From: Candidatus Omnitrophota bacterium
GTDB lineage: Bacteria; Omnitrophota; Gorgyraeia; Aquiviventales; Aquiviventaceae
Direction of reading: 5' to 3'
Length of the DNA: 61,854 nucleotides
NCBI GenBank assembly: GCA_023247255.1
Contig: JAHFGV010000011.1
Span: 1-61,854 of the forward strand
Shown here: in pieces, positions 1-61,854 of the stretch
Layout: every line of letters begins with the position of its first letter
Position numbering within the stretch: position 1 is the first letter of the stretch
The notes under the pieces: model-generated
Seen by the model: the letters and a program-made list of their open reading frames with translations, nothing else
What the model was told of the DNA's origin: nothing
The model's database searches: none
Translations under genes and position numbers: made by a program

Positions 1-99
1 ACCGTCCGGATTGTGCGCAAGCTGTTGGCTCATGCCATGTGCGTCCTGCTCAATCTCCGTCTGGGTCGAGATCCGTTGAAACTCAAGGGACTTGTAGCC
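1..99 (+). mobile_element. 3' end of a transposase-like ORF (IS982-family-like C-terminal helix), truncated by the window edge
   Basis: Frame 1 reads TVRIVRKLLAHAMCVLLNLRLGRDPLKLKGLVA*. This resembles, from memory, the conserved C-terminal amphipathic helix and tail of IS982-type transposases. Only 33 codons are visible and no terminal repeat was identified. Confidence 0.3.
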
Positions 100-218
100 T
101 GAAACTCGCACACGGCGTTAGTTGATAAGGATATCTGTCATGGCGAAGGAGAGCCTCTCTACTGCCAGCATCTGCTTCCAGAACCCTGAATCCCTATCTC
201 TGGAAACTGAGTTCCAGC

Positions 219-3164
219 CTATTCGGCCCGGAAGGCAGCAGGGCAAATAGACTGGAAGGCACACCAACGACAGGTCTGCTCTTGAGGCCTAGGGGAAAAA
301 ACGCCTGCCAGAATTCCTTCTGCAGTTTCCCGGAGGAGTTCCTTGGCGCGCTCGATATCCTCTTCTGTAAAATGCGTTTGCCCTATAACACCACTCTCCA
401 GAAAGCGAAGTTCCACCCGGGTGGGTAACTGGCCATGAAGGATGCGCCAGCCCAAGGCATAGATTAATAACTGAATCGATTCTCTGGTGCGACGGTCTGC
501 GTCCGTTTGCTGCCGCACATCAGAAGATTTATAGTCAACGATCACTACTTCATCTGCTTTTCGATCCACGCGATCCCAGCGCCCTACCACCAAAAGCTTT
601 CCCAGTAGAAAACGAAATTTCTCTTCGATCAACGTGGGATACTCAGGCATGGCCTGTTGGCTGGCATAGAAACGCTGCAATATCTGCTTGCCCTGGGCAA
701 GTCGCAGATCCTCGTGCTGGCGTGTCAGAAAACCTTCCGAGCTCCAAGAGGCCTCAAAAACCCGAAGGAGTTCGATCGCATCCATCGCACTACCCTTAAG
801 TCTCTGTTTAAAAAATTCCTCGATGGCTTTGTGTAGGGCTCCTCCGTAAATCACTAGATGGTGACGCATGACGGGAATCCTCAGAATATGACTGTACCGG
901 TACTTCAACGGGCAGGTCAGGTAATCATCTACCCCATGGGGATCGAGGCGCAGCAACCGAGACCGATCGCTGATGGTGCTGGATGGAGCAAGCGGGCGCA
1001 GGGGTTTTGATCGCTCAATCAACTCCCTTGCCGTTGATTGTTTCGCCGCAGGCACAGGGCTGGCAAGGTTCAAGGCCTCCAGTACAAACTGACTGATCTT
1101 TCGCTTCGTCTTTCCCCCATAATCGTAGGCAGCGGTTAGATAAAGCTGTTCCTTGGCTCGAGTCATCCCCACGTAGAACAGGCGTCTCTCCTCCTGAAGG
1201 TGGTAGTCACCGGTGGGCAGCAGATCCTTGATCAAGGCCTCGGGCAATTCAATCGGATCACGCCGCTTGGGAGTGGGAAAGCGCCCCTGAACCAAACCCA
1301 CAAGGAACACTACAGGAAACTCAAGGCCTTTGGCCTTGTGGATAGTGAGTACCTGGACGGCATCCGTCCACGCATCTTCTTCCTCAAATGGTTCATTGCC
1401 GAGCGCTCGGAACAACTCCAGATGACGCATCAATTCAGGGAGTTGCGTCCCTCCCATTTCCTCGATGCGCCGTAAGTAATCGAAGAATTTAGCCACCGTC
1501 TTCAATGCCCCCGACTCCTCTGAGCGATCGCTCAATCCCAAACGCATGAAAAAACCTCTATCGGCGAGCCATCGGTAAAGAAGCTGGCCGGCAGAAAGTG
1601 TTCTGGCTTCTTCCACTAGACGTTCCACGTCGGCCGTCAATTCAATCAAGAGGCGTTTGCCTTCTTCAGATACGGACGCATCCCACTGCGGGTTTTGGCT
1701 CAACTGGAGAATGGCGGTTCGAAGACTTTGGTTCCTTCGATTGGCCCCAGCCAACAACCGCATAAGATCTTTCATGGGACAGCGGTAGAGTACGGAGCTG
1801 GCCACGTGATACCAACTGAGGCTGTCTTCAGGATCAAAGAGAACTTTCAAACAGGATACTAACAAGCGGCTTTCTTCGCGAAAGAAAAGCCCACTGCTGC
1901 CGCTGAAGTGCCAGGGTATACCCGCCATATTTAACGCACGGAGAAAAGGATCGGCTTCTCGGTTGGAGCGGACCAGAATCGCAAAATCCTGTGGACGCCT
2001 ACCGCTGGACTCGACCGCTTCACGGATGGTCTTCGCCACCCAGTCGGCTTCACTGGATACGGTATCGAACACATAAAGATGCGCGGATTCCTGGGTGGAA
2101 CTGGCGCAAGCGATGAGTCGTTTGTCAACGCCTCGGTGGACTTCCAACCGGTCGGGATCGTTAAAACGGATGAGCCGATACGCAGCGTCTAAGATGGGTT
2201 GGCTTGAGCGGAAATTCTCTGTAAGCACAATGGTCTGAACCATCGGATAGCAGTCCAGGAACTTCAAGATGTTACTCAAAGCCGCCCCACGCCATTGATA
2301 GATCGATTGATCGTCGTCAGCCACGATCGTCAGCTCGGCAGTGGGAGGAACGAGCAATTGAAGCAGCCGAAACTGTGCGTAGTTCGTATCCTGGAACTCA
2401 TCCACCAGGACATAGCGAAACTGCCCACGAACCGTCGCGAGCACATCCGGGTGCTGCTCCAACAACTGAGTGGCCAGAAACACCTGATCCCCAAAATCGA
2501 CGGCGTCGCTTTCGCGCAAAAGTTGTTGATAGCGTGCGTAGCAGTCTGCGAGTTCTTTAAACCGAGTCGCCGGATTTTTGAGGGAGCCCTCCACAGATGC
2601 ATCCGAGAGGGCATCCTCCAGCGTCGGGATATACGCGAGAAACTCCTCGGGACTGACCGTTTCATCTTTGGCACGTCCAAAAACGCCAGCCAACGCTTCC
2701 ACAAACCGCGTGGGATCCTGCAGGGGACGAAACTGATCTACAGGAAGATCGAACAGATGCTGCTTCAAGAAGACCAACTGCTCAGCCTTTGACAGCACCC
2801 GAAACTGTGACGATAACCCTACTCGGAGGGCGTGCTCCCGTAAGAGTTGGTCGCCAAACGCATGAAAGGTGCGAAGGCACACATCCACGTATCCATAGGG
2901 CACCAAGAGATCGACCCGCTCCTCCATTTCCTTGACCGCTTTTTCGGAAAAGGTAAGCGCGAGAATCTCATTAGGCCGGGCTCGTTGCGTAGCCATCAGC
3001 CAAGCAATCCGTCTGGTGATCACGGTCGTTTTTCCTGTTCCAGCCCCTGCAACGACCAAAAGAGGCCCCCCTTCATGGCATATCGCTTGACGTTGAACGG
3101 GGGTCAATCCTTCTAGGAGGGATTCATGGGTCGTGGAAATCGTTGGTGAGAGAATCTCATCCAT
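219..3164 (-). CDS. UvrD/PcrA-type superfamily-1 helicase fused to a C-terminal PD-(D/E)XK (RecB/Cas4-like, Cys-cluster) nuclease; AddA-like
   Basis: Walker A AGAGTGKTT, motif II VDEFQDTN, LTIHKAKGLEFPVVFL, RLFYVGMTRAK. The C-terminus has VDYKS and CRWCAFQSICP, typical of an Fe-S nuclease domain. Confidence 0.85.
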   Translation of the reverse strand: MDEILSPTISTTHESLLEGLTPVQRQAICHEGGPLLVVAGAGTGKTTVITRRIAWLMATQRARPNEILALTFSEKAVKEMEERVDLLVPYGYVDVCLRTFHAFGDQLLREHALRVGLSSQFRVLSKAEQLVFLKQHLFDLPVDQFRPLQDPTRFVEALAGVFGRAKDETVSPEEFLAYIPTLEDALSDASVEGSLKNPATRFKELADCYARYQQLLRESDAVDFGDQVFLATQLLEQHPDVLATVRGQFRYVLVDEFQDTNYAQFRLLQLLVPPTAELTIVADDDQSIYQWRGAALSNILKFLDCYPMVQTIVLTENFRSSQPILDAAYRLIRFNDPDRLEVHRGVDKRLIACASSTQESAHLYVFDTVSSEADWVAKTIREAVESSGRRPQDFAILVRSNREADPFLRALNMAGIPWHFSGSSGLFFREESRLLVSCLKVLFDPEDSLSWYHVASSVLYRCPMKDLMRLLAGANRRNQSLRTAILQLSQNPQWDASVSEEGKRLLIELTADVERLVEEARTLSAGQLLYRWLADRGFFMRLGLSDRSEESGALKTVAKFFDYLRRIEEMGGTQLPELMRHLELFRALGNEPFEEEDAWTDAVQVLTIHKAKGLEFPVVFLVGLVQGRFPTPKRRDPIELPEALIKDLLPTGDYHLQEERRLFYVGMTRAKEQLYLTAAYDYGGKTKRKISQFVLEALNLASPVPAAKQSTARELIERSKPLRPLAPSSTISDRSRLLRLDPHGVDDYLTCPLKYRYSHILRIPVMRHHLVIYGGALHKAIEEFFKQRLKGSAMDAIELLRVFEASWSSEGFLTRQHEDLRLAQGKQILQRFYASQQAMPEYPTLIEEKFRFLLGKLLVVGRWDRVDRKADEVVIVDYKSSDVRQQTDADRRTRESIQLLIYALGWRILHGQLPTRVELRFLESGVIGQTHFTEEDIERAKELLRETAEGILAGVFSPRPQEQTCRWCAFQSICPAAFRAE

Positions 3165-3206
3165 CGTGGTGGGTGAGCTGTTAGCGGCTAGAAAAGAGCG
3201 GTATTT

Positions 3207-3959
3207 TTATTGTACGCCAGCCGGCTGAACGGCCTCAAACGTAAAGGGAAATTCGATAGTGTTTTTCGGAAGGTTGTTCCCTTCGAACGCAGTCTGGATG
3301 TTTGTAATACGAAGGACCAAACTCGATGCCTGAGGGGTAGGATTCCAGAAGGCAATCAACCCATCGTGAACCACTCCCGGATACATATAACCGCTTTGAA
3401 GTGAAGATTGCTTGATCAAGGCAAACCGTCCTTGGGGTTTGGCAGCTAAAACCTTACCCACAGGGAGACTCACTCCAAAATATCCGGGACTTGCTTCCTC
3501 CAATACTCCACGAGTCACCGTTGCGATCGGCTGTCGGTATTCGGCAAACGCAGTCACATAATCCACGCTGATCGTGCTGTATTGGTTGCCCCGATCATCC
3601 ACAAGAACAAATTCTTCCGGCTGGATACGAATCTTGCCAGGATTGCGGTTGGCTATCTTCACATAAAAGACCAAATGTTCGGGGTAATAGGGATTGGACC
3701 CGGAAAACTCCCCAAAAATGGTTTTGTCACCAAAGAATTTTTGGAGATACTCGGCTGGTGCATAGTGAACGGTAACCTCCACTCCTTCCTTAGCAAGAGT
3801 TTGCTCTTGTGGTTTTAGTGTCCAGGAGACGGGGTTGGCTACCGACAGGGCATCATTGATCGGCCCCCGTGCATGACGTTCCAAAAGCAGCGAGCTCCGA
3901 CGAGCGCTGCATCCTGCAGCCATGAGGATTATGACAGCATAAATACCCACTGATCGCAT
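3207..3959 (-). CDS. hypothetical lipoprotein
   Basis: N-terminal signal with lipobox (VIILMAAGC). No recognisable catalytic motifs. Confidence 0.6.
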   Translation of the reverse strand: MRSVGIYAVIILMAAGCSARRSSLLLERHARGPINDALSVANPVSWTLKPQEQTLAKEGVEVTVHYAPAEYLQKFFGDKTIFGEFSGSNPYYPEHLVFYVKIANRNPGKIRIQPEEFVLVDDRGNQYSTISVDYVTAFAEYRQPIATVTRGVLEEASPGYFGVSLPVGKVLAAKPQGRFALIKQSSLQSGYMYPGVVHDGLIAFWNPTPQASSLVLRITNIQTAFEGNNLPKNTIEFPFTFEAVQPAGVQ

Positions 3960-3979
3960 TTTCCCTCCTTAAAAAATTG

Positions 3980-5164
3980 TTAAACACGCTCCGACGGATC
4001 AAAAAGCTTTTGGTACTCCTCAAGACAATAACGATCGGTCATTCCAGCCAGGTAATCGCAAATCACTCGGTGGCGATCTTCTCCACGCTCAATCCGCAAA
4101 CGGGTGGTGTTGGGTAAAAGCTGTGGCTTCTCTAAATAGAGCTCAAACAACGCGCGGAGGCAGCGTTTAGCCTTATCAGCCATGCGCACGACTCGGTAGT
4201 GATGGTAAAACTGATTCCAAAGAAGTTGTTTCAGCGGAGCGCGCAGACGTCCCATCGTCTCACTAAAAGCCACAATCGGCTCTGGAGCCCGACGCACCAA
4301 ATCCACAGAGGCAATCTGAAGCTGCTCCAGCCGCCGAACGGTCGCTTGGATCAAATCCATGAGTTGCAAATGAATCAAGGTGCGAATCATCTGGTACTTA
4401 CGAATCTCGGCGTGCTCAATCGAGCCATGACTCTCCACCACCTGCTGTGCCTGCTGCCACAACGGCAACGCGTTCATATCTTCTTCTTTTAAGATTCCGG
4501 ATGTTAAAGCGTCATCCAGATCATGGTTGTCGTAAGCGATCTCATCGGCCAAATCGACAATCTGGCTTTCCAAAAGCGCAGAGAGATTCGGATCCAACGC
4601 AACCTGCATATCCGGAAAATCGTACGGTGTGCGGTGCTTGTTAATCCCCTCACGGACCTCCCAAGCAAGGTTCAACCCAGGAAAACCAGGATAGCGTACC
4701 TCAAGCACATCCACAATGCGCAGACCTTGCAGGTTGTGGTCAAACCCCCCGTGACCTTGCATCATTTCATGCAGGACATGCTCCCCCGCGTGGCCAAAGG
4801 GAGGATGCCCAATGTCATGGGCCAGTGCGAGCACCTCTACCAGATCTTCATTCACCCGCAGGGCTCGCGCAATCGAACCGGCAATCTGTGAAACCTCCAA
4901 GGCATGTGTCAAGCGAGTGCGGTAATAGTCTCCGGTATGTGTCACAAAAACTTGGGTCTTATACTCGAGCCTTCGGAAAGCGCTGGTATGGATGATCCGG
5001 TCTCGATCCCGACGGTAAACGGTGCGAAAGGCATCCTCCGGCTCCGAATACTGACGCCCCTTTGAGGATCGGCTCTTCATCGCATAGGGCGCCAACCACT
5101 GTTCTTCACGATCCTCGAGCTCTTCTCTAGAAGCAACCACAACGGATAGCGGATGAGGACTCAT
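3980..5164 (-). CDS. dgt: dGTP triphosphohydrolase-like HD-domain protein
   Basis: RTRLTHALEVSQIA, LAHDIGHPPFGH, and DLADEIAYDNHDLDD are typical of the Dgt family. Confidence 0.85.
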   Translation of the reverse strand: MSPHPLSVVVASREELEDREEQWLAPYAMKSRSSKGRQYSEPEDAFRTVYRRDRDRIIHTSAFRRLEYKTQVFVTHTGDYYRTRLTHALEVSQIAGSIARALRVNEDLVEVLALAHDIGHPPFGHAGEHVLHEMMQGHGGFDHNLQGLRIVDVLEVRYPGFPGLNLAWEVREGINKHRTPYDFPDMQVALDPNLSALLESQIVDLADEIAYDNHDLDDALTSGILKEEDMNALPLWQQAQQVVESHGSIEHAEIRKYQMIRTLIHLQLMDLIQATVRRLEQLQIASVDLVRRAPEPIVAFSETMGRLRAPLKQLLWNQFYHHYRVVRMADKAKRCLRALFELYLEKPQLLPNTTRLRIERGEDRHRVICDYLAGMTDRYCLEEYQKLFDPSERV

Positions 5165-5188
5165 CAGTTGGCCTCTGTCTGGTTATTA

Positions 5189-5665
5189 TCATTCAACCAA
5201 TAAACGATACAGTTCGTCAAGTGATTGTGCCATCACCCGGGTGCGCGTAAGAACCGGCATGAAGTTGGTATCCCCGTGCCATCGAGGGACTAAGTGAAGA
5301 TGCAGATGACCGACAACCCCGGCGCCCGCGACTCGTCCCAGATTCATACCGAAGTTGAAGCCCTGAGGGCTCAGGACCCGGGCCAAACGCCGGCTCAGGC
5401 GTTGGCTCAACTGCAAGCACTCCATCCATTCGGCGGGACTCAGAAGAGTCAGTTTTCCAATATGTCGATAAGGGACAATCATCACATGCCCATTATTGTA
5501 TGGATAGCGGTTGAGAATGACAAAAGCGGCAGTACCTCGAACGATGACATAATTCCGGCGATCCTCCTTGGAACGCTTGGCTCGACAGAAAAAGCAGCCA
5601 CGAGTGGGCCCTTGAGCAACGAATTTTATACGCCAAGGGGCCCATAATCGTTTAAAGTCAGACAT
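5189..5665 (-). CDS. HIT-family nucleotide hydrolase/phosphorylase
   Basis: Histidine triad HLHLHLVPR, with NRYPYNNGHVMIVP upstream. Confidence 0.8.
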   Translation of the reverse strand: MSDFKRLWAPWRIKFVAQGPTRGCFFCRAKRSKEDRRNYVIVRGTAAFVILNRYPYNNGHVMIVPYRHIGKLTLLSPAEWMECLQLSQRLSRRLARVLSPQGFNFGMNLGRVAGAGVVGHLHLHLVPRWHGDTNFMPVLTRTRVMAQSLDELYRLLVE

Positions 5666-5740
5666 GATTACAAACCCTGCTTATCCCTCAAGCTTCGGGT
5701 TCCAGGCTCAACATTAGCAGGCTGCGGAAAAACTCCTGTT

Positions 5741-5872
5741 TGCTCAGGGCTGCGGGCTCATTTGAACTACGCTCTGGGCTTGCGGCTCTGGGCTCTGGGC
5801 AATTGCCCGCAACCCTCAACCCTGAACCCTCAGCATCTTTCCATTGAGCCCCGAACCCAGAACCCTGAGCCA
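5741..5872. repeat. imperfect palindrome built from opposed heptamer arrays (GCTCTGG-type x4 / CCCNNAA-type x4) around GCAATTGC
   Basis: 5771-5834 reads gctctgg gcttgcg gctctgg gctctgg gcaattg cccgcaa ccctcaa ccctgaa ccctcag. Outer arms gctcagggctgcgggctc (5741-5758) and gagccccgaacccagaaccctgagcc (5847-5872) are roughly complementary. Confidence 0.6.
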
Positions 5873-5964
5873 AGAGGGGTTTTTCAGCACCCTGCTATTG
5901 AGTCTCGCAAATCAGCATGACAGTGTTTCTCGATGGTGAATCCTGTCATGCAATTGCGCGAACA

Positions 5965-7569
5965 TCAATAGGGTTGCCCGTACAACTCCACAAGGGTGTG
6001 CAGATCCTCAGACTCCCAGACCCAGATGTTTGCATTCTTTGCCAACAGCTTTGCATTCGGATCTAATCCTGATTTGGCAATCACTATCTTCCGAGAAGGC
6101 CGTGGGCTTTGGGTCCGACAGAAAGCTTCAAATCGCATGATCGCATTCTCATCCACAGGACCCTCTTGCACACTGGCGCACCAATGTTTGTCGACAGCCT
6201 CAGCCACCAGGTAAGTCTCTTCAGCTTCAGCCAGGTGAGGACGTTTCATACGGATGGTGTGAAATTTCGGCAGGCGTCCGGTCTTGGAGTCCAGAGACAC
6301 CGTATCATCTCGGAAGTTGGCCAGCAATTGAACGACATGCTCCGAGAATGACCGGCGGCTGTTGTGCAGCCACTGGGTCCAGAGCCCGGATAGATACTGT
6401 TCCAATCGAACGCGAAATTGCCGGTCATCCTGAATACCCCCCTGACGCTGGGAATACAAAACCGTATAGGCCCAGCATCGAAGGATCGGATCTGGAATCA
6501 CCAAACAGGTCCCCTTTCGTTGCACTAAATCATTTTCGATCAGCCATTGAAGAACGCGCGTCAGGCCGGCTCGTCCCACTCGTGTACCCAGTTCAGTGGT
6601 TGTGCGGGCACCCATCGCAATGTGCACCCAAAGTTCCATGGATCGGGCTCCCTGATGACCATACTCAAACATGGCCGTGCGCACTCGACACCACTGATTC
6701 AAATAACCATCCGGAGCCCCTAAAAGATCCCAGGCAGTCTGGAACAACAGGGATTCGCTCGGTGTCCTAGCCTCTACGGATAATAGCGCCAATTCATTGA
6801 GTCGCTTAACGAACGCCGTAAGATACCACGGGAAGGCCCCCAGCCACCTAAATAAAAACGCCGACCAAGCCTCGACACCCGGAACACCCGAAAGCTGCTC
6901 CCGCATCCACGAAACGGCACAGGACTCGTCCAGGGTATTCAAAGTGAGAATCTCAAACTGGCCGAACAGTAAGTGGAGCTTCTCCCTCAAGATCGCTCGT
7001 GACCGAAAGACCGAAGAGCTGGTGAGAATGAAAAGCGTGGATGGCCACGTCATGACTCGCTTGCCTAATTCATGGAACGCATGTGCGATTCCGAGATCTT
7101 CGAGGTAAAGGAATTCATCCAGAATCAATATGCAGGGTTGCCCACGCTCCCGAACCAGTATCGGGATAACGTCCAGCGTACGATTGAATGCCTCAATGGA
7201 AAGCTTTCGCATTAAGCCTTCATTCACCGCTCGGACAGCTGCCACTGTCTTGGGTAAAACAGGATCCGCCCGTTGGATCAACTCCTCCAAGCTTTCCTCA
7301 TTAAAACCCGACGAAACGTTTCCCAACCCTGCCTGAAGGACAGCCTTGAGAAATCGACTCAGAAAAAAGCGGCAGGATTCTTTAAATAACGGACAGTAGA
7401 TCACCATCGGGTGCGTTGCGGATTGGCTGATGAGTGGGTGCAGTTGAAAGGTCTTTCCGCTACCCGCAGGACCGATTAGAGCAAGATTCTGGCGAAATCC
7501 TTCGGCAAAAGCCTGAAGTCGGCGATGCAGATGATCCCTCAGATCAGGACGTAAATTCGTTTGGCTCAT
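5965..7569 (-). CDS. AAA-type ATPase (archaeal-ATPase/Orc1-like P-loop) with a C-terminal DUF234/restriction-endonuclease-like domain
   Basis: Walker A GPAGSGKT and Walker B ILILDEF. The C-terminal ~90 aa resemble the DUF234/Mrr-like fold by pattern only. Confidence 0.55.
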   Translation of the reverse strand: MSQTNLRPDLRDHLHRRLQAFAEGFRQNLALIGPAGSGKTFQLHPLISQSATHPMVIYCPLFKESCRFFLSRFLKAVLQAGLGNVSSGFNEESLEELIQRADPVLPKTVAAVRAVNEGLMRKLSIEAFNRTLDVIPILVRERGQPCILILDEFLYLEDLGIAHAFHELGKRVMTWPSTLFILTSSSVFRSRAILREKLHLLFGQFEILTLNTLDESCAVSWMREQLSGVPGVEAWSAFLFRWLGAFPWYLTAFVKRLNELALLSVEARTPSESLLFQTAWDLLGAPDGYLNQWCRVRTAMFEYGHQGARSMELWVHIAMGARTTTELGTRVGRAGLTRVLQWLIENDLVQRKGTCLVIPDPILRCWAYTVLYSQRQGGIQDDRQFRVRLEQYLSGLWTQWLHNSRRSFSEHVVQLLANFRDDTVSLDSKTGRLPKFHTIRMKRPHLAEAEETYLVAEAVDKHWCASVQEGPVDENAIMRFEAFCRTQSPRPSRKIVIAKSGLDPNAKLLAKNANIWVWESEDLHTLVELYGQPY

Positions 7570-7620
7570 TGAGAATACGAAAGCATAGATGGCTGCTGTT
7601 GTGAACTGCGGCTGAAACCT

Positions 7621-8226
7621 CTACTGTGGCGGTAACAGTGCAAGAGGATCTTGATAATCTTTACCTCGTCGGATTTCAAAGTATAAAAGACCTGACCCTA
7701 GACACCCGAGGGACATACCTTGTTCGACCTCAGCATCTGGGCTCACGAATAGCTGGTCCAGCCCTGCATAAACAGAGAAGGTCCCATCCCTGTGGTCGAT
7801 AACAACCGTTGAACCCCAACCCGATAGCTCATCTGTGGCTAAAGCGATATGTCCTCCTCGGGATGCGCGAATAAAACTTCCGGCCGGAGCCATGACCTCC
7901 AAGCCTTTTGATGGTTGGGATCGATAGCTTCCCCGAACGGGCCAGAGGAAACGATCCGATTCAATGGGTAATGGAATGATCAACGACTGCCCTGTGGAGA
8001 CCTGATGGGGGCTCTTCAAATGATTGGTCACCACAATCTCATCAACGTTGAGTCCGAAGGAATGAGCGATGCTCCAAAGGGTTTCTCCTCGTTGAACTAC
8101 ATGGTAGGATCCCTGAATCGCGGGCATCGTTTGAGGTGCCAAGGATTGTCTAACGAGAGGCATACTGGCACAACCAGTGACGACAACCAACCACAGGCCA
8201 TGAATAGTAAATCGATGAGAAATCAT
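7621..8226 (-). CDS. LysM + degenerate LytM (M23-like) lipoprotein; NlpD/EnvC-type probable amidase activator
   Basis: Lipobox VVTGC and LysM YHVVQRGETLWSIAHSFGL. The M23 scaffold is present, but metal ligands are replaced (GLEV for HxxxD, YAGL for YAHL, LLYFEIR for HLHFE). Confidence 0.75.
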   Translation of the reverse strand: MISHRFTIHGLWLVVVTGCASMPLVRQSLAPQTMPAIQGSYHVVQRGETLWSIAHSFGLNVDEIVVTNHLKSPHQVSTGQSLIIPLPIESDRFLWPVRGSYRSQPSKGLEVMAPAGSFIRASRGGHIALATDELSGWGSTVVIDHRDGTFSVYAGLDQLFVSPDAEVEQGMSLGCLGSGLLYFEIRRGKDYQDPLALLPPQ

Positions 8227-8265
8227 TCCAACTTCTCGATTCTTCGTCCTAATCCGTCGTAGCGA

Positions 8266-9702
8266 TTAGGTAGCTTCTGCGTGCTGTGTGCCATCTGCTA
8301 TGTGCTGGACTCGAATGAACTGATTCTCACCATCGTAGCTGTATCGAGTCTCGTTCCAGATCGATCCAGCGTCTTGGTGTGGAAGCCTCTCGCGTCAAAA
8401 TGAATCTGCGCGCCATTCGGGAGGGTTCTGACGTAGCTGCCATCGAGCTGCTTCTCAAGGCTGAATACCGAAACATCGGACGAAAAAGATTGGCGGTGAC
8501 GATATCGGCCATCGGCCCTGCACGAAACACGCTGGCTGAGCCGTCTCCATCGATAATTACTCAGGAGAGCGGAAAATAGGTTGCATTACCGCCATGCCGA
8601 TTCGACGCTGCACTCAGCGCAAGGGGCAACCTTTCATTCGCTCCGCTCAGTAAAATGGTCCCGTCTGGCTGAAGAAGTTGCCTCTCTAGGCCTTGGAGTC
8701 CCCAGCCGGAGCCAAAAACAGAGTCACGCTGATTCTGAATGATTGCGTATCCTGTTACCTTCGTCGTGAGAGAATTGCTCTCTGCTGTCGGAATGCTCGT
8801 TCCGGAATAAGTTGCCGGATAGTCATTGGAGAGCTCAACGGTGTAAGGATATGCCCCGGTGGGAAAAAGATTGCCTCTGGCATTGCAAGCGTCCCATAAA
8901 AAGGCTTGCCTCAGAGAACCACTCGCTCCAAGAAAACTCGCTTCGATGCGTTTGCCTTCAATTTGAATCACCGCTGAGGTAATCGTCGGAATCGTAGTCG
9001 GCCCTTCGCTTGAGTCTCCGAGTGTGTCTAGAAAATAGTCTATCCCAATCAGAACGGAAGCCTCAGCGCTGAGAGATTTGTACTGGAGTTTCCTTCCACC
9101 AAACATTCCTTGGAAGAATCCACGGAAGTACTCGTGGAACTGACTCTGGATAGATCCAGGGATTTAGCACCGGCAGGAGAAATCGAGCGTATCCATATGC
9201 GTACCCGAAGGGTGACAGGTTCATTGAAGGTGGTGAATCGTGGCTCAAAGTAGACGCCATCTAACGTGACACCAAGACTGCTCGGATCAAACCCGGCGAT
9301 ATCATCCGTAAGCTGGAGTGAGGCTGTAACGGTGTCTGTGTTGAAAAACGCCCCCTCAGCTGGGCTTAACCAAGTAAGCGTCGGGAATATCGAGTCCTCT
9401 CCCACAATCTCTACTGTCAACTGACCTGCGGGCTTTCCCCGTAGCTCGGTAACTACCGTGTTGGAACTCTGGAGATTGACAGGTACCTCCAGAAAGCTGA
9501 CCTTTTAATTGAACTGATCGGGCTGGAGAACTTCAACACCGTTGAGGCTGAGCGTCGCGCTTGAGACCTTCTCGACACTGGTGTCTTTGAGGCTTCCGTT
9601 GACGGCTCTGAGCTTCCAGCTCGTTGCGGGATCGAGAACAGAAAAACTCTCGCTCACACTCTGCGGACTAGAAGTCTCCCGAACATGAGTTCTTTCAAAC
9701 AC
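8266..9702 (-). pseudogene. frameshifted, truncated RHS/YD-repeat protein remnant (N-terminal Ig-like region plus the first YD repeats)
   Basis: Consecutive minus-strand ORF fragments sit in different frames (9505-9702, 9049-9420, 8561-9106). DSVFGSGWGLQGLERQLL is a typical RHS N-core motif. Further fragments DGSYVRTLPNGAQIHFDARGF and NETRYSYDGENQFIRVQ (YD repeats) lie in two other frames below 8560. The remnant ends at TAA 8266-8268, far short of a full RHS protein. Confidence 0.6.
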
Positions 9703-9734
9703 CGTAAATTCAGCCGCAAAACCGGGGGGTATAA

Positions 9735-9959
9735 TTTCCCCACACCCCTTCAGGGTTCGCTTCCCGCTCCATCACGTCAATTAAGCGGGTAGCGGGAATC
9801 GAACCGTCATCCCGCTTACGCGGGACTCCCCGAAGGGAACCCAGCGTTCCCTTCGGCCCTACCCTCCTACAACGTGGGGAAACTATAGTTTCCCCACACC
9901 CCTTCAGGGTTCGCTTCCCGCTCCATCACGTCAATTAAGCGGGTAGCGGGAATCGAACC
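9735..9959. repeat. 154-bp-period direct duplication: 71-nt unit (tRNA-Gly T-arm/3' end plus its downstream self-complementary arm) x2 around an 83-nt hairpin-rich spacer
   Basis: 9735-9805 and 9889-9959 are near-identical. The spacer 9806-9888 contains the hairpins cccgcttacgcggg and ccgaagggaac..gttcccttcgg. Confidence 0.85.
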
Positions 9960-10008
9960 CGCGTGGCCAGCTTGGGAAGCTGGAGCACTGCCACTGTGCT
10001 ATACCCGC
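9938..10008 (-). tRNA. tRNA-Gly (anticodon CCC)
   Basis: Manual cloverleaf: GCGGGTA TA GCAC AGTGGCA GTGC T CCAGC TTCCCAA GCTGG CCAC GCGGG TTCGATT CCCGC TACCCGC. CCA is not encoded. Confidence 0.9.
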
Positions 10009-10052
10009 AAGTGGATAAATCTCGCAAAGCGTCCAATAGGAGCGGACGAAAT

Positions 10053-10727
10053 TTATAAGGCTGAAGATTGTATCACAGGCTGAGAAGGATCATCGCTGAA
10101 AAATTCTGTCAAGATCCGCTTGAGCTGCCTCGTAGCGGCCTCGGGATCCGTAGCAGCGCAAACCGCGCGAACCACAGCTACACAGAACGCCCCCGCCTGC
10201 AAAACGGATTTCAGGTTGGAATCATCAATCCCCCCGATACAAACGCATGGCCTGTGCAGCCGTGGAGTGATCTGTGTGATTAAGGCTGTGCCGACAGGGG
10301 AGTATTCCGGTTTCGTGGGAGTCGAAAAAAGCGGACCGACAGCTAGATAATCGACACCTTCACTTTCAACAGCCAGAGCCTGATTGAGGCTATGCGTAGA
10401 TTTGCCGATGAGTCTATCAGGACCCAGAATGTCCCGTGCTACAGTAACCGGAAGGTCATCCTGCCCCAAATGTACGCCATCGGCTCCCACAGCCTTGGCG
10501 ACATCGACGCGGTCATTCACAATCAGCGGGATCTGAGAAGCCTGAGTCAACGCCTTCAGCTTCTCGGCTTCTTGAATCAACTGGCTGGTTGAAGCGCGTT
10601 TGTCCCGCAACTGGATGACGTCGGCGCCTCCCCGAATGGCGCCGGCTGCAACGGACTCTAGGTCACGCTGACCGATCGCCAAGCGGTCAATGATGACGTA
10701 TAGATGCCAGGGTGAGCAAGATTTCAC
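10053..10727 (-). CDS. thiE: thiamine-phosphate synthase
   Basis: LYVIIDR, IQLRDK, LIVNDRVD.A, GVHLGQDD, and YLAVGPLFSTPTK are the family pattern. Confidence 0.85.
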   Translation of the reverse strand: MKSCSPWHLYVIIDRLAIGQRDLESVAAGAIRGGADVIQLRDKRASTSQLIQEAEKLKALTQASQIPLIVNDRVDVAKAVGADGVHLGQDDLPVTVARDILGPDRLIGKSTHSLNQALAVESEGVDYLAVGPLFSTPTKPEYSPVGTALITQITPRLHRPCVCIGGIDDSNLKSVLQAGAFCVAVVRAVCAATDPEAATRQLKRILTEFFSDDPSQPVIQSSAL

Positions 10728-11130
10728 GTTCCACCTCGTAAGTGCGAAAGCGTAGGCGTTGAAAACTTAAGGTATGGCGCCTGGGCAGCAGCCGCGTGCA
10801 TTCCTCGAGGGTCCGCAGGGCCTCCTTGACCCGTTGAAAGTTGACCACCAAGAGATGTTCGAGAGAATCTAATGAAGAGGAACGGGCATTGCGGCCAATA
10901 TCATCGCTGCTATTTCTAGCCTGTAAAAACTCCGTCGGTTCAAAGGGTAACTGTCGCACGGCTTCTGCAATCGAATGACGGAGGCTGCGAAGTTTTCGAA
11001 AAGTTCGCGGAGACTGCCAATGAAACCGCACGATCTCTTCACACACCCGTAAGCCTTCCAGGGCACGATTGGCATTGGCATCGACTAGACGCAGGAGGCT
11101 TCTTCGTTTCGTTCCGGAAAGTTTCATCAC
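10687..11130 (-). CDS. small protein resembling the N-terminal extension domain found fused to ThiE in some lineages
   Basis: LRLVDANANRALEGLRVCEEIVRF pattern. It overlaps the thiE start and is translationally coupled. The assignment is from memory of the domain family. Confidence 0.45.
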   Translation of the reverse strand: MMKLSGTKRRSLLRLVDANANRALEGLRVCEEIVRFHWQSPRTFRKLRSLRHSIAEAVRQLPFEPTEFLQARNSSDDIGRNARSSSLDSLEHLLVVNFQRVKEALRTLEECTRLLPRRHTLSFQRLRFRTYEVEREILLTLASIRHH

Positions 11131-11693
11131 GCCATTCGGGGCTGCGGATGCAAAGCCCCACGGGCGAAATCGCGGGGTTTACTGATTCGTTGCCGAATGC
11201 GCTCGATGAGTGCTGAAGTGGAGCGTCCCTTCAAGAGGGGGATACGCACCACCCGTCCCCCGGTACGCTTGAGTATCTGGCTGCCTACAATATGCTGGCG
11301 ATCCCAATCCCCCCCCTTGACCAGCACATCGGGCTGAAGTCGCTCAATCAACCGTTCGGGCGTGCGCTCATGAAAGATGGTCACGTAATTCACGCAGGCA
11401 AGCGCAGCCAGAATCACCGAGCGATCCCGCTGGCCAACCAGTGGGCGTCGGGGACCTTTCAATACACGCACCGAACGGTCGCTGTTAATTGCCACGATCA
11501 ACAAATCGCCCAGGCGTCTTGAGCGTTCCAGCAGATTGACGTGCCCCGCATGCAGAAGATCGAAACAACCGTTGGTGAAAACGACTCGGCAGCCTTTGGC
11601 CTTGGCTCTGTGGATAATCGGGATGAGGATATCCTGTGAAAGGATCTTGTGTCGTGCACGATCAACGGGAAAGGGCTTCATCGACCAAAGCAC
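11127..11693 (-). CDS. rfaE2: D-beta-D-heptose 1-phosphate adenylyltransferase (RfaE domain II, cytidylyltransferase fold)
   Basis: VFTNGCFDLLHAGHVNLL nucleotidyltransferase motif. Adjacent to gmhA. Confidence 0.8.
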   Translation of the reverse strand: MLWSMKPFPVDRARHKILSQDILIPIIHRAKAKGCRVVFTNGCFDLLHAGHVNLLERSRRLGDLLIVAINSDRSVRVLKGPRRPLVGQRDRSVILAALACVNYVTIFHERTPERLIERLQPDVLVKGGDWDRQHIVGSQILKRTGGRVVRIPLLKGRSTSALIERIRQRISKPRDFARGALHPQPRMA

Positions 11694-12300
11694 AAAGGAT
11701 GTGACCGATGGTAAGATGGACCTCTTGAATACGAGCGGTTATCTTCGAGGGAACACAGATACAGATGTCACAGAGCTGAACCATTTGGCCTGCGGTCTGA
11801 CCGGTCAGGCCGACGGTTGTGATGGCGAGTTTTTTAGCCATCCGCAAACCCTCTAAGACATTCGGCGAATTTCCAGACGTCGATAGCCCAATTGCAATAT
11901 CCCCAGATTGCGCTAATCCTTCAATCTGCCTGGAGAAGATCTGTTCGAAAGCATAGTCATTGCCGATGGCAGTGACGCTGGCCATGTTCTCGGTCAGGGA
12001 TATCGAAGGCAACGAGCGTCGGTTGTGCTGAAATCGACCCACAAACTCACCCGCCATATGCTGCCCCTGAGTCGCCGAGCCGCCGTTGCCAAACCAGATG
12101 ATTTTATGCCCTGCGCGGATGGCTTGCGTCATGAGCGCTGCGGCCTGCGCCATCAGCTCAATCTGCCCCTGCGATAGCTGCGCATGCAATCGCGAGGTTT
12201 CTTTGAGAACCGATGTGACGAATCGGCACGAAATCTCTGATAGTGACCCGGTCGAATTAACCGAAGAAGACTTTGGCGAGCGCATAGAGGTCATTGTCAA
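11662..12300 (-). CDS. gmhA: phosphoheptose isomerase (SIS domain)
   Basis: FGNGGSATQGQHMAGEF and GLSTSGNSPNV. The true start may lie downstream of the longest ORF start. Confidence 0.8.
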   Translation of the reverse strand: MTMTSMRSPKSSSVNSTGSLSEISCRFVTSVLKETSRLHAQLSQGQIELMAQAAALMTQAIRAGHKIIWFGNGGSATQGQHMAGEFVGRFQHNRRSLPSISLTENMASVTAIGNDYAFEQIFSRQIEGLAQSGDIAIGLSTSGNSPNVLEGLRMAKKLAITTVGLTGQTAGQMVQLCDICICVPSKITARIQEVHLTIGHILCALVDEALSR

Positions 12301-13297
12301 CCGTCTTTAGCGTTCCGACGCCTGCTTCAATCGACACATCCACAATCTGATTTCCCCGGAGGCTCACCATCTGACCGAATCGGCCCGCCAGTACCAGCTC
12401 CACTGCCTTGACCCCAAAGCGCGTGCCCAGAATCCGGTCAAAGGCGGTCGGACTTCCCCCGCGTTGAAGATACCCCAAGACTGTGACCCGGGTTTCAAAT
12501 CCGGTACGTTCTTCAATGAGACTACCCAGAAGATGCCCAATGCCCCCCAGACGCACATGCCCGAAATCATCCCGGGACTTTTCTGTCACAACGTCCTTGC
12601 CCGCTTTGAGCTGTGCCCCTTCAGACACTACTACGATACTGAAATCCTTCCCGCGCGCGTGCCGCTTTTTGATCAATTCACACACCGCATCAATATCGAT
12701 GGGCTCTTCAGGAATCAAGATGACGTCCGCTCCCCCCGCAATGCCGGCGCACGTGGCGATCCATCCTGCGTGACGCCCCATGACTTCCGCGACCATAATG
12801 CGGTGATGGCTCTCAGCCGTCGTGTGCAACCGATCGATGGCTTCCATCGCGATATTGACAGCCGTGTCGAATCCGAAGGTATAGTCGGTCATCGAAAGAT
12901 CGTTGTCGATGGTTTTGGGCACACCGACGATTTTCACGTTGTGTTGCTTGACCAGTTTCGCGGCGACCCCTAAAGTATCTTCCCCACCGATGGCAATGAG
13001 GGCATCGAGCGGCAATCGCGTAAACGTCTGGAGCAGGCGACCTATGTCTTGCGGGTGCTTGAAGGGATTCGTCCTTGAAGTCCCCAGGATGGTTCCCCCC
13101 TTGGGAAGAATGCCTGAGACGGCATTCAGATCCAACGGTATCGCATCTGCTTCAATCAGCCCTTTCCAGCCATTACGAATGCCGATAACACGCAGACCTC
13201 CTTGAATCGCTCGACGGGTAACCGCACGGATCACTGGATTGAGCCCTGGACAATCCCCACCCCCTGTCAGTACGCCTAATTGTTGGATGGTCGTCAT
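12257..13297 (-). CDS. pfp: 6-phosphofructokinase, probably PPi-dependent
   Basis: GGGDCPGLN, IGGEDT and PKTIDND. Asp and Lys sit at the positions equivalent to E. coli Gly104/Gly124, which is the published PPi-versus-ATP discriminator. Confidence 0.75.
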   Translation of the reverse strand: MTTIQQLGVLTGGGDCPGLNPVIRAVTRRAIQGGLRVIGIRNGWKGLIEADAIPLDLNAVSGILPKGGTILGTSRTNPFKHPQDIGRLLQTFTRLPLDALIAIGGEDTLGVAAKLVKQHNVKIVGVPKTIDNDLSMTDYTFGFDTAVNIAMEAIDRLHTTAESHHRIMVAEVMGRHAGWIATCAGIAGGADVILIPEEPIDIDAVCELIKKRHARGKDFSIVVVSEGAQLKAGKDVVTEKSRDDFGHVRLGGIGHLLGSLIEERTGFETRVTVLGYLQRGGSPTAFDRILGTRFGVKAVELVLAGRFGQMVSLRGNQIVDVSIEAGVGTLKTVDNDLYALAKVFFG

Positions 13298-14643
13298 TCT
13301 CCTTCCCCGAGTAGCCGATCAATATAGTTCGTCGAAATCTGTCCACGCCAGAATGTAGGATCCCTGAAGATTTGTCGAAACAGTGGAATGGTCGTTCGAA
13401 TCGGCTCGATGATGAACTCATCCAGCGCCCGTTGCATGACTCGAATCGCCTCCTGCCGAGTTTCCCCGCTAGCAATGAGCTTAGCCAGCAAGGAATCGTA
13501 GTACGGGGGAACATCGTAGCCGGCACAAACATGCGTATCCACACGGATCCCCCGTCCCCCCGGCTGGCAGTATGTGACAATCCGGCCCGGGGATGGGCTG
13601 AATCCGTTAGTGGGATCCTCGGCGTTGATCCGACACTCGATCGCCCAGCCTTCAAGGGAGATGTCGTCTTGCTTGTACCCTAAAGATTCACCCGCCGCCA
13701 TTCGAATCTGCTCCTTAATCAGGTCAATGCCGGTGACCCCCTCGGTAACGGGATGTTCGACTTGAATCCGCGTATTCATCTCGATGAAGTAGAACGTCCC
13801 ATCACGGTTCAGCAAAAACTCAACCGTCCCTACAGTCGCATATTCGGACGCCTTTGCCGCTCGCACCGCCAACTCTCCCATCTTGCGCCGCAGCTTGGTG
13901 TCCAAGGCCGACGATGGCGCTTCCTCAATGAGTTTTTGGTGACGCCGTTGGATCGTGCAGTCCCGTTCCCCCAAATGCACGGTGTGACCGGATTTATCCG
14001 CGAGAATCTGAAACTCAATGTGCCGCGGCTCCTCGAGATACTTCTCCACAAACACATCGCTGTTGCCGAAGCTGGCTTCGGCCTCCGCTTGACAGGTCAT
14101 CAACGCATTGAACAGACGGCCGTCATTGTGACAAATCCGCATCCCGCGCCCTCCACCGCCTGCCGCCGCTTTGACAATCACAGGATAACGAATCCGACGG
14201 GCCGTATTCAACGCGTCCTCCTTACTCTTGATGGCTGTCATGCTGCCTGGAACAATGGGAATCCCTGTCTTACGCATGAGATCCTTAGCAGCCAGTTTAT
14301 CTCCCATCAGGCGAATCGCGCGCGAGGACGGACCGATGAAAGTGATGTTGCAGGACTCGCAGATTTCGGCGAAGTGGGCGTTTTGGGAGAGAAATCCGTA
14401 GCCGGGATGAATGCCATCCACGTCCGTAATCTCTGCGGCACTGACGATCGCGGGAATGTTGAGATAGCTCTGTTCGGCTTTAGGCCCACCGACACAAATC
14501 GCTTCATCCGCCAGACGAACGTGCAGGCCGTTACGATCCGCCTCGGAGTAGATCGCCACCGTCCGGATACCCATTTCCTTGCATGCCCGGATGACACGGA
14601 CAGCGATCTCTGCTCGATTAGCCACTAGGATTTTTGAGAACAT
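13294..14643 (-). CDS. accC: acetyl-CoA carboxylase biotin carboxylase subunit
   Basis: KILVANRAEIAVRVIRA, ATP-grasp GGGGRGMR, EMNTRIQVEHPVTE. Confidence 0.95.
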   Translation of the reverse strand: MFSKILVANRAEIAVRVIRACKEMGIRTVAIYSEADRNGLHVRLADEAICVGGPKAEQSYLNIPAIVSAAEITDVDGIHPGYGFLSQNAHFAEICESCNITFIGPSSRAIRLMGDKLAAKDLMRKTGIPIVPGSMTAIKSKEDALNTARRIRYPVIVKAAAGGGGRGMRICHNDGRLFNALMTCQAEAEASFGNSDVFVEKYLEEPRHIEFQILADKSGHTVHLGERDCTIQRRHQKLIEEAPSSALDTKLRRKMGELAVRAAKASEYATVGTVEFLLNRDGTFYFIEMNTRIQVEHPVTEGVTGIDLIKEQIRMAAGESLGYKQDDISLEGWAIECRINAEDPTNGFSPSPGRIVTYCQPGGRGIRVDTHVCAGYDVPPYYDSLLAKLIASGETRQEAIRVMQRALDEFIIEPIRTTIPLFRQIFRDPTFWRGQISTNYIDRLLGEGE

Positions 14644-14681
14644 CGGAGGCGATCGGCTCGACGATCAGAAACACGAACGGT

Positions 14682-15167
14682 TCAGCTACCCGCTGGGGAA
14701 GGCTCAATGACGAACAACGGTTGTCCAAACTCTACCGCATCGCCGTTTTGCATCAGGACCTCGATGACCCGCCCTGCTGCTTCAGACTTGATCTCGTTCA
14801 TGACTTTCATGGCCTCGATGATGCATACTACCTGCCCCACTTCCATATCCTGTCCCACTTCCACAAAAGGGGGTGCATCCGGAGCGGCAGCCCGATAGAA
14901 CGTGCCGACCATCGGCGATTTAATGATCTTTCGATGCTCGGAGCCCTCAACCGGCTTGCCAGAGGATGGAAGGATCGGTTGTGGGACACCACTGACGTAC
15001 TCCATCACATGGGGAGCGGGGTTGGCCTGTGCCTTCTTCAGACGGATGCGCAATCCCTGATGTTCCATTTCCAGCTCGACCAATCCGCGACTTTCCATGA
15101 GTTGCAACATCTCTTCGATCAATCGGAAGGCCTCGCGCTCAGAACTCTTAAGACGTCTTTCCATCAC
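14682..15167 (-). CDS. accB: biotin carboxyl carrier protein
   Basis: Biotinylation motif IEAMKVMNEI, located directly upstream of accC. Confidence 0.9.
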   Translation of the reverse strand: MMERRLKSSEREAFRLIEEMLQLMESRGLVELEMEHQGLRIRLKKAQANPAPHVMEYVSGVPQPILPSSGKPVEGSEHRKIIKSPMVGTFYRAAAPDAPPFVEVGQDMEVGQVVCIIEAMKVMNEIKSEAAGRVIEVLMQNGDAVEFGQPLFVIEPSPAGS

Positions 15168-15242
15168 TGGCCCTTCAGAAATTTTGCTTTCGTAAAATCT
15201 CTAGTCGGGTGCTGAAAAACACACGGGATACTAGGGACACAC

Positions 15243-15800
15243 CTATACACGGGATACATAGGAACCTGTTCGGGTATCGACTCGAATGACATCCCCGACC
15301 TCCACAAAAAGTGGCACCTGCACGGTCGCCCCCGTCTCGACTTGGGCTGGTTTCAGACCGGCTTTTGCCGTATCCCCTCGAATCCCCGGTTCCGTCACAT
15401 CTATCCGAAGATCCACGAACATCGGCGGCTGAATGCCAATGAGTTGAGAATCGTAAAATTGTCCTTCCAACTCCATGTTTTCTTTCAACAAGGTGGCGCT
15501 TTCTCCAAACAAGGAAGCGGCGATGGCTATCTCCTCGTAAGTAGAAGTATCCATCAGGTGAAACGTGTCCGCCGATCGGTACAGGTATTGTAAAGTCCGT
15601 CTCTCGATGTATGCCTCTTGAAACTTTTCCCCAGCGCGGAAAGTGCGTTCGATCACGGATTGATCTTTCATGCGACGGAGTTTCGTCCGTACGAAAGCCC
15701 CGCCCTTTCCCGGTTTCACATGCTGAAATTCCACGATGGTCCATAATTGCCCATCCATCTCAATGGTCACACCTGTGTGAAACTCAGTTGTAGAAATCAT
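15243..15800 (-). CDS. efp: elongation factor P
   Basis: [15 protein letters not shown] loop; 185 aa. Confidence 0.95.
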
Positions 15801-16309
15801 TTCCCTCGCCTGTCGTGAGAACGGATCGATCGTTTCCGGACACTGTTATGTATCGAACTTAAGCGAGAACCCGAAGAAGAAATTACCGTTAACAGGGCTT
15901 CCAAACCGAACCGGTAGCTGGCCGGCCCGAATCCACTTACCTGTCCCTGGCATACGGGCGCAATCAGCGAATGTTGGCGAAACGCCTCCCGAGCGTAAAT
16001 ATTGGACAGATGCACTTCAACCGTCGGCAAAGCCGCGGCTTCAATGGCATCGCGGATCGCAACACTCGTATGGGTATAGGCCGCCGGGTTAATCAGCAAG
16101 CCGTCATATTGCAAGCTCGCTTGTCCAATCCGATCCACAATCTCTCCTTCATGGTTGGATTGGAGAATATCGATTTTAAAACCTCTCTCAGAGGCCAGTC
16201 GCCTGAGTTGTTTGTTGATCGCTTCCAGATCCGCCGTTCCGTAAACTTCAGGCTGGCGCTTGCCCAACAGATTGAGATTGGGTCCGTGTATGACGAGAAT
16301 TTTATCCAT
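15797..16309 (-). CDS. aroQ: type II 3-dehydroquinate dehydratase (with a ~20-aa C-terminal tail)
   Basis: [30 protein letters not shown]. Confidence 0.9.
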
Positions 16310-16345
16310 GCCCAGGAAGTTGCCGAGCCCTCAAGCAGATTGTCC

Positions 16346-16525
16346 CTATTGTCCTTTTGCCTGTTCGGCCTCTTCAACAAGCATGACGGGAATCCCTTCG
16401 CGAATGGGATACCGACGATGACATTGGCCACAAACGAGATGCCCTTCATCGAGGGTGACTGAAATCTTACAAACCGGACAGGCAAGAATCTCTAACAACC
16501 GCGGATCAATGATGGACTGCGCCAT
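16346..16525 (-). CDS. Trm112/YcaR-family small zinc-ribbon protein (59 aa, below the ORF-track cutoff)
   Basis: Manual translation: MAQSIIDPRLLEILACPVCKISVTLDEGHLVCGQCHRRYPIREGIPVMLVEEAEQAKGQ*. Its ATG overlaps the rmuC stop (TAATG). Confidence 0.7.
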   Translation of the reverse strand: MAQSIIDPRLLEILACPVCKISVTLDEGHLVCGQCHRRYPIREGIPVMLVEEAEQAKGQ

Positions 16526-17646
16526 TACGTCTGTGACTCCACCGCTGACAAGGAATCGCTTATGGGCCCTGCCTCAGGAAGGGACTCGGAAATATGGCCC
16601 GTGCGATAGGCTTCGATCTGCTGAATTTTATCATCCAGACGCCGATAGCTAGAGCTGGTAATCTCTCGGTACTTTTCAGTCACCCGCTCCAACCGCTGTC
16701 CCAACTCGAGGAATCTTTCCTTAAACTTGCCGTAGTCCGCCAGAAAAGCATTGATCGTCTGGATAATATTCTCGATGGTGCGCGAATAGTGATAGTGCTG
16801 CCAGCTCTGCCAGATGATTCGCAACACCGCATAAAGGGTGGACGGGCCACAGAGAAGGATCCGTTTGTTGAGACAGTCATCGAGCAGTCCGGGGATCCAT
16901 TCGTGAACCAGGCCATAAACCTGCTCGTTGGGGATGAAGATCACCAAATAATCCAGCGATCGATCCGACTGCGCGAGATAATCCCGACGGGTCATCTCTC
17001 GGAGATGTTCCTTAACATCCTTCACAAAGAGATCCCGGAATCGTGGCTGATCTTGTGGGGCGCTTTGCGTAAACTTGAGATAGTTCTCCAGGGGAAATTT
17101 GACATCCATGAACAGCTGATGGTCTTCAGGAAGTAGAAAGGTATAGTCCGGCCGCCCAGAACCGGAACTGAGCTCTTGCTCTTTCAGGTAATGAATCCGC
17201 TCTTTTAGACCACATGCACGGAGGATATCTTCAGCCATCTGCTGACCCCATTGGCCACGGATCCGGGAATTGCTCAAAACCGAAACGAGGTTAGCGGTCG
17301 TCTGTTGGAGTTGATCGGCGCCGGTCACCACACGCTCCAACTGGTTTTGAAGCTTCCCGTATTTTTGATCGCGATCCGATTCAAAGACCCTGATCAATTC
17401 TTCATAACGTTTCAGTTGGGCTTCGAGTCCTTGGACTTGGGTTTCTACGGATTTGCGGGTGATTTCCAGCTCGTGTGTGCGAGCCATTTGTTCCGTGTGC
17501 AGAGTCTGGGAGGAAAAACGAGCCAAGTCATCGCGCGTCTGTCGCAACACCTCTTGGGTCAAGGTGTACATCTGACTTCTCAACCACCAGCCTGCCGCAA
17601 TGATCGCGATGACGCATATAAAACCCAAGACAACCAGCCAAAACAT
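16525..17646 (-). CDS. rmuC: DNA recombination protein RmuC
   Basis: N-terminal TM helix, coiled coil, then the RmuC core (RPDYTFLLPEDHQLFMDVKFPLE, VIFIPNEQVY). Confidence 0.85.
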   Translation of the reverse strand: MFWLVVLGFICVIAIIAAGWWLRSQMYTLTQEVLRQTRDDLARFSSQTLHTEQMARTHELEITRKSVETQVQGLEAQLKRYEELIRVFESDRDQKYGKLQNQLERVVTGADQLQQTTANLVSVLSNSRIRGQWGQQMAEDILRACGLKERIHYLKEQELSSGSGRPDYTFLLPEDHQLFMDVKFPLENYLKFTQSAPQDQPRFRDLFVKDVKEHLREMTRRDYLAQSDRSLDYLVIFIPNEQVYGLVHEWIPGLLDDCLNKRILLCGPSTLYAVLRIIWQSWQHYHYSRTIENIIQTINAFLADYGKFKERFLELGQRLERVTEKYREITSSSYRRLDDKIQQIEAYRTGHISESLPEAGPISDSLSAVESQT

Positions 17647-17653
17647 CAGCCTT

Positions 17654-18046
17654 CTATCCCTTCGTCTTGCTCATATAACGCATGCGCAATTGGTAAAGCG
17701 TGTCCTTGAAGAAACCCTCTTCCTCTACGGATAGATTACCTCTAGTTTTCTGCTCCAGGATTCCTAAAAGATCGATGAGGTATCGGGCATGAGGAAGATT
17801 GGCGGCTTGCTTTCGTGTGGCAGGATGCGGCATGTCACCCAAAGCAACCAGAGTCTCCATCGCCAGGCCGGAGATAAACAAATCAAATCGCGCTTCGGGC
17901 GGTTGCTGAGCTTCGGATTGCGGCTCGACTTGCGGGGAAACCTTGGAACTTGACGATGCGGCAGGGGCTTGTTTAGGTAGTTGTCTTTCACGTTCTGCCT
18001 GTTCCTTCCACGACTCGTCAACGCGTTTCTTCAACGGTTCATCCAT
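17654..18046 (-). CDS. DUF1844-family protein
   Basis: FDLFISGLAMETLVALG...IDLLGILEQKTRGNLSVEE...LYQLRMRY matches the remembered DUF1844 pattern. Confidence 0.6.
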   Translation of the reverse strand: MDEPLKKRVDESWKEQAERERQLPKQAPAASSSSKVSPQVEPQSEAQQPPEARFDLFISGLAMETLVALGDMPHPATRKQAANLPHARYLIDLLGILEQKTRGNLSVEEEGFFKDTLYQLRMRYMSKTKG

Positions 18047-18052
18047 GACGGG

Positions 18053-18880
18053 TTACCTCACGACAAACCCTGCATAGCCAATTACGGAATGGGGATCGCC
18101 ACCGGCTTGATCACTGCTGCCGTAAGCAACCCCATCGGTAACGCTCACCCCCAATCGTTGGGAAGCATCCAGAACGCAGGCAACAGCGCCCCAGCCGCAC
18201 ATCAATACATCCGCTTCACGGACGTATCGGACTAATCCCCGAGAATCCATCGCACAGATTCTCTCGATGATGGCTTGATCGTGTATCCGGCCACATGCCT
18301 GCGATTCGTAATGCGACAGATCTGAGCTGGCAATGAGTAGCGTAGGTTCTTCTACCATTCTTACCACTTGGGCCACTGCCTCTGCCAACTGTAACGACTC
18401 CTGCTCACAGCCCAACGCCATAATGATGGGCACCACCGTTAAATCAGCGGGGGCCAATCTTTGAAGAAAAGGAAGTTGAACTTCAATCGCATGTTCTCCG
18501 CGTTGCGCAGCTTCATCGGATTGCAGAAAAGGGCATCGATCCTGCAGGGCTTCAGCCAGAGGCTGATCGATCGGAACGTCCCCGAGGGGGGTCCGGTAGG
18601 CTCCGGTAACCATGATAGACCATGGGGTAGCCCGTCCAATATGAGAAGGACCGATGATCAGACAGCGACGCGGCACACGAACCCTACTCAACACTGCACC
18701 CGTAATGGCCCCAGAGTGGCGGTAACTGCCATGCGGCACAATCACCGCTACGGCAGGCGTGGAAACGTGCGGGTTCACCCAGCCATCCACCGCATCCGCC
18801 AATAAATCCGGCTGTTGGGGATAGTAGTAACCCGCAACCGCTGGACGTCGTATCCGATAGCTACTCGGGGTGGTGACCAT
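18053..18880 (-). CDS. MEMO1-family protein (AmmeMemoRadiSam system protein B-like)
   Basis: PAVAGYYYP, VIVPHGSYRHSG, ASSDLSHY. Confidence 0.8.
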   Translation of the reverse strand: MVTTPSSYRIRRPAVAGYYYPQQPDLLADAVDGWVNPHVSTPAVAVIVPHGSYRHSGAITGAVLSRVRVPRRCLIIGPSHIGRATPWSIMVTGAYRTPLGDVPIDQPLAEALQDRCPFLQSDEAAQRGEHAIEVQLPFLQRLAPADLTVVPIIMALGCEQESLQLAEAVAQVVRMVEEPTLLIASSDLSHYESQACGRIHDQAIIERICAMDSRGLVRYVREADVLMCGWGAVACVLDASQRLGVSVTDGVAYGSSDQAGGDPHSVIGYAGFVVR

Positions 18881-21521
18881 TAGGACTGACGATCACTTGC
18901 GCACGGTTCTGGAGGGTGAGGTACTGTCGAGCGACTTCATGCACCTGCTCCAAACTGACAGAAGAAATTCGATCTTCGTATTCCGTCCACGCATTAAAAC
19001 CAAGACCATAGAGTTCATCCATACAGGAGCGCTTGGCAAGTCCGGCCAGATGCTGCAAACTCATCCGGTGCTCGCCGATCAAGTAACGCTTTGCCTGCTC
19101 CACTTCTTCGTCTGTGAGTCCCTGTGCCAGCAACAAATTAATCTGCTGTTCCAATACTTCCATCACTTTCGGATATTCCTCCGGTCGAGTGGCGGCATAT
19201 ACCAGAAGGTATCCGGGATCCCAGCCAAGAACATTGACTGCGCCCAGGGTATAGGACAACCCATGTTCCTCCCTCACCGCCTGAAAGAGCCTTCCCGCCA
19301 TTCCTGAAAGAACCGCAGTCAATACCTCCAGGGCATAGCGGTCAGGCTTCATATAGGTGCTGCCTCGAAACCCCCACATGATCAATGCCTGTTCCTTCTC
19401 CATCGATCTTGAGACTTCACGAATTCCTTCCAAAGGCTCGACGGGCAACTGATCCGGCCATGGGGAAGCCGCAGCGGTTATGCTGCCGAACAGCTCAGCG
19501 ACTCGCTGGTTGACGTGCGTGCCGTCTACATCTCCAAATACCCCAAGCACCATGTTTGACGGAACAACCCACCGTTTCGCAAAAGCCATACATTGAGCAC
19601 GCGTCAAGGCTCGGATCGTCTGGAGATCGCCTAAGGGATCGAACCGGTAGGGATGGCTATTGAAAAGCGTCTGCCGAAGCAGTTTGCCTCCGACGACGAA
19701 GATTTCATCCTCCTGCACCTGAAGCTGTTTGGCGATCAGTTGCCGTTGGATTTCCATCTCCTGCTCCGGAAAGATCGATTCACTCAGCAACTCGTGCATG
19801 AGAGAAAGCCCCTCATCGAAATCTTCAGCGAGCAGCTGCATCGTCAGCCCAAATCCATCCCGTCCGCTGAAAACATCCAGGATGCCGCCGAGGGATTCAA
19901 TCCGTTTGGCAATCTCCAGCGCACTTTGATTAGTGGTACCTTGGGTCAGCATCTGGGCAACTAGATGCGACAGCCCCTGCTCGGCACCCGTTTCCACACG
20001 TAAGCCACCCTTGAAGGCAACGACAATGGTAGCCAATGGCAGGGTTCGATCGCTGCCTACAAGTACTACCGCCCCGTTCGCTAATTGTGTCCGTGTAACC
20101 GGAAGTCCCCCTTGCACCTGGGATACCACAGACTGTTCCACTCGCGCCGTAGGTGGATGAATCACCGCTTTCGTCCAACGGGTGGCAGTACAGTATCGGA
20201 GGGCCACGTCCTGTACTTGTTCCTGAGAGACTTGCTGAATACCGTCGACATAGTGCCTGGAAAACAGAGGGTTTCCGGTAAGAGCCAAGGAGCTGGCCAA
20301 ATCAGCAGCCTTGGATTCCACGGTTTGAAGACCCAGCCAATAGTCGGTGACCACTTGCCGTTTGGCCTTTTGCAACTCGTCTGGTGTCACCCCATTCTGT
20401 TTCACATCTTCAATGATCTTTAAGACAGCATCGAGGGCCGCGTCTACCTTATCGGGATCCGTCTGTAGTTGCACCGCAAAGATACCGGGATCATAGGGGG
20501 TGTAATTCCAGGCGCTGATGCCATGCGCCAACCGAGTCTTGCGGACCACCGTTTCATAAAAGCGGCTGCTGCTTCCCTTTCCTAAGATACTGGCCAGCAC
20601 ATCCATCGCATACAAATCGGGATTGGCTAGACGAGTCGAAGACCATCCGAGTATCACATAAGCGGTCTGGACAGGAAGCTCCTCGACGACTTCTTTAGTG
20701 CTCACCGCAGGCGGCTCGTTAGCAACCAGCACCTGCATCGGGTCCACGTTTGCCCGTGGCCAAGATTCAAAGGTACTTTTCATCCAATCGGACAACGCGT
20801 TACCATCCAGATCACCGACGCAACTGATCACCAGGTTCTGGGGTTGGTATTGGACATGATAGAACTCGGCCAGATCGTTGACGCTCAGGCGCTGGAGAAG
20901 CTCTCGGTAACCCAGAATGGGGTAACGGTAGGGATGTTCCATGAGATGCCGGTTCCAGAACAGATGGAGAATCCGTCGATCGGGATCATCCTGGTTCATT
21001 TGGATTTCTGAAATAATCACGGCCCGTTCCTTCTCAAACTCCACGGGATCGAACTGAGCGTTTTGCAGGATGTCGGCTAATAGAGCCAGAGCCTGCTGAA
21101 GGAAACGTCCTTCCACAAACAACGTGATCCCCGTCGTATCCAAAGAGGTATACGCATTGATGGTCCCTCCGTAGCGGCGCACTTCTTGCTCAATGGTACC
21201 TGCAACTCGTGAAGGGGTTCCTTTAAAGAGCATATGCTCGATGGCATGGGTGATACCGGTTCCTAGGAATCGACCTTCGGCACGCAAGCCACCCTTGATG
21301 CGTACCTCGATCGCCACAAGCGGCTGGCGGTGATCTTCTTCCCAAACCACTTGGAGGCCGTTGGCTAACACCAATGTCTTCGGCGTCGAACGAGGCGTGT
21401 CGATACTGGCTGCTTCAGAGCTATCAGACATAACAGAGAATCCCCCAAAGTACGTGTGCAACAAGAGAAATATCAGAAATGCTTGATGACCGCGCCAATA
21501 TCGTAAGGATACATAACCCAT
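18861..21521 (-). CDS. secreted two-module M16 (pitrilysin-family) zinc peptidase
   Basis: Inverted zinc motif HAIEHMLFKG in the first module. A second, inactive-type M16 module occupies the C-terminal half. The N-terminus is hydrophobic. Confidence 0.85.
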   Translation of the reverse strand: MGYVSLRYWRGHQAFLIFLLLHTYFGGFSVMSDSSEAASIDTPRSTPKTLVLANGLQVVWEEDHRQPLVAIEVRIKGGLRAEGRFLGTGITHAIEHMLFKGTPSRVAGTIEQEVRRYGGTINAYTSLDTTGITLFVEGRFLQQALALLADILQNAQFDPVEFEKERAVIISEIQMNQDDPDRRILHLFWNRHLMEHPYRYPILGYRELLQRLSVNDLAEFYHVQYQPQNLVISCVGDLDGNALSDWMKSTFESWPRANVDPMQVLVANEPPAVSTKEVVEELPVQTAYVILGWSSTRLANPDLYAMDVLASILGKGSSSRFYETVVRKTRLAHGISAWNYTPYDPGIFAVQLQTDPDKVDAALDAVLKIIEDVKQNGVTPDELQKAKRQVVTDYWLGLQTVESKAADLASSLALTGNPLFSRHYVDGIQQVSQEQVQDVALRYCTATRWTKAVIHPPTARVEQSVVSQVQGGLPVTRTQLANGAVVLVGSDRTLPLATIVVAFKGGLRVETGAEQGLSHLVAQMLTQGTTNQSALEIAKRIESLGGILDVFSGRDGFGLTMQLLAEDFDEGLSLMHELLSESIFPEQEMEIQRQLIAKQLQVQEDEIFVVGGKLLRQTLFNSHPYRFDPLGDLQTIRALTRAQCMAFAKRWVVPSNMVLGVFGDVDGTHVNQRVAELFGSITAAASPWPDQLPVEPLEGIREVSRSMEKEQALIMWGFRGSTYMKPDRYALEVLTAVLSGMAGRLFQAVREEHGLSYTLGAVNVLGWDPGYLLVYAATRPEEYPKVMEVLEQQINLLLAQGLTDEEVEQAKRYLIGEHRMSLQHLAGLAKRSCMDELYGLGFNAWTEYEDRISSVSLEQVHEVARQYLTLQNRAQVIVSPNGHHPE

Positions 21522-21642
21522 GAGGGCACTGCCCTTATTGAACCACCGTCACCGATCTCGGCAGTGTTTGGAAAAGAGGCCTGCTTTCAACCGTAAGTCC
21601 TGTAATGGGTAAAGACCGCGAATGGATTGATCGGTTGTGACA

Positions 21643-21834
21643 TCAGTGGAGGGTGGCGTTGCGCACACGGCGGCTGATCGCCTGACGCATCTCGCGGCGT
21701 TTTCGCTCACTGGGCTTCTCGTAGTGCTTCTTGGCTTTCAGCGCTTTGAGAACCCCTTCACGCTCTATCATCCGCTTAAAGCGTCTCAACGCCCTTTCGA
21801 GGGATTCATCCTGCCGAACTTCTACGCGAGGCAT
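21643..21834 (-). CDS. rpsU: 30S ribosomal protein S21
   Basis: MPRVEVRQDESLERALRRFKR...; 63 aa. Confidence 0.95.
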   Translation of the reverse strand: MPRVEVRQDESLERALRRFKRMIEREGVLKALKAKKHYEKPSERKRREMRQAISRRVRNATLH

Positions 21835-21897
21835 GCTGTTTGTAAGATCCTTGCGGGTTCAAAAAATGGGTTGCGTTTATGTAGAGCCCCACGAACT

Positions 21898-22010
21898 GAG
21901 CCTTTGGCACCCAAAAATACGCCCCGCGTGGGGCGACATCCCGCCCACCCGTTCGCTTAAGCAAACCAACTGGGACGATGCCTTCGGCCGTGGCCCGATG
22001 GTGGGGTTGA
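21898..22010. repeat. ~115-nt interspersed repeat, intergenic copy A (family also at 54148-54265 and 57251-57367)
   Basis: Shares gagcct(g/t)tggcacc ... ggggcgacatcccgcccacccgttcgct.aagcaaaccaactggg ... gccttcggccgtgg ... gggttgac with copy B at high identity. Confidence 0.85.
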
Positions 22011-22051
22011 CTACCCTATTCAGACATCTGTGTATTATAAAATTGTTAGGT

Positions 22052-22625
22052 CCATCTGTCAACCAAAGGGCAACCTATAAGCCGAGTTTTGTCCCCCGTG
22101 GTTTGCTTGAGTTTTTCGAAGACAAACCAAGCAACGGGGGGACGGTCATCCATCTGGTCCTGATGTTGCCACCAGGATCCTGCAGCCCACCTTTCCAGTT
22201 CTGCTCATCTGGCAGTTTCAGACTGGGCGTCTGTCCTCATAAACGAAGGACTGGAATGTTTGGCCTTGCTCCGCGTAGAGATTGCCGCGTTTCACCCCTT
22301 CGATCCGTACCTCTGTTTCGCTTGCACTCGCTCAAGACATACTTGCCTCAACAGACTTGTCCTGAGCGAACTTCGCCAGCGATGAGGGAATCGAAGGACT
22401 CGTCTCTGTGGCTCTCCCATCCTAAACAGGGATAGGTCCGCCGAGGCGGAATCCTCTCCCACTGCTTCGTTCCTTGGAATGCAAAGCAGTGGGGGCCCCG
22501 ACGTTATCGGGGTACGCTGCCCAGAAGAGCTCGGACTTTCCTCCCCCACTGTTTGGCTTTGCTTGGCATAAAACCAAACAAAGCCGCGGAGGCGACCGCC
22601 CGGCTGCCCTTTGGTTAACAGATGA
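22052..22625 (-). ncRNA. rnpB: RNase P RNA (bacterial type A), unusually long (~570 nt)
   Basis: On the minus strand: GGAGGAAAGTCCGAGCTC (22527-22544), GGGGTGAAACGCGG (22285-22298), GGAGCAAGGCCAAA, CCAGATGGATGACCGTCC, GACAAAACTCGGCTTATAGG (22074-22093). P1 pairs ~22602-22622 with ~22055-22075. Confidence 0.9.
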
Positions 22626-22640
22626 ATTGTCAAAAATCAC

Positions 22641-23081
22641 TCAAGCCATACCCGTTTCAGTCACATGCGCATGATGCGCCTTTACAGCTTTAGCCGCAAG
22701 ACGATCGGCTAAAACGTTTTGATTGCGACTGATGTGCTGGACATGACACCCTGAAAATCCTTGAATCAGATGACGGGCCAAATCATACAACAACCGCAAG
22801 GTAGCATCCCGCACCTTGTAACGTCCATCGATCTGACGAGCCAAAAGCTCGCTGTCGGTTTTAACTACCAGCGTGGCATAACCCTGCCGCAAGGCATCCT
22901 GTAAAGCGTAGAGAAGTGCTAGGTATTCGGCGACGTTATTGGTGGTTTCACCCAGATAGTGAGAAAATTTCCTCAAGGGTTGACCATCCCCGTCCACAAA
23001 AACCACACCGATTCCTGCAGGACCCGGATTACCCTGACTTGCCCCATCAATATACACCTCAGCCGAACGGTTCTCATCCAT
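22641..23081 (-). CDS. rnhA: ribonuclease HI family protein
   Basis: YIDGASQGNPGPAGIG, TNNVAEYLAL, VKTDSELL. Confidence 0.85.
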   Translation of the reverse strand: MDENRSAEVYIDGASQGNPGPAGIGVVFVDGDGQPLRKFSHYLGETTNNVAEYLALLYALQDALRQGYATLVVKTDSELLARQIDGRYKVRDATLRLLYDLARHLIQGFSGCHVQHISRNQNVLADRLAAKAVKAHHAHVTETGMA

Positions 23082-23127
23082 TAGATTTCGCGAACGGAAG
23101 GAGCAAAATCTTTAGGTGCATTCGTAG

Positions 23128-23847
23128 CTACTGTGGACCGTCCAACGTATGGGCGTACAAAATACGGTTGCAGCTCTCGCAGGATACGAGTCTGTTACCG
23201 ATATAGACCTCATTGATGACTTGCGGGGGAAGGCGCCTGTGACAACCACCGCAAGATTCATCTACCAATGGAGCTAACGCGAGCCCTTCGCGGTTGAGCA
23301 GCACCCGCTGATACAGCTCCAGAGTCACCGGTGGAACTTTGGGCAGAAGCTGCTGCCGACTTTCTTCGAGTTGCTTTATCTGCGCATCGAGTTGATCCGT
23401 GAGTTTCTGAATACGCCTGCGCTCATCTTCAAAAGCAGCCTGCGCTTCGGTCAAACGCTTTTGCTCTTCCTGACGCATCCGGCTAGCCTCTTCAACCTGA
23501 TCCAACAAGGCAATGATTTCTTCCTCAAGCAGAGAGTTATCCGCTTTGAGGGTATCGATTTCATGTTGCATCGCCGTGTATTCCTTGTTGGTTTTTACTT
23601 GAAACATCTGCCCCTGCAGTTTCTTGACATTCGCCTCACGGGTTTGGAGTTCGATTTCTTTCTCTTTCTGCGTCATTTGTAAGGATTTCACATTTTCCTC
23701 GGCAGCTTTCAATTGCGTCTGTCGGTTGGTCAAAACCACCTGGGCTTGTTCCAACTGCTGGGGTGCCTGTTGCTTTTCTCGACGCAGATGGTAAAGCTGA
23801 CCATCGATATTCTGAAGTTGTTTCAATACCTCAAGCTCATCCACCAT
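23128..23847 (-). CDS. COG1579-type coiled-coil protein with a C-terminal C4 zinc ribbon
   Basis: Long coiled coil followed by CGGCHRRLPPQ...CESCNRILY. The conserved neighbourhood with rnhA and rnpB is present. Confidence 0.75.
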   Translation of the reverse strand: MVDELEVLKQLQNIDGQLYHLRREKQQAPQQLEQAQVVLTNRQTQLKAAEENVKSLQMTQKEKEIELQTREANVKKLQGQMFQVKTNKEYTAMQHEIDTLKADNSLLEEEIIALLDQVEEASRMRQEEQKRLTEAQAAFEDERRRIQKLTDQLDAQIKQLEESRQQLLPKVPPVTLELYQRVLLNREGLALAPLVDESCGGCHRRLPPQVINEVYIGNRLVSCESCNRILYAHTLDGPQ

Positions 23848-23893
23848 TACGATAAGACTCTCCAGACTACCTACGACTCATTCCTAAACCTGT

Positions 23894-23941
23894 CTGGGGC
23901 TTTTGCAAAAATAGCCAACGCGTTGACCGAATGTTGTGTCC
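23894..23941. repeat. 48-nt conserved box containing the TTTTGCAAAA palindrome (second copy at 54556-54603)
   Basis: ctggggcttttgcaaaaatagccaacgcgttgaccgaatgttgtgtc is near-identical to 54556-54603. Shorter ctgaggttttgcaaaat copies occur at 47045-47061 and 49787-49803. Confidence 0.8.
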
Positions 23942-23945
23942 TATT

Positions 23946-24032
23946 CCAAGAGAAGTAATGAGGATTGTGTCATGTTTCATGAGTCATGCGTCATGGAACG
24001 ACAAAAGACATGAGAAGTCTTTCATGACACAA
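23946..24032. repeat. heptamer-array palindromic element, truncated copy R1
   Basis: The ccaagagaagtaatgaggattgtg end is followed by tcatgtt tcatgag tcatgcg tcatgga units. Confidence 0.75.
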
Positions 24033-24040
24033 CTGAAAGT

Positions 24041-24259
24041 CGCGGCTCCCTTCGAATCCCCTACCGCAAGATGATCAAAACCTGGGCGGTAGAGGATTCG
24101 CCGCCCTTCGCTCACTACGCTCGCTACGGGTCGGGCACCCGCCCCTTTCAAGGAATGGCGCTGCTCTTATTCATCGCATCGCCGTCTATCAAAAAAGCTC
24201 GCGGCTCCCTTCGAATCCTCTACCGCAAGATTATCAAAACCTGGGCGGTAGAGGATTCG
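24041..24259. repeat. direct duplication (2 x 60 nt, 2 mismatches) of the tRNA-Val 3' end plus complementary arm, flanking the 99-nt insert X (24101-24199)
   Basis: 24041-24100 versus 24200-24259. Each unit contains the 17-bp inverted repeat ttcgaatcc(c/t)ctaccgc / gcggtagaggattcgaa. Confidence 0.9.
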
Positions 24260-24315
24260 AACCTCTGACCTCATGCATGTGAGGCATGCGCTCTAACCGG
24301 CTGAGCTAACCGCCC
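24242..24315 (-). tRNA. tRNA-Val (anticodon CAC)
   Basis: GGGCGGT TA GCTC AGCCGGTTA GAGC G CATGC CTCACAT GCATG AGGTC AGAGG TTCGAAT CCTCT ACCGCCC A. Confidence 0.9.
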
Positions 24316-24561
24316 CATCGCTTCATCGAATCCTTATGGATGCCCCACGGCTTTACCATCCATCTATCCGGAAATGCTTGGTGCCTTAGCTCGCTCACAC
24401 ACCAACGGAGATACTAGTAACAAACTCCCTGTTCCTCCGACGATAGAAGGTCGGTATGTGCGCGAAGGCAGGCACCGATTCTGTCCTTTTTCGCGAAGCG
24501 AAAAAGGGCCGGTTCCTGAAGCGGCTGCCATGATGGCAGCCGCGGAATGTCGAGCGCGACG

Positions 24562-24751
24562 GGCGCTCCCTTCGATCCCTGCAAGACGATGGGCTGGGCA
24601 GGGATCGCCGCCTTCCGCTCACCTTCGGCTCGCTTCAGGTCGGGCACCCGCGCCTCCAAAGGTATGTCGCTGCTCCTATCCGTCGCAGCGACTTTAATTT
24701 GAGTCGGCGCTCCCTTCGATCCCTGCAAGACGATGGGCTGGGCAGGGATCG
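24562..24751. repeat. direct duplication (2 x 46 nt, identical) of the tRNA-Met 3' end plus complementary arm, flanking the 98-nt insert X (24608-24705)
   Basis: 24562-24607 equals 24706-24751. Each unit has the 12-bp inverted repeat ttcgatccctgc / gcagggatcgaa. X is homologous to the insert at the tRNA-Val locus. Confidence 0.9.
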
Positions 24752-24805
24752 AACCTGCGACCAACTGGTTATGAGCCAGCCGCTCTTCCACTGAGCTACC
24801 AGCCC
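24734..24805 (-). tRNA. tRNA with CAT anticodon (elongator Met type; could be a lysidine-dependent tRNA-Ile2)
   Basis: GGGCTGG TA GCTC AGTGGAA GAGC G GCTGG CTCATAA CCAGT TGGTC GCAGG TTCGATC CCTGC CCAGCCC A. No initiator features (G1-C72 pair, no 3x GC in the anticodon stem). Confidence 0.85.
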
Positions 24806-24843
24806 ATAGGGGAATGTTTCATGGAACGATGCGTGATAACCAA

Positions 24844-26427
24844 TCAGACCACGAGGCTTTTTTCCTGAGAGAAGGTCAGCTCAAGGAAGTTGCGCAATCG
24901 CCGACTGCGGGTAGGATGGCGTAGTTTACGAAGGGCCTTGGCTTCGATCTGCCGAACGCGCTCGCGTGTCACATTAAACATACGTCCCACCTCTTCCAAT
25001 GTCCTGGGGGAACCATCTTCAAGCCCAAAGCGAAGACGAAGCACTTGTTGCTCTCGATCGGATAGTGTAACTAACACTTCGCTCACTTGTTCCCTGAGCA
25101 TGCTGTAGGCGGTGGCGTTGGCAGGAGAGACCGCACGTTTGTCCTCGATAAAATCGCCGAAATGAGTATCCCCATCTTCTCCTATAGGCGTTTGCAACGA
25201 AATCGGTTCCTGCGCGATTTTCAAAATACCACGCACTTTATCGACGGGAATTCCCGTAGCCTTTGCAATTTCCTCGGGTGCCGGTTCTCGCCCCGTCTCT
25301 TGAACGATAGCCCTCGAGACGCGCACGAGTTTATTGATGGTCTCGGTCATATGCACGGGAATGCGAATGGTCCGCGCCTGATCCGCAATCGAACGGGTGA
25401 TTGCCTGACGGATCCACCAGGTAGCGTAGGTGGAGAATTTATAGCCGCGCTGATACTCGAATTTTTCGACCGCCTTCATCAAACCGATGTTCCCCTCCTG
25501 GATGAGATCCAGAAAGGATAACCCGCGATTGGTGTATTTCTTTGCAATGCTGACCACTAGGCGCAGATTGGCTTCCACGAGTTCTTTCTTCGCCTTAATA
25601 TACCCTGCTTCCTTCTGGTAGATGTCTTTCAAAGAAAAACGCATCTTCTCCGGATCTGCAATAAGCTGCCTTTGAGATTCCCTGCGCTTGGCTCGAAGCT
25701 CTCGAAGACGCTCACTGGCCGTCGAGGATTTAACACGCTTGATCTGGGAAATCTGGCGCTGTGCCATCTCCCAATGATGAAGGTAATGCCGCAACTGGTC
25801 GACGATCCATTCAATCGCTTGAATCGTCAGGTGATAATCTTGAGTAATGGTTCGCATGCGACGTTTGGCCCTTGTCTGTCTCAGCCGCTTGCGCAGAGTC
25901 ACTAACTGAGCGACTAAATCCTCACGTTTAAGGTTAGGATCGTCTTTCGAATAATCCTCCGGATTAAGAACCCCATCGATCAACAGATCGGTCAAACGCA
26001 GGATCTCCCGACGTGCAATGGGCAGATCCAAAACCGCATCGCGATAGGCGAATTCTGCAGCTTCAATACGCTTGGCCAGCGCCAGCTCTTGATCCCTGGT
26101 AAGCAGCGAGATTTGACCCATCTGGCGCAGGTACATCTTTACAGGATCGTCGAGCTGTCCTACTTCAACCAGCTCGGGCGCTTCCTCCTCACGAGATTCC
26201 TTCTCCTCTCGCTCTTCCAAGCGCGAGGCTGGAGTGGGTTTCTCCACAATCTCGATGTGTTCCTTGCCGAGTAGGGTCAAGAGCTCATCAATCTCTTCCG
26301 GAGAGGCAACGTCTTCTGGAAGCAAATCGTTGAGTTCGTCAAAGGTCAGCTGTCCTTTATCCCGACCCAGGGAAATCACCCGGGCTAATCGCTCACTGAT
26401 CGGTTTGCGTTTCGTAGGCTCTGCCAT
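24844..26427 (-). CDS. rpoD: primary RNA polymerase sigma factor (sigma-70)
   Basis: [37 protein letters not shown]; region 4 [20 protein letters not shown]. Confidence 0.95.
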
Positions 26428-26442
26428 GAACCCGCATACTCC

Positions 26443-28230
26443 TTAACTCAGATTCAGAGCTCCAGACCTTTCCGGAGTCTTCACCTGCCGTTGAAATTCA
26501 ACGAGTAGCTCCCGGACCGCTTCTTCACGACCTGACTCTTGCGCTGACTGAATCTGTGACCGTAACCCATCCAACCGACGGGTTCGTGCCTGTTCGACTA
26601 ATCGACGAACACAATCCTCAAACACCAAATCTGAAGTGGGTTGATCTTGAGCAAAAGCGACCAGCTCCGTCACCAATACCCCCTCAGGCGCTCCCGATAG
26701 CCTCGAAACCACCTGGGCAGGACTCACTGAAGTCTCTTGTTCGCTGAGATCAATGACTACCTCTAAGATTCGGCGGAGTGCAGAATCGGTAACATCCTCT
26801 AACATCAGCTGCCCTTCAACCCGATTCCATCGCGTGGCATCGTCTAATACCAGAGCCGTAAAGAGCCGTTCTGGCCCTGAGGCCACAGACTGCCGCAGGA
26901 ATGTTTTGACATCGCTTTTACCTTCATCCCTCAACCGATTGCTCCGGTTCTGATATTTCGTCATTTCCTCCAGCATCGCTGCTTCATCCAGACGCAACCG
27001 ATCGGCGATCAGGTGCACGTACCTGTTACGCAAAATTGCGTTGGGCACCTTGGCAATGGTGGGAAGCATACTTTCCGCTGCCTTAACGGTCTCTTCGACC
27101 TTGGGGTGAGGATACCGTCGCAGCGCACCCGCAATCAGCGCATCGACAAGCGGAAGGCTTTGGTTGAGCCAGCGTTCAAATTCCTCTTTTCCTAGACGAT
27201 GCAAGTGCTCATCCGGATCCACCCCCACAGGAAGCTGGGCCACTTGAACCTGAAGTCCGGCCTCTACCAAAAGATCCAGACCCCTCATCGTCGCCGCCTC
27301 TCCCGCAGTATCCGCATCAAAAGCCAAAATGACTCGCTCGGCGTACCGTTTAAGCAACTGGATCTGCTCTCGGGTTAGGGCAGTTCCCAGTGGGGACACC
27401 ACCTGCGGGATGCCCGCATCCGATAAAACGACACAGTCGAAATACCCTTCCACAATGATCGCCGTGCGGCGATCGGTGATGGCCTCTTTGGCTTGGGTGA
27501 GGCCAAACAATATCCGGCCCTTGCTATATAATGAAGTCTCAGGGCTGTTGAGATATTTAGGCTGCTTCCCATCGAGACTTCGACCTCCAAAACCCACCAC
27601 CCGTCCACGGATATCAAGAATGGGAAAGATAAGACGCTGGCGAAAACGGTCGTAGAGATTCTTCTCTCGTCGGACAAGCAGACCGGCTTGCTCTAGCGCA
27701 TCGGGTGAAACGCCGCTTGATTTTGCGGCAGTCAACAAATGATCCCAACCATCCGGCGCCAGCCCCAATCGAAATCGCATCCGTGCTTGCTCGGAAACCC
27801 CTCGTTGCGCTAGATAAGCGCGCGCGGCTTTTCCCTGTTGAGGATGGGCGAGGGTACGCTCAAAATACTGACACACCTTTTCCAAGAGCGCTAGAAACTG
27901 TGAATGGTTGGGCTCACCAATTCCGGGTACTGTAGAATCTGGAATCTCCAGTCCGAACTGGTCGGCAAGCTGTCGAACCGCTTCTGGGAAAGTCAGCCTA
28001 TCGTGCTGCATGAGAAAGCTGAAGATATTTCCGCCCACCCCACAACCGAAACAATGGAAGATTTGCTTGTCGGTGTTCACCATAAACGATGGGGTTTTTT
28101 CCTTGTGAAAGGGACAGTGAGCCTTATAATGACGACCCGCTCGCTTGAGGGGAAGGTATCTGCCGATGAGATCTGCGATGTCTGCTCGGCGTTGAATTTC
28201 GTCAATCACCTCGAGAGGAATCAGTCCCAT
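26443..28230 (-). CDS. dnaG: DNA primase
   Basis: Zinc finger CPFHKEKTPSFMVNTDKQIFHCFGCGVGGN; TOPRIM IIVEGYFD and FDADTAGEAA. Confidence 0.95.
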   Translation of the reverse strand: MGLIPLEVIDEIQRRADIADLIGRYLPLKRAGRHYKAHCPFHKEKTPSFMVNTDKQIFHCFGCGVGGNIFSFLMQHDRLTFPEAVRQLADQFGLEIPDSTVPGIGEPNHSQFLALLEKVCQYFERTLAHPQQGKAARAYLAQRGVSEQARMRFRLGLAPDGWDHLLTAAKSSGVSPDALEQAGLLVRREKNLYDRFRQRLIFPILDIRGRVVGFGGRSLDGKQPKYLNSPETSLYSKGRILFGLTQAKEAITDRRTAIIVEGYFDCVVLSDAGIPQVVSPLGTALTREQIQLLKRYAERVILAFDADTAGEAATMRGLDLLVEAGLQVQVAQLPVGVDPDEHLHRLGKEEFERWLNQSLPLVDALIAGALRRYPHPKVEETVKAAESMLPTIAKVPNAILRNRYVHLIADRLRLDEAAMLEEMTKYQNRSNRLRDEGKSDVKTFLRQSVASGPERLFTALVLDDATRWNRVEGQLMLEDVTDSALRRILEVVIDLSEQETSVSPAQVVSRLSGAPEGVLVTELVAFAQDQPTSDLVFEDCVRRLVEQARTRRLDGLRSQIQSAQESGREEAVRELLVEFQRQVKTPERSGALNLS

Positions 28231-28303
28231 CCCCTTTTAGAACTCCTTTTATCGACGCCCATTCCACACTGTTCAGCATCGATAAGGACGCCCTGGTTGG
28301 ATC

Positions 28304-28864
28304 CTATTTCCGACGCCGAGCAGCACTGGGTTTGATGGGAGGAACAAACGTTTCTTTTCGATACTTGTATCCCGGGAAACGATTCGTGAAACGCGTTAGC
28401 ATCTCGCCAGAGGAGCTAAGAAATCGTCGTCCGAACACCGACTCTTGCTCAACACTTTGGGCCAAGTAGATAAAACCGCTTGAGCTTAACACGATTAAAA
28501 CAAAAGCTGACCACCACAATCCTCGAAGGCCCCCTACCACAGCACCTATTCCTTGGACAAACCCGTTCACCCTCTCCCACTTAATATCTTGCAGAATTCT
28601 CGTCATCCCCCACTGTCCAGCTAAAATCAAGCTGAGAAAGATCACCCAAAATAAAAAGAACTCATTCAGTGGGGAACTGCCGCCTAACCAAGGCTCCAGC
28701 CATTGCGTTACCAAAGGGGCATAATTAACAGTCAGACAAGTAACACTTACCGCTACAGCCAACATACTGATAGCCCATAGCAGTCCGCGTGCAAATCCGC
28801 TGTAACACGTTCTTAATACAAGAATTAGAACAACGAGATCAACCCAATTCGGCCAGACGTCCAC
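28304..28864 (-). CDS. cvpA: CvpA-family integral membrane protein
   Basis: Four predicted TM helices; the N-terminus WVDLVVLILVLRTCYSGFARGL is typical of CvpA. Confidence 0.7.
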   Translation of the reverse strand: MDVWPNWVDLVVLILVLRTCYSGFARGLLWAISMLAVAVSVTCLTVNYAPLVTQWLEPWLGGSSPLNEFFLFWVIFLSLILAGQWGMTRILQDIKWERVNGFVQGIGAVVGGLRGLWWSAFVLIVLSSSGFIYLAQSVEQESVFGRRFLSSSGEMLTRFTNRFPGYKYRKETFVPPIKPSAARRRK

Positions 28865-28968
28865 GGTAAATTCCTATTGTTAATTCATGAGCGGAGTATA
28901 CCATATCCATGCAAAGAGCGTCAAGGTAACGCTACCCAGAAGCGCTACCTTAATCCCAAATAGAATTC

Positions 28969-28995
28969 GCCCTTGACATCAAAGACGTCAAGGGC
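28969..28995 (-). terminator. 9-bp GC-rich hairpin downstream of the pilus operon (weak T tract)
   Basis: gcccttgac atcaaagac gtcaagggc. On the minus strand it is followed by gaattctattt. The same GCCCTTGAC/GTCAAGGGC arms recur at 45369-45394. Confidence 0.35.
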
Positions 28996-29103
28996 TGCCA
29001 AAATCGCACCCTGCGCTGCGATATCCTGAGCACCTTCACAAGCGGGTCCGTGTACCTTAACATCCCCGGCATGCTACTTACTTGCTCAGAAATTGCAGGA
29101 AAT

Positions 29104-29385
29104 TTAATTGGTGGCTCGGACTTTCACAATCCGAAGCTCTTCCATCACGTCATCAAAACGTTTCAGGATAGCCTCTTGATTCGCAAGGATTTGGTCTAGT
29201 TTCTGTAAAATCTTTACGTTGGCACCGAAATCGTTTGCCTGAGTGCTTCTGTGCCCAGATGCCTGATGTTGTGCCTTTGAACTGCTCGATGAGTCCTGAG
29301 CTAAGCTTATGGAACTCAGCCCAAGATACCCATTGCCTATCCCTAATCCAACCACGAGTGCCATGATTGACCTTTTTAGACTCAT
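29104..29385 (-). CDS. small secreted protein of unknown function, last gene of the pilMNOPQ operon
   Basis: Signal peptide ending SLAQD, a Ser-rich linker and a C-terminal amphipathic helix. Lies 6 nt after the pilQ stop. Confidence 0.5.
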   Translation of the reverse strand: MSLKRSIMALVVGLGIGNGYLGLSSISLAQDSSSSSKAQHQASGHRSTQANDFGANVKILQKLDQILANQEAILKRFDDVMEELRIVKVRATN

Positions 29386-29391
29386 CGGATG

Positions 29392-30966
29392 TCAATCCTC
29401 CCCATATCCATACCCCGATTGGGTGGATGCTAAAGACGCCTCAGTGGCGTGTGGAGCTTCCTCCATCAATTTCACAGTGAGGAAAATCAGCAAATCTTGC
29501 CTAAGGGTAGGGCTGCTGCTTCCCCCATAGCGATGGCGACTTTTAAACAGCACCCCGATAACCGGCAGATCTCCAAAGAAGGGAACCTTCCGGGAATCAA
29601 CGACTTCAGTTTCCTTAATCAAGCCTCCGATAGCAATGGTCTGACCATTTCCAATCCGAATCTGAGTTGTCACCGTCTGAGTACTAAACCGGGGAAGTGA
29701 CACGGAGTTACCTCCCCCCACATCAAACGTCTGATTAGAAAGCGCTGAGATGATTTCCGGCTTCATGTCCACTACAATCTCACTGCTGGGATTGACATGA
29801 GGCGTTACGGTCAGCAGGGTTCCAATCGTTTTCGTCTCAAACCCGCTGACCGTCGTGCGCCCTGTGGAAGGATCGATCGAATAGTTGGGAATAGGAAAAT
29901 CTTCACCGATATGTATCCTCGCTTCCTGGTTGTTTAAAACCGCCAAGGTCGGACTGGAAACAATGTGTGTATCGGCACGCGAGCGGAGGATATTGAGCGT
30001 CCAGCTAAATGCGGGTCCCGTCAGGGTCCCCAAGGTGATCGTCGAAGCTGCCGCCTTGGGAATAGGAGAAGCGACAAATTTATTTCCCAGGCTGCCCAAG
30101 GTGCTCTCGGCCGGAAGTGGAAAGCTCGAACCTAAACTGGCTGCCGTCTGCGCAAGGGAGAGCGACTGAGACCACTCGATACCCAGTTCTTCCTCCTCCT
30201 CAAGCTTGGTTTCCACAATTTTCGTTTCAACTAAAACCTGTGGGGTACGCTGATCCAAACGCTTAATCACTTCGTGAATTTGAAAGAGCTTGGTGGGAAT
30301 ATCGGTCACAATCACCGTATTGGTGCGCTCGTCGAATTTCACCTTTCCACGATCCGAAAGCATTTCGGTGATGATCTCTGGAACGCTCTGCGCCTTAGCA
30401 TAGTTAAGGAGAAAAACTTCCGTGGAAAGGGCCTCTTGCTCTAACGCGTCGATCGTCATGATTCGAACGATCTTGCCTTTGCGTTCATAGGTAAAACCGT
30501 AGGTCCTGAGGATAATATCCAGCGCCTGTTCCCATGGGACATCGGTCAATTTGATCGTCACCAACCCTTCCACATCCGTTCCCGCAACGATATCCACACC
30601 GCTTTTGAGCGAAAGAATACGAAGCACCTGCCGGATGTCCGCATCTTTAAAATCCAAACTGACCAACCCTTCCTCAGAAGAACGAACCGATTCTGGGCTA
30701 GCCTCAATAGACTGAGTCTCTAGCTGTTGCAAATCAGCGGATCCGGTCGTCGATACATCTTCCAACGATGATTCCGACTGATCTGATGAGCCATCTTCAA
30801 GCGATACGGAGGAAGCATCTGTAAGGGCATCTTCCTTATGTTCTTCTTGCGCCCAAGCCTGGACAGCACCGGTTAGAAGGATAACGCTGATTATCCCCAC
30901 AAGGCCCATGAAGGTGAATCCCAAAGACAGATCATCCTCCCACCTGAATTGTTTTACCCTTTTCAC
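29392..30966 (-). CDS. pilQ: type IV pilus secretin
   Basis: N0/secretin-N modules (VSLDFKDADIRQVLRILS). C-terminal secretin domain VPFFGDLPVIGVLFKS. Operon context pilMNOP. Confidence 0.85.
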   Translation of the reverse strand: MKRVKQFRWEDDLSLGFTFMGLVGIISVILLTGAVQAWAQEEHKEDALTDASSVSLEDGSSDQSESSLEDVSTTGSADLQQLETQSIEASPESVRSSEEGLVSLDFKDADIRQVLRILSLKSGVDIVAGTDVEGLVTIKLTDVPWEQALDIILRTYGFTYERKGKIVRIMTIDALEQEALSTEVFLLNYAKAQSVPEIITEMLSDRGKVKFDERTNTVIVTDIPTKLFQIHEVIKRLDQRTPQVLVETKIVETKLEEEEELGIEWSQSLSLAQTAASLGSSFPLPAESTLGSLGNKFVASPIPKAAASTITLGTLTGPAFSWTLNILRSRADTHIVSSPTLAVLNNQEARIHIGEDFPIPNYSIDPSTGRTTVSGFETKTIGTLLTVTPHVNPSSEIVVDMKPEIISALSNQTFDVGGGNSVSLPRFSTQTVTTQIRIGNGQTIAIGGLIKETEVVDSRKVPFFGDLPVIGVLFKSRHRYGGSSSPTLRQDLLIFLTVKLMEEAPHATEASLASTQSGYGYGED

Positions 30967-31409
30967 GGCCCTGTCCTCCTCTCTTTCTGTTGTTCTACCT
31001 CCTCCACCCCGGACAAGGGGGGCTCAAACGCAATATGAAGCACCACAGGCTCTCCATCATTATTGAGCACCACCGAGTCTTTCTGAATTTCCTTCACCTG
31101 ATAGAATCCAACGCTATCACCCACTTTGACTTCCGTGTTATTGATCAAAGCAATCGACTGGCCTTCGGGGTCCCACAAAATACCATAAAGGGTCGGTATA
31201 TTTCCGCTGGAGCCTGTGCTACCCTTTACGTTCACTACTCGCCCTTCCTCAATTAATGGGACGAAAGGATCTCGATGTCCTTTGGCATCGTAACGGAAAG
31301 AAGAGCCTTGCTGCACGTCTGTGCTGTCAGCCGCAGCGACTAAAACCTCAAACGCCCCGGCCCAGACAATCAGACCCATCCCCACCTGCACACACACACC
31401 TATTTTCAT
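30963..31409 (-). CDS. pilP: PilP-like pilus assembly protein
   Basis: RDPFVPL motif, C-terminal beta domain, and position between pilO and pilQ. Confidence 0.65.
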   Translation of the reverse strand: MKIGVCVQVGMGLIVWAGAFEVLVAAADSTDVQQGSSFRYDAKGHRDPFVPLIEEGRVVNVKGSTGSSGNIPTLYGILWDPEGQSIALINNTEVKVGDSVGFYQVKEIQKDSVVLNNDGEPVVLHIAFEPPLSGVEEVEQQKERRTGP

Positions 31410-31444
31410 TGGGTGTTGAATCCTCTCTTCATCCCAGCAGCCTG

Positions 31445-32137
31445 CTAAGGCTTAGATCCCGCAGCATCCTCAAAGAGCCCACTGGTCGTAACTGCACCTT
31501 GTGTGGCGAAGTACGATTGAATGATCACCTTAACAAAATGCGACCGAGGATTCTTGGGATTTTCGGAAATCTGCAGACTCGAGACTTGAATCATATGCTC
31601 GCCAAACTCTGCCAGACTCAAAAAATTTCCCAGTTGATGATAGCCTGCGAGCGCATCTACTTGAATCGGAATCTCGGCATAGACCGCGGGTTTGGAAGCT
31701 TCCTCCGCCTGGGTACCCGAAGCGTCATTGCCGGAATTCTTTAGCTCCTTTCTTTCCTTTCCTCCTTTTCCTTCTTTTCCTTCTATAGCGGGCCGTTGAG
31801 GAAAGATGGTTTGTATTTTCACATCCGTCTGACTTGCCAGATTGGATAGAAGCTCAATGACGGCTGGCAGCTCCTCCAAATCGGGGAGTGACTCGCGGAA
31901 TGAAGAAACCGCACCGTTGACCCGACGATATTCTTCCTTGAGCGCAGCTAGACTGGTCGTGTTACGCTGGAGGATGTCGATCTGGCCTTCGGCCTCTTTC
32001 ACCTGTTGCCCAAAAGCTGACATTTTTTTCAGCAATGGGCCTACCCAATAAGCGGTATAAATCCACAGAAACAGAACGGTGAGACCTCCTGCTAACAACA
32101 AGGTCTGTTGCTCACGACTGGATAGACGATGTTTCAT
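31445..32137 (-). CDS. pilO: type IV pilus assembly protein PilO (with a Lys/Glu/Gly-rich insertion)
   Basis: N-terminal TM helix plus coiled coil plus ferredoxin-like C-terminus. Operon position. Confidence 0.7.
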   Translation of the reverse strand: MKHRLSSREQQTLLLAGGLTVLFLWIYTAYWVGPLLKKMSAFGQQVKEAEGQIDILQRNTTSLAALKEEYRRVNGAVSSFRESLPDLEELPAVIELLSNLASQTDVKIQTIFPQRPAIEGKEGKGGKERKELKNSGNDASGTQAEEASKPAVYAEIPIQVDALAGYHQLGNFLSLAEFGEHMIQVSSLQISENPKNPRSHFVKVIIQSYFATQGAVTTSGLFEDAAGSKP

Positions 32138-32143
32138 TGAAAG

Positions 32144-32725
32144 TTAAGTCTCAGGGGTGGTTGACAATTGGCAGATAAGGGTGAAACGAACGACTTCGAT
32201 TTCCTTCTCATAGACACGTTTGAGCGATTCAATCTGGACATCCTTGAATGCGGAAGTAAACTCCGTATCCCCCTTGATATCTTGAACCAATTTTCCGACA
32301 TTGGCCATTTCGCTACCGCCCTGGCCAATCGCTGCACCTTGGATGACGAGACCTTTGACTGGATCCAAATCGAGATTGGTGAACCAGATTCCATCCGGGG
32401 TCAGATCAGACAGTTTATTGAGGCGCTGTGACCAAGCACGTCGATTGCCCGACTTGATTTGCTCAAAGGCCGCAGCTTCTCTTTTAAGCTGATTGAGAGC
32501 CTGTTGGAGTTTGTGAACCTCGAATTCCTTCGGCTTGAGTTGCTCGATTTGTTTGGTAAGAACATTCAGGCGTCGTTGATTCAAATGGACGGGAATAAGC
32601 AAAACCAGTCCAAATCCGATAAGCAGCCCTACCACAATCCATATAAGAGGAATACGATGCAGCTGTTCTAAAGATGAAAGCGAGGTCTCTCGAGCATCTT
32701 CGGGAAGCAGATTGATCTGTAACAT
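32144..32725 (-). CDS. pilN: type IV pilus assembly protein PilN
   Basis: The INLLPE N-terminal motif that binds PilM, a single TM helix, and operon position. Confidence 0.8.
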   Translation of the reverse strand: MLQINLLPEDARETSLSSLEQLHRIPLIWIVVGLLIGFGLVLLIPVHLNQRRLNVLTKQIEQLKPKEFEVHKLQQALNQLKREAAAFEQIKSGNRRAWSQRLNKLSDLTPDGIWFTNLDLDPVKGLVIQGAAIGQGGSEMANVGKLVQDIKGDTEFTSAFKDVQIESLKRVYEKEIEVVRFTLICQLSTTPET

Positions 32726-32731
32726 GGGGAA

Positions 32732-33763
32732 TTAATCCATCCTTAACGCCAGTCCATAGGCAATGGCAAATTGCCCGGACAGTTCCTTGGCAGGAATCCA
32801 AGGAGTAACCGGCTGCGTCAGATGGCTTTTGAGAGCAATCATGAAATCCGCCGATTGGCTTAGGCCACCCGTTACCAAGACTTCTGCGGGTGAACGACCA
32901 AAACGATTTTCAAAGTAATCGAAAGATAGCTGAAGTTCAGTTACCAAACCCTCGCACACCGTCTTCATGGCATCCGCAAGACCCGCAGGAGCAGGCTCAT
33001 CGCTAGAAGTCCGCAGAAGAATCTCGGGTTCTATTCCTAGATGTTCCGCCGCGTGTCGGAAACACTTCTCCGCCCCCCAGGGAATGTCCCGCACCAAATA
33101 GGGAATCTGACCTTGGCACATGGAAAGATTGGTGAATTGAGATCCCACATTGACTAATGCGGTGATGCCTTCTGGACGACCGTTGAAGGTGGCTAAAAAA
33201 CCATTCGTTAAGGCCACGGCATCCACATCGATGAGAGAAACTTCTAGCCCGGCCCGTTTGGCCCAATCCAGCCTGCGCTCGATCAATTCCTTACGACAGG
33301 CAATAATGAGTACCCAAACTTTGTTGCCCTCGGCAGGCCCCAATACCACCCCATCAATCACCACTTCTTGGAGATTAAAGGGCAGATAGCGTTGAGCTTC
33401 AAACGGAAGGGCCTGTCGAATTTCGGACAGAGCCATGTTGGGCATTTCGATGACGCGCATAATCACCCAGGATCCGCTCACTGACAAGGCGGCTGTTTGT
33501 AGAGGCAGGTGCAAACCACTTACAGCCGTCTTGATGGCTCGGGAAGGATCGGTTCCTTGAGCAGCGGGGATAGGTACAAGGTTGGATCCTAGAATGGGTC
33601 GAGTCCCAGGTCCCTTACGTGTTCCTAGTGCAACTACCTTCACGCAGGTGGATCCGATATCCACTCCAAGGGTAATCTTGGGTTCTTTCGACGTTACGGT
33701 AGTCAAACGTCTCAGGAATCTTCCTATAGATGAGAAATCAGGCAGACGGGGTGGAGGCGTCAT
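32732..33763 (-). CDS. pilM: type IV pilus assembly ATPase-fold protein PilM
   Basis: Actin-like fold pattern (LGVDIGSTCVKVV, LIDVDAVAL, VLVTGGLSQ). Confidence 0.85.
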   Translation of the reverse strand: MTPPPRLPDFSSIGRFLRRLTTVTSKEPKITLGVDIGSTCVKVVALGTRKGPGTRPILGSNLVPIPAAQGTDPSRAIKTAVSGLHLPLQTAALSVSGSWVIMRVIEMPNMALSEIRQALPFEAQRYLPFNLQEVVIDGVVLGPAEGNKVWVLIIACRKELIERRLDWAKRAGLEVSLIDVDAVALTNGFLATFNGRPEGITALVNVGSQFTNLSMCQGQIPYLVRDIPWGAEKCFRHAAEHLGIEPEILLRTSSDEPAPAGLADAMKTVCEGLVTELQLSFDYFENRFGRSPAEVLVTGGLSQSADFMIALKSHLTQPVTPWIPAKELSGQFAIAYGLALRMD

Positions 33764-33903
33764 CAGGAAGGAAGATAGGCGATGTAGATGTGTTTGACCT
33801 GCTTGTACACAACTGGTATCCCAATTCGGCTAACTATCCACATCCACCCCACTTCAATCTCGAGCTGCGTTACGAACTCTCTTTCCACGAGCTTAATGTA
33901 TCA

Positions 33904-33945
33904 CAAAAGATATGGCCCCGCAAAACAAAAAGCAGGGCCATATCT
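33904..33945 (-). terminator. rho-independent terminator after the pilin gene
   Basis: Minus strand AGATATGGCCCTGC-TTTTTGTTTT-GCGGGGCCATATCT followed by TTTGTG. Confidence 0.7.
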
Positions 33946-34003
33946 CCTCATCATCTATTGCCTTTCTCACTCACTGCTCACCGATTCTCTTTCAACTGCT
34001 TAA

Positions 34004-34600
34004 TTACGTGCAAAGTTGGACACCCGCAGCACCAGTGTTTCCATCCGGCGCTTGGTCAATGCTGCTCCAGTTTGGTCCATTGGCCGCTGTCGCTCCACAA
34101 GCACCTGCAGCACATGTGCAGTGACGAACAACCCCACTCTCATTGATAAAGAACGCTCGTGTCCCTGTCTGTCCTATGGTAGCTGGAACCGCCAGGGTAG
34201 TATACTGCTGTCCAACAGTAGTACCGTTTGCGTAGGTATAGTTGAATCCCTGAATGGTCTGACCGGTCATCGCAAGACAGAACGAGGGAGGACCAAAATC
34301 TGGAACGGGTGCGGTAGCGGCAGCACAATCAGCACCATACATTGCAGCCAGCCATGTCCCGTTCACAACGCCTGTCGTGTCTGGATACAGGTTAATTACT
34401 GAACGTTCCATCTCCAACGAGCTCATGACAGCCCGTAGATTTCCAATCGCAGAAGACTCATTCGCGCTCGTACGACCACGCAAAACGTTCGGAATTGCAA
34501 TTGCAGCTAACAACGCAATGATTGCCACTACGATCATAATCTCAACAAGTGTAAAACCGGATTGTTTCTTCGAACGTCGAAAACCGCAGCGTATGTTCAT
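34004..34600 (-). CDS. pilA: type IV pilin (prepilin with N-terminal cleavage/methylation motif)
   Basis: KKQSG/FTLVEIMIVVAIIALLAAIAIPN, a Cys-rich C-terminal globular domain, and SD AAGGAG 8 nt upstream. Confidence 0.9.
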   Translation of the reverse strand: MNIRCGFRRSKKQSGFTLVEIMIVVAIIALLAAIAIPNVLRGRTSANESSAIGNLRAVMSSLEMERSVINLYPDTTGVVNGTWLAAMYGADCAAATAPVPDFGPPSFCLAMTGQTIQGFNYTYANGTTVGQQYTTLAVPATIGQTGTRAFFINESGVVRHCTCAAGACGATAANGPNWSSIDQAPDGNTGAAGVQLCT

Positions 34601-34740
34601 GCTTTTCTCCTTTATCGGTAAGCGCTATTGCTATTATATATAAAGCCGCTTGTCCCAGTCACTCTAACAAGCTCGCCGCGTCCTTTTAATTCCCGTTTTC
34701 ACCTCCTCTAATCGGTTGCTTGTGAGTTGGGAAGTGCCAT

Positions 34741-34777
34741 TAATAAAATATGCCATTGCCGCTGTGGCAATGGCATC
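34741..34777 (-). terminator. intrinsic terminator inside the ~450-nt pilin leader (candidate expression platform)
   Basis: Minus strand ATGCCATTGCC-ACAGC-GGCAATGGCAT followed by ATTTTATT. Located between the structured motif (34915-35010) and the pilin start. Confidence 0.6.
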
Positions 34778-34914
34778 CTTCTTTCGGAGCGCTTCCCAGC
34801 GGCAACCCAGCCACCCTGTGATGGATAGCCTTATCCCGATGAGGTCTTGCTTTGGTCCTCAGCCCCGGGAAGGCTGATTCCCTACCCCATCGTTCTTAAG
34901 CTACCCGCCTAACT

Positions 34915-35010
34915 CCCACAGGGTCTGTGGCTTTCCCCTTGTACCAGATGGCACAAGGCCCTGCTCTTTTCGCAGGGGACCCCGCCTCTCGGCGAGTGTG
35001 GCTTTATCAC
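34915..35010 (-). promoter_or_regulatory. structured leader motif, copy 1 (divergent GEMM-I/c-di-GMP-I-like riboswitch candidate)
   Basis: Minus strand: AAAGCCACACTCGCC-GAGA-GGCGGGGTC, hairpin CCCTGC..GCAGGG, hairpin TTGTGCC..GGTACAA, then GGGAAAGCCACAGACCC. Same three-hairpin layout and 3' box as 41920-42035. Confidence 0.45.
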
Positions 35011-35099
35011 TGAGGCATTACAAATTTTTTATTGCCTCACACATGAGTTACTCTGTTACTATGCCACAGTGCTTCATTGAAAGTCAAGTGCTTTTATAG

Positions 35100-36311
35100 T
35101 TAATGTTGTACCAAAGTCGATATCTGGAAAATGGGCAAAAATAGGGCGATGACGATACCTCCAATGACTACTCCCAGAATGGCGATAACCAAAGGTTCAA
35201 TCAGGCTGGTCAGAGCAGACACAGCGGCGTCCACTTCATTTTCATAGAAGTCGGCGATCTTGGTCAGCATCTTCTCCAGTTCACCCGTCTTTTCACCCAC
35301 CGAAATCATTCGCGTCACCATTCCGGGGAACACCTTACTTTGAATCAGGGGGTCTGCTATGTTCTCGCCTTCTTTGATGCTGGAACGCGCAGCAAGAATC
35401 GCACGTTCAATCACCGTGTTGCCGGAAGTCTTGGCCACGATTTCCATCGCCGTAAGAATGGGTACCCCTGACTTCACCAAGGTCGCTAGGGTTCGGGCAA
35501 ACCGCGAGATCACCACTTTCTGCATGAGCTTACCGAGGACGGGTACCTTCAAAGTGATCCGATCGAATACAAACCTACCCGCCGGTGTGCTGAGGTAGGT
35601 TTTCAACAAAACGCCCATTACGAAAATAGCTGCCACTTCAAGCACCAGATACCGCCGCATGAATTCGCTGAGGCCGAGTAACATCTGAGTCGGACGGGGC
35701 AGTTGACCTCCCAGTGCCGTAAAGATCTCTTTAAACTTGGGGACGATAACGACAATCAAGAACGTAGTAATGGCGAAGGCCAAAATAGAGACAAACGCTG
35801 GGTAGAAGAGGCTGGCTTTCACCTTTCGCTGAAGGACGTCGACTTTTTCGATATAGCTGGCAACCCGATCGAGAATCTCATCCAGGCGTCCGGAAGACTC
35901 CCCCGCCCGCATCATGTTCACGAAAAATCCAGAGAAAACCTTCGGGTGTTTGCCGGCAGATTCCGAGAGACTTGAGCCCACCTCGATATCATCCCGCATC
36001 TTCCTCAGCACCTGCCCCAGATTTCGGTCATCGATCTGATCGGCAAGCACCTCAAGAGCGGAAATGATGGGAATGCCACTGTTGACCATTGTCGCTAGCT
36101 GGCGTGAGAAGATCACAAGCTGGCCGGATTTAACCCTTCCCTGCCCGACCTGCATGAGTGCATGTTTGGTCGATCGTCGCTCATCCACCGCTAATATGAC
36201 AAAATCCTGCTTCCACAACTGCTCAATCAGCGCGCTGCGCGACTCACTTTCTAAAGTCCCGCTATGCGTCTTGCCACTCTTGTCTTTTACCACGTAAGCA
36301 AATGTCGGCAT
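35100..36311 (-). CDS. pilC: type IV pilus platform protein (GspF/PilC family)
   Basis: Two T2SSF repeats and 3 TM segments; 403 aa. Confidence 0.9.
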   Translation of the reverse strand: MPTFAYVVKDKSGKTHSGTLESESRSALIEQLWKQDFVILAVDERRSTKHALMQVGQGRVKSGQLVIFSRQLATMVNSGIPIISALEVLADQIDDRNLGQVLRKMRDDIEVGSSLSESAGKHPKVFSGFFVNMMRAGESSGRLDEILDRVASYIEKVDVLQRKVKASLFYPAFVSILAFAITTFLIVVIVPKFKEIFTALGGQLPRPTQMLLGLSEFMRRYLVLEVAAIFVMGVLLKTYLSTPAGRFVFDRITLKVPVLGKLMQKVVISRFARTLATLVKSGVPILTAMEIVAKTSGNTVIERAILAARSSIKEGENIADPLIQSKVFPGMVTRMISVGEKTGELEKMLTKIADFYENEVDAAVSALTSLIEPLVIAILGVVIGGIVIALFLPIFQISTLVQH

Positions 36312-36364
36312 CGCATTCTCTTCATCTGACAGATTATTAACCGACTACTAAAAACCCACCGGAA

Positions 36365-38068
36365 TCACTCTTCGGTGGTCACGGCTATAACCTCTTCAAA
36401 AGTAGTGAGACCGAGTTCCACCTTTCGCAAGCCATCCTGACGCAAGGCGCGCATGCCTAAATGTCGAATCGCATGTTCCTTAACCTGCCAGGACTGTGCT
36501 CGGGAAACGACCAGTTCTCGAATGCGATCATCAACTTGAAAAAGCTCAATGATCCCCATACGACCGCGATAGCCGGTCTGATTGCAGTGACGACAACCCT
36601 TCGCTTTGAAAAAAGTGGCATCGGCAGAGGGGGTCATTCTAAGCTCCTTCAAGAGGGCTAAAGACGGCGTGATCGGCTCACGGCACTTGGCACAAAGCTT
36701 GCGCACCAGCCGTTGGGCCTCAATCAAGTTCACACTGGAAGCCACAAGAAAAGGTTCCACCCCCATGTCAATGAGACGCGTCATCGCTGAAGGGGCGTCA
36801 TTGGTATGTAGGGTGGAAAGTACCAGATGCCCCGTCAAACTGGATTTCATCGCAATATCGGCTGTTTCGAAATCACGGATCTCTCCGATCATTACCACAT
36901 CCGGACTCTGGCGGAGAATAGCCCGCAGACCGGCGGCAAAATTAAGGCCGATCTCTGAATTCGTTTGCATCTGGGTAATCCCTTCGACTTGATATTCCAC
37001 AGGATCCTCAATCGTCACTAGATTTCTGCCGGGTTGATTCAGGGTGTTCAAAACAGAATAGAGGGTGGTGGATTTCCCCGAACCCGTTGGGCCAGTAACT
37101 AAGATCATTCCATAAGGCCGTTCGATCGCTGCTTTAAATAGCGGAATGGATTCGGGCAGAAATCCCAGATGATCCAGGCCAATCGATAGACTCCCCTTAT
37201 CCAAGAGACGCAGAACCCCCTTACCCCCATGGGTGATCGGAAGAATGGAAACACGAAAGTCCACCTCCCGTTCATCCCACCGGACCTTAAATCGTCCGTC
37301 TTGCGGAATGCGTGATTCGGTAATATCGATGCCCGCCATGATCTTCAATCGAGTCAAGACAGGAGCCTGGACCGCCTTAGGAAGCCGCTGGGACTCGATC
37401 AATCGTCCGTCAATCCGGTAACGCACCCGCAGGCAATCTTTCACAGGCTCCAGGTGAATATCCGATGCCCGACGAGCCATCGCATCCGCCACCAACAGGT
37501 TAATGACGCGAACCGCCGGAGCGTCGTCCTCCTTTTCATTCAGAAGCAGAGCGACCGCAGTATTCAAAGAATCGCCGGGGGTTCCTTCCTCCATCTCTTC
37601 CGCGGAAAACGTCATCTGATTAGAGAATACTTGTTCGATGGCGCGGCGGATCTCGCTCTCTGCGCACAGAACGGGGTCGATCGCCATACGCGTGATGGCT
37701 TTCACGTCATCGATGGCGAAGATATTCAGGGGATCAGACATGGCAACCACCAATCGCTCTCCAAATTTCGACAATGCGATCAGCGAATAACGACGGCTCA
37801 ACCGTTCAGGAATCAAACGCGCAATCACGGGATCCAAACGGAATTTAGACAAGGAAATCATGGGCAGGCCGAGTGTTTGGGAAAGCAGCTCTGTCAGCTT
37901 AGTCTCCGATACAACCCCGTCATCAATGAGAAGACGTGCAAAATCTTTCCCACTCGAGGTCGCTTCAGCTTCCAAACGGTCCAACTGCTGCTGGGTAGCG
38001 ACCTGCTGAGACACTAGAACTTCTGAAATCTTTTGTCTGAAACTCGTTATTTTACTCACACCGGTCAT
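36365..38068 (-). CDS. pilB: type IV pilus/T2SS assembly ATPase (GspE/PilB family) with an N-terminal MshEN-type domain
   Basis: Walker A GPTGSGKSTT, Asp/His boxes, tetra-Cys CAKC...CRHC. The N-terminus contains DFARLLIDDGVVSETKLTELLSQ. Confidence 0.9.
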   Translation of the reverse strand: MTGVSKITSFRQKISEVLVSQQVATQQQLDRLEAEATSSGKDFARLLIDDGVVSETKLTELLSQTLGLPMISLSKFRLDPVIARLIPERLSRRYSLIALSKFGERLVVAMSDPLNIFAIDDVKAITRMAIDPVLCAESEIRRAIEQVFSNQMTFSAEEMEEGTPGDSLNTAVALLLNEKEDDAPAVRVINLLVADAMARRASDIHLEPVKDCLRVRYRIDGRLIESQRLPKAVQAPVLTRLKIMAGIDITESRIPQDGRFKVRWDEREVDFRVSILPITHGGKGVLRLLDKGSLSIGLDHLGFLPESIPLFKAAIERPYGMILVTGPTGSGKSTTLYSVLNTLNQPGRNLVTIEDPVEYQVEGITQMQTNSEIGLNFAAGLRAILRQSPDVVMIGEIRDFETADIAMKSSLTGHLVLSTLHTNDAPSAMTRLIDMGVEPFLVASSVNLIEAQRLVRKLCAKCREPITPSLALLKELRMTPSADATFFKAKGCRHCNQTGYRGRMGIIELFQVDDRIRELVVSRAQSWQVKEHAIRHLGMRALRQDGLRKVELGLTTFEEVIAVTTEE

Positions 38069-38113
38069 CTTATCGAATGATCCTCACGACTCACCCTACG
38101 TAAAAGAGCAAGA

Positions 38114-39841
38114 TTATTCTTCAAAAGCACTTCCCACCGTTGTGCGATACACCTCTTCCAGACTCGTGATATGAGCCAGGGCCTTGGCTAATCCTTGTTC
38201 CCTCAAAGGCTGCATTCCTTCCTTCTTCGCCATCGCTTCAATCTCTCGCTCAGGAGCTCGCCGAAGGACAAGCTCACGAATGGCAACGCTCATCACTAAA
38301 GTCTCCGCAATCACTTCTCTTCCCATGTATCCGGATTGGAAACATGCTCGACAACCTTTACCACGCACCAGCTCAGGGATTTCCTGACCGTTTTTCAATA
38401 AGCCGAGCCGCTCCGCGAGACCTTTCGTGGGTTTGTAACGTTCCATGCATCGGGCGCAGACCTTACGCACCAAACGCTGGCCCACGGCAGCCGTCAGACA
38501 AGAACCGATCAAGAATGGCTCGACCCCCATATTAATCAAGCGCACCACGGAACCTGCCGCAGTGTTTGTGTGGAGGGTGCTGAGCACCATATGCCCCGTC
38601 AATGCAGCCTTGACGGCCATATCGGCGGTTTCCCCGTCACGGATCTCTCCCACCATGATTATGTTGGGGTCTTGGCGAAGAATGGACCGCAAAGCGCTGG
38701 AAAATGTCAAACCCACATCCGTCCGGACACTCACTTGATTGATCCCTTGCAGATCAAACTCGACGGGGTCCTCCACCGTGACCAGATTTTTGTCCGGACC
38801 ATCGAGCATTTTTAACAAAGCGTAGAGGGTGGTGGTTTTTCCAGAACCCGTGGGTCCGGTAGCTAACAGCATGCCATGCGGCCGAATGGCACAAGACTTA
38901 ACCTGTTCGAGGTCCCGCTTAGAAAATCCAAAAGTGTCAATGTTCAGGCTGAGCTTACCCTGATCCAGAACCCGCAGACACACATTACCTCCAAACGTGG
39001 AGGGAAGTATCGAAACGCGGAAATCAATCGGACGGCCATCCACCGTGAAGTTAAAGTGTCCATCCTGCGGCAGCCGTTGTTCCGCGATGTTCAGTTCGGA
39101 CATTACCTTGACACGGGATACGATAGCCGCATGCAGGTGCTTCGGAGGCGGAGGCCCTTCTTGGAGAACTCCATCCACACGGTAACGCACCCGAACCGTT
39201 TTCTCTCGTGGCTCGATCAACAGGTCTGAAGCATGAAGCCGGACCGCCTGTGTTAAGATCGCATCCGTAAACTTGACGACGGGAGCTTCTTGAGTCTGGA
39301 TCAACAAACGGGTGGTGTCCGTCTCCTGTTCCTGAGCCGTGGGGAGAACCTCGACGGAATGAGCCTGAGCCTGTTCTACCACTTCACGGAGAGATTCTTC
39401 CACTCCAGTTCCGTAATATTGATTAATCGCTTCAAAGATGTCAGACTCGGTAGCTAGGAGCGGGTTAATCGAAAGTCCTGTCAGTGTCGTTAGAGTGTCC
39501 AGTGCAAATACATTCAACGGATCAGACATGGCCACGGTAAGTGTCTGTCCAATACAGGAGACAGGAATCACTTTATATTGCGTGGCTAAGTCACGAGAGA
39601 TCAACCCCTTGAGTTGGGAATCCATCCGTACCCTGGAAAGGCTGATGGGAGGAATCCCGAGTCCTTGACTGATGGCGCTTAAAAGATCCTCCTCTTTGAC
39701 AATCCCACGTTCGATGAGGATTCTCTGGAGGCTTCCTCCTTGCTTACGCTGAATCTCCAGAGCCTCATCCAGTTGTTTCGGCTCAACCAATTGACGGGCC
39801 CGCAATACTTCGATAATCCTTTCCTTGAAACTCGGCATCAC
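38114..39841 (-). CDS. second GspE/PilB-family assembly ATPase paralogue with an N-terminal MshEN-type domain
   Basis: Walker A GPTGSGKTTT, tetra-Cys CARC...CRAC. The N-terminus contains SLQRILIERGIVKEEDLLSAISQ. Confidence 0.9.
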   Translation of the reverse strand: MMPSFKERIIEVLRARQLVEPKQLDEALEIQRKQGGSLQRILIERGIVKEEDLLSAISQGLGIPPISLSRVRMDSQLKGLISRDLATQYKVIPVSCIGQTLTVAMSDPLNVFALDTLTTLTGLSINPLLATESDIFEAINQYYGTGVEESLREVVEQAQAHSVEVLPTAQEQETDTTRLLIQTQEAPVVKFTDAILTQAVRLHASDLLIEPREKTVRVRYRVDGVLQEGPPPPKHLHAAIVSRVKVMSELNIAEQRLPQDGHFNFTVDGRPIDFRVSILPSTFGGNVCLRVLDQGKLSLNIDTFGFSKRDLEQVKSCAIRPHGMLLATGPTGSGKTTTLYALLKMLDGPDKNLVTVEDPVEFDLQGINQVSVRTDVGLTFSSALRSILRQDPNIIMVGEIRDGETADMAVKAALTGHMVLSTLHTNTAAGSVVRLINMGVEPFLIGSCLTAAVGQRLVRKVCARCMERYKPTKGLAERLGLLKNGQEIPELVRGKGCRACFQSGYMGREVIAETLVMSVAIRELVLRRAPEREIEAMAKKEGMQPLREQGLAKALAHITSLEEVYRTTVGSAFEE

Positions 39842-40338
39842 GCGGATCCTGTCGATGATGGTTTGGAAGATGTCGGGCCTGAAGGAGCACCCTCTGAGGC
39901 ACGCGGATAAAATTTCTCAATAGCGCTGAGTATGTCCGATGGCGTACTGATAAACGCTTGAATGATGCACTGGGTCAGCCGCTCCACTTCCTCAATCGCA
40001 TTTACATTGGAGGGATCCGCCATGGCAAGGGTCAGGGCGTTTCCAATTCGATCGATAGGAATCAGACAGTATTGCCTGGCTATCGATTCTGGAATCAAGG
40101 CCATCAAACTCGCATCCAATTCATAGTTCTCCAAAGGCAAGTACGGAAATCCATACTGGGCAGTCAGGGCCAACGCAATATCCTCCTCGTTGCAACATTT
40201 AAGATGAATCAAGATCTGCCCTAGAAGACCCCCATGCTCCTGTTGGTACGCCAGGACATGCTCCAACTGTTTGCGATTAATAATCCCTCGCTCCAGCAGA
40301 ACGTCGCCTAAACGCTTAGTAATAATCCGTTTTGGCAT
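39838..40338 (-). CDS. stand-alone MshEN (T2SSE N-terminal) domain protein; predicted c-di-GMP receptor
   Basis: Two consecutive matches to the published 24-residue MshEN motif: RLGDVLLERGIINRKQLEHVLAYQ and LLGQILIHLKCCNEEDIALALTAQ. No ATPase domain. Its stop overlaps the pilB2 start. Confidence 0.7.
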   Translation of the reverse strand: MPKRIITKRLGDVLLERGIINRKQLEHVLAYQQEHGGLLGQILIHLKCCNEEDIALALTAQYGFPYLPLENYELDASLMALIPESIARQYCLIPIDRIGNALTLAMADPSNVNAIEEVERLTQCIIQAFISTPSDILSAIEKFYPRASEGAPSGPTSSKPSSTGSA

Positions 40339-40350
40339 AAGCGGTATCCC

Positions 40351-41427
40351 TTACCGATTCATCAGCCGCATCAAATCGTCAGGATCGGCTGAGCGCGCCA
40401 TCGCATCTTCAAGGGTAATGACACGATTGACATACAACTCGTAAAGCGATTGGTTCATGGTGCGCATACCCTCTTTCTGTCCCGTCTGAATCACTGAATA
40501 GAGTTGATGAATCTTTTGCTCGCGGATCAACGAACGTACGGCGTGGTTCACTAAGAGTACTTCCGATGCCAGCACCCGTCCACGCCCGCCGGCCTTGGGA
40601 ATGAGCTGTTGAGAAACCACTCCGATCATTTCCAAGGATAACTGCACGCGAACCTGGTTCTGCTGGTGAGCGGGAAACACGTCGATGATACGATTGACCG
40701 TTTGGACCGCGTCGGAGGTGTGTAGCGTGGCAAGGACCAGATGCCCCGTCTCTGCAACAATGAGCGCCGTCTCGATGGTTTCCAAGTCTCTCATTTCCCC
40801 AATCAGAATCACATCGGGGTCTTGACGCAGGACGTGTTTCAACCCTTGGGCAAACGATTGGGTATCGGTGCCAACCTCCCGTTGGTTAATCACGGATCGC
40901 TTGCTGGTATGCATATACTCGATGGGGTCTTCAATGGTCAGGATGTGAAAATCTTTCGTGCCATTCAGGCGATCGACCATGGCGGCTAAGGTCGTGGTCT
41001 TTCCTGAACCGGTAGATCCCGTAATCAGAAGCAGCCCTTTCGGACGATCACACAGGTCACTCACCACCCGAATCGGCAGACCCAGTTCCTCAAAACTCAT
41101 GATTCTAAAGGGCAGCATTCGGATCGCCACTCCTATATAACCCTGCTGGACATAGAAATTGGCACGAAAACGGGCGAGCCCTTCAATAGAAAAGGCAAAA
41201 TCCAATTCTTTCCATCGCTCAAACCGTTCCACTTTTTCAGGAGCGATCAGGCTGTAGGCAAGCTGTTTGATGTCTTCCCCGGAGAGCGGAGGTTGATCCA
41301 TCGCAATCAATCGCTCATCCAACCGCAGGTGTGGAGACAGATTCGCGGACAGATGGAGGTCTGTCGCTCCTTGTTCCACCATCACGCGCAGCAACGCATC
41401 CATCGTCAAACGTGTGGAGGCTGGCAT
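40351..41427 (-). CDS. pilT: type IV pilus retraction ATPase
   Basis: DLHL, Walker A GSTGSGKTTT, TLHTSDA, AVRSLIREQKIHQL (PilT signature region). Confidence 0.9.
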   Translation of the reverse strand: MPASTRLTMDALLRVMVEQGATDLHLSANLSPHLRLDERLIAMDQPPLSGEDIKQLAYSLIAPEKVERFERWKELDFAFSIEGLARFRANFYVQQGYIGVAIRMLPFRIMSFEELGLPIRVVSDLCDRPKGLLLITGSTGSGKTTTLAAMVDRLNGTKDFHILTIEDPIEYMHTSKRSVINQREVGTDTQSFAQGLKHVLRQDPDVILIGEMRDLETIETALIVAETGHLVLATLHTSDAVQTVNRIIDVFPAHQQNQVRVQLSLEMIGVVSQQLIPKAGGRGRVLASEVLLVNHAVRSLIREQKIHQLYSVIQTGQKEGMRTMNQSLYELYVNRVITLEDAMARSADPDDLMRLMNR

Positions 41428-41431
41428 CCTG

Positions 41432-41743
41432 TCAATTCCCCTTGTTCTGGATACTGTTTACGTTCGTTCCCTGACCGCCTGTCTTCTTTAAACGAGCAGT
41501 GTTCATCATCGCATCGACAATTCGTTGTTCAAACTGGTGGGCGGTAGAAATACCCTTCCCGGTGAGATTTAATCGTTTCAGGGCATTCACCATCGAAGCA
41601 AGGATTTGAGCTCGGGAAAGTTTCACACCGGAAGAGAACAACGCATCCTTTCCAATCTTGTCCAGATAGTCCACCTGTTCACGATTAAGCGCTGCAATCA
41701 CTCGGTGCGCGTAGATATTCGAGCCTTCGTTTAGGTGTGCCAT
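41432..41743 (-). CDS. small ribbon-helix-helix-like protein, first gene of the pilT-pilB-pilC operon
   Basis: I prefer the ATG at 41743 (MAHLNEG...); the track ORF starts at a TTG at 41872 inside the structured leader. RVIAALNREQVDYLDKIG fits an RHH strand-helix. No clear SD. Confidence 0.5.
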   Translation of the reverse strand: MAHLNEGSNIYAHRVIAALNREQVDYLDKIGKDALFSSGVKLSRAQILASMVNALKRLNLTGKGISTAHQFEQRIVDAMMNTARLKKTGGQGTNVNSIQNKGN

Positions 41744-41919
41744 CGGGGTGTCACGTCGATTCCTTAAAGACTCCTTAAAAAAATACACAGACATCCTGTA
41801 AAAAGGCCATCTGTGTCTTCTGCCGTGGGCAACCGCAACTGCCCTTTCGTTAGTTCGAAGATCGAAGTTCAAAGTCCGAAGAAGATTGTTACTTTGAACT
41901 CACTTCCCACTTCGAACTC

Positions 41920-42035
41920 ATCTGTGAGGGCTTGTGGCTTTGCCCTGATGCCTGGCATCAGGCTCCAAACCCTTGTACTCTCTCTCAGGTTTGGAGGTCC
42001 CACCCTTACGAGTGGTTTGCCTCTTCACACGGATA
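41920..42035 (-). promoter_or_regulatory. structured leader motif, copy 2: GEMM-I (c-di-GMP-I) riboswitch-like element
   Basis: Minus strand GGCAAACCACTC-GTAA-GGGTGGGAC (41997-42021) closely matches the GGCAAACC / GNRA hairpin / GGGAC core of GEMM-I as I recall it from the V. cholerae Vc2 aptamer. A GGGCAAAGCCAC box (41928-41945) matches the GCAAAGCC core. Two extra hairpins lie between them. Confidence 0.5.
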
Positions 42036-42223
42036 TTGCGCCTGATCAGCGCGCACAACAAATTTTCATTAAAACTATATCACATTACAATCAAAAGCAT
42101 CAATACAACTTTTACAAAAGGACATTTTTAAAAAAACCATCTCTTAGCTTTCAAACAAACGCACGATTTTACCTAAAGGTCAACTGGCGTGGTCGAGGGA
42201 CTAGGAGTTAGCTGTGCCATGTT

Positions 42224-42361
42224 CCAAGAGAAGTAATGAGGATTGTGTCATGTTTCATGTGTCATGGAAAGCAAAAGGAGCACTTTGGCCATGCCTGAGA
42301 TGTCTGTTTATTTTCTGCTTTTTCATGACACATGACTCATGAAACAGACGTGAGTACTGCC
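42224..42361. repeat. heptamer-array palindromic element, copy R2 (abuts the rodA stop codon)
   Basis: ccaagagaagtaatgaggattgtg + (NNTCATG)n + ggaaagcaaaaggagcactttggccatgcctgagatgtctgtttattttctgcttttt + (CATGANN)n + cagacgtgagtactgc. Confidence 0.85.
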
Positions 42362-42363
42362 TA

Positions 42364-43458
42364 TTAGAGTCCACCATGAGGTCTTTGTGTGCGATGGATA
42401 CTTTCCAAGAAACCCAGAGCTGTCCACACCACGATCATCGACGATCCTCCATAACTGAGCAGCGGCAAAGGAACACCGACTACCGGAATCAGCCCCATCA
42501 CCATCCCCAGATTGACCAGTGCCTGATAGGCGATCCATGAAGCAATCCCAACCGCCAGTAGGCGTCCTAAAGGCACGGGGGATTGTTGGGCAATCCGAAG
42601 GGCACGGAACAAAAGCACCCCGAAAGCGACAATCACGATCATACACCCAAGAAAACCCCACTCCTCCCCAATGATGCAGAAGATAAAATCCGAGTGGCGC
42701 TCAGGGACAAAACGGAGTCGATTCTGAGTGCCTGCAGCCCATCCTCTGCCCCACCACTGACCGGAACCTATGGCAATCGTCGACTGGATGATATTATACC
42801 CTGCCCCGAGAGGATCGGCATCGGGATGCAGAAAAATCATCAGACGTTGACGTTGGTAATCCTTCAGCAGCCACCACCCAAAGGGCAATAGGCCGGCAGA
42901 TACGCCAACACCCGTCATCAGCATACGTGGCGATATCCCGGCAACCCACACCATGCCAAGCCAGAAAGCTCCAAAGATGGAGGCAGAACCCAGATCCGGT
43001 TGAAGAAATATCAGCAACAGGGGCAACGCTACTAGACCCAGGGAAAAACCGACCACATTTGGAGGAAGCGGACGGGGCTGCCCCACAAGGTATCGCGCCA
43101 GTACTCCAATAGTCGCCAATTTTGCAATCTCCGACGGCTGTAGGCTAATGCCAAAGATGGAAAGCCAACGACTGGCCCCTAAGCGTTCGCTGCCGAAAAG
43201 AAGCACAAGGACTAATAAGAAAATGCTGCATCCATAAGCAATCCCCATCCACCGCATCCAGTACGGATAAGCCCTCCTCGACGCTGTGTAATAAGACACC
43301 CAACCCAGAAGAAGATACAAGATATGGCGCACGGCCAGCGTGGGAGTAGTAGTCCCTGTGGCACTGATCATCGCCGCGGTACCGGCGATTGCCAAAATGC
43401 TTGCGGAAACCAACAGACTGACGTCCCAACACCGCTGCGAATCCCTGAAGACCATCAT
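42364..43458 (-). CDS. rodA: SEDS-family peptidoglycan polymerase RodA
   Basis: FtsW/RodA multi-TM pattern (QPSEIAKL, PERHSDFIF, PLPLLSYGGSS). Context mrdA-rodA. Confidence 0.9.
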   Translation of the reverse strand: MMVFRDSQRCWDVSLLVSASILAIAGTAAMISATGTTTPTLAVRHILYLLLGWVSYYTASRRAYPYWMRWMGIAYGCSIFLLVLVLLFGSERLGASRWLSIFGISLQPSEIAKLATIGVLARYLVGQPRPLPPNVVGFSLGLVALPLLLIFLQPDLGSASIFGAFWLGMVWVAGISPRMLMTGVGVSAGLLPFGWWLLKDYQRQRLMIFLHPDADPLGAGYNIIQSTIAIGSGQWWGRGWAAGTQNRLRFVPERHSDFIFCIIGEEWGFLGCMIVIVAFGVLLFRALRIAQQSPVPLGRLLAVGIASWIAYQALVNLGMVMGLIPVVGVPLPLLSYGGSSMIVVWTALGFLESIHRTQRPHGGL

Positions 43459-45146
43459 ATCCCGGCTGCTACAACATATTCACAGATGGACCTGGCGATT
43501 TCCGCAGGCAGGTCCCCACCCGAGCCTCCATGCTCTGTGACAATGGCCATGGCTGCTCGCGGAGATTCAACCGGGCAGAATCCGACAAACCATCCGTGTG
43601 TCTGACCCGGTAGATGGGTTTGTGCCGTCCCAGTCTTTCCCGCCACACTCACATTTGGGTCGTAGGCCCGATGAGCCGTTCCCGAAGGATCACCAACGGC
43701 AGCGATCATCCCTCTACGAACAGTCTCAATGGTCTTAGCAGACCATCCTAACGGATGCAAGGAATGACGTTCATTCACGCTACGATCTTTGATCTTTGAA
43801 ACAACCCAAGGGGTCAGTTTCTGTCCTCCATTGGCAAATGCACTCACCATCACGGCTGCCTGTAACGGTGTGAGCAATACCTCTCCCTGACCAATCGCCA
43901 GCATCGCCACTTCTCCATCGGTGAGATATCTGCTGGGTAAATGGCCCGCGGCTTCCCCGAGCGGCCATCCGGTTCGATGGGAACATCCTGCTTGGTCCAG
44001 GGTCTTGAGGAGTCGAACGGCCCCAAGCTTGCGTCCCACCTGCAGGAAATACACATTACAGGAATGCATGATGGCCTCGGAAAGGGATAACACACCATGA
44101 CCATCCCTGTTCCAGCAATGGAATGTCCGATCCCCCAGGGTCCATGAACCGGGACAGGAAATCTTAGTGGAAGGATTGATCAGTTGGTGTTCCAAAGCGG
44201 CGGTAGCGCTGATAAGTTTCAGAATCGAGCCCGGTGTATACACCCCTAGGGTAGCCCGATTCATCAAAGGTGCGTTAATGTCCTCTAAGAGCTGCCGGAT
44301 CGTTTTCGTCTCCCCCATCGAGAACACAGCGGGTGAAAATGTCGGCACGCTAACCATCGCCAGTATCTCTCCTGTCCAAGGGTCCAACACAACACATGCC
44401 CCGGGTTGATCCTGGAACGATTGCTCGATTAACGTCTGTAACGATGCATCGATCGTGAGGCTGACCGGTTGCCCCGCACGAGGTAATTGCTGATCCACCA
44501 CACGAACCTGGCGGGCTCGATGGTCCACCTCAACTACCCTGCCACCCGCCTGTCCACGCAGATCGGTTTCCAAATACTGCTCAAGACCATATCGACCGAC
44601 CAGCCCAGCCGGTGAGAGCCCCAAGGACTTAAGACGCCCAAGCTCCTGTGGATTCGGTTGACTCACATATCCAAGGAGGTGAGCCGCCGTCGATCCCAAG
44701 GGATAGGACCGAATCAGTTCTGGCTTGACCAAAAGGCCAGGCATTCGCCAGCGCTCCTCCTCAAGATGGAGTGCCTGATCCTTGCTCAGTCGGGTCAAAA
44801 CAGTTGCCGGAAGAAATGGCAAGCTACGAGCCTTGCGGTAATTTTCCTGAAGCCTGTCAATGGGCTGATGGGTCAGAAGACTGAGTGTCTCCACAATCGA
44901 TGAGAGATCCTCCAGCTCCTGGGGAATGATTGCGACTCGATAGAAAGTTTGGTTGGTTGCCAGAACGACTCCCTGGCGATCCACAACCAGACCCCGCGGG
45001 GCTTCCTCGACAATGAGCCGCAGTCGGTTCTTTTCAGCCAGGTTACGGTAGGTCCGACCCTGTAGTCCTTGCAGATAAATCAAGCGAAACAGGAGTATGC
45101 CCGTTGCGATGATCCAGATCATCCGCAGCGTGTTCAGGCGGTTCAT
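43455..45146 (-). CDS. mrdA: penicillin-binding protein 2 (elongasome transpeptidase)
   Basis: SxxK (GSILK), SxN (HSCN), KTGTA. I prefer the start at 45146 (MNRLNTLRM..., AGGTG 8 nt upstream). The track ORF extends to 45284, inside a palindromic element. Confidence 0.85.
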   Translation of the reverse strand: MNRLNTLRMIWIIATGILLFRLIYLQGLQGRTYRNLAEKNRLRLIVEEAPRGLVVDRQGVVLATNQTFYRVAIIPQELEDLSSIVETLSLLTHQPIDRLQENYRKARSLPFLPATVLTRLSKDQALHLEEERWRMPGLLVKPELIRSYPLGSTAAHLLGYVSQPNPQELGRLKSLGLSPAGLVGRYGLEQYLETDLRGQAGGRVVEVDHRARQVRVVDQQLPRAGQPVSLTIDASLQTLIEQSFQDQPGACVVLDPWTGEILAMVSVPTFSPAVFSMGETKTIRQLLEDINAPLMNRATLGVYTPGSILKLISATAALEHQLINPSTKISCPGSWTLGDRTFHCWNRDGHGVLSLSEAIMHSCNVYFLQVGRKLGAVRLLKTLDQAGCSHRTGWPLGEAAGHLPSRYLTDGEVAMLAIGQGEVLLTPLQAAVMVSAFANGGQKLTPWVVSKIKDRSVNERHSLHPLGWSAKTIETVRRGMIAAVGDPSGTAHRAYDPNVSVAGKTGTAQTHLPGQTHGWFVGFCPVESPRAAMAIVTEHGGSGGDLPAEIARSICEYVVAAGI

Positions 45147-45154
45147 CTTAAGAG

Positions 45155-45453
45155 CACCTAACATAATGAAAACATGGCTGCGTTGCGGCGAAAACTGCCC
45201 AGATGCAAGGAACGACGACGATGGCGTAAAGCTAGCGATACGCACAGCAGGAGTGACGCAGCAGATGGGCAGTTTTTGCCGCAACCCGAAGGGCTGGGCT
45301 TATCTGCTTCGCTGCGCTGCGTTGTTCGTCGTCGCCATATCGCCTGCCGCATGATATGCCTTCCTCCTCGCCCTTGACAAGCTTGTCAAGGGCGAGCGCC
45401 TTGCGCAGCTTGCATCTAATCCCAGCGCAGTCACGTTTTCATTATGTTAGGTG
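45155..45453. repeat. 299-bp element with 19-bp perfect terminal inverted repeats filling the whole mreD-mrdA spacer
   Basis: cacctaacataatgaaaac (45155-45173) / gttttcattatgttaggtg (45435-45453). Internal hairpins include gttgcggcgaaaactgccca/tgggcagtttttgccgcaac and the palindrome cgcccttgacaagcttgtcaagggcg (45369-45394). Confidence 0.8.
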
Positions 45454-45455
45454 TT

Positions 45456-45950
45456 CTAAGTCTTTGAAACATAACGGACGCCGCCAGGATTTGTCACCGA
45501 TCGGATCCGTTGAATCAGAAAAGCACTGACGCTGGTAAGGGCGATGTGCCCTGCGACATATCCCAAGCTGTATACGAAACGGACTCCCTCAAGCCATAGA
45601 CTTTCCAAACAAAAAAGAGACGTCGCCAGGCTACAGCAAGCAATACTGATGCGAGTATCCGTTAGATCCCAACGCTGAGCCAACAGTCGCAGGATGTAGC
45701 CTAAGACAAAAAAGTTCAGGAAAACGACCTCGGCATGGCGAACGGCCCATAGACTGGCGAGCAGTCCCGCGAGTATGGAAGATAAAAACCAACGATGCGG
45801 CGCCATCGAGATCGCGATCACCATCGACGCCAGAGTCAGATTCGGAACGCACCAGAAGCAAGGGATCGCCGTAGCCATCAGTTGATGCACCACAAAACCG
45901 CTAACCACTAGGCTTACCGCAGAAGAAGGATAGAAACGACGAGGAAACAT
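45456..45950 (-). CDS. mreD: rod shape-determining protein MreD
   Basis: Small polytopic membrane protein immediately after mreC. Confidence 0.7.
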   Translation of the reverse strand: MFPRRFYPSSAVSLVVSGFVVHQLMATAIPCFWCVPNLTLASMVIAISMAPHRWFLSSILAGLLASLWAVRHAEVVFLNFFVLGYILRLLAQRWDLTDTRISIACCSLATSLFCLESLWLEGVRFVYSLGYVAGHIALTSVSAFLIQRIRSVTNPGGVRYVSKT

Positions 45951-45958
45951 CAGGTTCC

Positions 45959-46717
45959 TTACGAATCTCCATCCGTTTGACCATCCATAGATGGCTCAGG
46001 CATAAAACAAAGCACTTCTTCAAGACCGCCCAATCTGGCAGCGGGCAGGACCGTGGCCCAAACGGATCCGGAACCTGAATCACGCCTCAGGCTCTCGACT
46101 TTACCCAGAAGCAACCCTTTTGGAAAAACCCCTCCCAAGCCGGCCGTCACCACTGAATCCCCAGGTTCAATATCGGCCTGGGCATCCAGATAGATCAATT
46201 GACAGCGCCCCTGTCCCAGTCCGATGAGTAATCCTGTTTCCCGGGAGCGTTCCACCATGCCGGCCACTCGACTGTCCGGATCGGTCAATAGGCCTACCAA
46301 GCAAGTCTTTGCATGCAATTCGAGCACTCGACCCACGACACCGAATCGATCGATGACAATGCTTCCCAGAGACAAATCATCCCACTGACCTCGGTTCAGC
46401 AACACGGTCTGCTGCGTAGGAATCGTCGAGCGTGCGATGACCTTAGCCATCAGTCCGGTTGAACCGGGATGAGATTGAAGGAGCTCACGAGTCGCGTTCA
46501 GCTCTCGCAGGGCCTGGCGGAGTTGAGCCACTTCGCGATGAGCGGCGATGAGTTGGGTTTGAAGCTCGAACTGCTGGCGTTGAAGCGAAGGAAAAGAAGG
46601 TAAGCTCACCCAAAGCTCAATTACGGCTTGAGCGATTTGATAAGGAAACCGAAGAACAGTAAAAAACAGATTCCTGAACGGATCAGAAAACGCAAGCGCC
46701 ACCGCAAGGACAAGCAC
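45959..46717 (-). CDS. mreC: rod shape-determining protein MreC
   Basis: N-terminal TM helix, coiled coil, and beta-barrel domains (VIDRFGVVGRV, VVTAGLGGVFPKGLLLGKV). Confidence 0.85.
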   Translation of the reverse strand: MLVLAVALAFSDPFRNLFFTVLRFPYQIAQAVIELWVSLPSFPSLQRQQFELQTQLIAAHREVAQLRQALRELNATRELLQSHPGSTGLMAKVIARSTIPTQQTVLLNRGQWDDLSLGSIVIDRFGVVGRVLELHAKTCLVGLLTDPDSRVAGMVERSRETGLLIGLGQGRCQLIYLDAQADIEPGDSVVTAGLGGVFPKGLLLGKVESLRRDSGSGSVWATVLPAARLGGLEEVLCFMPEPSMDGQTDGDS

Positions 46718-46881
46718 ACGGATCAGGAAAGATCGCTGTTGAGGATAATGCGGCGGTTGTTGCAGAATGGATTCCCTACAGCCTTACCCCATTAGAACTT
46801 GTTCTAACGGGGCTTCCGGCCGTGGTGCCTCCATGTATCCGTCGATATACACGTATGCGTATGTCGAGGGGAAAAATACTT

Positions 46882-47042
46882 AGGGTTCGTTAAGAAATGA
46901 CTGTGCTATTTGGCCGTGGGGATTTTGACTCAGGGTAAGGCGCGAAGAGCGAGCATCCTCGATGAGGATGTAAGCGATGAGCAACGCAGCCATGGGTCAA
47001 AAGCCCCCGGTCAAATTGATGCAGTTATTTCTTAACGAACCC
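46882..47042. repeat. 161-bp imperfect palindrome between mreB and mreC
   Basis: agggttcgttaagaaat (46882-46898) / atttcttaacgaaccct (47026-47042). Inner arms atttggccgtggggattttgac / gggtcaaaagcccccggtcaaat. Central hairpin catcctcgatgaggatg. Confidence 0.75.
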
Positions 47043-47113
47043 TTACTGAGGTTTTGCAAAATCCGAGGAAAGAACCCTACGTGAACAACCCGTTCATCGT
47101 GGTCAGTGACCAA

Positions 47114-48196
47114 CTATAATTCAGGCTTTGTCGAGATGGCTATGCGGTTGCGCAGGTATCGAATGTCATCCAGCCCTTTGCCCACCCCCATGGCGACAGC
47201 AGTGACGGGATTTTCGGCCACGTGAACCGGCAAGCCCGTTTCCTCTGCCAATAATCTGTCCAGCCCACGCAACAGTGAGCCCCCACCTGCCATGACGATG
47301 CCGCGATCGACCAGATCGGCGGATAATTCCGGGGGTGTTTTTTCCAACGTCAAACGGGTCGCCTCCACAATGGATCGTATCGGCTCCGCGAGGGCCTCGC
47401 GCACCTCTTCGGAAGTCACAGTCACCGTCTTGGGCAAGCCCGTCACCAGGTCACGACCACGGACATCCATGGTCATTTCTTCCTCCAAGGGATAGGCGGA
47501 TCCGATACGAATCTTGATTTCCTCGGCCGTGCGCTCACCAATCATGAGATTGTAGGCCTTGCGTAAATGCTCAATGATGGCCTGATCCATCTCATCGCCC
47601 GCGATGCGAATCGAACGGGCAATCACAATGCCATCGAGGGAGATGACCGCAAGCTCCGTCGTACCTCCTCCAATATCGATGATCATGTTGCCCCCAGGTT
47701 CATGAATGGGCAGACCCACGCCAATGGAAGCCGCTTTTGGCTCCTCAACGAGAAACACCTCACGCGCTCCCGCACGCAACGCAGAATCTCGAACCGCTCG
47801 TTTTTCCACCTCCGTGATGCCGGAAGGAATAGCCACCACGACGAGCGGCTTGTTGAGTTTTCGAGGCTGGGCTTTCTTGATGAAGTACCGCAGCATGGCC
47901 TCCGTCACATCAAAATCGGCGATCACACCGTCACGCATAGGACGGATCGCAGAGATGTTGCCCGGCGTACGGCCGATCATGCGTTTGGCCTCCTCACCCA
48001 CCGCCAGAACCTGAGAAGATCCCCGCTGGATAGCCACTACCGATGGTTCGCACAAGAGAATTCCACGTCCTTTCACATACACCAAGGTAGTCGCAGTGCC
48101 CAAGTCAATGGCTAGATCGTTTGAGAAGAGTCCCAGGAATTGATTCCATAACATTTGGAGTGCCTGGGGCAGGCGCGATAGAAAGGATTTGCTCAT
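47114..48196 (-). CDS. mreB: actin-like rod-shape protein MreB (internal start within the 833-codon ORF)
   Basis: [37 protein letters not shown]. Candidate starts are ATG 48196 (360 aa) or ATG 48154 (346 aa). A promoter-like element lies just upstream. Confidence 0.85.
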
Positions 48197-49615
48197 GCGG
48201 GGATTGATATAACTTTTTGTCATCGTAACAAAGGGTTCAGGGCTTGTCAACGATTTTTCCGAAACCGCTTGCGTTGCTGTAAGTCCTGGGTAACGTTTTT
48301 GTCTGATCGGCCGGCTGGATGAAATCTGTCGCAACTTCTCAAAAAAATCAGGAAACGACTTGGTCACACATTCGGCTTTCCTAATCTGGGTGGTACCCTT
48401 GGCAATCAGACCCGCCACGGCAAGGCTCATGGCTGTGCGGTGATCCCCCAGGCTTTCCACCACAGCACCCTTCAGTGGGCCTCCTTCAATTTCCAAAGTC
48501 TCGGATCCTACCAACCGAACACGGGCTCCCAACTGGGTGAGGCCCCGCTGCATAGATTGGATACGATCGGTTTCCTTCACACGCAGCTCCCCTAAGCCTT
48601 CCAACCGTGAAGTGCCTCGGGCGCAGGCGGCTGCAACCATAAGAATCGGAAGCTCGTCAATCACCCCAGGCACCTCATGCGCTTCCAGAGAAATGGCCCG
48701 AACAGGACAGGATTCAACCACGACGGTGCCACGAGGCTCCCAAAGATCCTCCTTGAGGGTATAGCGGATATTCGCCCCCATACGGCGCAGCAGCCTGAGC
48801 AACCCGATCCTTGTGGGATTAAGTCCAAGATCGGGCAAGGTGATCCGGGAGCCGGGAATGCATACCGCTGCGACGATGAAAAATGCGGCACTGGAGAAAT
48901 CGCCCGGAATCACCATCCGCCCGGGAGATCTCAAAGGACCGGGATCAACAGACACCTGGGTGCCTTGAGAATCTACTAAGACACCGAACCGACGTAACGC
49001 CTGCTCGGTGTGATCGCGTGTCGGATGAGTCTCACTCACACTCGTGCGGCCATCTGCAAACAGGCCCGCCAGCAAGATCGCCGATTTTACCTGGGCGCTG
49101 GCTACCGGACTTTCATAATGAATCGCTTTCAAGGGCCGTCGTCCACGAATCACAACTGGAGGGTAGATCTCGCTCGATCCTCGCTCATCCTTCATCCCTT
49201 CCACATCGGCTCCCATGCGGGATAAAGGCTCAACCAAACGGTGCATGGGACGTCGGCTGAGCGAATGTCCCGCCGTCAACCGACTGGTCAGTGGCTGGCC
49301 GGCCAACAGGCCAGCGGCCAAACGCAGGGTAGTGCCGGACTCCCCACAGTAAAGTTCATCGCTCGATGGACGAAACGCTTGGTCCTTTGCCCCTTCGATC
49401 CATACGGTTTGAGAAGAACGCCTGACCGAAATGCCCAACTGTTCCACAAGGCTCAGGGTGCGTTGGCAATCATCCGACGTAGGCCAAGGCCAGATTTCTG
49501 TTTCGCCCTGAGCCATGGCCGAAAGGAATACCAACCGATGAGCGATCGCCTTGTCAGGAGGAACGCTCAGTGTGGCTTGCAGGGCTGATGATTGAGCAAC
49601 CTTTACATCATTCAT
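47114..49615 (-). CDS. aroA: continuous 833-codon ORF: EPSP synthase (AroA, first ~435 aa) reading through a ~45-aa linker into mreB with no stop codon
   Basis: AroA motifs [36 protein letters not shown]. Where AroA proteins normally end, the frame stays open ([16 protein letters not shown]...) into MreB. Confidence 0.7.
48222..48250 (-). promoter_or_regulatory. sigma-70-like promoter inside the aroA tail, upstream of mreB
   Basis: Minus strand TTGACA (48250-48245), a 17-nt spacer, then TACGAT (48227-48222). Sits 25 nt upstream of ATG 48196. Confidence 0.45.
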
Positions 49616-49639
49616 GATTCACGACCCGCGGTGACCTGC

Positions 49640-49667
49640 AATAAAAAATCCCCCACTTCGGGGGATA
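49640..49667 (-). terminator. rho-independent terminator upstream of aroA (ends the preceding transcription unit)
   Basis: Minus strand ATCCCCC-GAAGT-GGGGGAT followed by TTTTTTATT. Confidence 0.75.
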
Positions 49668-49858
49668 TCATTCTCTTTTCTAAACACAACTCCGTCTTCG
49701 AGATTCTCACCAACAGCCAATCATCTACTATCCTCAAGAAGAACCTGTTTCAAAACCTAGGGTATCGTGAGTTCTGAAACATCTCACTGAGGTTTTGCAA
49801 AATGCATCGAGACTAGTGGCCCAGGGCCACGAAGAAAGTAAATCATGGTTTTAATATC

Positions 49859-50044
49859 CAGCACTCACGTCTGTGTAATGTTTCATGAGTCATGTGTTAT
49901 GAAAAAGCAGAAAATAAACAGGTATCTCAAGCATAGCCAAAGGGGCTCTTTTGCTTTCCATGACTCATGACACATAACACATGAAACAGTCTCTCATGAC
50001 ACATGACTCATGAAACATGACACAATCCTCATTACTTCTCTTGG
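49859..50044. repeat. heptamer-array palindromic element, full-length copy R3 (opposite orientation to R2/R5)
   Basis: cagcactcacgtctg + (NNTCATG)n + gaaaaagcagaaaataaacaggtatctcaagcatagccaaaggggctcttttgctttcc + (CATGANN)n + caatcctcattacttctcttgg. Confidence 0.85.
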
Positions 50045-50058
50045 GACAGGACACAACA

Positions 50059-50979
50059 CTAGAGCGCGCTTACCTGATCCCCTTCCTGAATACTGTCCTT
50101 TTTCGAATTGGGCAAGATGGTTGCCGCCGACAGCTCATCATAGAGCTTTTCCACCTTTACCTGACCCAAAATTTCGTTGTCACGAATGACCCTGAATTCC
50201 TGCCCGATGGAGATTCCTTGGTTCCTCCCAAGGTTCATAACGATGAAATCATATTCCTTATTGACTACAATCACCTGGCCCGAAGAAGTCTTTGCGCTAG
50301 CCTGCGATGAAGCCCCAGCGGATGGATCACTTTCAGCCTGGCCTGTCACCAACACACGGTCCAACTCAACTGGCGCTTGTTGAGACAGCTCCAAGACTTT
50401 CGCCTCAAGCGCAGTTTTGGCCTGCTCAAAATCTTTTAACTGCCGTTGCGTCGCTTGATGTTCCGTGGTGAGTGAGGCAAGCTGTTTTTCGATTTGTTGA
50501 CGGGCCTCTTGCACTTGTTGCAGCTCACTCGACAGACGGATGACCTCTTGCTGGCGCTCTTCCACCGCATGGGAGAGGCTCTGCCGCGTTTCATTGACTT
50601 TGGCGACTTCCTCCTGAACAGCCGTCAAGTGAATACGCGCCTGGACCAATTCATCTTCAAGCTGCACCTTGGCTTGCTGAAACTCATCCACCTGCACTTT
50701 GAGAGTGCGATTCTCTGCCTGAGACAGCGTTAGTTCCCGCTCCTTGGTTTGACGTCGCGCCGCTTCTTTTCGCTGCATGATTACTGCAACGCTCGCCACC
50801 GCTAAGGATGAGATCGTGATCAGGCTGAACACAGAAATCAGTAACTTATGGGATGCGGGTTTGCTGGGTCGGATGGCTTCCATGAGCTTAGTCTTGGCTT
50901 CTGTTTCCACCGATGAGATCACCGACGATCCTGGCGTATCCTGCTTGAGCGGATCTGCTTGGTTCGTCCCCTCTTGCAT
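50059..50979 (-). CDS. membrane-anchored coiled-coil protein with a small C-terminal beta domain; function unknown
   Basis: One TM helix (LLISVFSLITISSLAVASVAVIM), ~140 aa of Q/E-rich coiled coil, and a C-terminal GQVIVVNKEYDFIVMNLGRNQGISIGQEF.. domain. Confidence 0.6.
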   Translation of the reverse strand: MQEGTNQADPLKQDTPGSSVISSVETEAKTKLMEAIRPSKPASHKLLISVFSLITISSLAVASVAVIMQRKEAARRQTKERELTLSQAENRTLKVQVDEFQQAKVQLEDELVQARIHLTAVQEEVAKVNETRQSLSHAVEERQQEVIRLSSELQQVQEARQQIEKQLASLTTEHQATQRQLKDFEQAKTALEAKVLELSQQAPVELDRVLVTGQAESDPSAGASSQASAKTSSGQVIVVNKEYDFIVMNLGRNQGISIGQEFRVIRDNEILGQVKVEKLYDELSAATILPNSKKDSIQEGDQVSAL

Positions 50980-51037
50980 ACTCTTTAGTCCTCCTCATCG
51001 AAGCGCCGATTGTCCGACGCCTGTTACACCACTTACC

Positions 51038-53061
<2,024 letters not shown>

Positions 53062-53106
53062 CGATGATTGTCAGGACAAAACGATTTCTCATCGAGCGTT
53101 TCACTC

Positions 53107-53157
53107 ATACAAACGAATTATCTAACGCGACAATGCCAGAGGATAATTCGTTTGTAT
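53107..53157. promoter_or_regulatory. perfect 16-bp inverted repeat upstream of bioF (candidate operator, or terminator of the upstream gene)
   Basis: atacaaacgaattatc (53107-53122), 19 nt, then gataattcgtttgtat (53142-53157). Located 46-96 nt upstream of the bioF ATG. Confidence 0.4.
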
Positions 53158-53205
53158 CAGTCACTGGTTGATTACTGGCCACTCTTGGAATTGGAGGGGG
53201 GATTT

Positions 53206-54507
53206 CTATCTGACAACCATCGGCAGGAATTCCGTGCAGCCGAAAACTCCGAAAATGCCATGCGCCTTCAACCATATACCGCGCTTGAGATAGCCCAGCG
53301 CCGGACCAATCACGTTCGCAGCCATAGAGGTTTCGTCACCCAAGATGAAGCGATGGCTGGCGCGTTTGCCTTCAAAAGTAATTCCCGTTAGGGTCATGGT
53401 GGTAGAAACCGGCTTCTTCGGATGTCGGGTATCCATCAATCCACCGACCTCCACTTGATCGAGCCGATCCACAACCCCCACACGTTGAAGCAGAAGATCA
53501 TCGGCGTGTTCCATGTGTCGTAATTCCAACAAACCGTCTCTCTGCGAAAGAATCGCTTCCACTTCCGCATCCGTCATCGCCTTGGCGCGCTCAAGCGAAT
53601 AGCCTGGAAGATGCGCGATGTCCTCCCGAATCGTCGCTTTGTACGCATCCCAATTCGAAATCCCCACCCCCCACCAAATATCCACACGTTCCACTTCGAC
53701 AAAAGACTGAGCCGCCAAGACGGCAGCGGCCGCAAGAATGCCGGGCGTTGCCCCGCATCCTGTCAAAACCACCGCCTGAGCCTCCTTGATGAGAGCATCC
53801 AGGGCAAACATCTTTCTGACCGCCGGGGTGCGCTTGAGCACGTCCACAAAAACAAGCGGACGATGGGCGCGAGAAAATCGCTCGATCACACCCGGGATGA
53901 ATCCGTTAGGCAAATTGGGCAATGCAATCAACACCGCATCCCACATCTCTGAGCGGTGAATGATGTCTCTCAGGGGATCGTCGGAGTATCCCACCTCAGA
54001 TCTGTCCAAGGTGTGGAGCCCCCCAGCACGAGCCTGTGGCACCGGCACTCCCACACCTTGGAATTTTCGATTGTCGATTTTGGATTGTCGATTGGAAGAC
54101 GGCCGTTCAATCGAAAATCGACAATCATCAATCGACAATTCCACAGGACGAGCCTGTGGCACCGGCAAATCCGCTTCGAGTGGGGCGACATCCCGCCCAC
54201 CCGTTCGCTCAAGCAAACCAACTGGGCCTATGCCTTCGGCCGTGGGCGCGATGGCTGGGTTGACCACTTCTGAACGCATCGAGGCCTTGACCTCGACAGC
54301 CGTCTGACGATAACCACTCACCAGATCCCCATTGATCGATGCAAGCCTCTGGGTGTCTAATCCATCCGAGGAAACCACAAAGCCTTTGCTGTCGCAAACA
54401 CCGCACAACAAAAGTTCCTTTTTCATCCCGATGATCCGACAGGCCGCCTTGCCTAATCCTCCAGCCCCTAAAACCGCCACGCGTATACGCTCGTCACTGA
54501 AACTCAT
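53206..54507 (-). CDS. NAD(P)-binding Rossmann-fold protein upstream of bioF-bioD, carrying an in-frame ~80-aa repeat-derived insertion; possible BioU-like enzyme
   Basis: N-terminal IRVAVLGAGGLGKA dinucleotide-binding motif. The protein is ~350 aa without the insertion at 54028-54265. The functional call rests only on context (bioA is absent next to bioF/bioD). Confidence 0.5.
   Translation of the reverse strand: MSFSDERIRVAVLGAGGLGKAACRIIGMKKELLLCGVCDSKGFVVSSDGLDTQRLASINGDLVSGYRQTAVEVKASMRSEVVNPAIAPTAEGIGPVGLLERTGGRDVAPLEADLPVPQARPVELSIDDCRFSIERPSSNRQSKIDNRKFQGVGVPVPQARAGGLHTLDRSEVGYSDDPLRDIIHRSEMWDAVLIALPNLPNGFIPGVIERFSRAHRPLVFVDVLKRTPAVRKMFALDALIKEAQAVVLTGCGATPGILAAAAVLAAQSFVEVERVDIWWGVGISNWDAYKATIREDIAHLPGYSLERAKAMTDAEVEAILSQRDGLLELRHMEHADDLLLQRVGVVDRLDQVEVGGLMDTRHPKKPVSTTMTLTGITFEGKRASHRFILGDETSMAANVIGPALGYLKRGIWLKAHGIFGVFGCTEFLPMVVR
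54028..54265. repeat. composite repeat inside a CDS: ~115-nt family copy B (54148-54265) plus a nested 100-nt palindromic module (54048-54147) bounded by a 20-nt direct repeat
   Basis: acgagcctgtggcaccggca occurs at 54028-54047 and 54148-54167. The inner module is built of attgtcgatt/aatcgacaat units. The total stays in frame (the 120-nt period equals 40 codons). Confidence 0.85.
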
Positions 54508-54524
54508 CCTAGCCTCTTTTTTTA

Positions 54525-54742
54525 CTCAGGATTGTGTCATGAGTCATGTCGTATGACTGGGCTTTTGCAAAAATAGCCAACGCGTCGACCGAGTGTTGTG
54601 TCATGTTTCATGAGTCATGTGTCATGAAAAAGCAGAAAATAAATAGGCATATCAGGCATGGCCAAAGGGCTCCTTTTGCTTTCCATGACTCATGACACAT
54701 AAAACATGACACAGTCTTTCATAACACATAACACATGACACG
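54525..54742. repeat. heptamer-array palindromic element copy R4, with the 48-nt TTTTGCAAAA box (54556-54603) embedded in its left arm
   Basis: aggattgtgtcatgagtcatg ... box ... tcatgtttcatgagtcatgtgtcatgaaaaagcagaaaataaataggcatatcaggcatggccaaagggctccttttgctttccatgactcatgacacataaaacatgacac. Confidence 0.85.
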
Positions 54743-54763
54743 ATTTTCATTCTTGTCCATCGA

Positions 54764-55771
54764 TCATCGGGCCTCAATCCATGTCTGGCGACACGATTGC
54801 CGTTCCACCAACTCAGTGGGAAGCAGCAACTGCGTAGGATTCCTTTTTTTCCCACCCATCTGTTGGACCAAAACCTCCAAGGCCTGTCTTCCCATCTCTT
54901 GCAAGGGTTGGCGAACCGTGGTCAACGGCACTCGTCCGTGAGATGCAATCGGATTATCATCAAACCCCACTACGGAAAGCTCCTCAGGGACACGTATCCC
55001 TTTATCGAGTGCCGTCTGAATCGCCTCGAGGGCCATATCATCGCTGGCGGCAAAAACAGCAGTGGGACGATCCGAAAGCTTGAGGAGTACCTCCATCGCT
55101 TTTCTCGCACTGGGAAGGCCAAAATCGGCCACCTGGACGTAAGCATCCCGCATCACCAACTGACGTGCCTTGACCGCTTTCAAGAAGCCATCCAGACGAT
55201 CCAGCCCTGCCTGGGTTTTAAGATCCCCGGTAATCGTCGCGATATCCCGATGGCCTAAGCCGACCAGATAACCCACTACCCGTTCCGCCGCCAAGATATT
55301 GTCAACGGCGACGTAGCTGACCGGCAGATCCTCCAGTCGGTGGTTCACCACCACTATCGGGATATCCTGATTCAACACATCATCCAGCAATTCTTCGCAG
55401 CCATAGATATCCAGAAAGATCAAACCATCGACGGCTGATCGCGCGGGAATCGTTTTGCCGTTAGTGATGTGCAGGAGAAGATCGCAGCGAATGCGTTCTG
55501 CGGATGTTCCGATTCCCTTAATCACCTCCAGGGCGAAGTAAGAGTTGAAAATCCCCTCATACCGAGGAATGACCAATCCCACCGTGTTCGCCTTTCCGGC
55601 CGCCAGGCGTTGGGCATTCGGATTGGGGCGATATTTCAATTGCTTGATTGCCACAAGCACACGGCGGCGATTTTCAGGAGATACGGTCGTGACTCCATTG
55701 ATCACACGAGACACGGTCGTCGTGGATACGCCGGCCGTACGTGCCACTTCAGAAATATCCGTCGCTTTCAT
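54764..55771 (-). CDS. LacI/PurR-family transcriptional regulator
   Basis: HTH ATDISEVARTAGVSTTTVSRVING plus a periplasmic-binding-protein-like sugar-binding core. Confidence 0.85.
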   Translation of the reverse strand: MKATDISEVARTAGVSTTTVSRVINGVTTVSPENRRRVLVAIKQLKYRPNPNAQRLAAGKANTVGLVIPRYEGIFNSYFALEVIKGIGTSAERIRCDLLLHITNGKTIPARSAVDGLIFLDIYGCEELLDDVLNQDIPIVVVNHRLEDLPVSYVAVDNILAAERVVGYLVGLGHRDIATITGDLKTQAGLDRLDGFLKAVKARQLVMRDAYVQVADFGLPSARKAMEVLLKLSDRPTAVFAASDDMALEAIQTALDKGIRVPEELSVVGFDDNPIASHGRVPLTTVRQPLQEMGRQALEVLVQQMGGKKRNPTQLLLPTELVERQSCRQTWIEAR

Positions 55772-55805
55772 CCTCCACCTTTTCTGACGCGAAGCAAAGG
55801 TACCT

Positions 55806-57485
55806 TTATTCTGAGGGCTGTTGGGCGAGCTGATCGTCCACAGGACTCATGAGCTGCGCGGTGACAAAGATGAGCAGGTTCGACCGCTCAATCGAATTAT
55901 CCTCTTTCTGGAATAACTTTCCCAAGATGGGAATCTTACCAAGCAGCGGCACCTGGGTAAGCGTCTTAGTGGTCGTATCCTTCATCAGGCCTCCCAGAAC
56001 AACGGTCTGACCGTTTTCAACCACCACGCTGGTCTCAAGATCCCGGGAGGTAAACCGAGGGATGCTGACTTCTCCGCCGAATGAGTCGTCCGTTTTCTTC
56101 TCACTCACCGCAGGCTTCAGGGCTAAGGTGATGGTCTTTAAATCCTGCCCTACGCTGGGGGTCACATGCAGCAGAATGCCAAGGTCCTTAGTCACAAAAT
56201 CCTGGGGAACGTTGACGAAACGCGTTTCTCGGATGCTACTCACGACGTCATTGAAGTCACCGTCCCCGTTGAGATCCTCTCGCTTGACCGAGGCTTCATA
56301 TTTGGTGGCATAGACAAACTCCGTCACGACTTTGATCGTGGCCGTTTGGTTATTCAGCGTGGTCAGGCGCGGGGCGGAAAGTGTCTTGGTCTTTTTGTGT
56401 TGCATCAGGGCGTGCAAGACCGATGAGTACTGGGTCCCGGTAAGAATGCCCTGAAATGTCAGATTCAAACCGCTGCCTGAGGCTTGAGTGCTGAAATTTG
56501 AAAAATCGATCTTACTGCCCCGCGCCAAGGAACTCCCGACGCTGGACAATTGCAGAGCCGGTCCGAGAGTATCATTCCGGCCTAGCTTCTTAGTCAGGGA
56601 TGCATTTCCAGTCAGTTGCTCATCCAAGGCCCACTCTTTGGTATTTGTGACAGTCACCTCAAGGAACCGAGCCTCGATGAGTATTTGCAAAGGCGTGACG
56701 TCCAATTGTTTCAGAAGCTGTTCGATCTGCTTAAGGTAATAGGGGGCATGGGTCGCGATCAAAGCACCGCTGCGTTCATCCAAAAGAAGCGAGCTGTTGG
56801 GTATTTCAGGAATCACCTCTATCAACAAATCCCGGATAGTTTTTAACTCGCGTATCCTCGGAGTCCCCAGGGCCACCCCCTGGCGGGTTTCGCTCAAAGG
56901 CTCAAACGCAGCAAACAGACCGGGTCCCTGATTGAGAAAAAACACGCGGGTTTGGAGCGGTTCAGATTCCATCTCGTCTTGGGTAGCCACCCAAATGGTT
57001 TGCTCATCAATCCAAAATAAAAAGCCTTGGAGCTTGACGAGATAGTCCAAGGCTCGATACAGAGGCATATCGACCAGATGCACCGTCACCGGTTTGGCGA
57101 GCTCCTTGGCTTTCTCCGAAAGGATGATATTCACCTTGGCGCTTTCGGAGAGAATCTCAATGGCCGATGCAAAGTCCAACTCCTGAAAATCGACGCTGAG
57201 GGGTTGTGTCAAACGCTCCTGAATATTCGTACTGCGGAGCCCATCGGGATGAGCCTGTGGCACCGATAGGTCAGCCCCCCCAGTGGAGACGACATCCCGC
57301 CCACCCAATCGGCTGTTAACTGCCGTGTCGTCTACGGCTTTCGGCCGTGGCTCAATGGCGGGGTTGCGCTGCTGTTCGGCCTGCACACCGAGTGAGGAAA
57401 CCATAAAGAAGGCCAGCACCATGAAGCCGCAGGACTGTGCAGACTGGGCCATTCTCTTTTCCGCTTCCCCCAGGGTCCCATCCAC
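55806..57485 (-). CDS. secretin-family outer-membrane channel (paralogue B), not part of the pilMNOPQ operon
   Basis: Secretin-N module (LSVDFQELDFASAIEILS) and a C-terminal secretin domain (VPLLGKIPILGKLFQ). The probable start is M12 (MAQSAQSCGFMVLAFF..). It carries repeat copy C after the signal peptide. Confidence 0.85.
   Translation of the reverse strand: MDGTLGEAEKRMAQSAQSCGFMVLAFFMVSSLGVQAEQQRNPAIEPRPKAVDDTAVNSRLGGRDVVSTGGADLSVPQAHPDGLRSTNIQERLTQPLSVDFQELDFASAIEILSESAKVNIILSEKAKELAKPVTVHLVDMPLYRALDYLVKLQGFLFWIDEQTIWVATQDEMESEPLQTRVFFLNQGPGLFAAFEPLSETRQGVALGTPRIRELKTIRDLLIEVIPEIPNSSLLLDERSGALIATHAPYYLKQIEQLLKQLDVTPLQILIEARFLEVTVTNTKEWALDEQLTGNASLTKKLGRNDTLGPALQLSSVGSSLARGSKIDFSNFSTQASGSGLNLTFQGILTGTQYSSVLHALMQHKKTKTLSAPRLTTLNNQTATIKVVTEFVYATKYEASVKREDLNGDGDFNDVVSSIRETRFVNVPQDFVTKDLGILLHVTPSVGQDLKTITLALKPAVSEKKTDDSFGGEVSIPRFTSRDLETSVVVENGQTVVLGGLMKDTTTKTLTQVPLLGKIPILGKLFQKEDNSIERSNLLIFVTAQLMSPVDDQLAQQPSE
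57251..57367. repeat. ~115-nt interspersed repeat, diverged copy C, in frame within the secretin N-terminus
   Basis: gagcctgtggcaccg...gacatcccgcccaccc...ctttcggccgtggc...ggggttg. Encodes NPAIEPRPKAVDDTAVNSRLGGRDVVSTGGADLSVPQAHP. Confidence 0.75.
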
Positions 57486-57554
57486 GCTCTCACAATCTGC
57501 GAGAATCTTGCACTGGACAGCCCTTTTAAGCTCGATGATAAGGCGTTTGTGTCC

Positions 57555-59801
57555 CTACGTCGTCTGCCCACGCGAACTTAAGACACGGGCGGTAATAAAA
57601 ATAATCAGGTTCTTACGCGTGCTGGTTTCCTTCGACTGACGGAATAATCCACCGATAAGCGGCAGATCCCCCAAGACGGGAATTTTCGTAGTATCCTCAG
57701 AAGTGGAATCCGTCATCAATCCCCCCAGCATAACCGTCTGTCCATCTTCAATCACCACGCTCGTGGTGAGTTGGCTTGAGGTAAACTCCGGCACAGTGAC
57801 CCCGCCTCCAAGGTTGCGGAACTGGCTGAACTGGCTTACCTCCGGCGCCAACACCAGCGTAATGGTCTTGAGGTCCTTTCCGATGCTGGGTGTGACATAT
57901 AAAAGAATGCCGATGTCCCTGGCCTGGAGATCTTGGGGAACGTTGGCAAATTCGGTTTCCCCAGCGTCATCAAAATCCCCGTCCCCGTTGATGTCGAATT
58001 GAACCAGGGAGACTTCGTAGCGAGTGGGGTAGCGGAATTCATCCACGACCCGAATCGCCGCGGTCTTGTTGTTCAACGTCGTGACCCGAGGGGACGATAG
58101 GGTTTTGCTCTTTTTTGTCTCATCCAGCATGTGCAGCACCGTTTCAAACTGGGTGCCTGTAAGCACTCCCTGAAGGGTGAGGTTGAGCCCCTCATCCTCA
58201 CGCGCCAGAGCGGGAAACTTAAACCCGCTTCCGCTGTTGAGTTGATGCCCGGCGCCGCGCGAGACTAGATCCGGATCCCCTTTCTTGCTCAATGAAACGT
58301 TACCCGTCAGCACGGACTCCATCGCCAACTGCTCGAGCTCAGTCATCACCAGCTCGATAAAACGCGTCTCGATGAGAACCTGCACCGGGGTAACATCCAA
58401 CTGACTCAGCAGTTGCTCGGTTAAAGCAAGGTTTTCGCTGGTGTTGGACATAATCAACGCCCCGCTGCGCTCGTCAATCACCAGTTTGCTGTTTGCGGGC
58501 TGTGGAATGGCCTTCTCAATGAGTTCCTTCAACGGTTCCATGGCCAGAACGGGATTACCCTCAACCGCTGAGGCCTCCAGGGCATAGGGGCCCAGTCCAT
58601 TGCGCAGAAAGAAAACGCGCGTTTCCATAGGGGCGTGGCTCATCTGCTCCTGCGTTGCTAAGAGGATGACGTCATCATCGATGCGCCAGGTCAGTGATTG
58701 ACTTTTAGCGAGATATTTGATCGCCATTTCTAAAGGCATATCCTGCGCCTTGATGGAAACGCGACGCCCCTTCAGATCCAATTCCGGAGACGGGATGATG
58801 CTCACCCCGACCCCATCTGCAAGAAATTCCAGCACATCCCCCAGAGCCACGTCGTCGAACTGAAACGAGAGCGGCTCCCGCAGCTTAGATTCCATGCTCC
58901 GCTGGAGTTGACCATAAGACACTGCGGATAGAGGACGCAGGCTTTGAACGGGAGCGGGCAAAAGCTGATGTTTCAATACTTCATTCACCATCATCTGATC
59001 TTCCCGATCCACCTTTTGCTCCAAACGCGTTTGCTCTTGCTTGAGCATCTCTGCCTGTACATGGTTCATCAACTGCTCGGCCTGTCGGTTGGAAGGATCT
59101 TGAGCCAACACACGGGAGAGCAAGTCCACCGCCCTGGCATGGTCACCCCCGTAAGATGCCTGCTTGGCATACTTCAGGTTCGTCTCCAATTCCATGCGCT
59201 TCTCATTGAGCTGGCGCTCCAAATCAGTCACACGGCTAAGCTCTTGGGAAGGAGCCGTTGCCATTTGTCGTTGTTGCTGCAGCCGCTGTTTCATTTCTAT
59301 CTCCAGCAGAAGATGCTGAGCCGATGAGACCAGAGGGTGAGTGGGATCAATCAGGGGAAGTTGCTGAAAGATTTCAATGGCCTCGGCATAGGCTCCGAGC
59401 CGATAGAACGCCAGACCTCGCTGATAGAGAAGCTTGATGTTTCGCCCTCTGGCAAGCTGAAGTTGACGTTGTGCCTGTTGGTCCCGCTTGGCTTGCTGTT
59501 GGGCTTTTTCTTTAGCCAACCGAACCGCAAGGCGTTGAGCCTGTTCCACGACCTGCTTTCGTCGTTGTTGAGCGACTTGCTGCCGTTGATCCTCCAGACG
59601 CTCTTTCGCCGCCTTAAGCAACTCCTGCGTCATGATTACCAGCCGACGCCGGTCTTCTTGCAAATCACCGTCGGAAGCGGAAGGCTGACCCTCGAATGCC
59701 AACAAGGGAAGATTGGCAGACAAAAACCCTAGGGCTATCGTCCCCAAGATTCGCATCCTTAGATTTTGACTTCGCTTCATGAAATGAATCCGCATCTCCA
59801 A
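57555..59801 (-). CDS. secretin-family outer-membrane channel (paralogue A) with a ~300-aa N-terminal coiled-coil/TPR extension
   Basis: The C-terminal 450 aa are colinear and clearly homologous with paralogue B (TLNN.TA.I.VV.EF.Y...YE.S......NGDGDF.D). N-terminal TPR-like segments include GLAFYRLGAYAEAIEIFQQ. Confidence 0.85.
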   Translation of the reverse strand: MEMRIHFMKRSQNLRMRILGTIALGFLSANLPLLAFEGQPSASDGDLQEDRRRLVIMTQELLKAAKERLEDQRQQVAQQRRKQVVEQAQRLAVRLAKEKAQQQAKRDQQAQRQLQLARGRNIKLLYQRGLAFYRLGAYAEAIEIFQQLPLIDPTHPLVSSAQHLLLEIEMKQRLQQQRQMATAPSQELSRVTDLERQLNEKRMELETNLKYAKQASYGGDHARAVDLLSRVLAQDPSNRQAEQLMNHVQAEMLKQEQTRLEQKVDREDQMMVNEVLKHQLLPAPVQSLRPLSAVSYGQLQRSMESKLREPLSFQFDDVALGDVLEFLADGVGVSIIPSPELDLKGRRVSIKAQDMPLEMAIKYLAKSQSLTWRIDDDVILLATQEQMSHAPMETRVFFLRNGLGPYALEASAVEGNPVLAMEPLKELIEKAIPQPANSKLVIDERSGALIMSNTSENLALTEQLLSQLDVTPVQVLIETRFIELVMTELEQLAMESVLTGNVSLSKKGDPDLVSRGAGHQLNSGSGFKFPALAREDEGLNLTLQGVLTGTQFETVLHMLDETKKSKTLSSPRVTTLNNKTAAIRVVDEFRYPTRYEVSLVQFDINGDGDFDDAGETEFANVPQDLQARDIGILLYVTPSIGKDLKTITLVLAPEVSQFSQFRNLGGGVTVPEFTSSQLTTSVVIEDGQTVMLGGLMTDSTSEDTTKIPVLGDLPLIGGLFRQSKETSTRKNLIIFITARVLSSRGQTT

Positions 59802-59848
59802 TATCGTGTCACGTTTGATACGTTCAGATTTTCAATCGACAATCGTCT

Positions 59849-61564
59849 TCAAAGACGCTCGGCCATGGAAATGGAATCGCTGTCAGACTTCTCCATCGCG
59901 GCATTCAACACCGCTTCTTGTGCGACCACTTCCTCAAACAGATGGATCGCCTGTTCGTACTGCTCCTGCTGAAAAGCCTGTATGGCTTTGGTAAACAGTT
60001 GCTGGATTTCTTGAGTAGTCGTCTGCTCAAGCGTTTGGCGTTGCGCGGTGAGGATATCATCTCGAACCAACACAATGCGGCTGGGTTCGGGAGCATCCAA
60101 GGCTTGGGCCTGTACGACACATTGAAGGGCTTCGTTAAATTGTCCCTTCGCCGAGAGGCCGTTGGCCTTCGCTAAAAGGGCTTCGACTTTCTGTCGACGA
60201 GCCTGCTGAATCTGCTGGGCTTCCTGTTGAATCTGTTGGTACTGCTGCTCCATCTCATGACTCAGTTGCATGGCAAGCGTCCGCTGGCGCTGAAACTGAT
60301 GCTGCTCTTGAAGCAATAGGTTCTGCTGCGCTTTAACGACAACGCGTTGATGGATAGTCTCCAACTCCAGAGCCAACCTCTCAGGCAACTGGGTCAAAAC
60401 GGTGTGAAACCATTGAAGAACTTCGCTGTTGTCCAATCCTTTCGGAACGCGCTGGAACGCCTCTTCAAAGCGAATCGGCCAATCGCTCCAGGATACATCC
60501 CACTGCTCTATCCTGTGTCGGCTGGCCTCTAAAGCCTCACTCAAGGTTTGAACACGCGCCTGAAGCGCGGCATACTGACCGTCCAGTTGGGAAAGCTGTT
60601 GGCGAGCATCATTCAGGGATTGTTGTAAAGCCACGTTTTGTTGCGTGTGCTGCAAACCCATGTCATTCATGAGGTCGGCCATAGCCTGTCGCAGACTGGC
60701 CTCCTTGAGAATGAGGCGGCGCTTTTGTTCTGTGGCCTGTTGTTGTTTTAATTGCTGGGAAAAAGCCTCCTGGCGCGTAGCGAGGAGCGTTTCATATTCC
60801 CCTTGAAGCTGCTGACGATAGGCTTCAAAGGCGCTCTGGCGATCCGCCATCGCCTGTTGCAAGGTTTGTTTAACGGCCAGGATCTGCGGTTCGCCTGCTT
60901 CTATATTTTTCAAGCGTGCCAGAATCTCTTCGGTCTTCTGCTCCACTTCAAGAGCCAGGCGTTGCAATTCATTGGCCTTTAGGTCCAGCTCCTGTTGAAT
61001 CCCAGCCATCATGAGGGTGCGTTGGCGCTCATCAAATTCCCGGATTTGACGGTCAAAGTCTACAGCCATCTCTTGGGAAAGACGTTCCTGCATCAAAACC
61101 ATTTCCTGTTGCAATCGGGCTTCAAATGCGTCTCGAATCGTTTCCAAATAGGCATTCCGTTCCTGAGCCAAGGCATCCAGGTGCTGCTGAATCTGTTGTT
61201 GATTTCTCTGTCGAATCTCTCGCTCCCCATCCACCGTTACTAAAGTCGTTTTGAGTTCTTCCTGCTCGGTGAGCAACTGGTTGATTCGAAGCTGCAACTC
61301 TTTCCTGCCCTGCCAGGCTTTGAGCCATTCATTCAAAACCTGAACGACGGCCTTAGCGTCCGAAGGATAGTCGGTGACGGCAAAATCCATAAAACTGGCA
61401 GGGGAATCCACAGTAACGACCGAAGACAACCATTCTTCCGCTGTTACCCTTGAGACACCCCAGACTATCTGTCCTGCCAGCAAGAGTCCCAAACAGCTTG
61501 CGAACCGAATCCCTCTTGCCAAACGACAAGATCGGACACACCCCAAACGCCATGAGTCGCTCAT
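59849..61564 (-). CDS. large Q/E-rich coiled-coil protein with an N-terminal signal/anchor and C-terminal TPR-like repeats; function unknown
   Basis: Hydrophobic N-terminus, ~400 aa of coiled coil, and a C-terminal AKGQFNEALQCVVQAQALD / AIQAFQQEQYEQAIHLFEEV region. SD AGGAGG 4 nt upstream of the ATG. Confidence 0.6.
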   Translation of the reverse strand: MSDSWRLGCVRSCRLARGIRFASCLGLLLAGQIVWGVSRVTAEEWLSSVVTVDSPASFMDFAVTDYPSDAKAVVQVLNEWLKAWQGRKELQLRINQLLTEQEELKTTLVTVDGEREIRQRNQQQIQQHLDALAQERNAYLETIRDAFEARLQQEMVLMQERLSQEMAVDFDRQIREFDERQRTLMMAGIQQELDLKANELQRLALEVEQKTEEILARLKNIEAGEPQILAVKQTLQQAMADRQSAFEAYRQQLQGEYETLLATRQEAFSQQLKQQQATEQKRRLILKEASLRQAMADLMNDMGLQHTQQNVALQQSLNDARQQLSQLDGQYAALQARVQTLSEALEASRHRIEQWDVSWSDWPIRFEEAFQRVPKGLDNSEVLQWFHTVLTQLPERLALELETIHQRVVVKAQQNLLLQEQHQFQRQRTLAMQLSHEMEQQYQQIQQEAQQIQQARRQKVEALLAKANGLSAKGQFNEALQCVVQAQALDAPEPSRIVLVRDDILTAQRQTLEQTTTQEIQQLFTKAIQAFQQEQYEQAIHLFEEVVAQEAVLNAAMEKSDSDSISMAERL

Positions 61565-61574
61565 CTGCCTCCTA

Positions 61575-61733
61575 TTTCATGTGTTATGTGTCATGGAAGA
61601 CTGTTTCATGTTTTATGTGTCATGAGTCATGGAAAGCAAAAGAACCCCTTTGGCCATGCTTGAGATGCCTGTTTATTTTCTGCTTTTCCATGACACATAA
61701 CACATAACTCATGACACAGACGTGAGTACTACA
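61575..61733. repeat. heptamer-array palindromic element, copy R5
   Basis: (NNTCATG)n + ggaaagcaaaagaacccctttggccatgcttgagatgcctgtttattttctgcttttc + (CATGANN)n + cagacgtgagtactac. Confidence 0.85.
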
Positions 61734-61749
61734 TATTATTAGAGTGCCA

Positions 61750-61854
61750 TCACTGTGTCTTCGACGTCAACGTCAAGATCGTCGATTGGCCGGTCGATTC
61801 TTCCGATACTATCACCTGGTCTTCGGCAATGTCAAGGAGTTTGAACCCTGAAAC
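61750..61854 (-). CDS. C-terminal 34 codons of an upstream gene cut by the window edge (PilP-like beta-strand tail?)
   Basis: Minus-strand frame reads VSGFKLLDIAEDQVIVSEESTGQSTILTLTSKTQ*. It vaguely resembles the C-terminus of the PilP-like protein at 30963-31409. Confidence 0.3.
   Translation of the reverse strand, partial: VSGFKLLDIAEDQVIVSEESTGQSTILTLTSKTQ

Follow-up and report, generated by a model that had tools for sequence, protein, structure and literature searches.

A direct repeat of a tRNA 3' part that starts in the T loop is the classic signature of insertion by an integrase. In integrase-borne islands, prophages and CIMEs, the tRNA gene is restored by an element-borne 3' part and the displaced copy is left downstream; serial insertions stack with the newest next to the gene, and their occurrence among relatives is sporadic. 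Serial arrays of such repeats are present at ssrA in Dehalococcoides (PMC3146451). MITEs and REP/BIME sequences are small intergenic repeats, rich in hairpins and without coding capacity, that occur in many copies; they probably depend on enzymes supplied in trans, and they are often co-transcribed with the upstream gene. At integron attC sites and in the integration of CTX phage by XerCD, one strand is exchanged via folded hairpins. IS110 bridge RNAs and the omega or guide RNAs of IscB, TnpB and CAST elements homing to tRNA genes find their target by pairing. Here we describe units at the tRNA genes of a 61,854-nt stretch of DNA from a groundwater member of the Omnitrophota, analysed over its whole length and called the window below. 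To our knowledge, this phylum has no cultured member. The preliminary description of this DNA knew of no element class with this geometry, and we found none in Rfam or in the literature, including a preprint on Omnitrophota mobile elements. We propose, with a probability of roughly 0.5, that the units are miniature mobile elements without coding capacity, which reside in the 3' ends of Omnitrophota tRNA genes and are added by recombination in the tRNA 3' part or a hairpin site.

All three tRNA genes of the window carry a 3' insert placed between two copies of a repeat (H), in the order H-insert-H:

24734-24805, minus strand: intact tRNA-Met(CAT) (ARAGORN; Rfam tRNA, 72.6 bits)
24734-24751, minus strand: A1(Met), first copy of the tRNA-Met 3' part, the last 18 nt of the tRNA
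24706-24751, minus strand: H1(Met), direct and inverted repeat in the order tRNA 3' part from C56, 7-nt spacer, arm, G module
24715-24726, minus strand: complementary arm of H1(Met), GCAGGGATCGAA
24706-24714, minus strand: G module of H1(Met), GGGAGCGCC
24608-24705, minus strand: X(Met), 98-nt insert whose tRNA-sense strand encodes a conserved structure of two domains (alignment and consensus fold; 128.9 bits with R1, a covariance model built from four X copies)
24562-24607, minus strand: H2(Met), second H copy, 100% identical, arm at 24571-24582 (repeat; H unitig at twice the neighbouring depth)
24242-24315, minus strand: intact tRNA-Val(CAC) (ARAGORN; Rfam tRNA, 72.9 bits)
24199-24259, minus strand: H1(Val), tRNA 3' part from C56, spacer, arm GCGGTAGAGGATTCGAA (24210-24226), then GGGAGCCGCGA
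24101-24198, minus strand: X(Val), 98-nt insert, family shared with X(Met) (R1, 122.2 bits)
24040-24100, minus strand: H2(Val), second H copy, 97% identical, arm at 24051-24067
9938-10008, minus strand: intact tRNA-Gly(CCC)
9884-9959, minus strand: H1(Gly), tRNA 3' part from G52, spacer, arm AGCGGGAAGCGAACC (9908-9922), then 24 nt
9806-9883, minus strand: X'(Gly), 78-nt insert of a second family (z = -8.2; further copies in metagenomes)
9730-9805, minus strand: H2(Gly), second H copy

The H copies form direct repeats of 61 nt with 97% identity at tRNA-Val (24040-24100 vs 24199-24259), 46 nt with 100% at tRNA-Met (24562-24607 vs 24706-24751) and 76 nt with 99% at tRNA-Gly (9730-9805 vs 9884-9959). 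Across the whole 61.9-kb window, direct repeats of at least 40 nt lying less than 200 nt apart occur only at these three genes. The inverted arms are 100% complementary to the T loop and 3' strand of their own tRNA over 17 nt (Val) and 12 nt (Met), and the arm at tRNA-Gly is 15 nt long; in the H2(Val) arm, an A-to-G change retains pairing as G-U on the sense strand. Every unit is co-oriented with its tRNA, and the right end of X, ..GG(C/A)GG, invariably adjoins C56 of the T loop. Identity between X(Val) and X(Met) is 81% in a 63-nt core and 76.1% over the full G+X stretch. The coordinates, sequences and common geometry given for tRNA-Val and tRNA-Met in the preliminary description thus all hold, with the Val repeat at 61 nt, as does its statement that X is homologous between the loci while the flanks are tRNA-specific. 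It had described the element at these two genes; both do carry X, but tRNA-Gly, which it missed, shares the geometry with an insert unrelated to X. This X'(Gly) comprises three hairpins within the helix of the arm and the second tRNA 3' part. At Rfam gathering thresholds, only tRNAs and RNase P RNA are found in the window. The genes downstream of the Met/Val locus (CT398-like and RNase HI) are both conserved in relatives with empty sites.

Several origins of the repeated tRNA parts were considered and rejected. CCA is not encoded, the "CCA" after the Val arm being acceptor positions 71-73, and no second 3' copy is followed by CCA; the copy was therefore not taken from a mature tRNA, as a cDNA origin would require. 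The arm does not pair with the last 3-8 nt of the tRNA, which speaks against a primer-binding site for tRNA-primed reverse transcription, and the spacer is not palindromic, as opposed to what hairpin opening (P nucleotides) would leave.

Repeats longer than the k-mer can be mis-joined by assemblers, and at tRNA-Met the k-mer unitig graph alone also allows a free H+X circle beside a solo H in the chromosome. That the tandem repeats are an assembly artefact is nevertheless hardly credible. In independent Logan assemblies of 3-4 groundwater runs, one 232-nt unitig (24040-24271) crosses H2-X-H1 into tRNA-Val with 0 mismatches, and the two Val H copies differ at 2 positions. The 46-nt Met H unitig has a depth of 42, compared with 22 for the adjoining unitig on the tRNA side and 19 on the X side, and such depths fit two H copies per genome. 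The same architecture recurs in other assemblies and species (L012, L026-L028).

Occupancy varies among species with orthologous rpoD - tRNA-Met - tRNA-Val loci, whose RpoD identity is 81-85%. The Met/Val site is empty in L036 and L092-L095, where the tRNAs lie 6-121 nt apart with no arm; L030 and L032 hold the arm plus G only, whereas the copy in L025 is truncated and that in L026 is complete. At tRNA-Gly, L096 has an empty site, and orthologous empty sites are thus present for all three tRNAs. These empty sites, arm-only remnants and truncated or full copies indicate that insertions have been gained and lost. Orthologous Met copies are 70.6% alike, compared with 76.1% for the Met and Val copies within the window. 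Another Omnitrophota MAG, L012, has an X copy at tRNA-Arg in which the insertion itself contains the only complementary arm and the only GGGAGC, and the repeat is limited to the 18-nt tRNA 3' part; a second insert in L012 (Y) is flanked by 69-nt repeats that lack a complementary arm. In L026, the second copy of the hairpin unit is clearly diverged and the downstream copy has two extra C, and in L034 the downstream copy carries a different T stem and loop. Judged from these sequences, the downstream tRNA 3' copy is a relic.

The preliminary description had taken the repeats for very long target duplications, and this is the part of it that fails. The relatives assign the arm and GGGAGC to the element, so the long repeats are not simple target duplications. 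Since arm and G are single in L012, the second copy in L026 is diverged and the empty sites are armless, H is largely element-derived. Within the window, the H copies are 97-100% identical, variable spacer included, and what follows H2 bears no relation to X. This pattern speaks against the model proposed here unless gene conversion, the arrival of a unit from the same lineage or an H-duplicating insertion is invoked.

X is a multi-copy family. At least 6-8 more copies, 80-90% like X(Met), are present in the same groundwater runs at the depth of the genome (12-16x). Their T-arm-complementary arms differ (GTGGGTGGGATCGAA, GTGGCTGGGATCGAA, GCACTGGGATCGAA, GCGAGGGATCGAA, GGGGGATTTGAA), as do the tRNA 3' parts that follow ..GGAGGGMGG, and one 743-nt metagenome contig contains two X copies about 195 nt apart. 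The Gly X' family is likewise small, non-coding and multi-copy in metagenomes. With the junction always at C56 and copies at tRNA-Arg in L012 and in the metagenomes, the earlier suggestion that one element occupies the same structural position in different tRNA genes has gained ground, and sequence comparison supports X as one such element family. Beyond these sources, a scan of a genome collection with the X core GGGTGCCCGACCNNNAGCGAGC gave 21 matches, of which only L012 is real and the others lie in coding regions. All 3 matches to GCGGGTGCCCGACCNNNAGCGAGC in a metagenome collection are chance matches within genes. Viral contigs yielded 0 matches to the X core, 0 to the T module (see below) and 55 chance matches to TCGAAGGGAGCGCCG, and blastn of G+X against phage and plasmid collections yielded none. 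In Rfam 15 at E up to 10, X has no match and only the tRNAs match. A protein search with antisense-frame translations of X, seeking spurious ORFs, returned only the window's own ORF. On the window and 12 Omnitrophota loci, R1 found nothing beyond its four source copies and scored L025 weakly, as a truncated copy.

Two domains are predicted in the fold of X: the first comprises P1-P3, and the second is a long, irregular hairpin that contains tandem G-A pairs and whose tip is variable. In statistics calculated from four full copies plus fragmentary variant calls, 93.9% of alignment cells pair, compared with 34-51% with slid partners, and nine pairs change on both sides, compared with 0-2 in controls (reached by 0 of 500 shuffles). 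The consensus fold has an energy of -38.9 kcal/mol in sense and -29.1 in antisense, and includes an invariant U-G pair. Hairpin pair 24688/24670 shows a double change in two metagenome contigs, from C-G to A-U and from C-G to G-C. Pairs of the left G module covary with the middle of X, and X is therefore one folded unit. In the model, A' has two possible partners: pairing with the downstream A would close the fold, and pairing with the upstream A would give a hairpin. The conserved two-domain fold with its compensatory changes on the tRNA-sense strand suggests that X is most likely an RNA co-transcribed with the tRNA. The preliminary description had offered this as its alternative, and only the tRNA-sense strand accommodates the modelled structure with its G-U pairs. 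In three low-depth metatranscriptomes of the same study, X is not covered by any RNA contig, and a promoter and terminator scan gave nothing above chance on the tRNA strand. The hairpins are not followed by a U tract, against an intrinsic terminator, and no model of an HDV-like or other known ribozyme matches.

Putative older sequences lie beside the units:

24514-24568, minus strand: T module, 55 nt, two GC hairpins after G2; a separate, highly repeated module
24389-24398, minus strand: GTGAGCGAGC, tentative remnant of the right-end domain of an older element (compared with the X right end GTGAGCG(A/G)AAGG)
24317-24335, minus strand: AAGGATTCGATGAAGCGAT, directly upstream of tRNA-Val, tentatively a possible oldest arm+G remnant (by eye)
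9618-9657, minus strand: GTGAGCGAG.. then CGATCCCGCAACGAGCT, tentatively the right end of an older element and the decayed original tRNA-Gly 3' part (by eye, no statistics)

The remnants downstream of the Met and Gly loci are layered. By eye, the putative decayed tRNA-Gly 3' part at 9618-9657 matches at 14/18 positions, and AAGGATTCGATGAAGCGAT matches the 36-nt Met-Val spacer of L030. The T module occurs in about 30 distinct contigs per run, with sharp borders and each time after a different tRNA-complementary arm, and was seen in one metatranscriptome contig; we take its copy at tRNA-Met to be the left portion of an older element belonging to a sister family. The window loci are about 1.3-1.5 tandem units, a new unit adjoining an older, decayed one.

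The conserved sense-strand structure, the constant co-orientation with the tRNA and the related T module in a metatranscriptome contig would also be expected of an RNA that is not mobile, namely a lineage-specific tRNA trailer with a role in processing, stability or regulation that arose by local duplication and was repeatedly lost. A four-segment pairing scheme for it exists, in which A1:A'1, A'1:A2 and A2:A'2 would act as an attenuator reporting tRNA folding. We consider this rather unlikely. Related X cores are found at tRNA-Val, tRNA-Met, tRNA-Arg and at least 5 other tRNAs with different arms, which excludes local duplication as the source; most close relatives have empty orthologous sites; the relic 3' parts and layered remnants indicate serial insertion; and the hairpins lack a terminator-like U tract.

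As in islands and prophages, a tRNA 3' direct repeat flanks the insert, the tRNA is intact, units stack with the newest beside the gene, and their occurrence among relatives is sporadic. Unlike them, the units described here measure 144-159 bp rather than kilobases, have neither an ORF nor an integrase, carry a tRNA-complementary arm and a conserved folded-RNA interior, and at occupied sites have repeats that reach 30-55 nt past the tRNA. The T-loop-starting repeats could still be scars of large integrative elements that entered by an integrase and lost their interior, leaving fused att-proximal ends between tRNA 3' repeats. This is very unlikely: X(Val) and X(Met) have the same length of exactly 98 nt and the copies can be aligned over their full extent, which independent deletions would not be expected to produce; the left G module covaries with the middle of X; many compact copies occur in one genome; and genome, metagenome, viral, phage and plasmid collections contained no large relative with the same ends. 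A parent of this kind would pair the left end L-A'-GGGAGC.. with the right end ..GTGAGCGAAGGGCGG.

In the mobile-element model that we favour, a unit consists, in tRNA-sense order, of A, a replacement tRNA 3' part from T-loop C56 to position 73; L, a variable spacer; A', an arm complementary to A; G, the conserved module GGGAGCSSCGAC; and X, a structured core of about 100 nt ending ..AAGG(G)CGG. A unit would be gained by recombination, Campbell-type or site-specific, within sequence common to unit and locus, which would be the tRNA 3' part alone at a naive site and the whole of H (A-L-A'-G) at an occupied one. The length of the repeat (18 nt in L012, 46-76 nt in the window) would then be that of the common stretch. 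The tRNA would stay intact while older units are displaced downstream and decay there. Since the element follows the tRNA and shares its orientation, the tRNA promoter would drive its transcription, and it might be processed together with the tRNA. Helix selection and template-switch correction of a quasi-palindrome are candidates for how arms come to match a new tRNA. Because the unit encodes no enzyme, a recombinase or host recombination would have to act in trans. No recombinase (tyrosine and serine types included), transposase or reverse transcriptase was found in the unit, which has no ORF, in a Pfam scan covering 36 of the window's 47 ORFs with 180 aa or more, or among the genes tabulated for related loci. 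An autonomous parent did not turn up either, and in four DNA runs (k-mer contigs of short-read data) no excised circle, polymorphic empty site or empty-site joint was seen.

One rival route gives the arm a mechanistic role. A-L-A' would fold in single-stranded DNA into a duplex copy of the T arm, and a recombinase would exchange one strand with the tRNA gene or a second hairpin, H-X-H being a cassette between recombination hairpins. A single strand exchange at T55/C56 accounts for the order A-L-A'-G-X-A, and simulated exchange between a folded circle and the T loop gives the exact order of L012 and L026. At 3 of 3 window loci, the insert is flanked by two near-perfect hairpins, as hairpin-by-hairpin excision needs, and the 743-nt contig with two X copies is array-like. 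Integron attC sites and CTX-type IMEX share with the units imperfect inverted repeats with a variable spacer around a short insert, the possibility of arrays and an order given by one-strand exchange. Unlike in those systems, the hairpin here comes from the target gene's own sequence and structured RNA replaces the ORF. The hairpin feet are TTCGA and TCGAA, and the T-loop GTTCGAA, with C for R, does not match the attC core (RYYYAAC/GTTRRRY). No integron-type or Xer-type recombinase was detected nearby; neither IntI with attI nor an Xer, IS110, IscB, TnpB or Cas gene was found among the window ORFs scanned or in related loci. In addition, the 69-nt repeats around Y in L012 have no complementary arm, and X, whose conserved loops, G-U pairs and tandem G-A pairs suggest an RNA, is left unexplained. 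On balance, we judge cassette exchange through hairpins to be unlikely.

Another rival lets the arm act as a guide: A', the downstream A or both, on an X scaffold, would pair with the tRNA gene and direct a nuclease or recombinase acting in trans. A target-matched segment of 12-17 nt does immediately precede the 5' end of an RNA, about 110 nt long, whose structure is conserved, and arm differences among copies track differences of the host tRNAs. Against this, the tRNA-specific parts lie only outside the conserved fold, unlike the internal loops of bridge RNAs; neither HEARO nor any other Rfam family matches at E up to 10; the window and related loci lack IS110 (and with it a DEDD recombinase), IscB, TnpB and Cas genes; and mismatches are tolerated, with arms decaying in place in L026, L030 and L032. 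A guide function is therefore quite improbable.

Other small systems resemble the units in part. Like MITEs and REP/BIME sequences, they are small, intergenic, non-coding, rich in hairpins and present in many copies, and they would probably be mobilised by enzymes acting in trans. Unlike MITEs, they have no fixed terminal inverted repeats: the terminal pair A'/A varies with the host tRNA, and the two ends of X, GGGAGC.. and ..GGCGG, do not form an inverted repeat. Nor is there a short target duplication of fixed length (the repeats are 18, 46, 61, 69 and 76 nt), and target and orientation are strict, at the tRNA 3' end. Group I introns of bacterial tRNA genes are also structured RNAs that occur sporadically in various tRNA genes, and they too have a guide segment that pairs with the host tRNA in a hairpin and covaries with it; here, by contrast, the tRNA is complete upstream and needs no splicing, X (about 110 nt) lacks a group I core, and the insertion lies at the T loop and 3' end instead of in the anticodon loop. 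Retron ncRNA (msr-msd) similarly has terminal inverted repeats that close the RNA, ..AGC directly after the 5' arm, and a small multi-hairpin domain followed by a long hairpin with a variable tip. The units differ in that their closing arms are tRNA-derived, Rfam gives no match, and the downstream genes are CT398-like and RNase HI rather than a reverse transcriptase. A CRISPR array does not fit either, as each tRNA has repeats of its own, the would-be spacer X is conserved from locus to locus and no cas genes were found.

In conclusion, the units look like an undescribed family of elements riding on tRNA genes. They account for the odd long tRNA-tRNA spacers in Omnitrophota genomes, and in practice they break short-read assemblies at tRNA genes. 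A bolder possibility, which we regard as doubtful while giving it some weight, is a new kind of mobile element whose only product would be a structured RNA of about 110 nt and whose attachment site would be rebuilt from the host T arm, the complementary arm serving either as a fold that copies the target (hairpin-site recombination) or as a guide; in its boldest version, a DNA or RNA circle of about 150 nt would be involved and the RNA would take part in the reaction. If true, such an element would be effectively programmable for any tRNA gene. If confirmed, the family would represent the smallest known class of tRNA-gene-homing elements, and it would exemplify an RNA, selfish or domesticated, that depends on a tRNA gene for its promoter and perhaps on tRNA-processing enzymes. 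Arms that match each tRNA pose the concrete, testable question of how a non-coding element re-derives its target sequence, and the answer could reveal a new recombination or guide mechanism.

Read along the minus strand, which carries all genes of the window, the tRNA-Val and tRNA-Met loci have a common order: tRNA 5' part, H, X, H, flank. Here H is a hairpin unit A-L-A'-G, composed of the tRNA 3' part from T-loop C56 (A), a spacer (L), an arm complementary to A (A') and a conserved module of GGGAGC plus about 6 nt (G), and X is an insert. Re-measurement of repeats, arms and inserts confirmed this geometry, described earlier for Val and Met, and extended it to tRNA-Gly.

Features at the tRNA genes of the window
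24199-24259 and 24040-24100, minus strand: H copies of the Val locus, 61 nt, 97% identity; arm A' of 17 nt, a perfect complement
24101-24198, minus strand: X(Val), 98 nt
24706-24751 and 24562-24607, minus strand: H copies of the Met locus, 46 nt, 100% identity; arm A' of 12 nt, a perfect complement
24608-24705, minus strand: X(Met), 98 nt
24514-24568, minus strand: T module (GAGCGCCCGTCGCGCTCGACATTCCGCGGCTGCCATCATGGCAGCCGCTTCAGG), 55 nt, two hairpins, behind the second Met H
9938-10008, minus strand: tRNA-Gly(CCC), third and last tRNA of the window, with the geometry of Val and Met

X(Val) and X(Met) share 81% identity over a 63-nt core and 76% over the G+X stretch. At tRNA-Gly, H comprises 76 nt (copies 99% identical, arm 15 nt), and the insert X', of 78 nt, is unrelated to X. 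Close-spaced long direct repeats occur at these three tRNA loci only in the whole 61.9 kb. None of the three tRNA genes encodes CCA; the "CCA" noted in the preliminary description behind the Val arm corresponds to acceptor positions 71-73.

Logan assemblies of four groundwater runs, used as independent data, contain the window sequence again. A 232-nt unitig spans H2-X-H1 into tRNA-Val with 0 mismatches and is unambiguous, given the two positions that distinguish the Val copies of H. At Met, unitig depth was 42 for the 46-nt H, 22 for the adjoining tRNA side and 19 for X, as expected for two H copies per genome, with the short k-mer graph also fitting a solo H plus a free H+X circle. The tandem repeats are thus not an artefact of assembly.

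Hundreds of homologues share 70-85% identity with RpoD, the product of the gene adjoining tRNA-Met; those with names are all from Candidatus Omnitrophota or Omnitrophica, mostly from groundwater. We compared the orthologous rpoD - tRNA-Met - tRNA-Val - CT398 locus of eleven related species, including the following.

State of the Met/Val site in related Omnitrophota loci
L036, L092, L093, L094 and L095: empty; tRNAs 6-121 nt apart, without arm and without X
L030: Met-Val spacer of 36 nt, consisting of L, a decayed arm and G
L032: unrelated sequence directly behind L, arm and G
L025: X reduced to its left part, behind L, arm and G
L026: X complete; behind it, a second tRNA 3' part carrying two extra C, followed by a second H that has clearly diverged
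L034: at tRNA-Val, a mini-insert of 42 nt (end ..GGAGGCGG) and behind it a second 3' part whose T stem and loop differ

The Gly site is empty in the related locus L096 (thiE - tRNA-Gly - 18 nt - next gene). Empty sites therefore exist for Met, Val and Gly, and the insertions at all three tRNAs of the window are absent from close relatives. L096 also lacks the entire stretch matching window positions 8227-9600 (minus strand), which leads from the tRNA-Gly units to the M23 peptidase gene and holds only a 181-aa family-less ORF and a seemingly fragmented coding sequence. In L026 (12045-12215), tRNA-Val lies between 11-nt inverted repeats (ATCCCGACGAC and GTCGTCGGGAT) within an apparent tRNA(CAT)-like gene, with GGGCGCA..GAGGTC ahead of the insertion and TGCGCCCA behind it. 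The insertion replaces the T loop of this gene, so that one tRNA gene is nested in the T arm of another; the 5' fragment also occurs in L034 near 12340-12395.

A genome-wide pattern scan for X gave one real match, in L012, a groundwater Omnitrophota MAG. Behind tRNA-Arg(CCG) of this MAG stand, in order, L, an arm of 14 nt that matches tRNA-Arg, GGGAGCGCCGG and an X copy with an extra hairpin; this X ends in ..AAGGGCGG, directly followed by CGAGTCCTGCTTGGGGCA of a second 3' part, a second and different insert Y and a third 3' part. Arm and G are single in L012, and only the tRNA part is repeated around X, so arm and G belong to the element and not to the target. The repeats, previously taken for very long target duplications, are instead element-derived tandem units, as indicated by the single arm and G in L012 and by empty sites without an arm. 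Hairpin repeat Y (GGTATCGGTTATCGGTGATCGC.., L012 1-130 and 7545-7630) lies beside both tRNA-Met and tRNA-Arg; at tRNA-Arg, 69-nt repeats of tRNA 3' part plus flank surround it without a complementary arm.

Alignment of groundwater contigs to X(Met) at 80% likeness yielded at least 6-8 further X copies, at a depth of 12-16x equal to that of this genome. Their upstream arms differ, each complementing a typical T loop and T stem (GTGGGTGGGATCGAA, GTGGCTGGGATCGAA, GCACTGGGATCGAA, GCGAGGGATCGAA, GGGGGATTTGAA), and differing tRNA 3' parts stand immediately after ..GGAGGGMGG. Together with the Val, Met and L012 Arg loci, these copies bear out the earlier proposal that one element family occupies the same structural site in several tRNA genes. 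Additional copies of X'(Gly) were found too. The T module represents a third family and is far more abundant. In each metagenome run it occurs, sharply bordered, in about 30 distinct contigs, always behind a different tRNA-complementary arm plus GG(C/T)C. It is present in one metatranscriptome contig and in none of 95 retrieved loci.

The string A-L-A'-G-X-A-L-A'-G can be cut in many equivalent ways; from relatives with a single unit and from empty sites, the inserted block follows as A-L-A'-G-X, equivalent to L-A'-G-X-A. The left border of second copies is always C56 (G52 for Gly). On its right side the repeat ends at varying points, being 18 nt long in L012, 69 nt long around Y of the same locus and 46-76 nt long in the window. 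The functional copy is the tRNA-proximal one, and downstream copies decay (L026, L034). Remnants may be layered, the oldest furthest from the tRNA. Tentatively, the Met locus would run outward from H and X to H with the T module, on to GTGAGCGAGC and finally to an arm+G remnant that immediately precedes tRNA-Val and seems to resemble the spacer between Met and Val in L030 as a whole. At Gly, H2 is followed by GTGAGCGAG.. and by what may be a decayed 3' part (14/18 matching). A unit that recombined with the locus anywhere in their shared sequence, A alone at a naive tRNA and the whole H at an occupied one, would leave a repeat as long as the shared stretch. Such recombination is the favoured explanation and would account for the left border, the varying right border, the proximal functional copy and the layered remnants. 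CCA is absent behind every second copy, which argues against copying from mature tRNA.

Both copies of H match each other at 97-100%, variable spacer included, yet the sequence behind H2 is unrelated to X. The recombination model leaves this identity unexplained; gene conversion, re-integration of a locally excised unit or an H-duplicating mechanism could produce it. The T arms of different tRNAs differ at few positions only, and re-matching of A and A' at a new tRNA could conjecturally proceed by helix selection or by template-switch correction of an imperfect palindrome.

The units contain no ORF. Of the 47 ORFs in the window that reach 180 aa, 36 were scanned against Pfam, and none encodes a recombinase, transposase or reverse transcriptase; the scanned products are housekeeping proteins (UvrD-type helicase-nuclease, HD hydrolase, M23 peptidase, ThiE, PFK, biotin carboxylase, RmuC, M16 peptidase, RNase HI, CT398-like, type II/IV secretion, FtsW, PBP2, MreB/C and others). 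The other 11 lie in the DnaG-to-secretion block (26443-39841). For related loci, the gene tables give DnaG, CvpA and pilus or type II secretion proteins as their orthologues, and these tables, too, list no recombinase, transposase or reverse transcriptase. A single 833-aa reading frame at 47114-49615 (minus strand), combining an EPSP-synthase-fold (MurA-type) domain with a full MreB, may represent two fused genes or an in-frame read-through of two separate ones.

The window holds further noncoding features. A class A RNase P RNA (22062-22611, minus strand, 147 bits) measures 550 nt against a 367-position model and has five long hairpin expansions at peripheral helices. A CATGAC/CATGAA-rich intergenic repeat family lies upstream of genes (23897-23988, 42213-42366, 49872-50037, 54559-54762, 61609-61738); because depth over the copy at 23900-24000 is 2000-5700x in groundwater runs, against 12-20x for this genome, the motif is common to many abundant organisms. 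A second dispersed repeat (89% identity over 96 nt; 21880-22009, 54012-54245, 57233-57366) has one copy directly 3' of the RNase P RNA gene.

Four full copies of X (Val, Met, Arg of L012, Met of L026) were aligned. The consensus fold reaches -38.9 kcal/mol on the tRNA-sense strand versus -29.1 on the other. In the predicted fold, A' and the downstream A form a closing helix, GCGCC of the G module pairs with GGCGC just ahead of an invariant core GGGUGCCCGAC (P1), and P2 and a P3 hairpin with a conserved 11-nt loop (GAYGRAYAGGA) follow. The predicted second domain is a long irregular hairpin with a variable tip length and a 3x3 purine-rich internal loop, in which GCGAGC stands opposite GYGAGC with tandem G-A/A-G pairs. 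Within the same four copies from which the fold was derived, 93.9% of cells were paired, compared with 34-51% in slid-partner controls, and 9 pairs were changed on both sides, compared with 0-2; none of 500 shuffles reached the observed pairing score. One U-G pair is invariant and several G-U pairs occur, which on the opposite strand would give A-C. Two metagenome contigs carry same-contig double changes at the P3 pair 24688/24670 (C-G to A-U and C-G to G-C). X had no Rfam match at E up to 10, and a covariance model from the four copies found no additional ones in the window and 12 Omnitrophota loci. The minimum-energy fold at Gly has three hairpins enclosed by the A':A helix (z = -8.2). X has the appearance of an RNA transcribed from the tRNA strand, and this conserved sense-strand fold makes the alternative proposed earlier, an RNA module co-transcribed with tRNAs, very likely.

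Closest in behavior are integrase-type elements in the T-loop-to-3'-end segment of tRNA genes, which likewise regenerate the gene upon insertion, leave behind a copy displaced from it and accumulate in series. Unlike these, the unit described here is 150 bp long, lacks an integrase, carries a complementary arm and encodes a predicted folded RNA. It is similar to MITEs in size and copy number, but has neither fixed terminal repeats nor a fixed target duplication. In having a pair of hairpins flank a short insert, the unit is reminiscent of integron attC and CTX-type folded sites, and one strand exchange between T55 and C56 would yield exactly the observed order, but neither their core motif nor their enzymes are present. 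Its guide-like segment, which covaries with the host tRNA, is comparable to group I introns in tRNAs and to guide or bridge RNAs; these tRNAs, however, are complete as they stand, and everything tRNA-specific is located outside the conserved fold. The predicted RNA topology resembles that of retron ncRNA, without a reverse transcriptase. We found no published description of such elements in the literature, and we file the units as a new variant among the mobile elements resident in tRNA genes.
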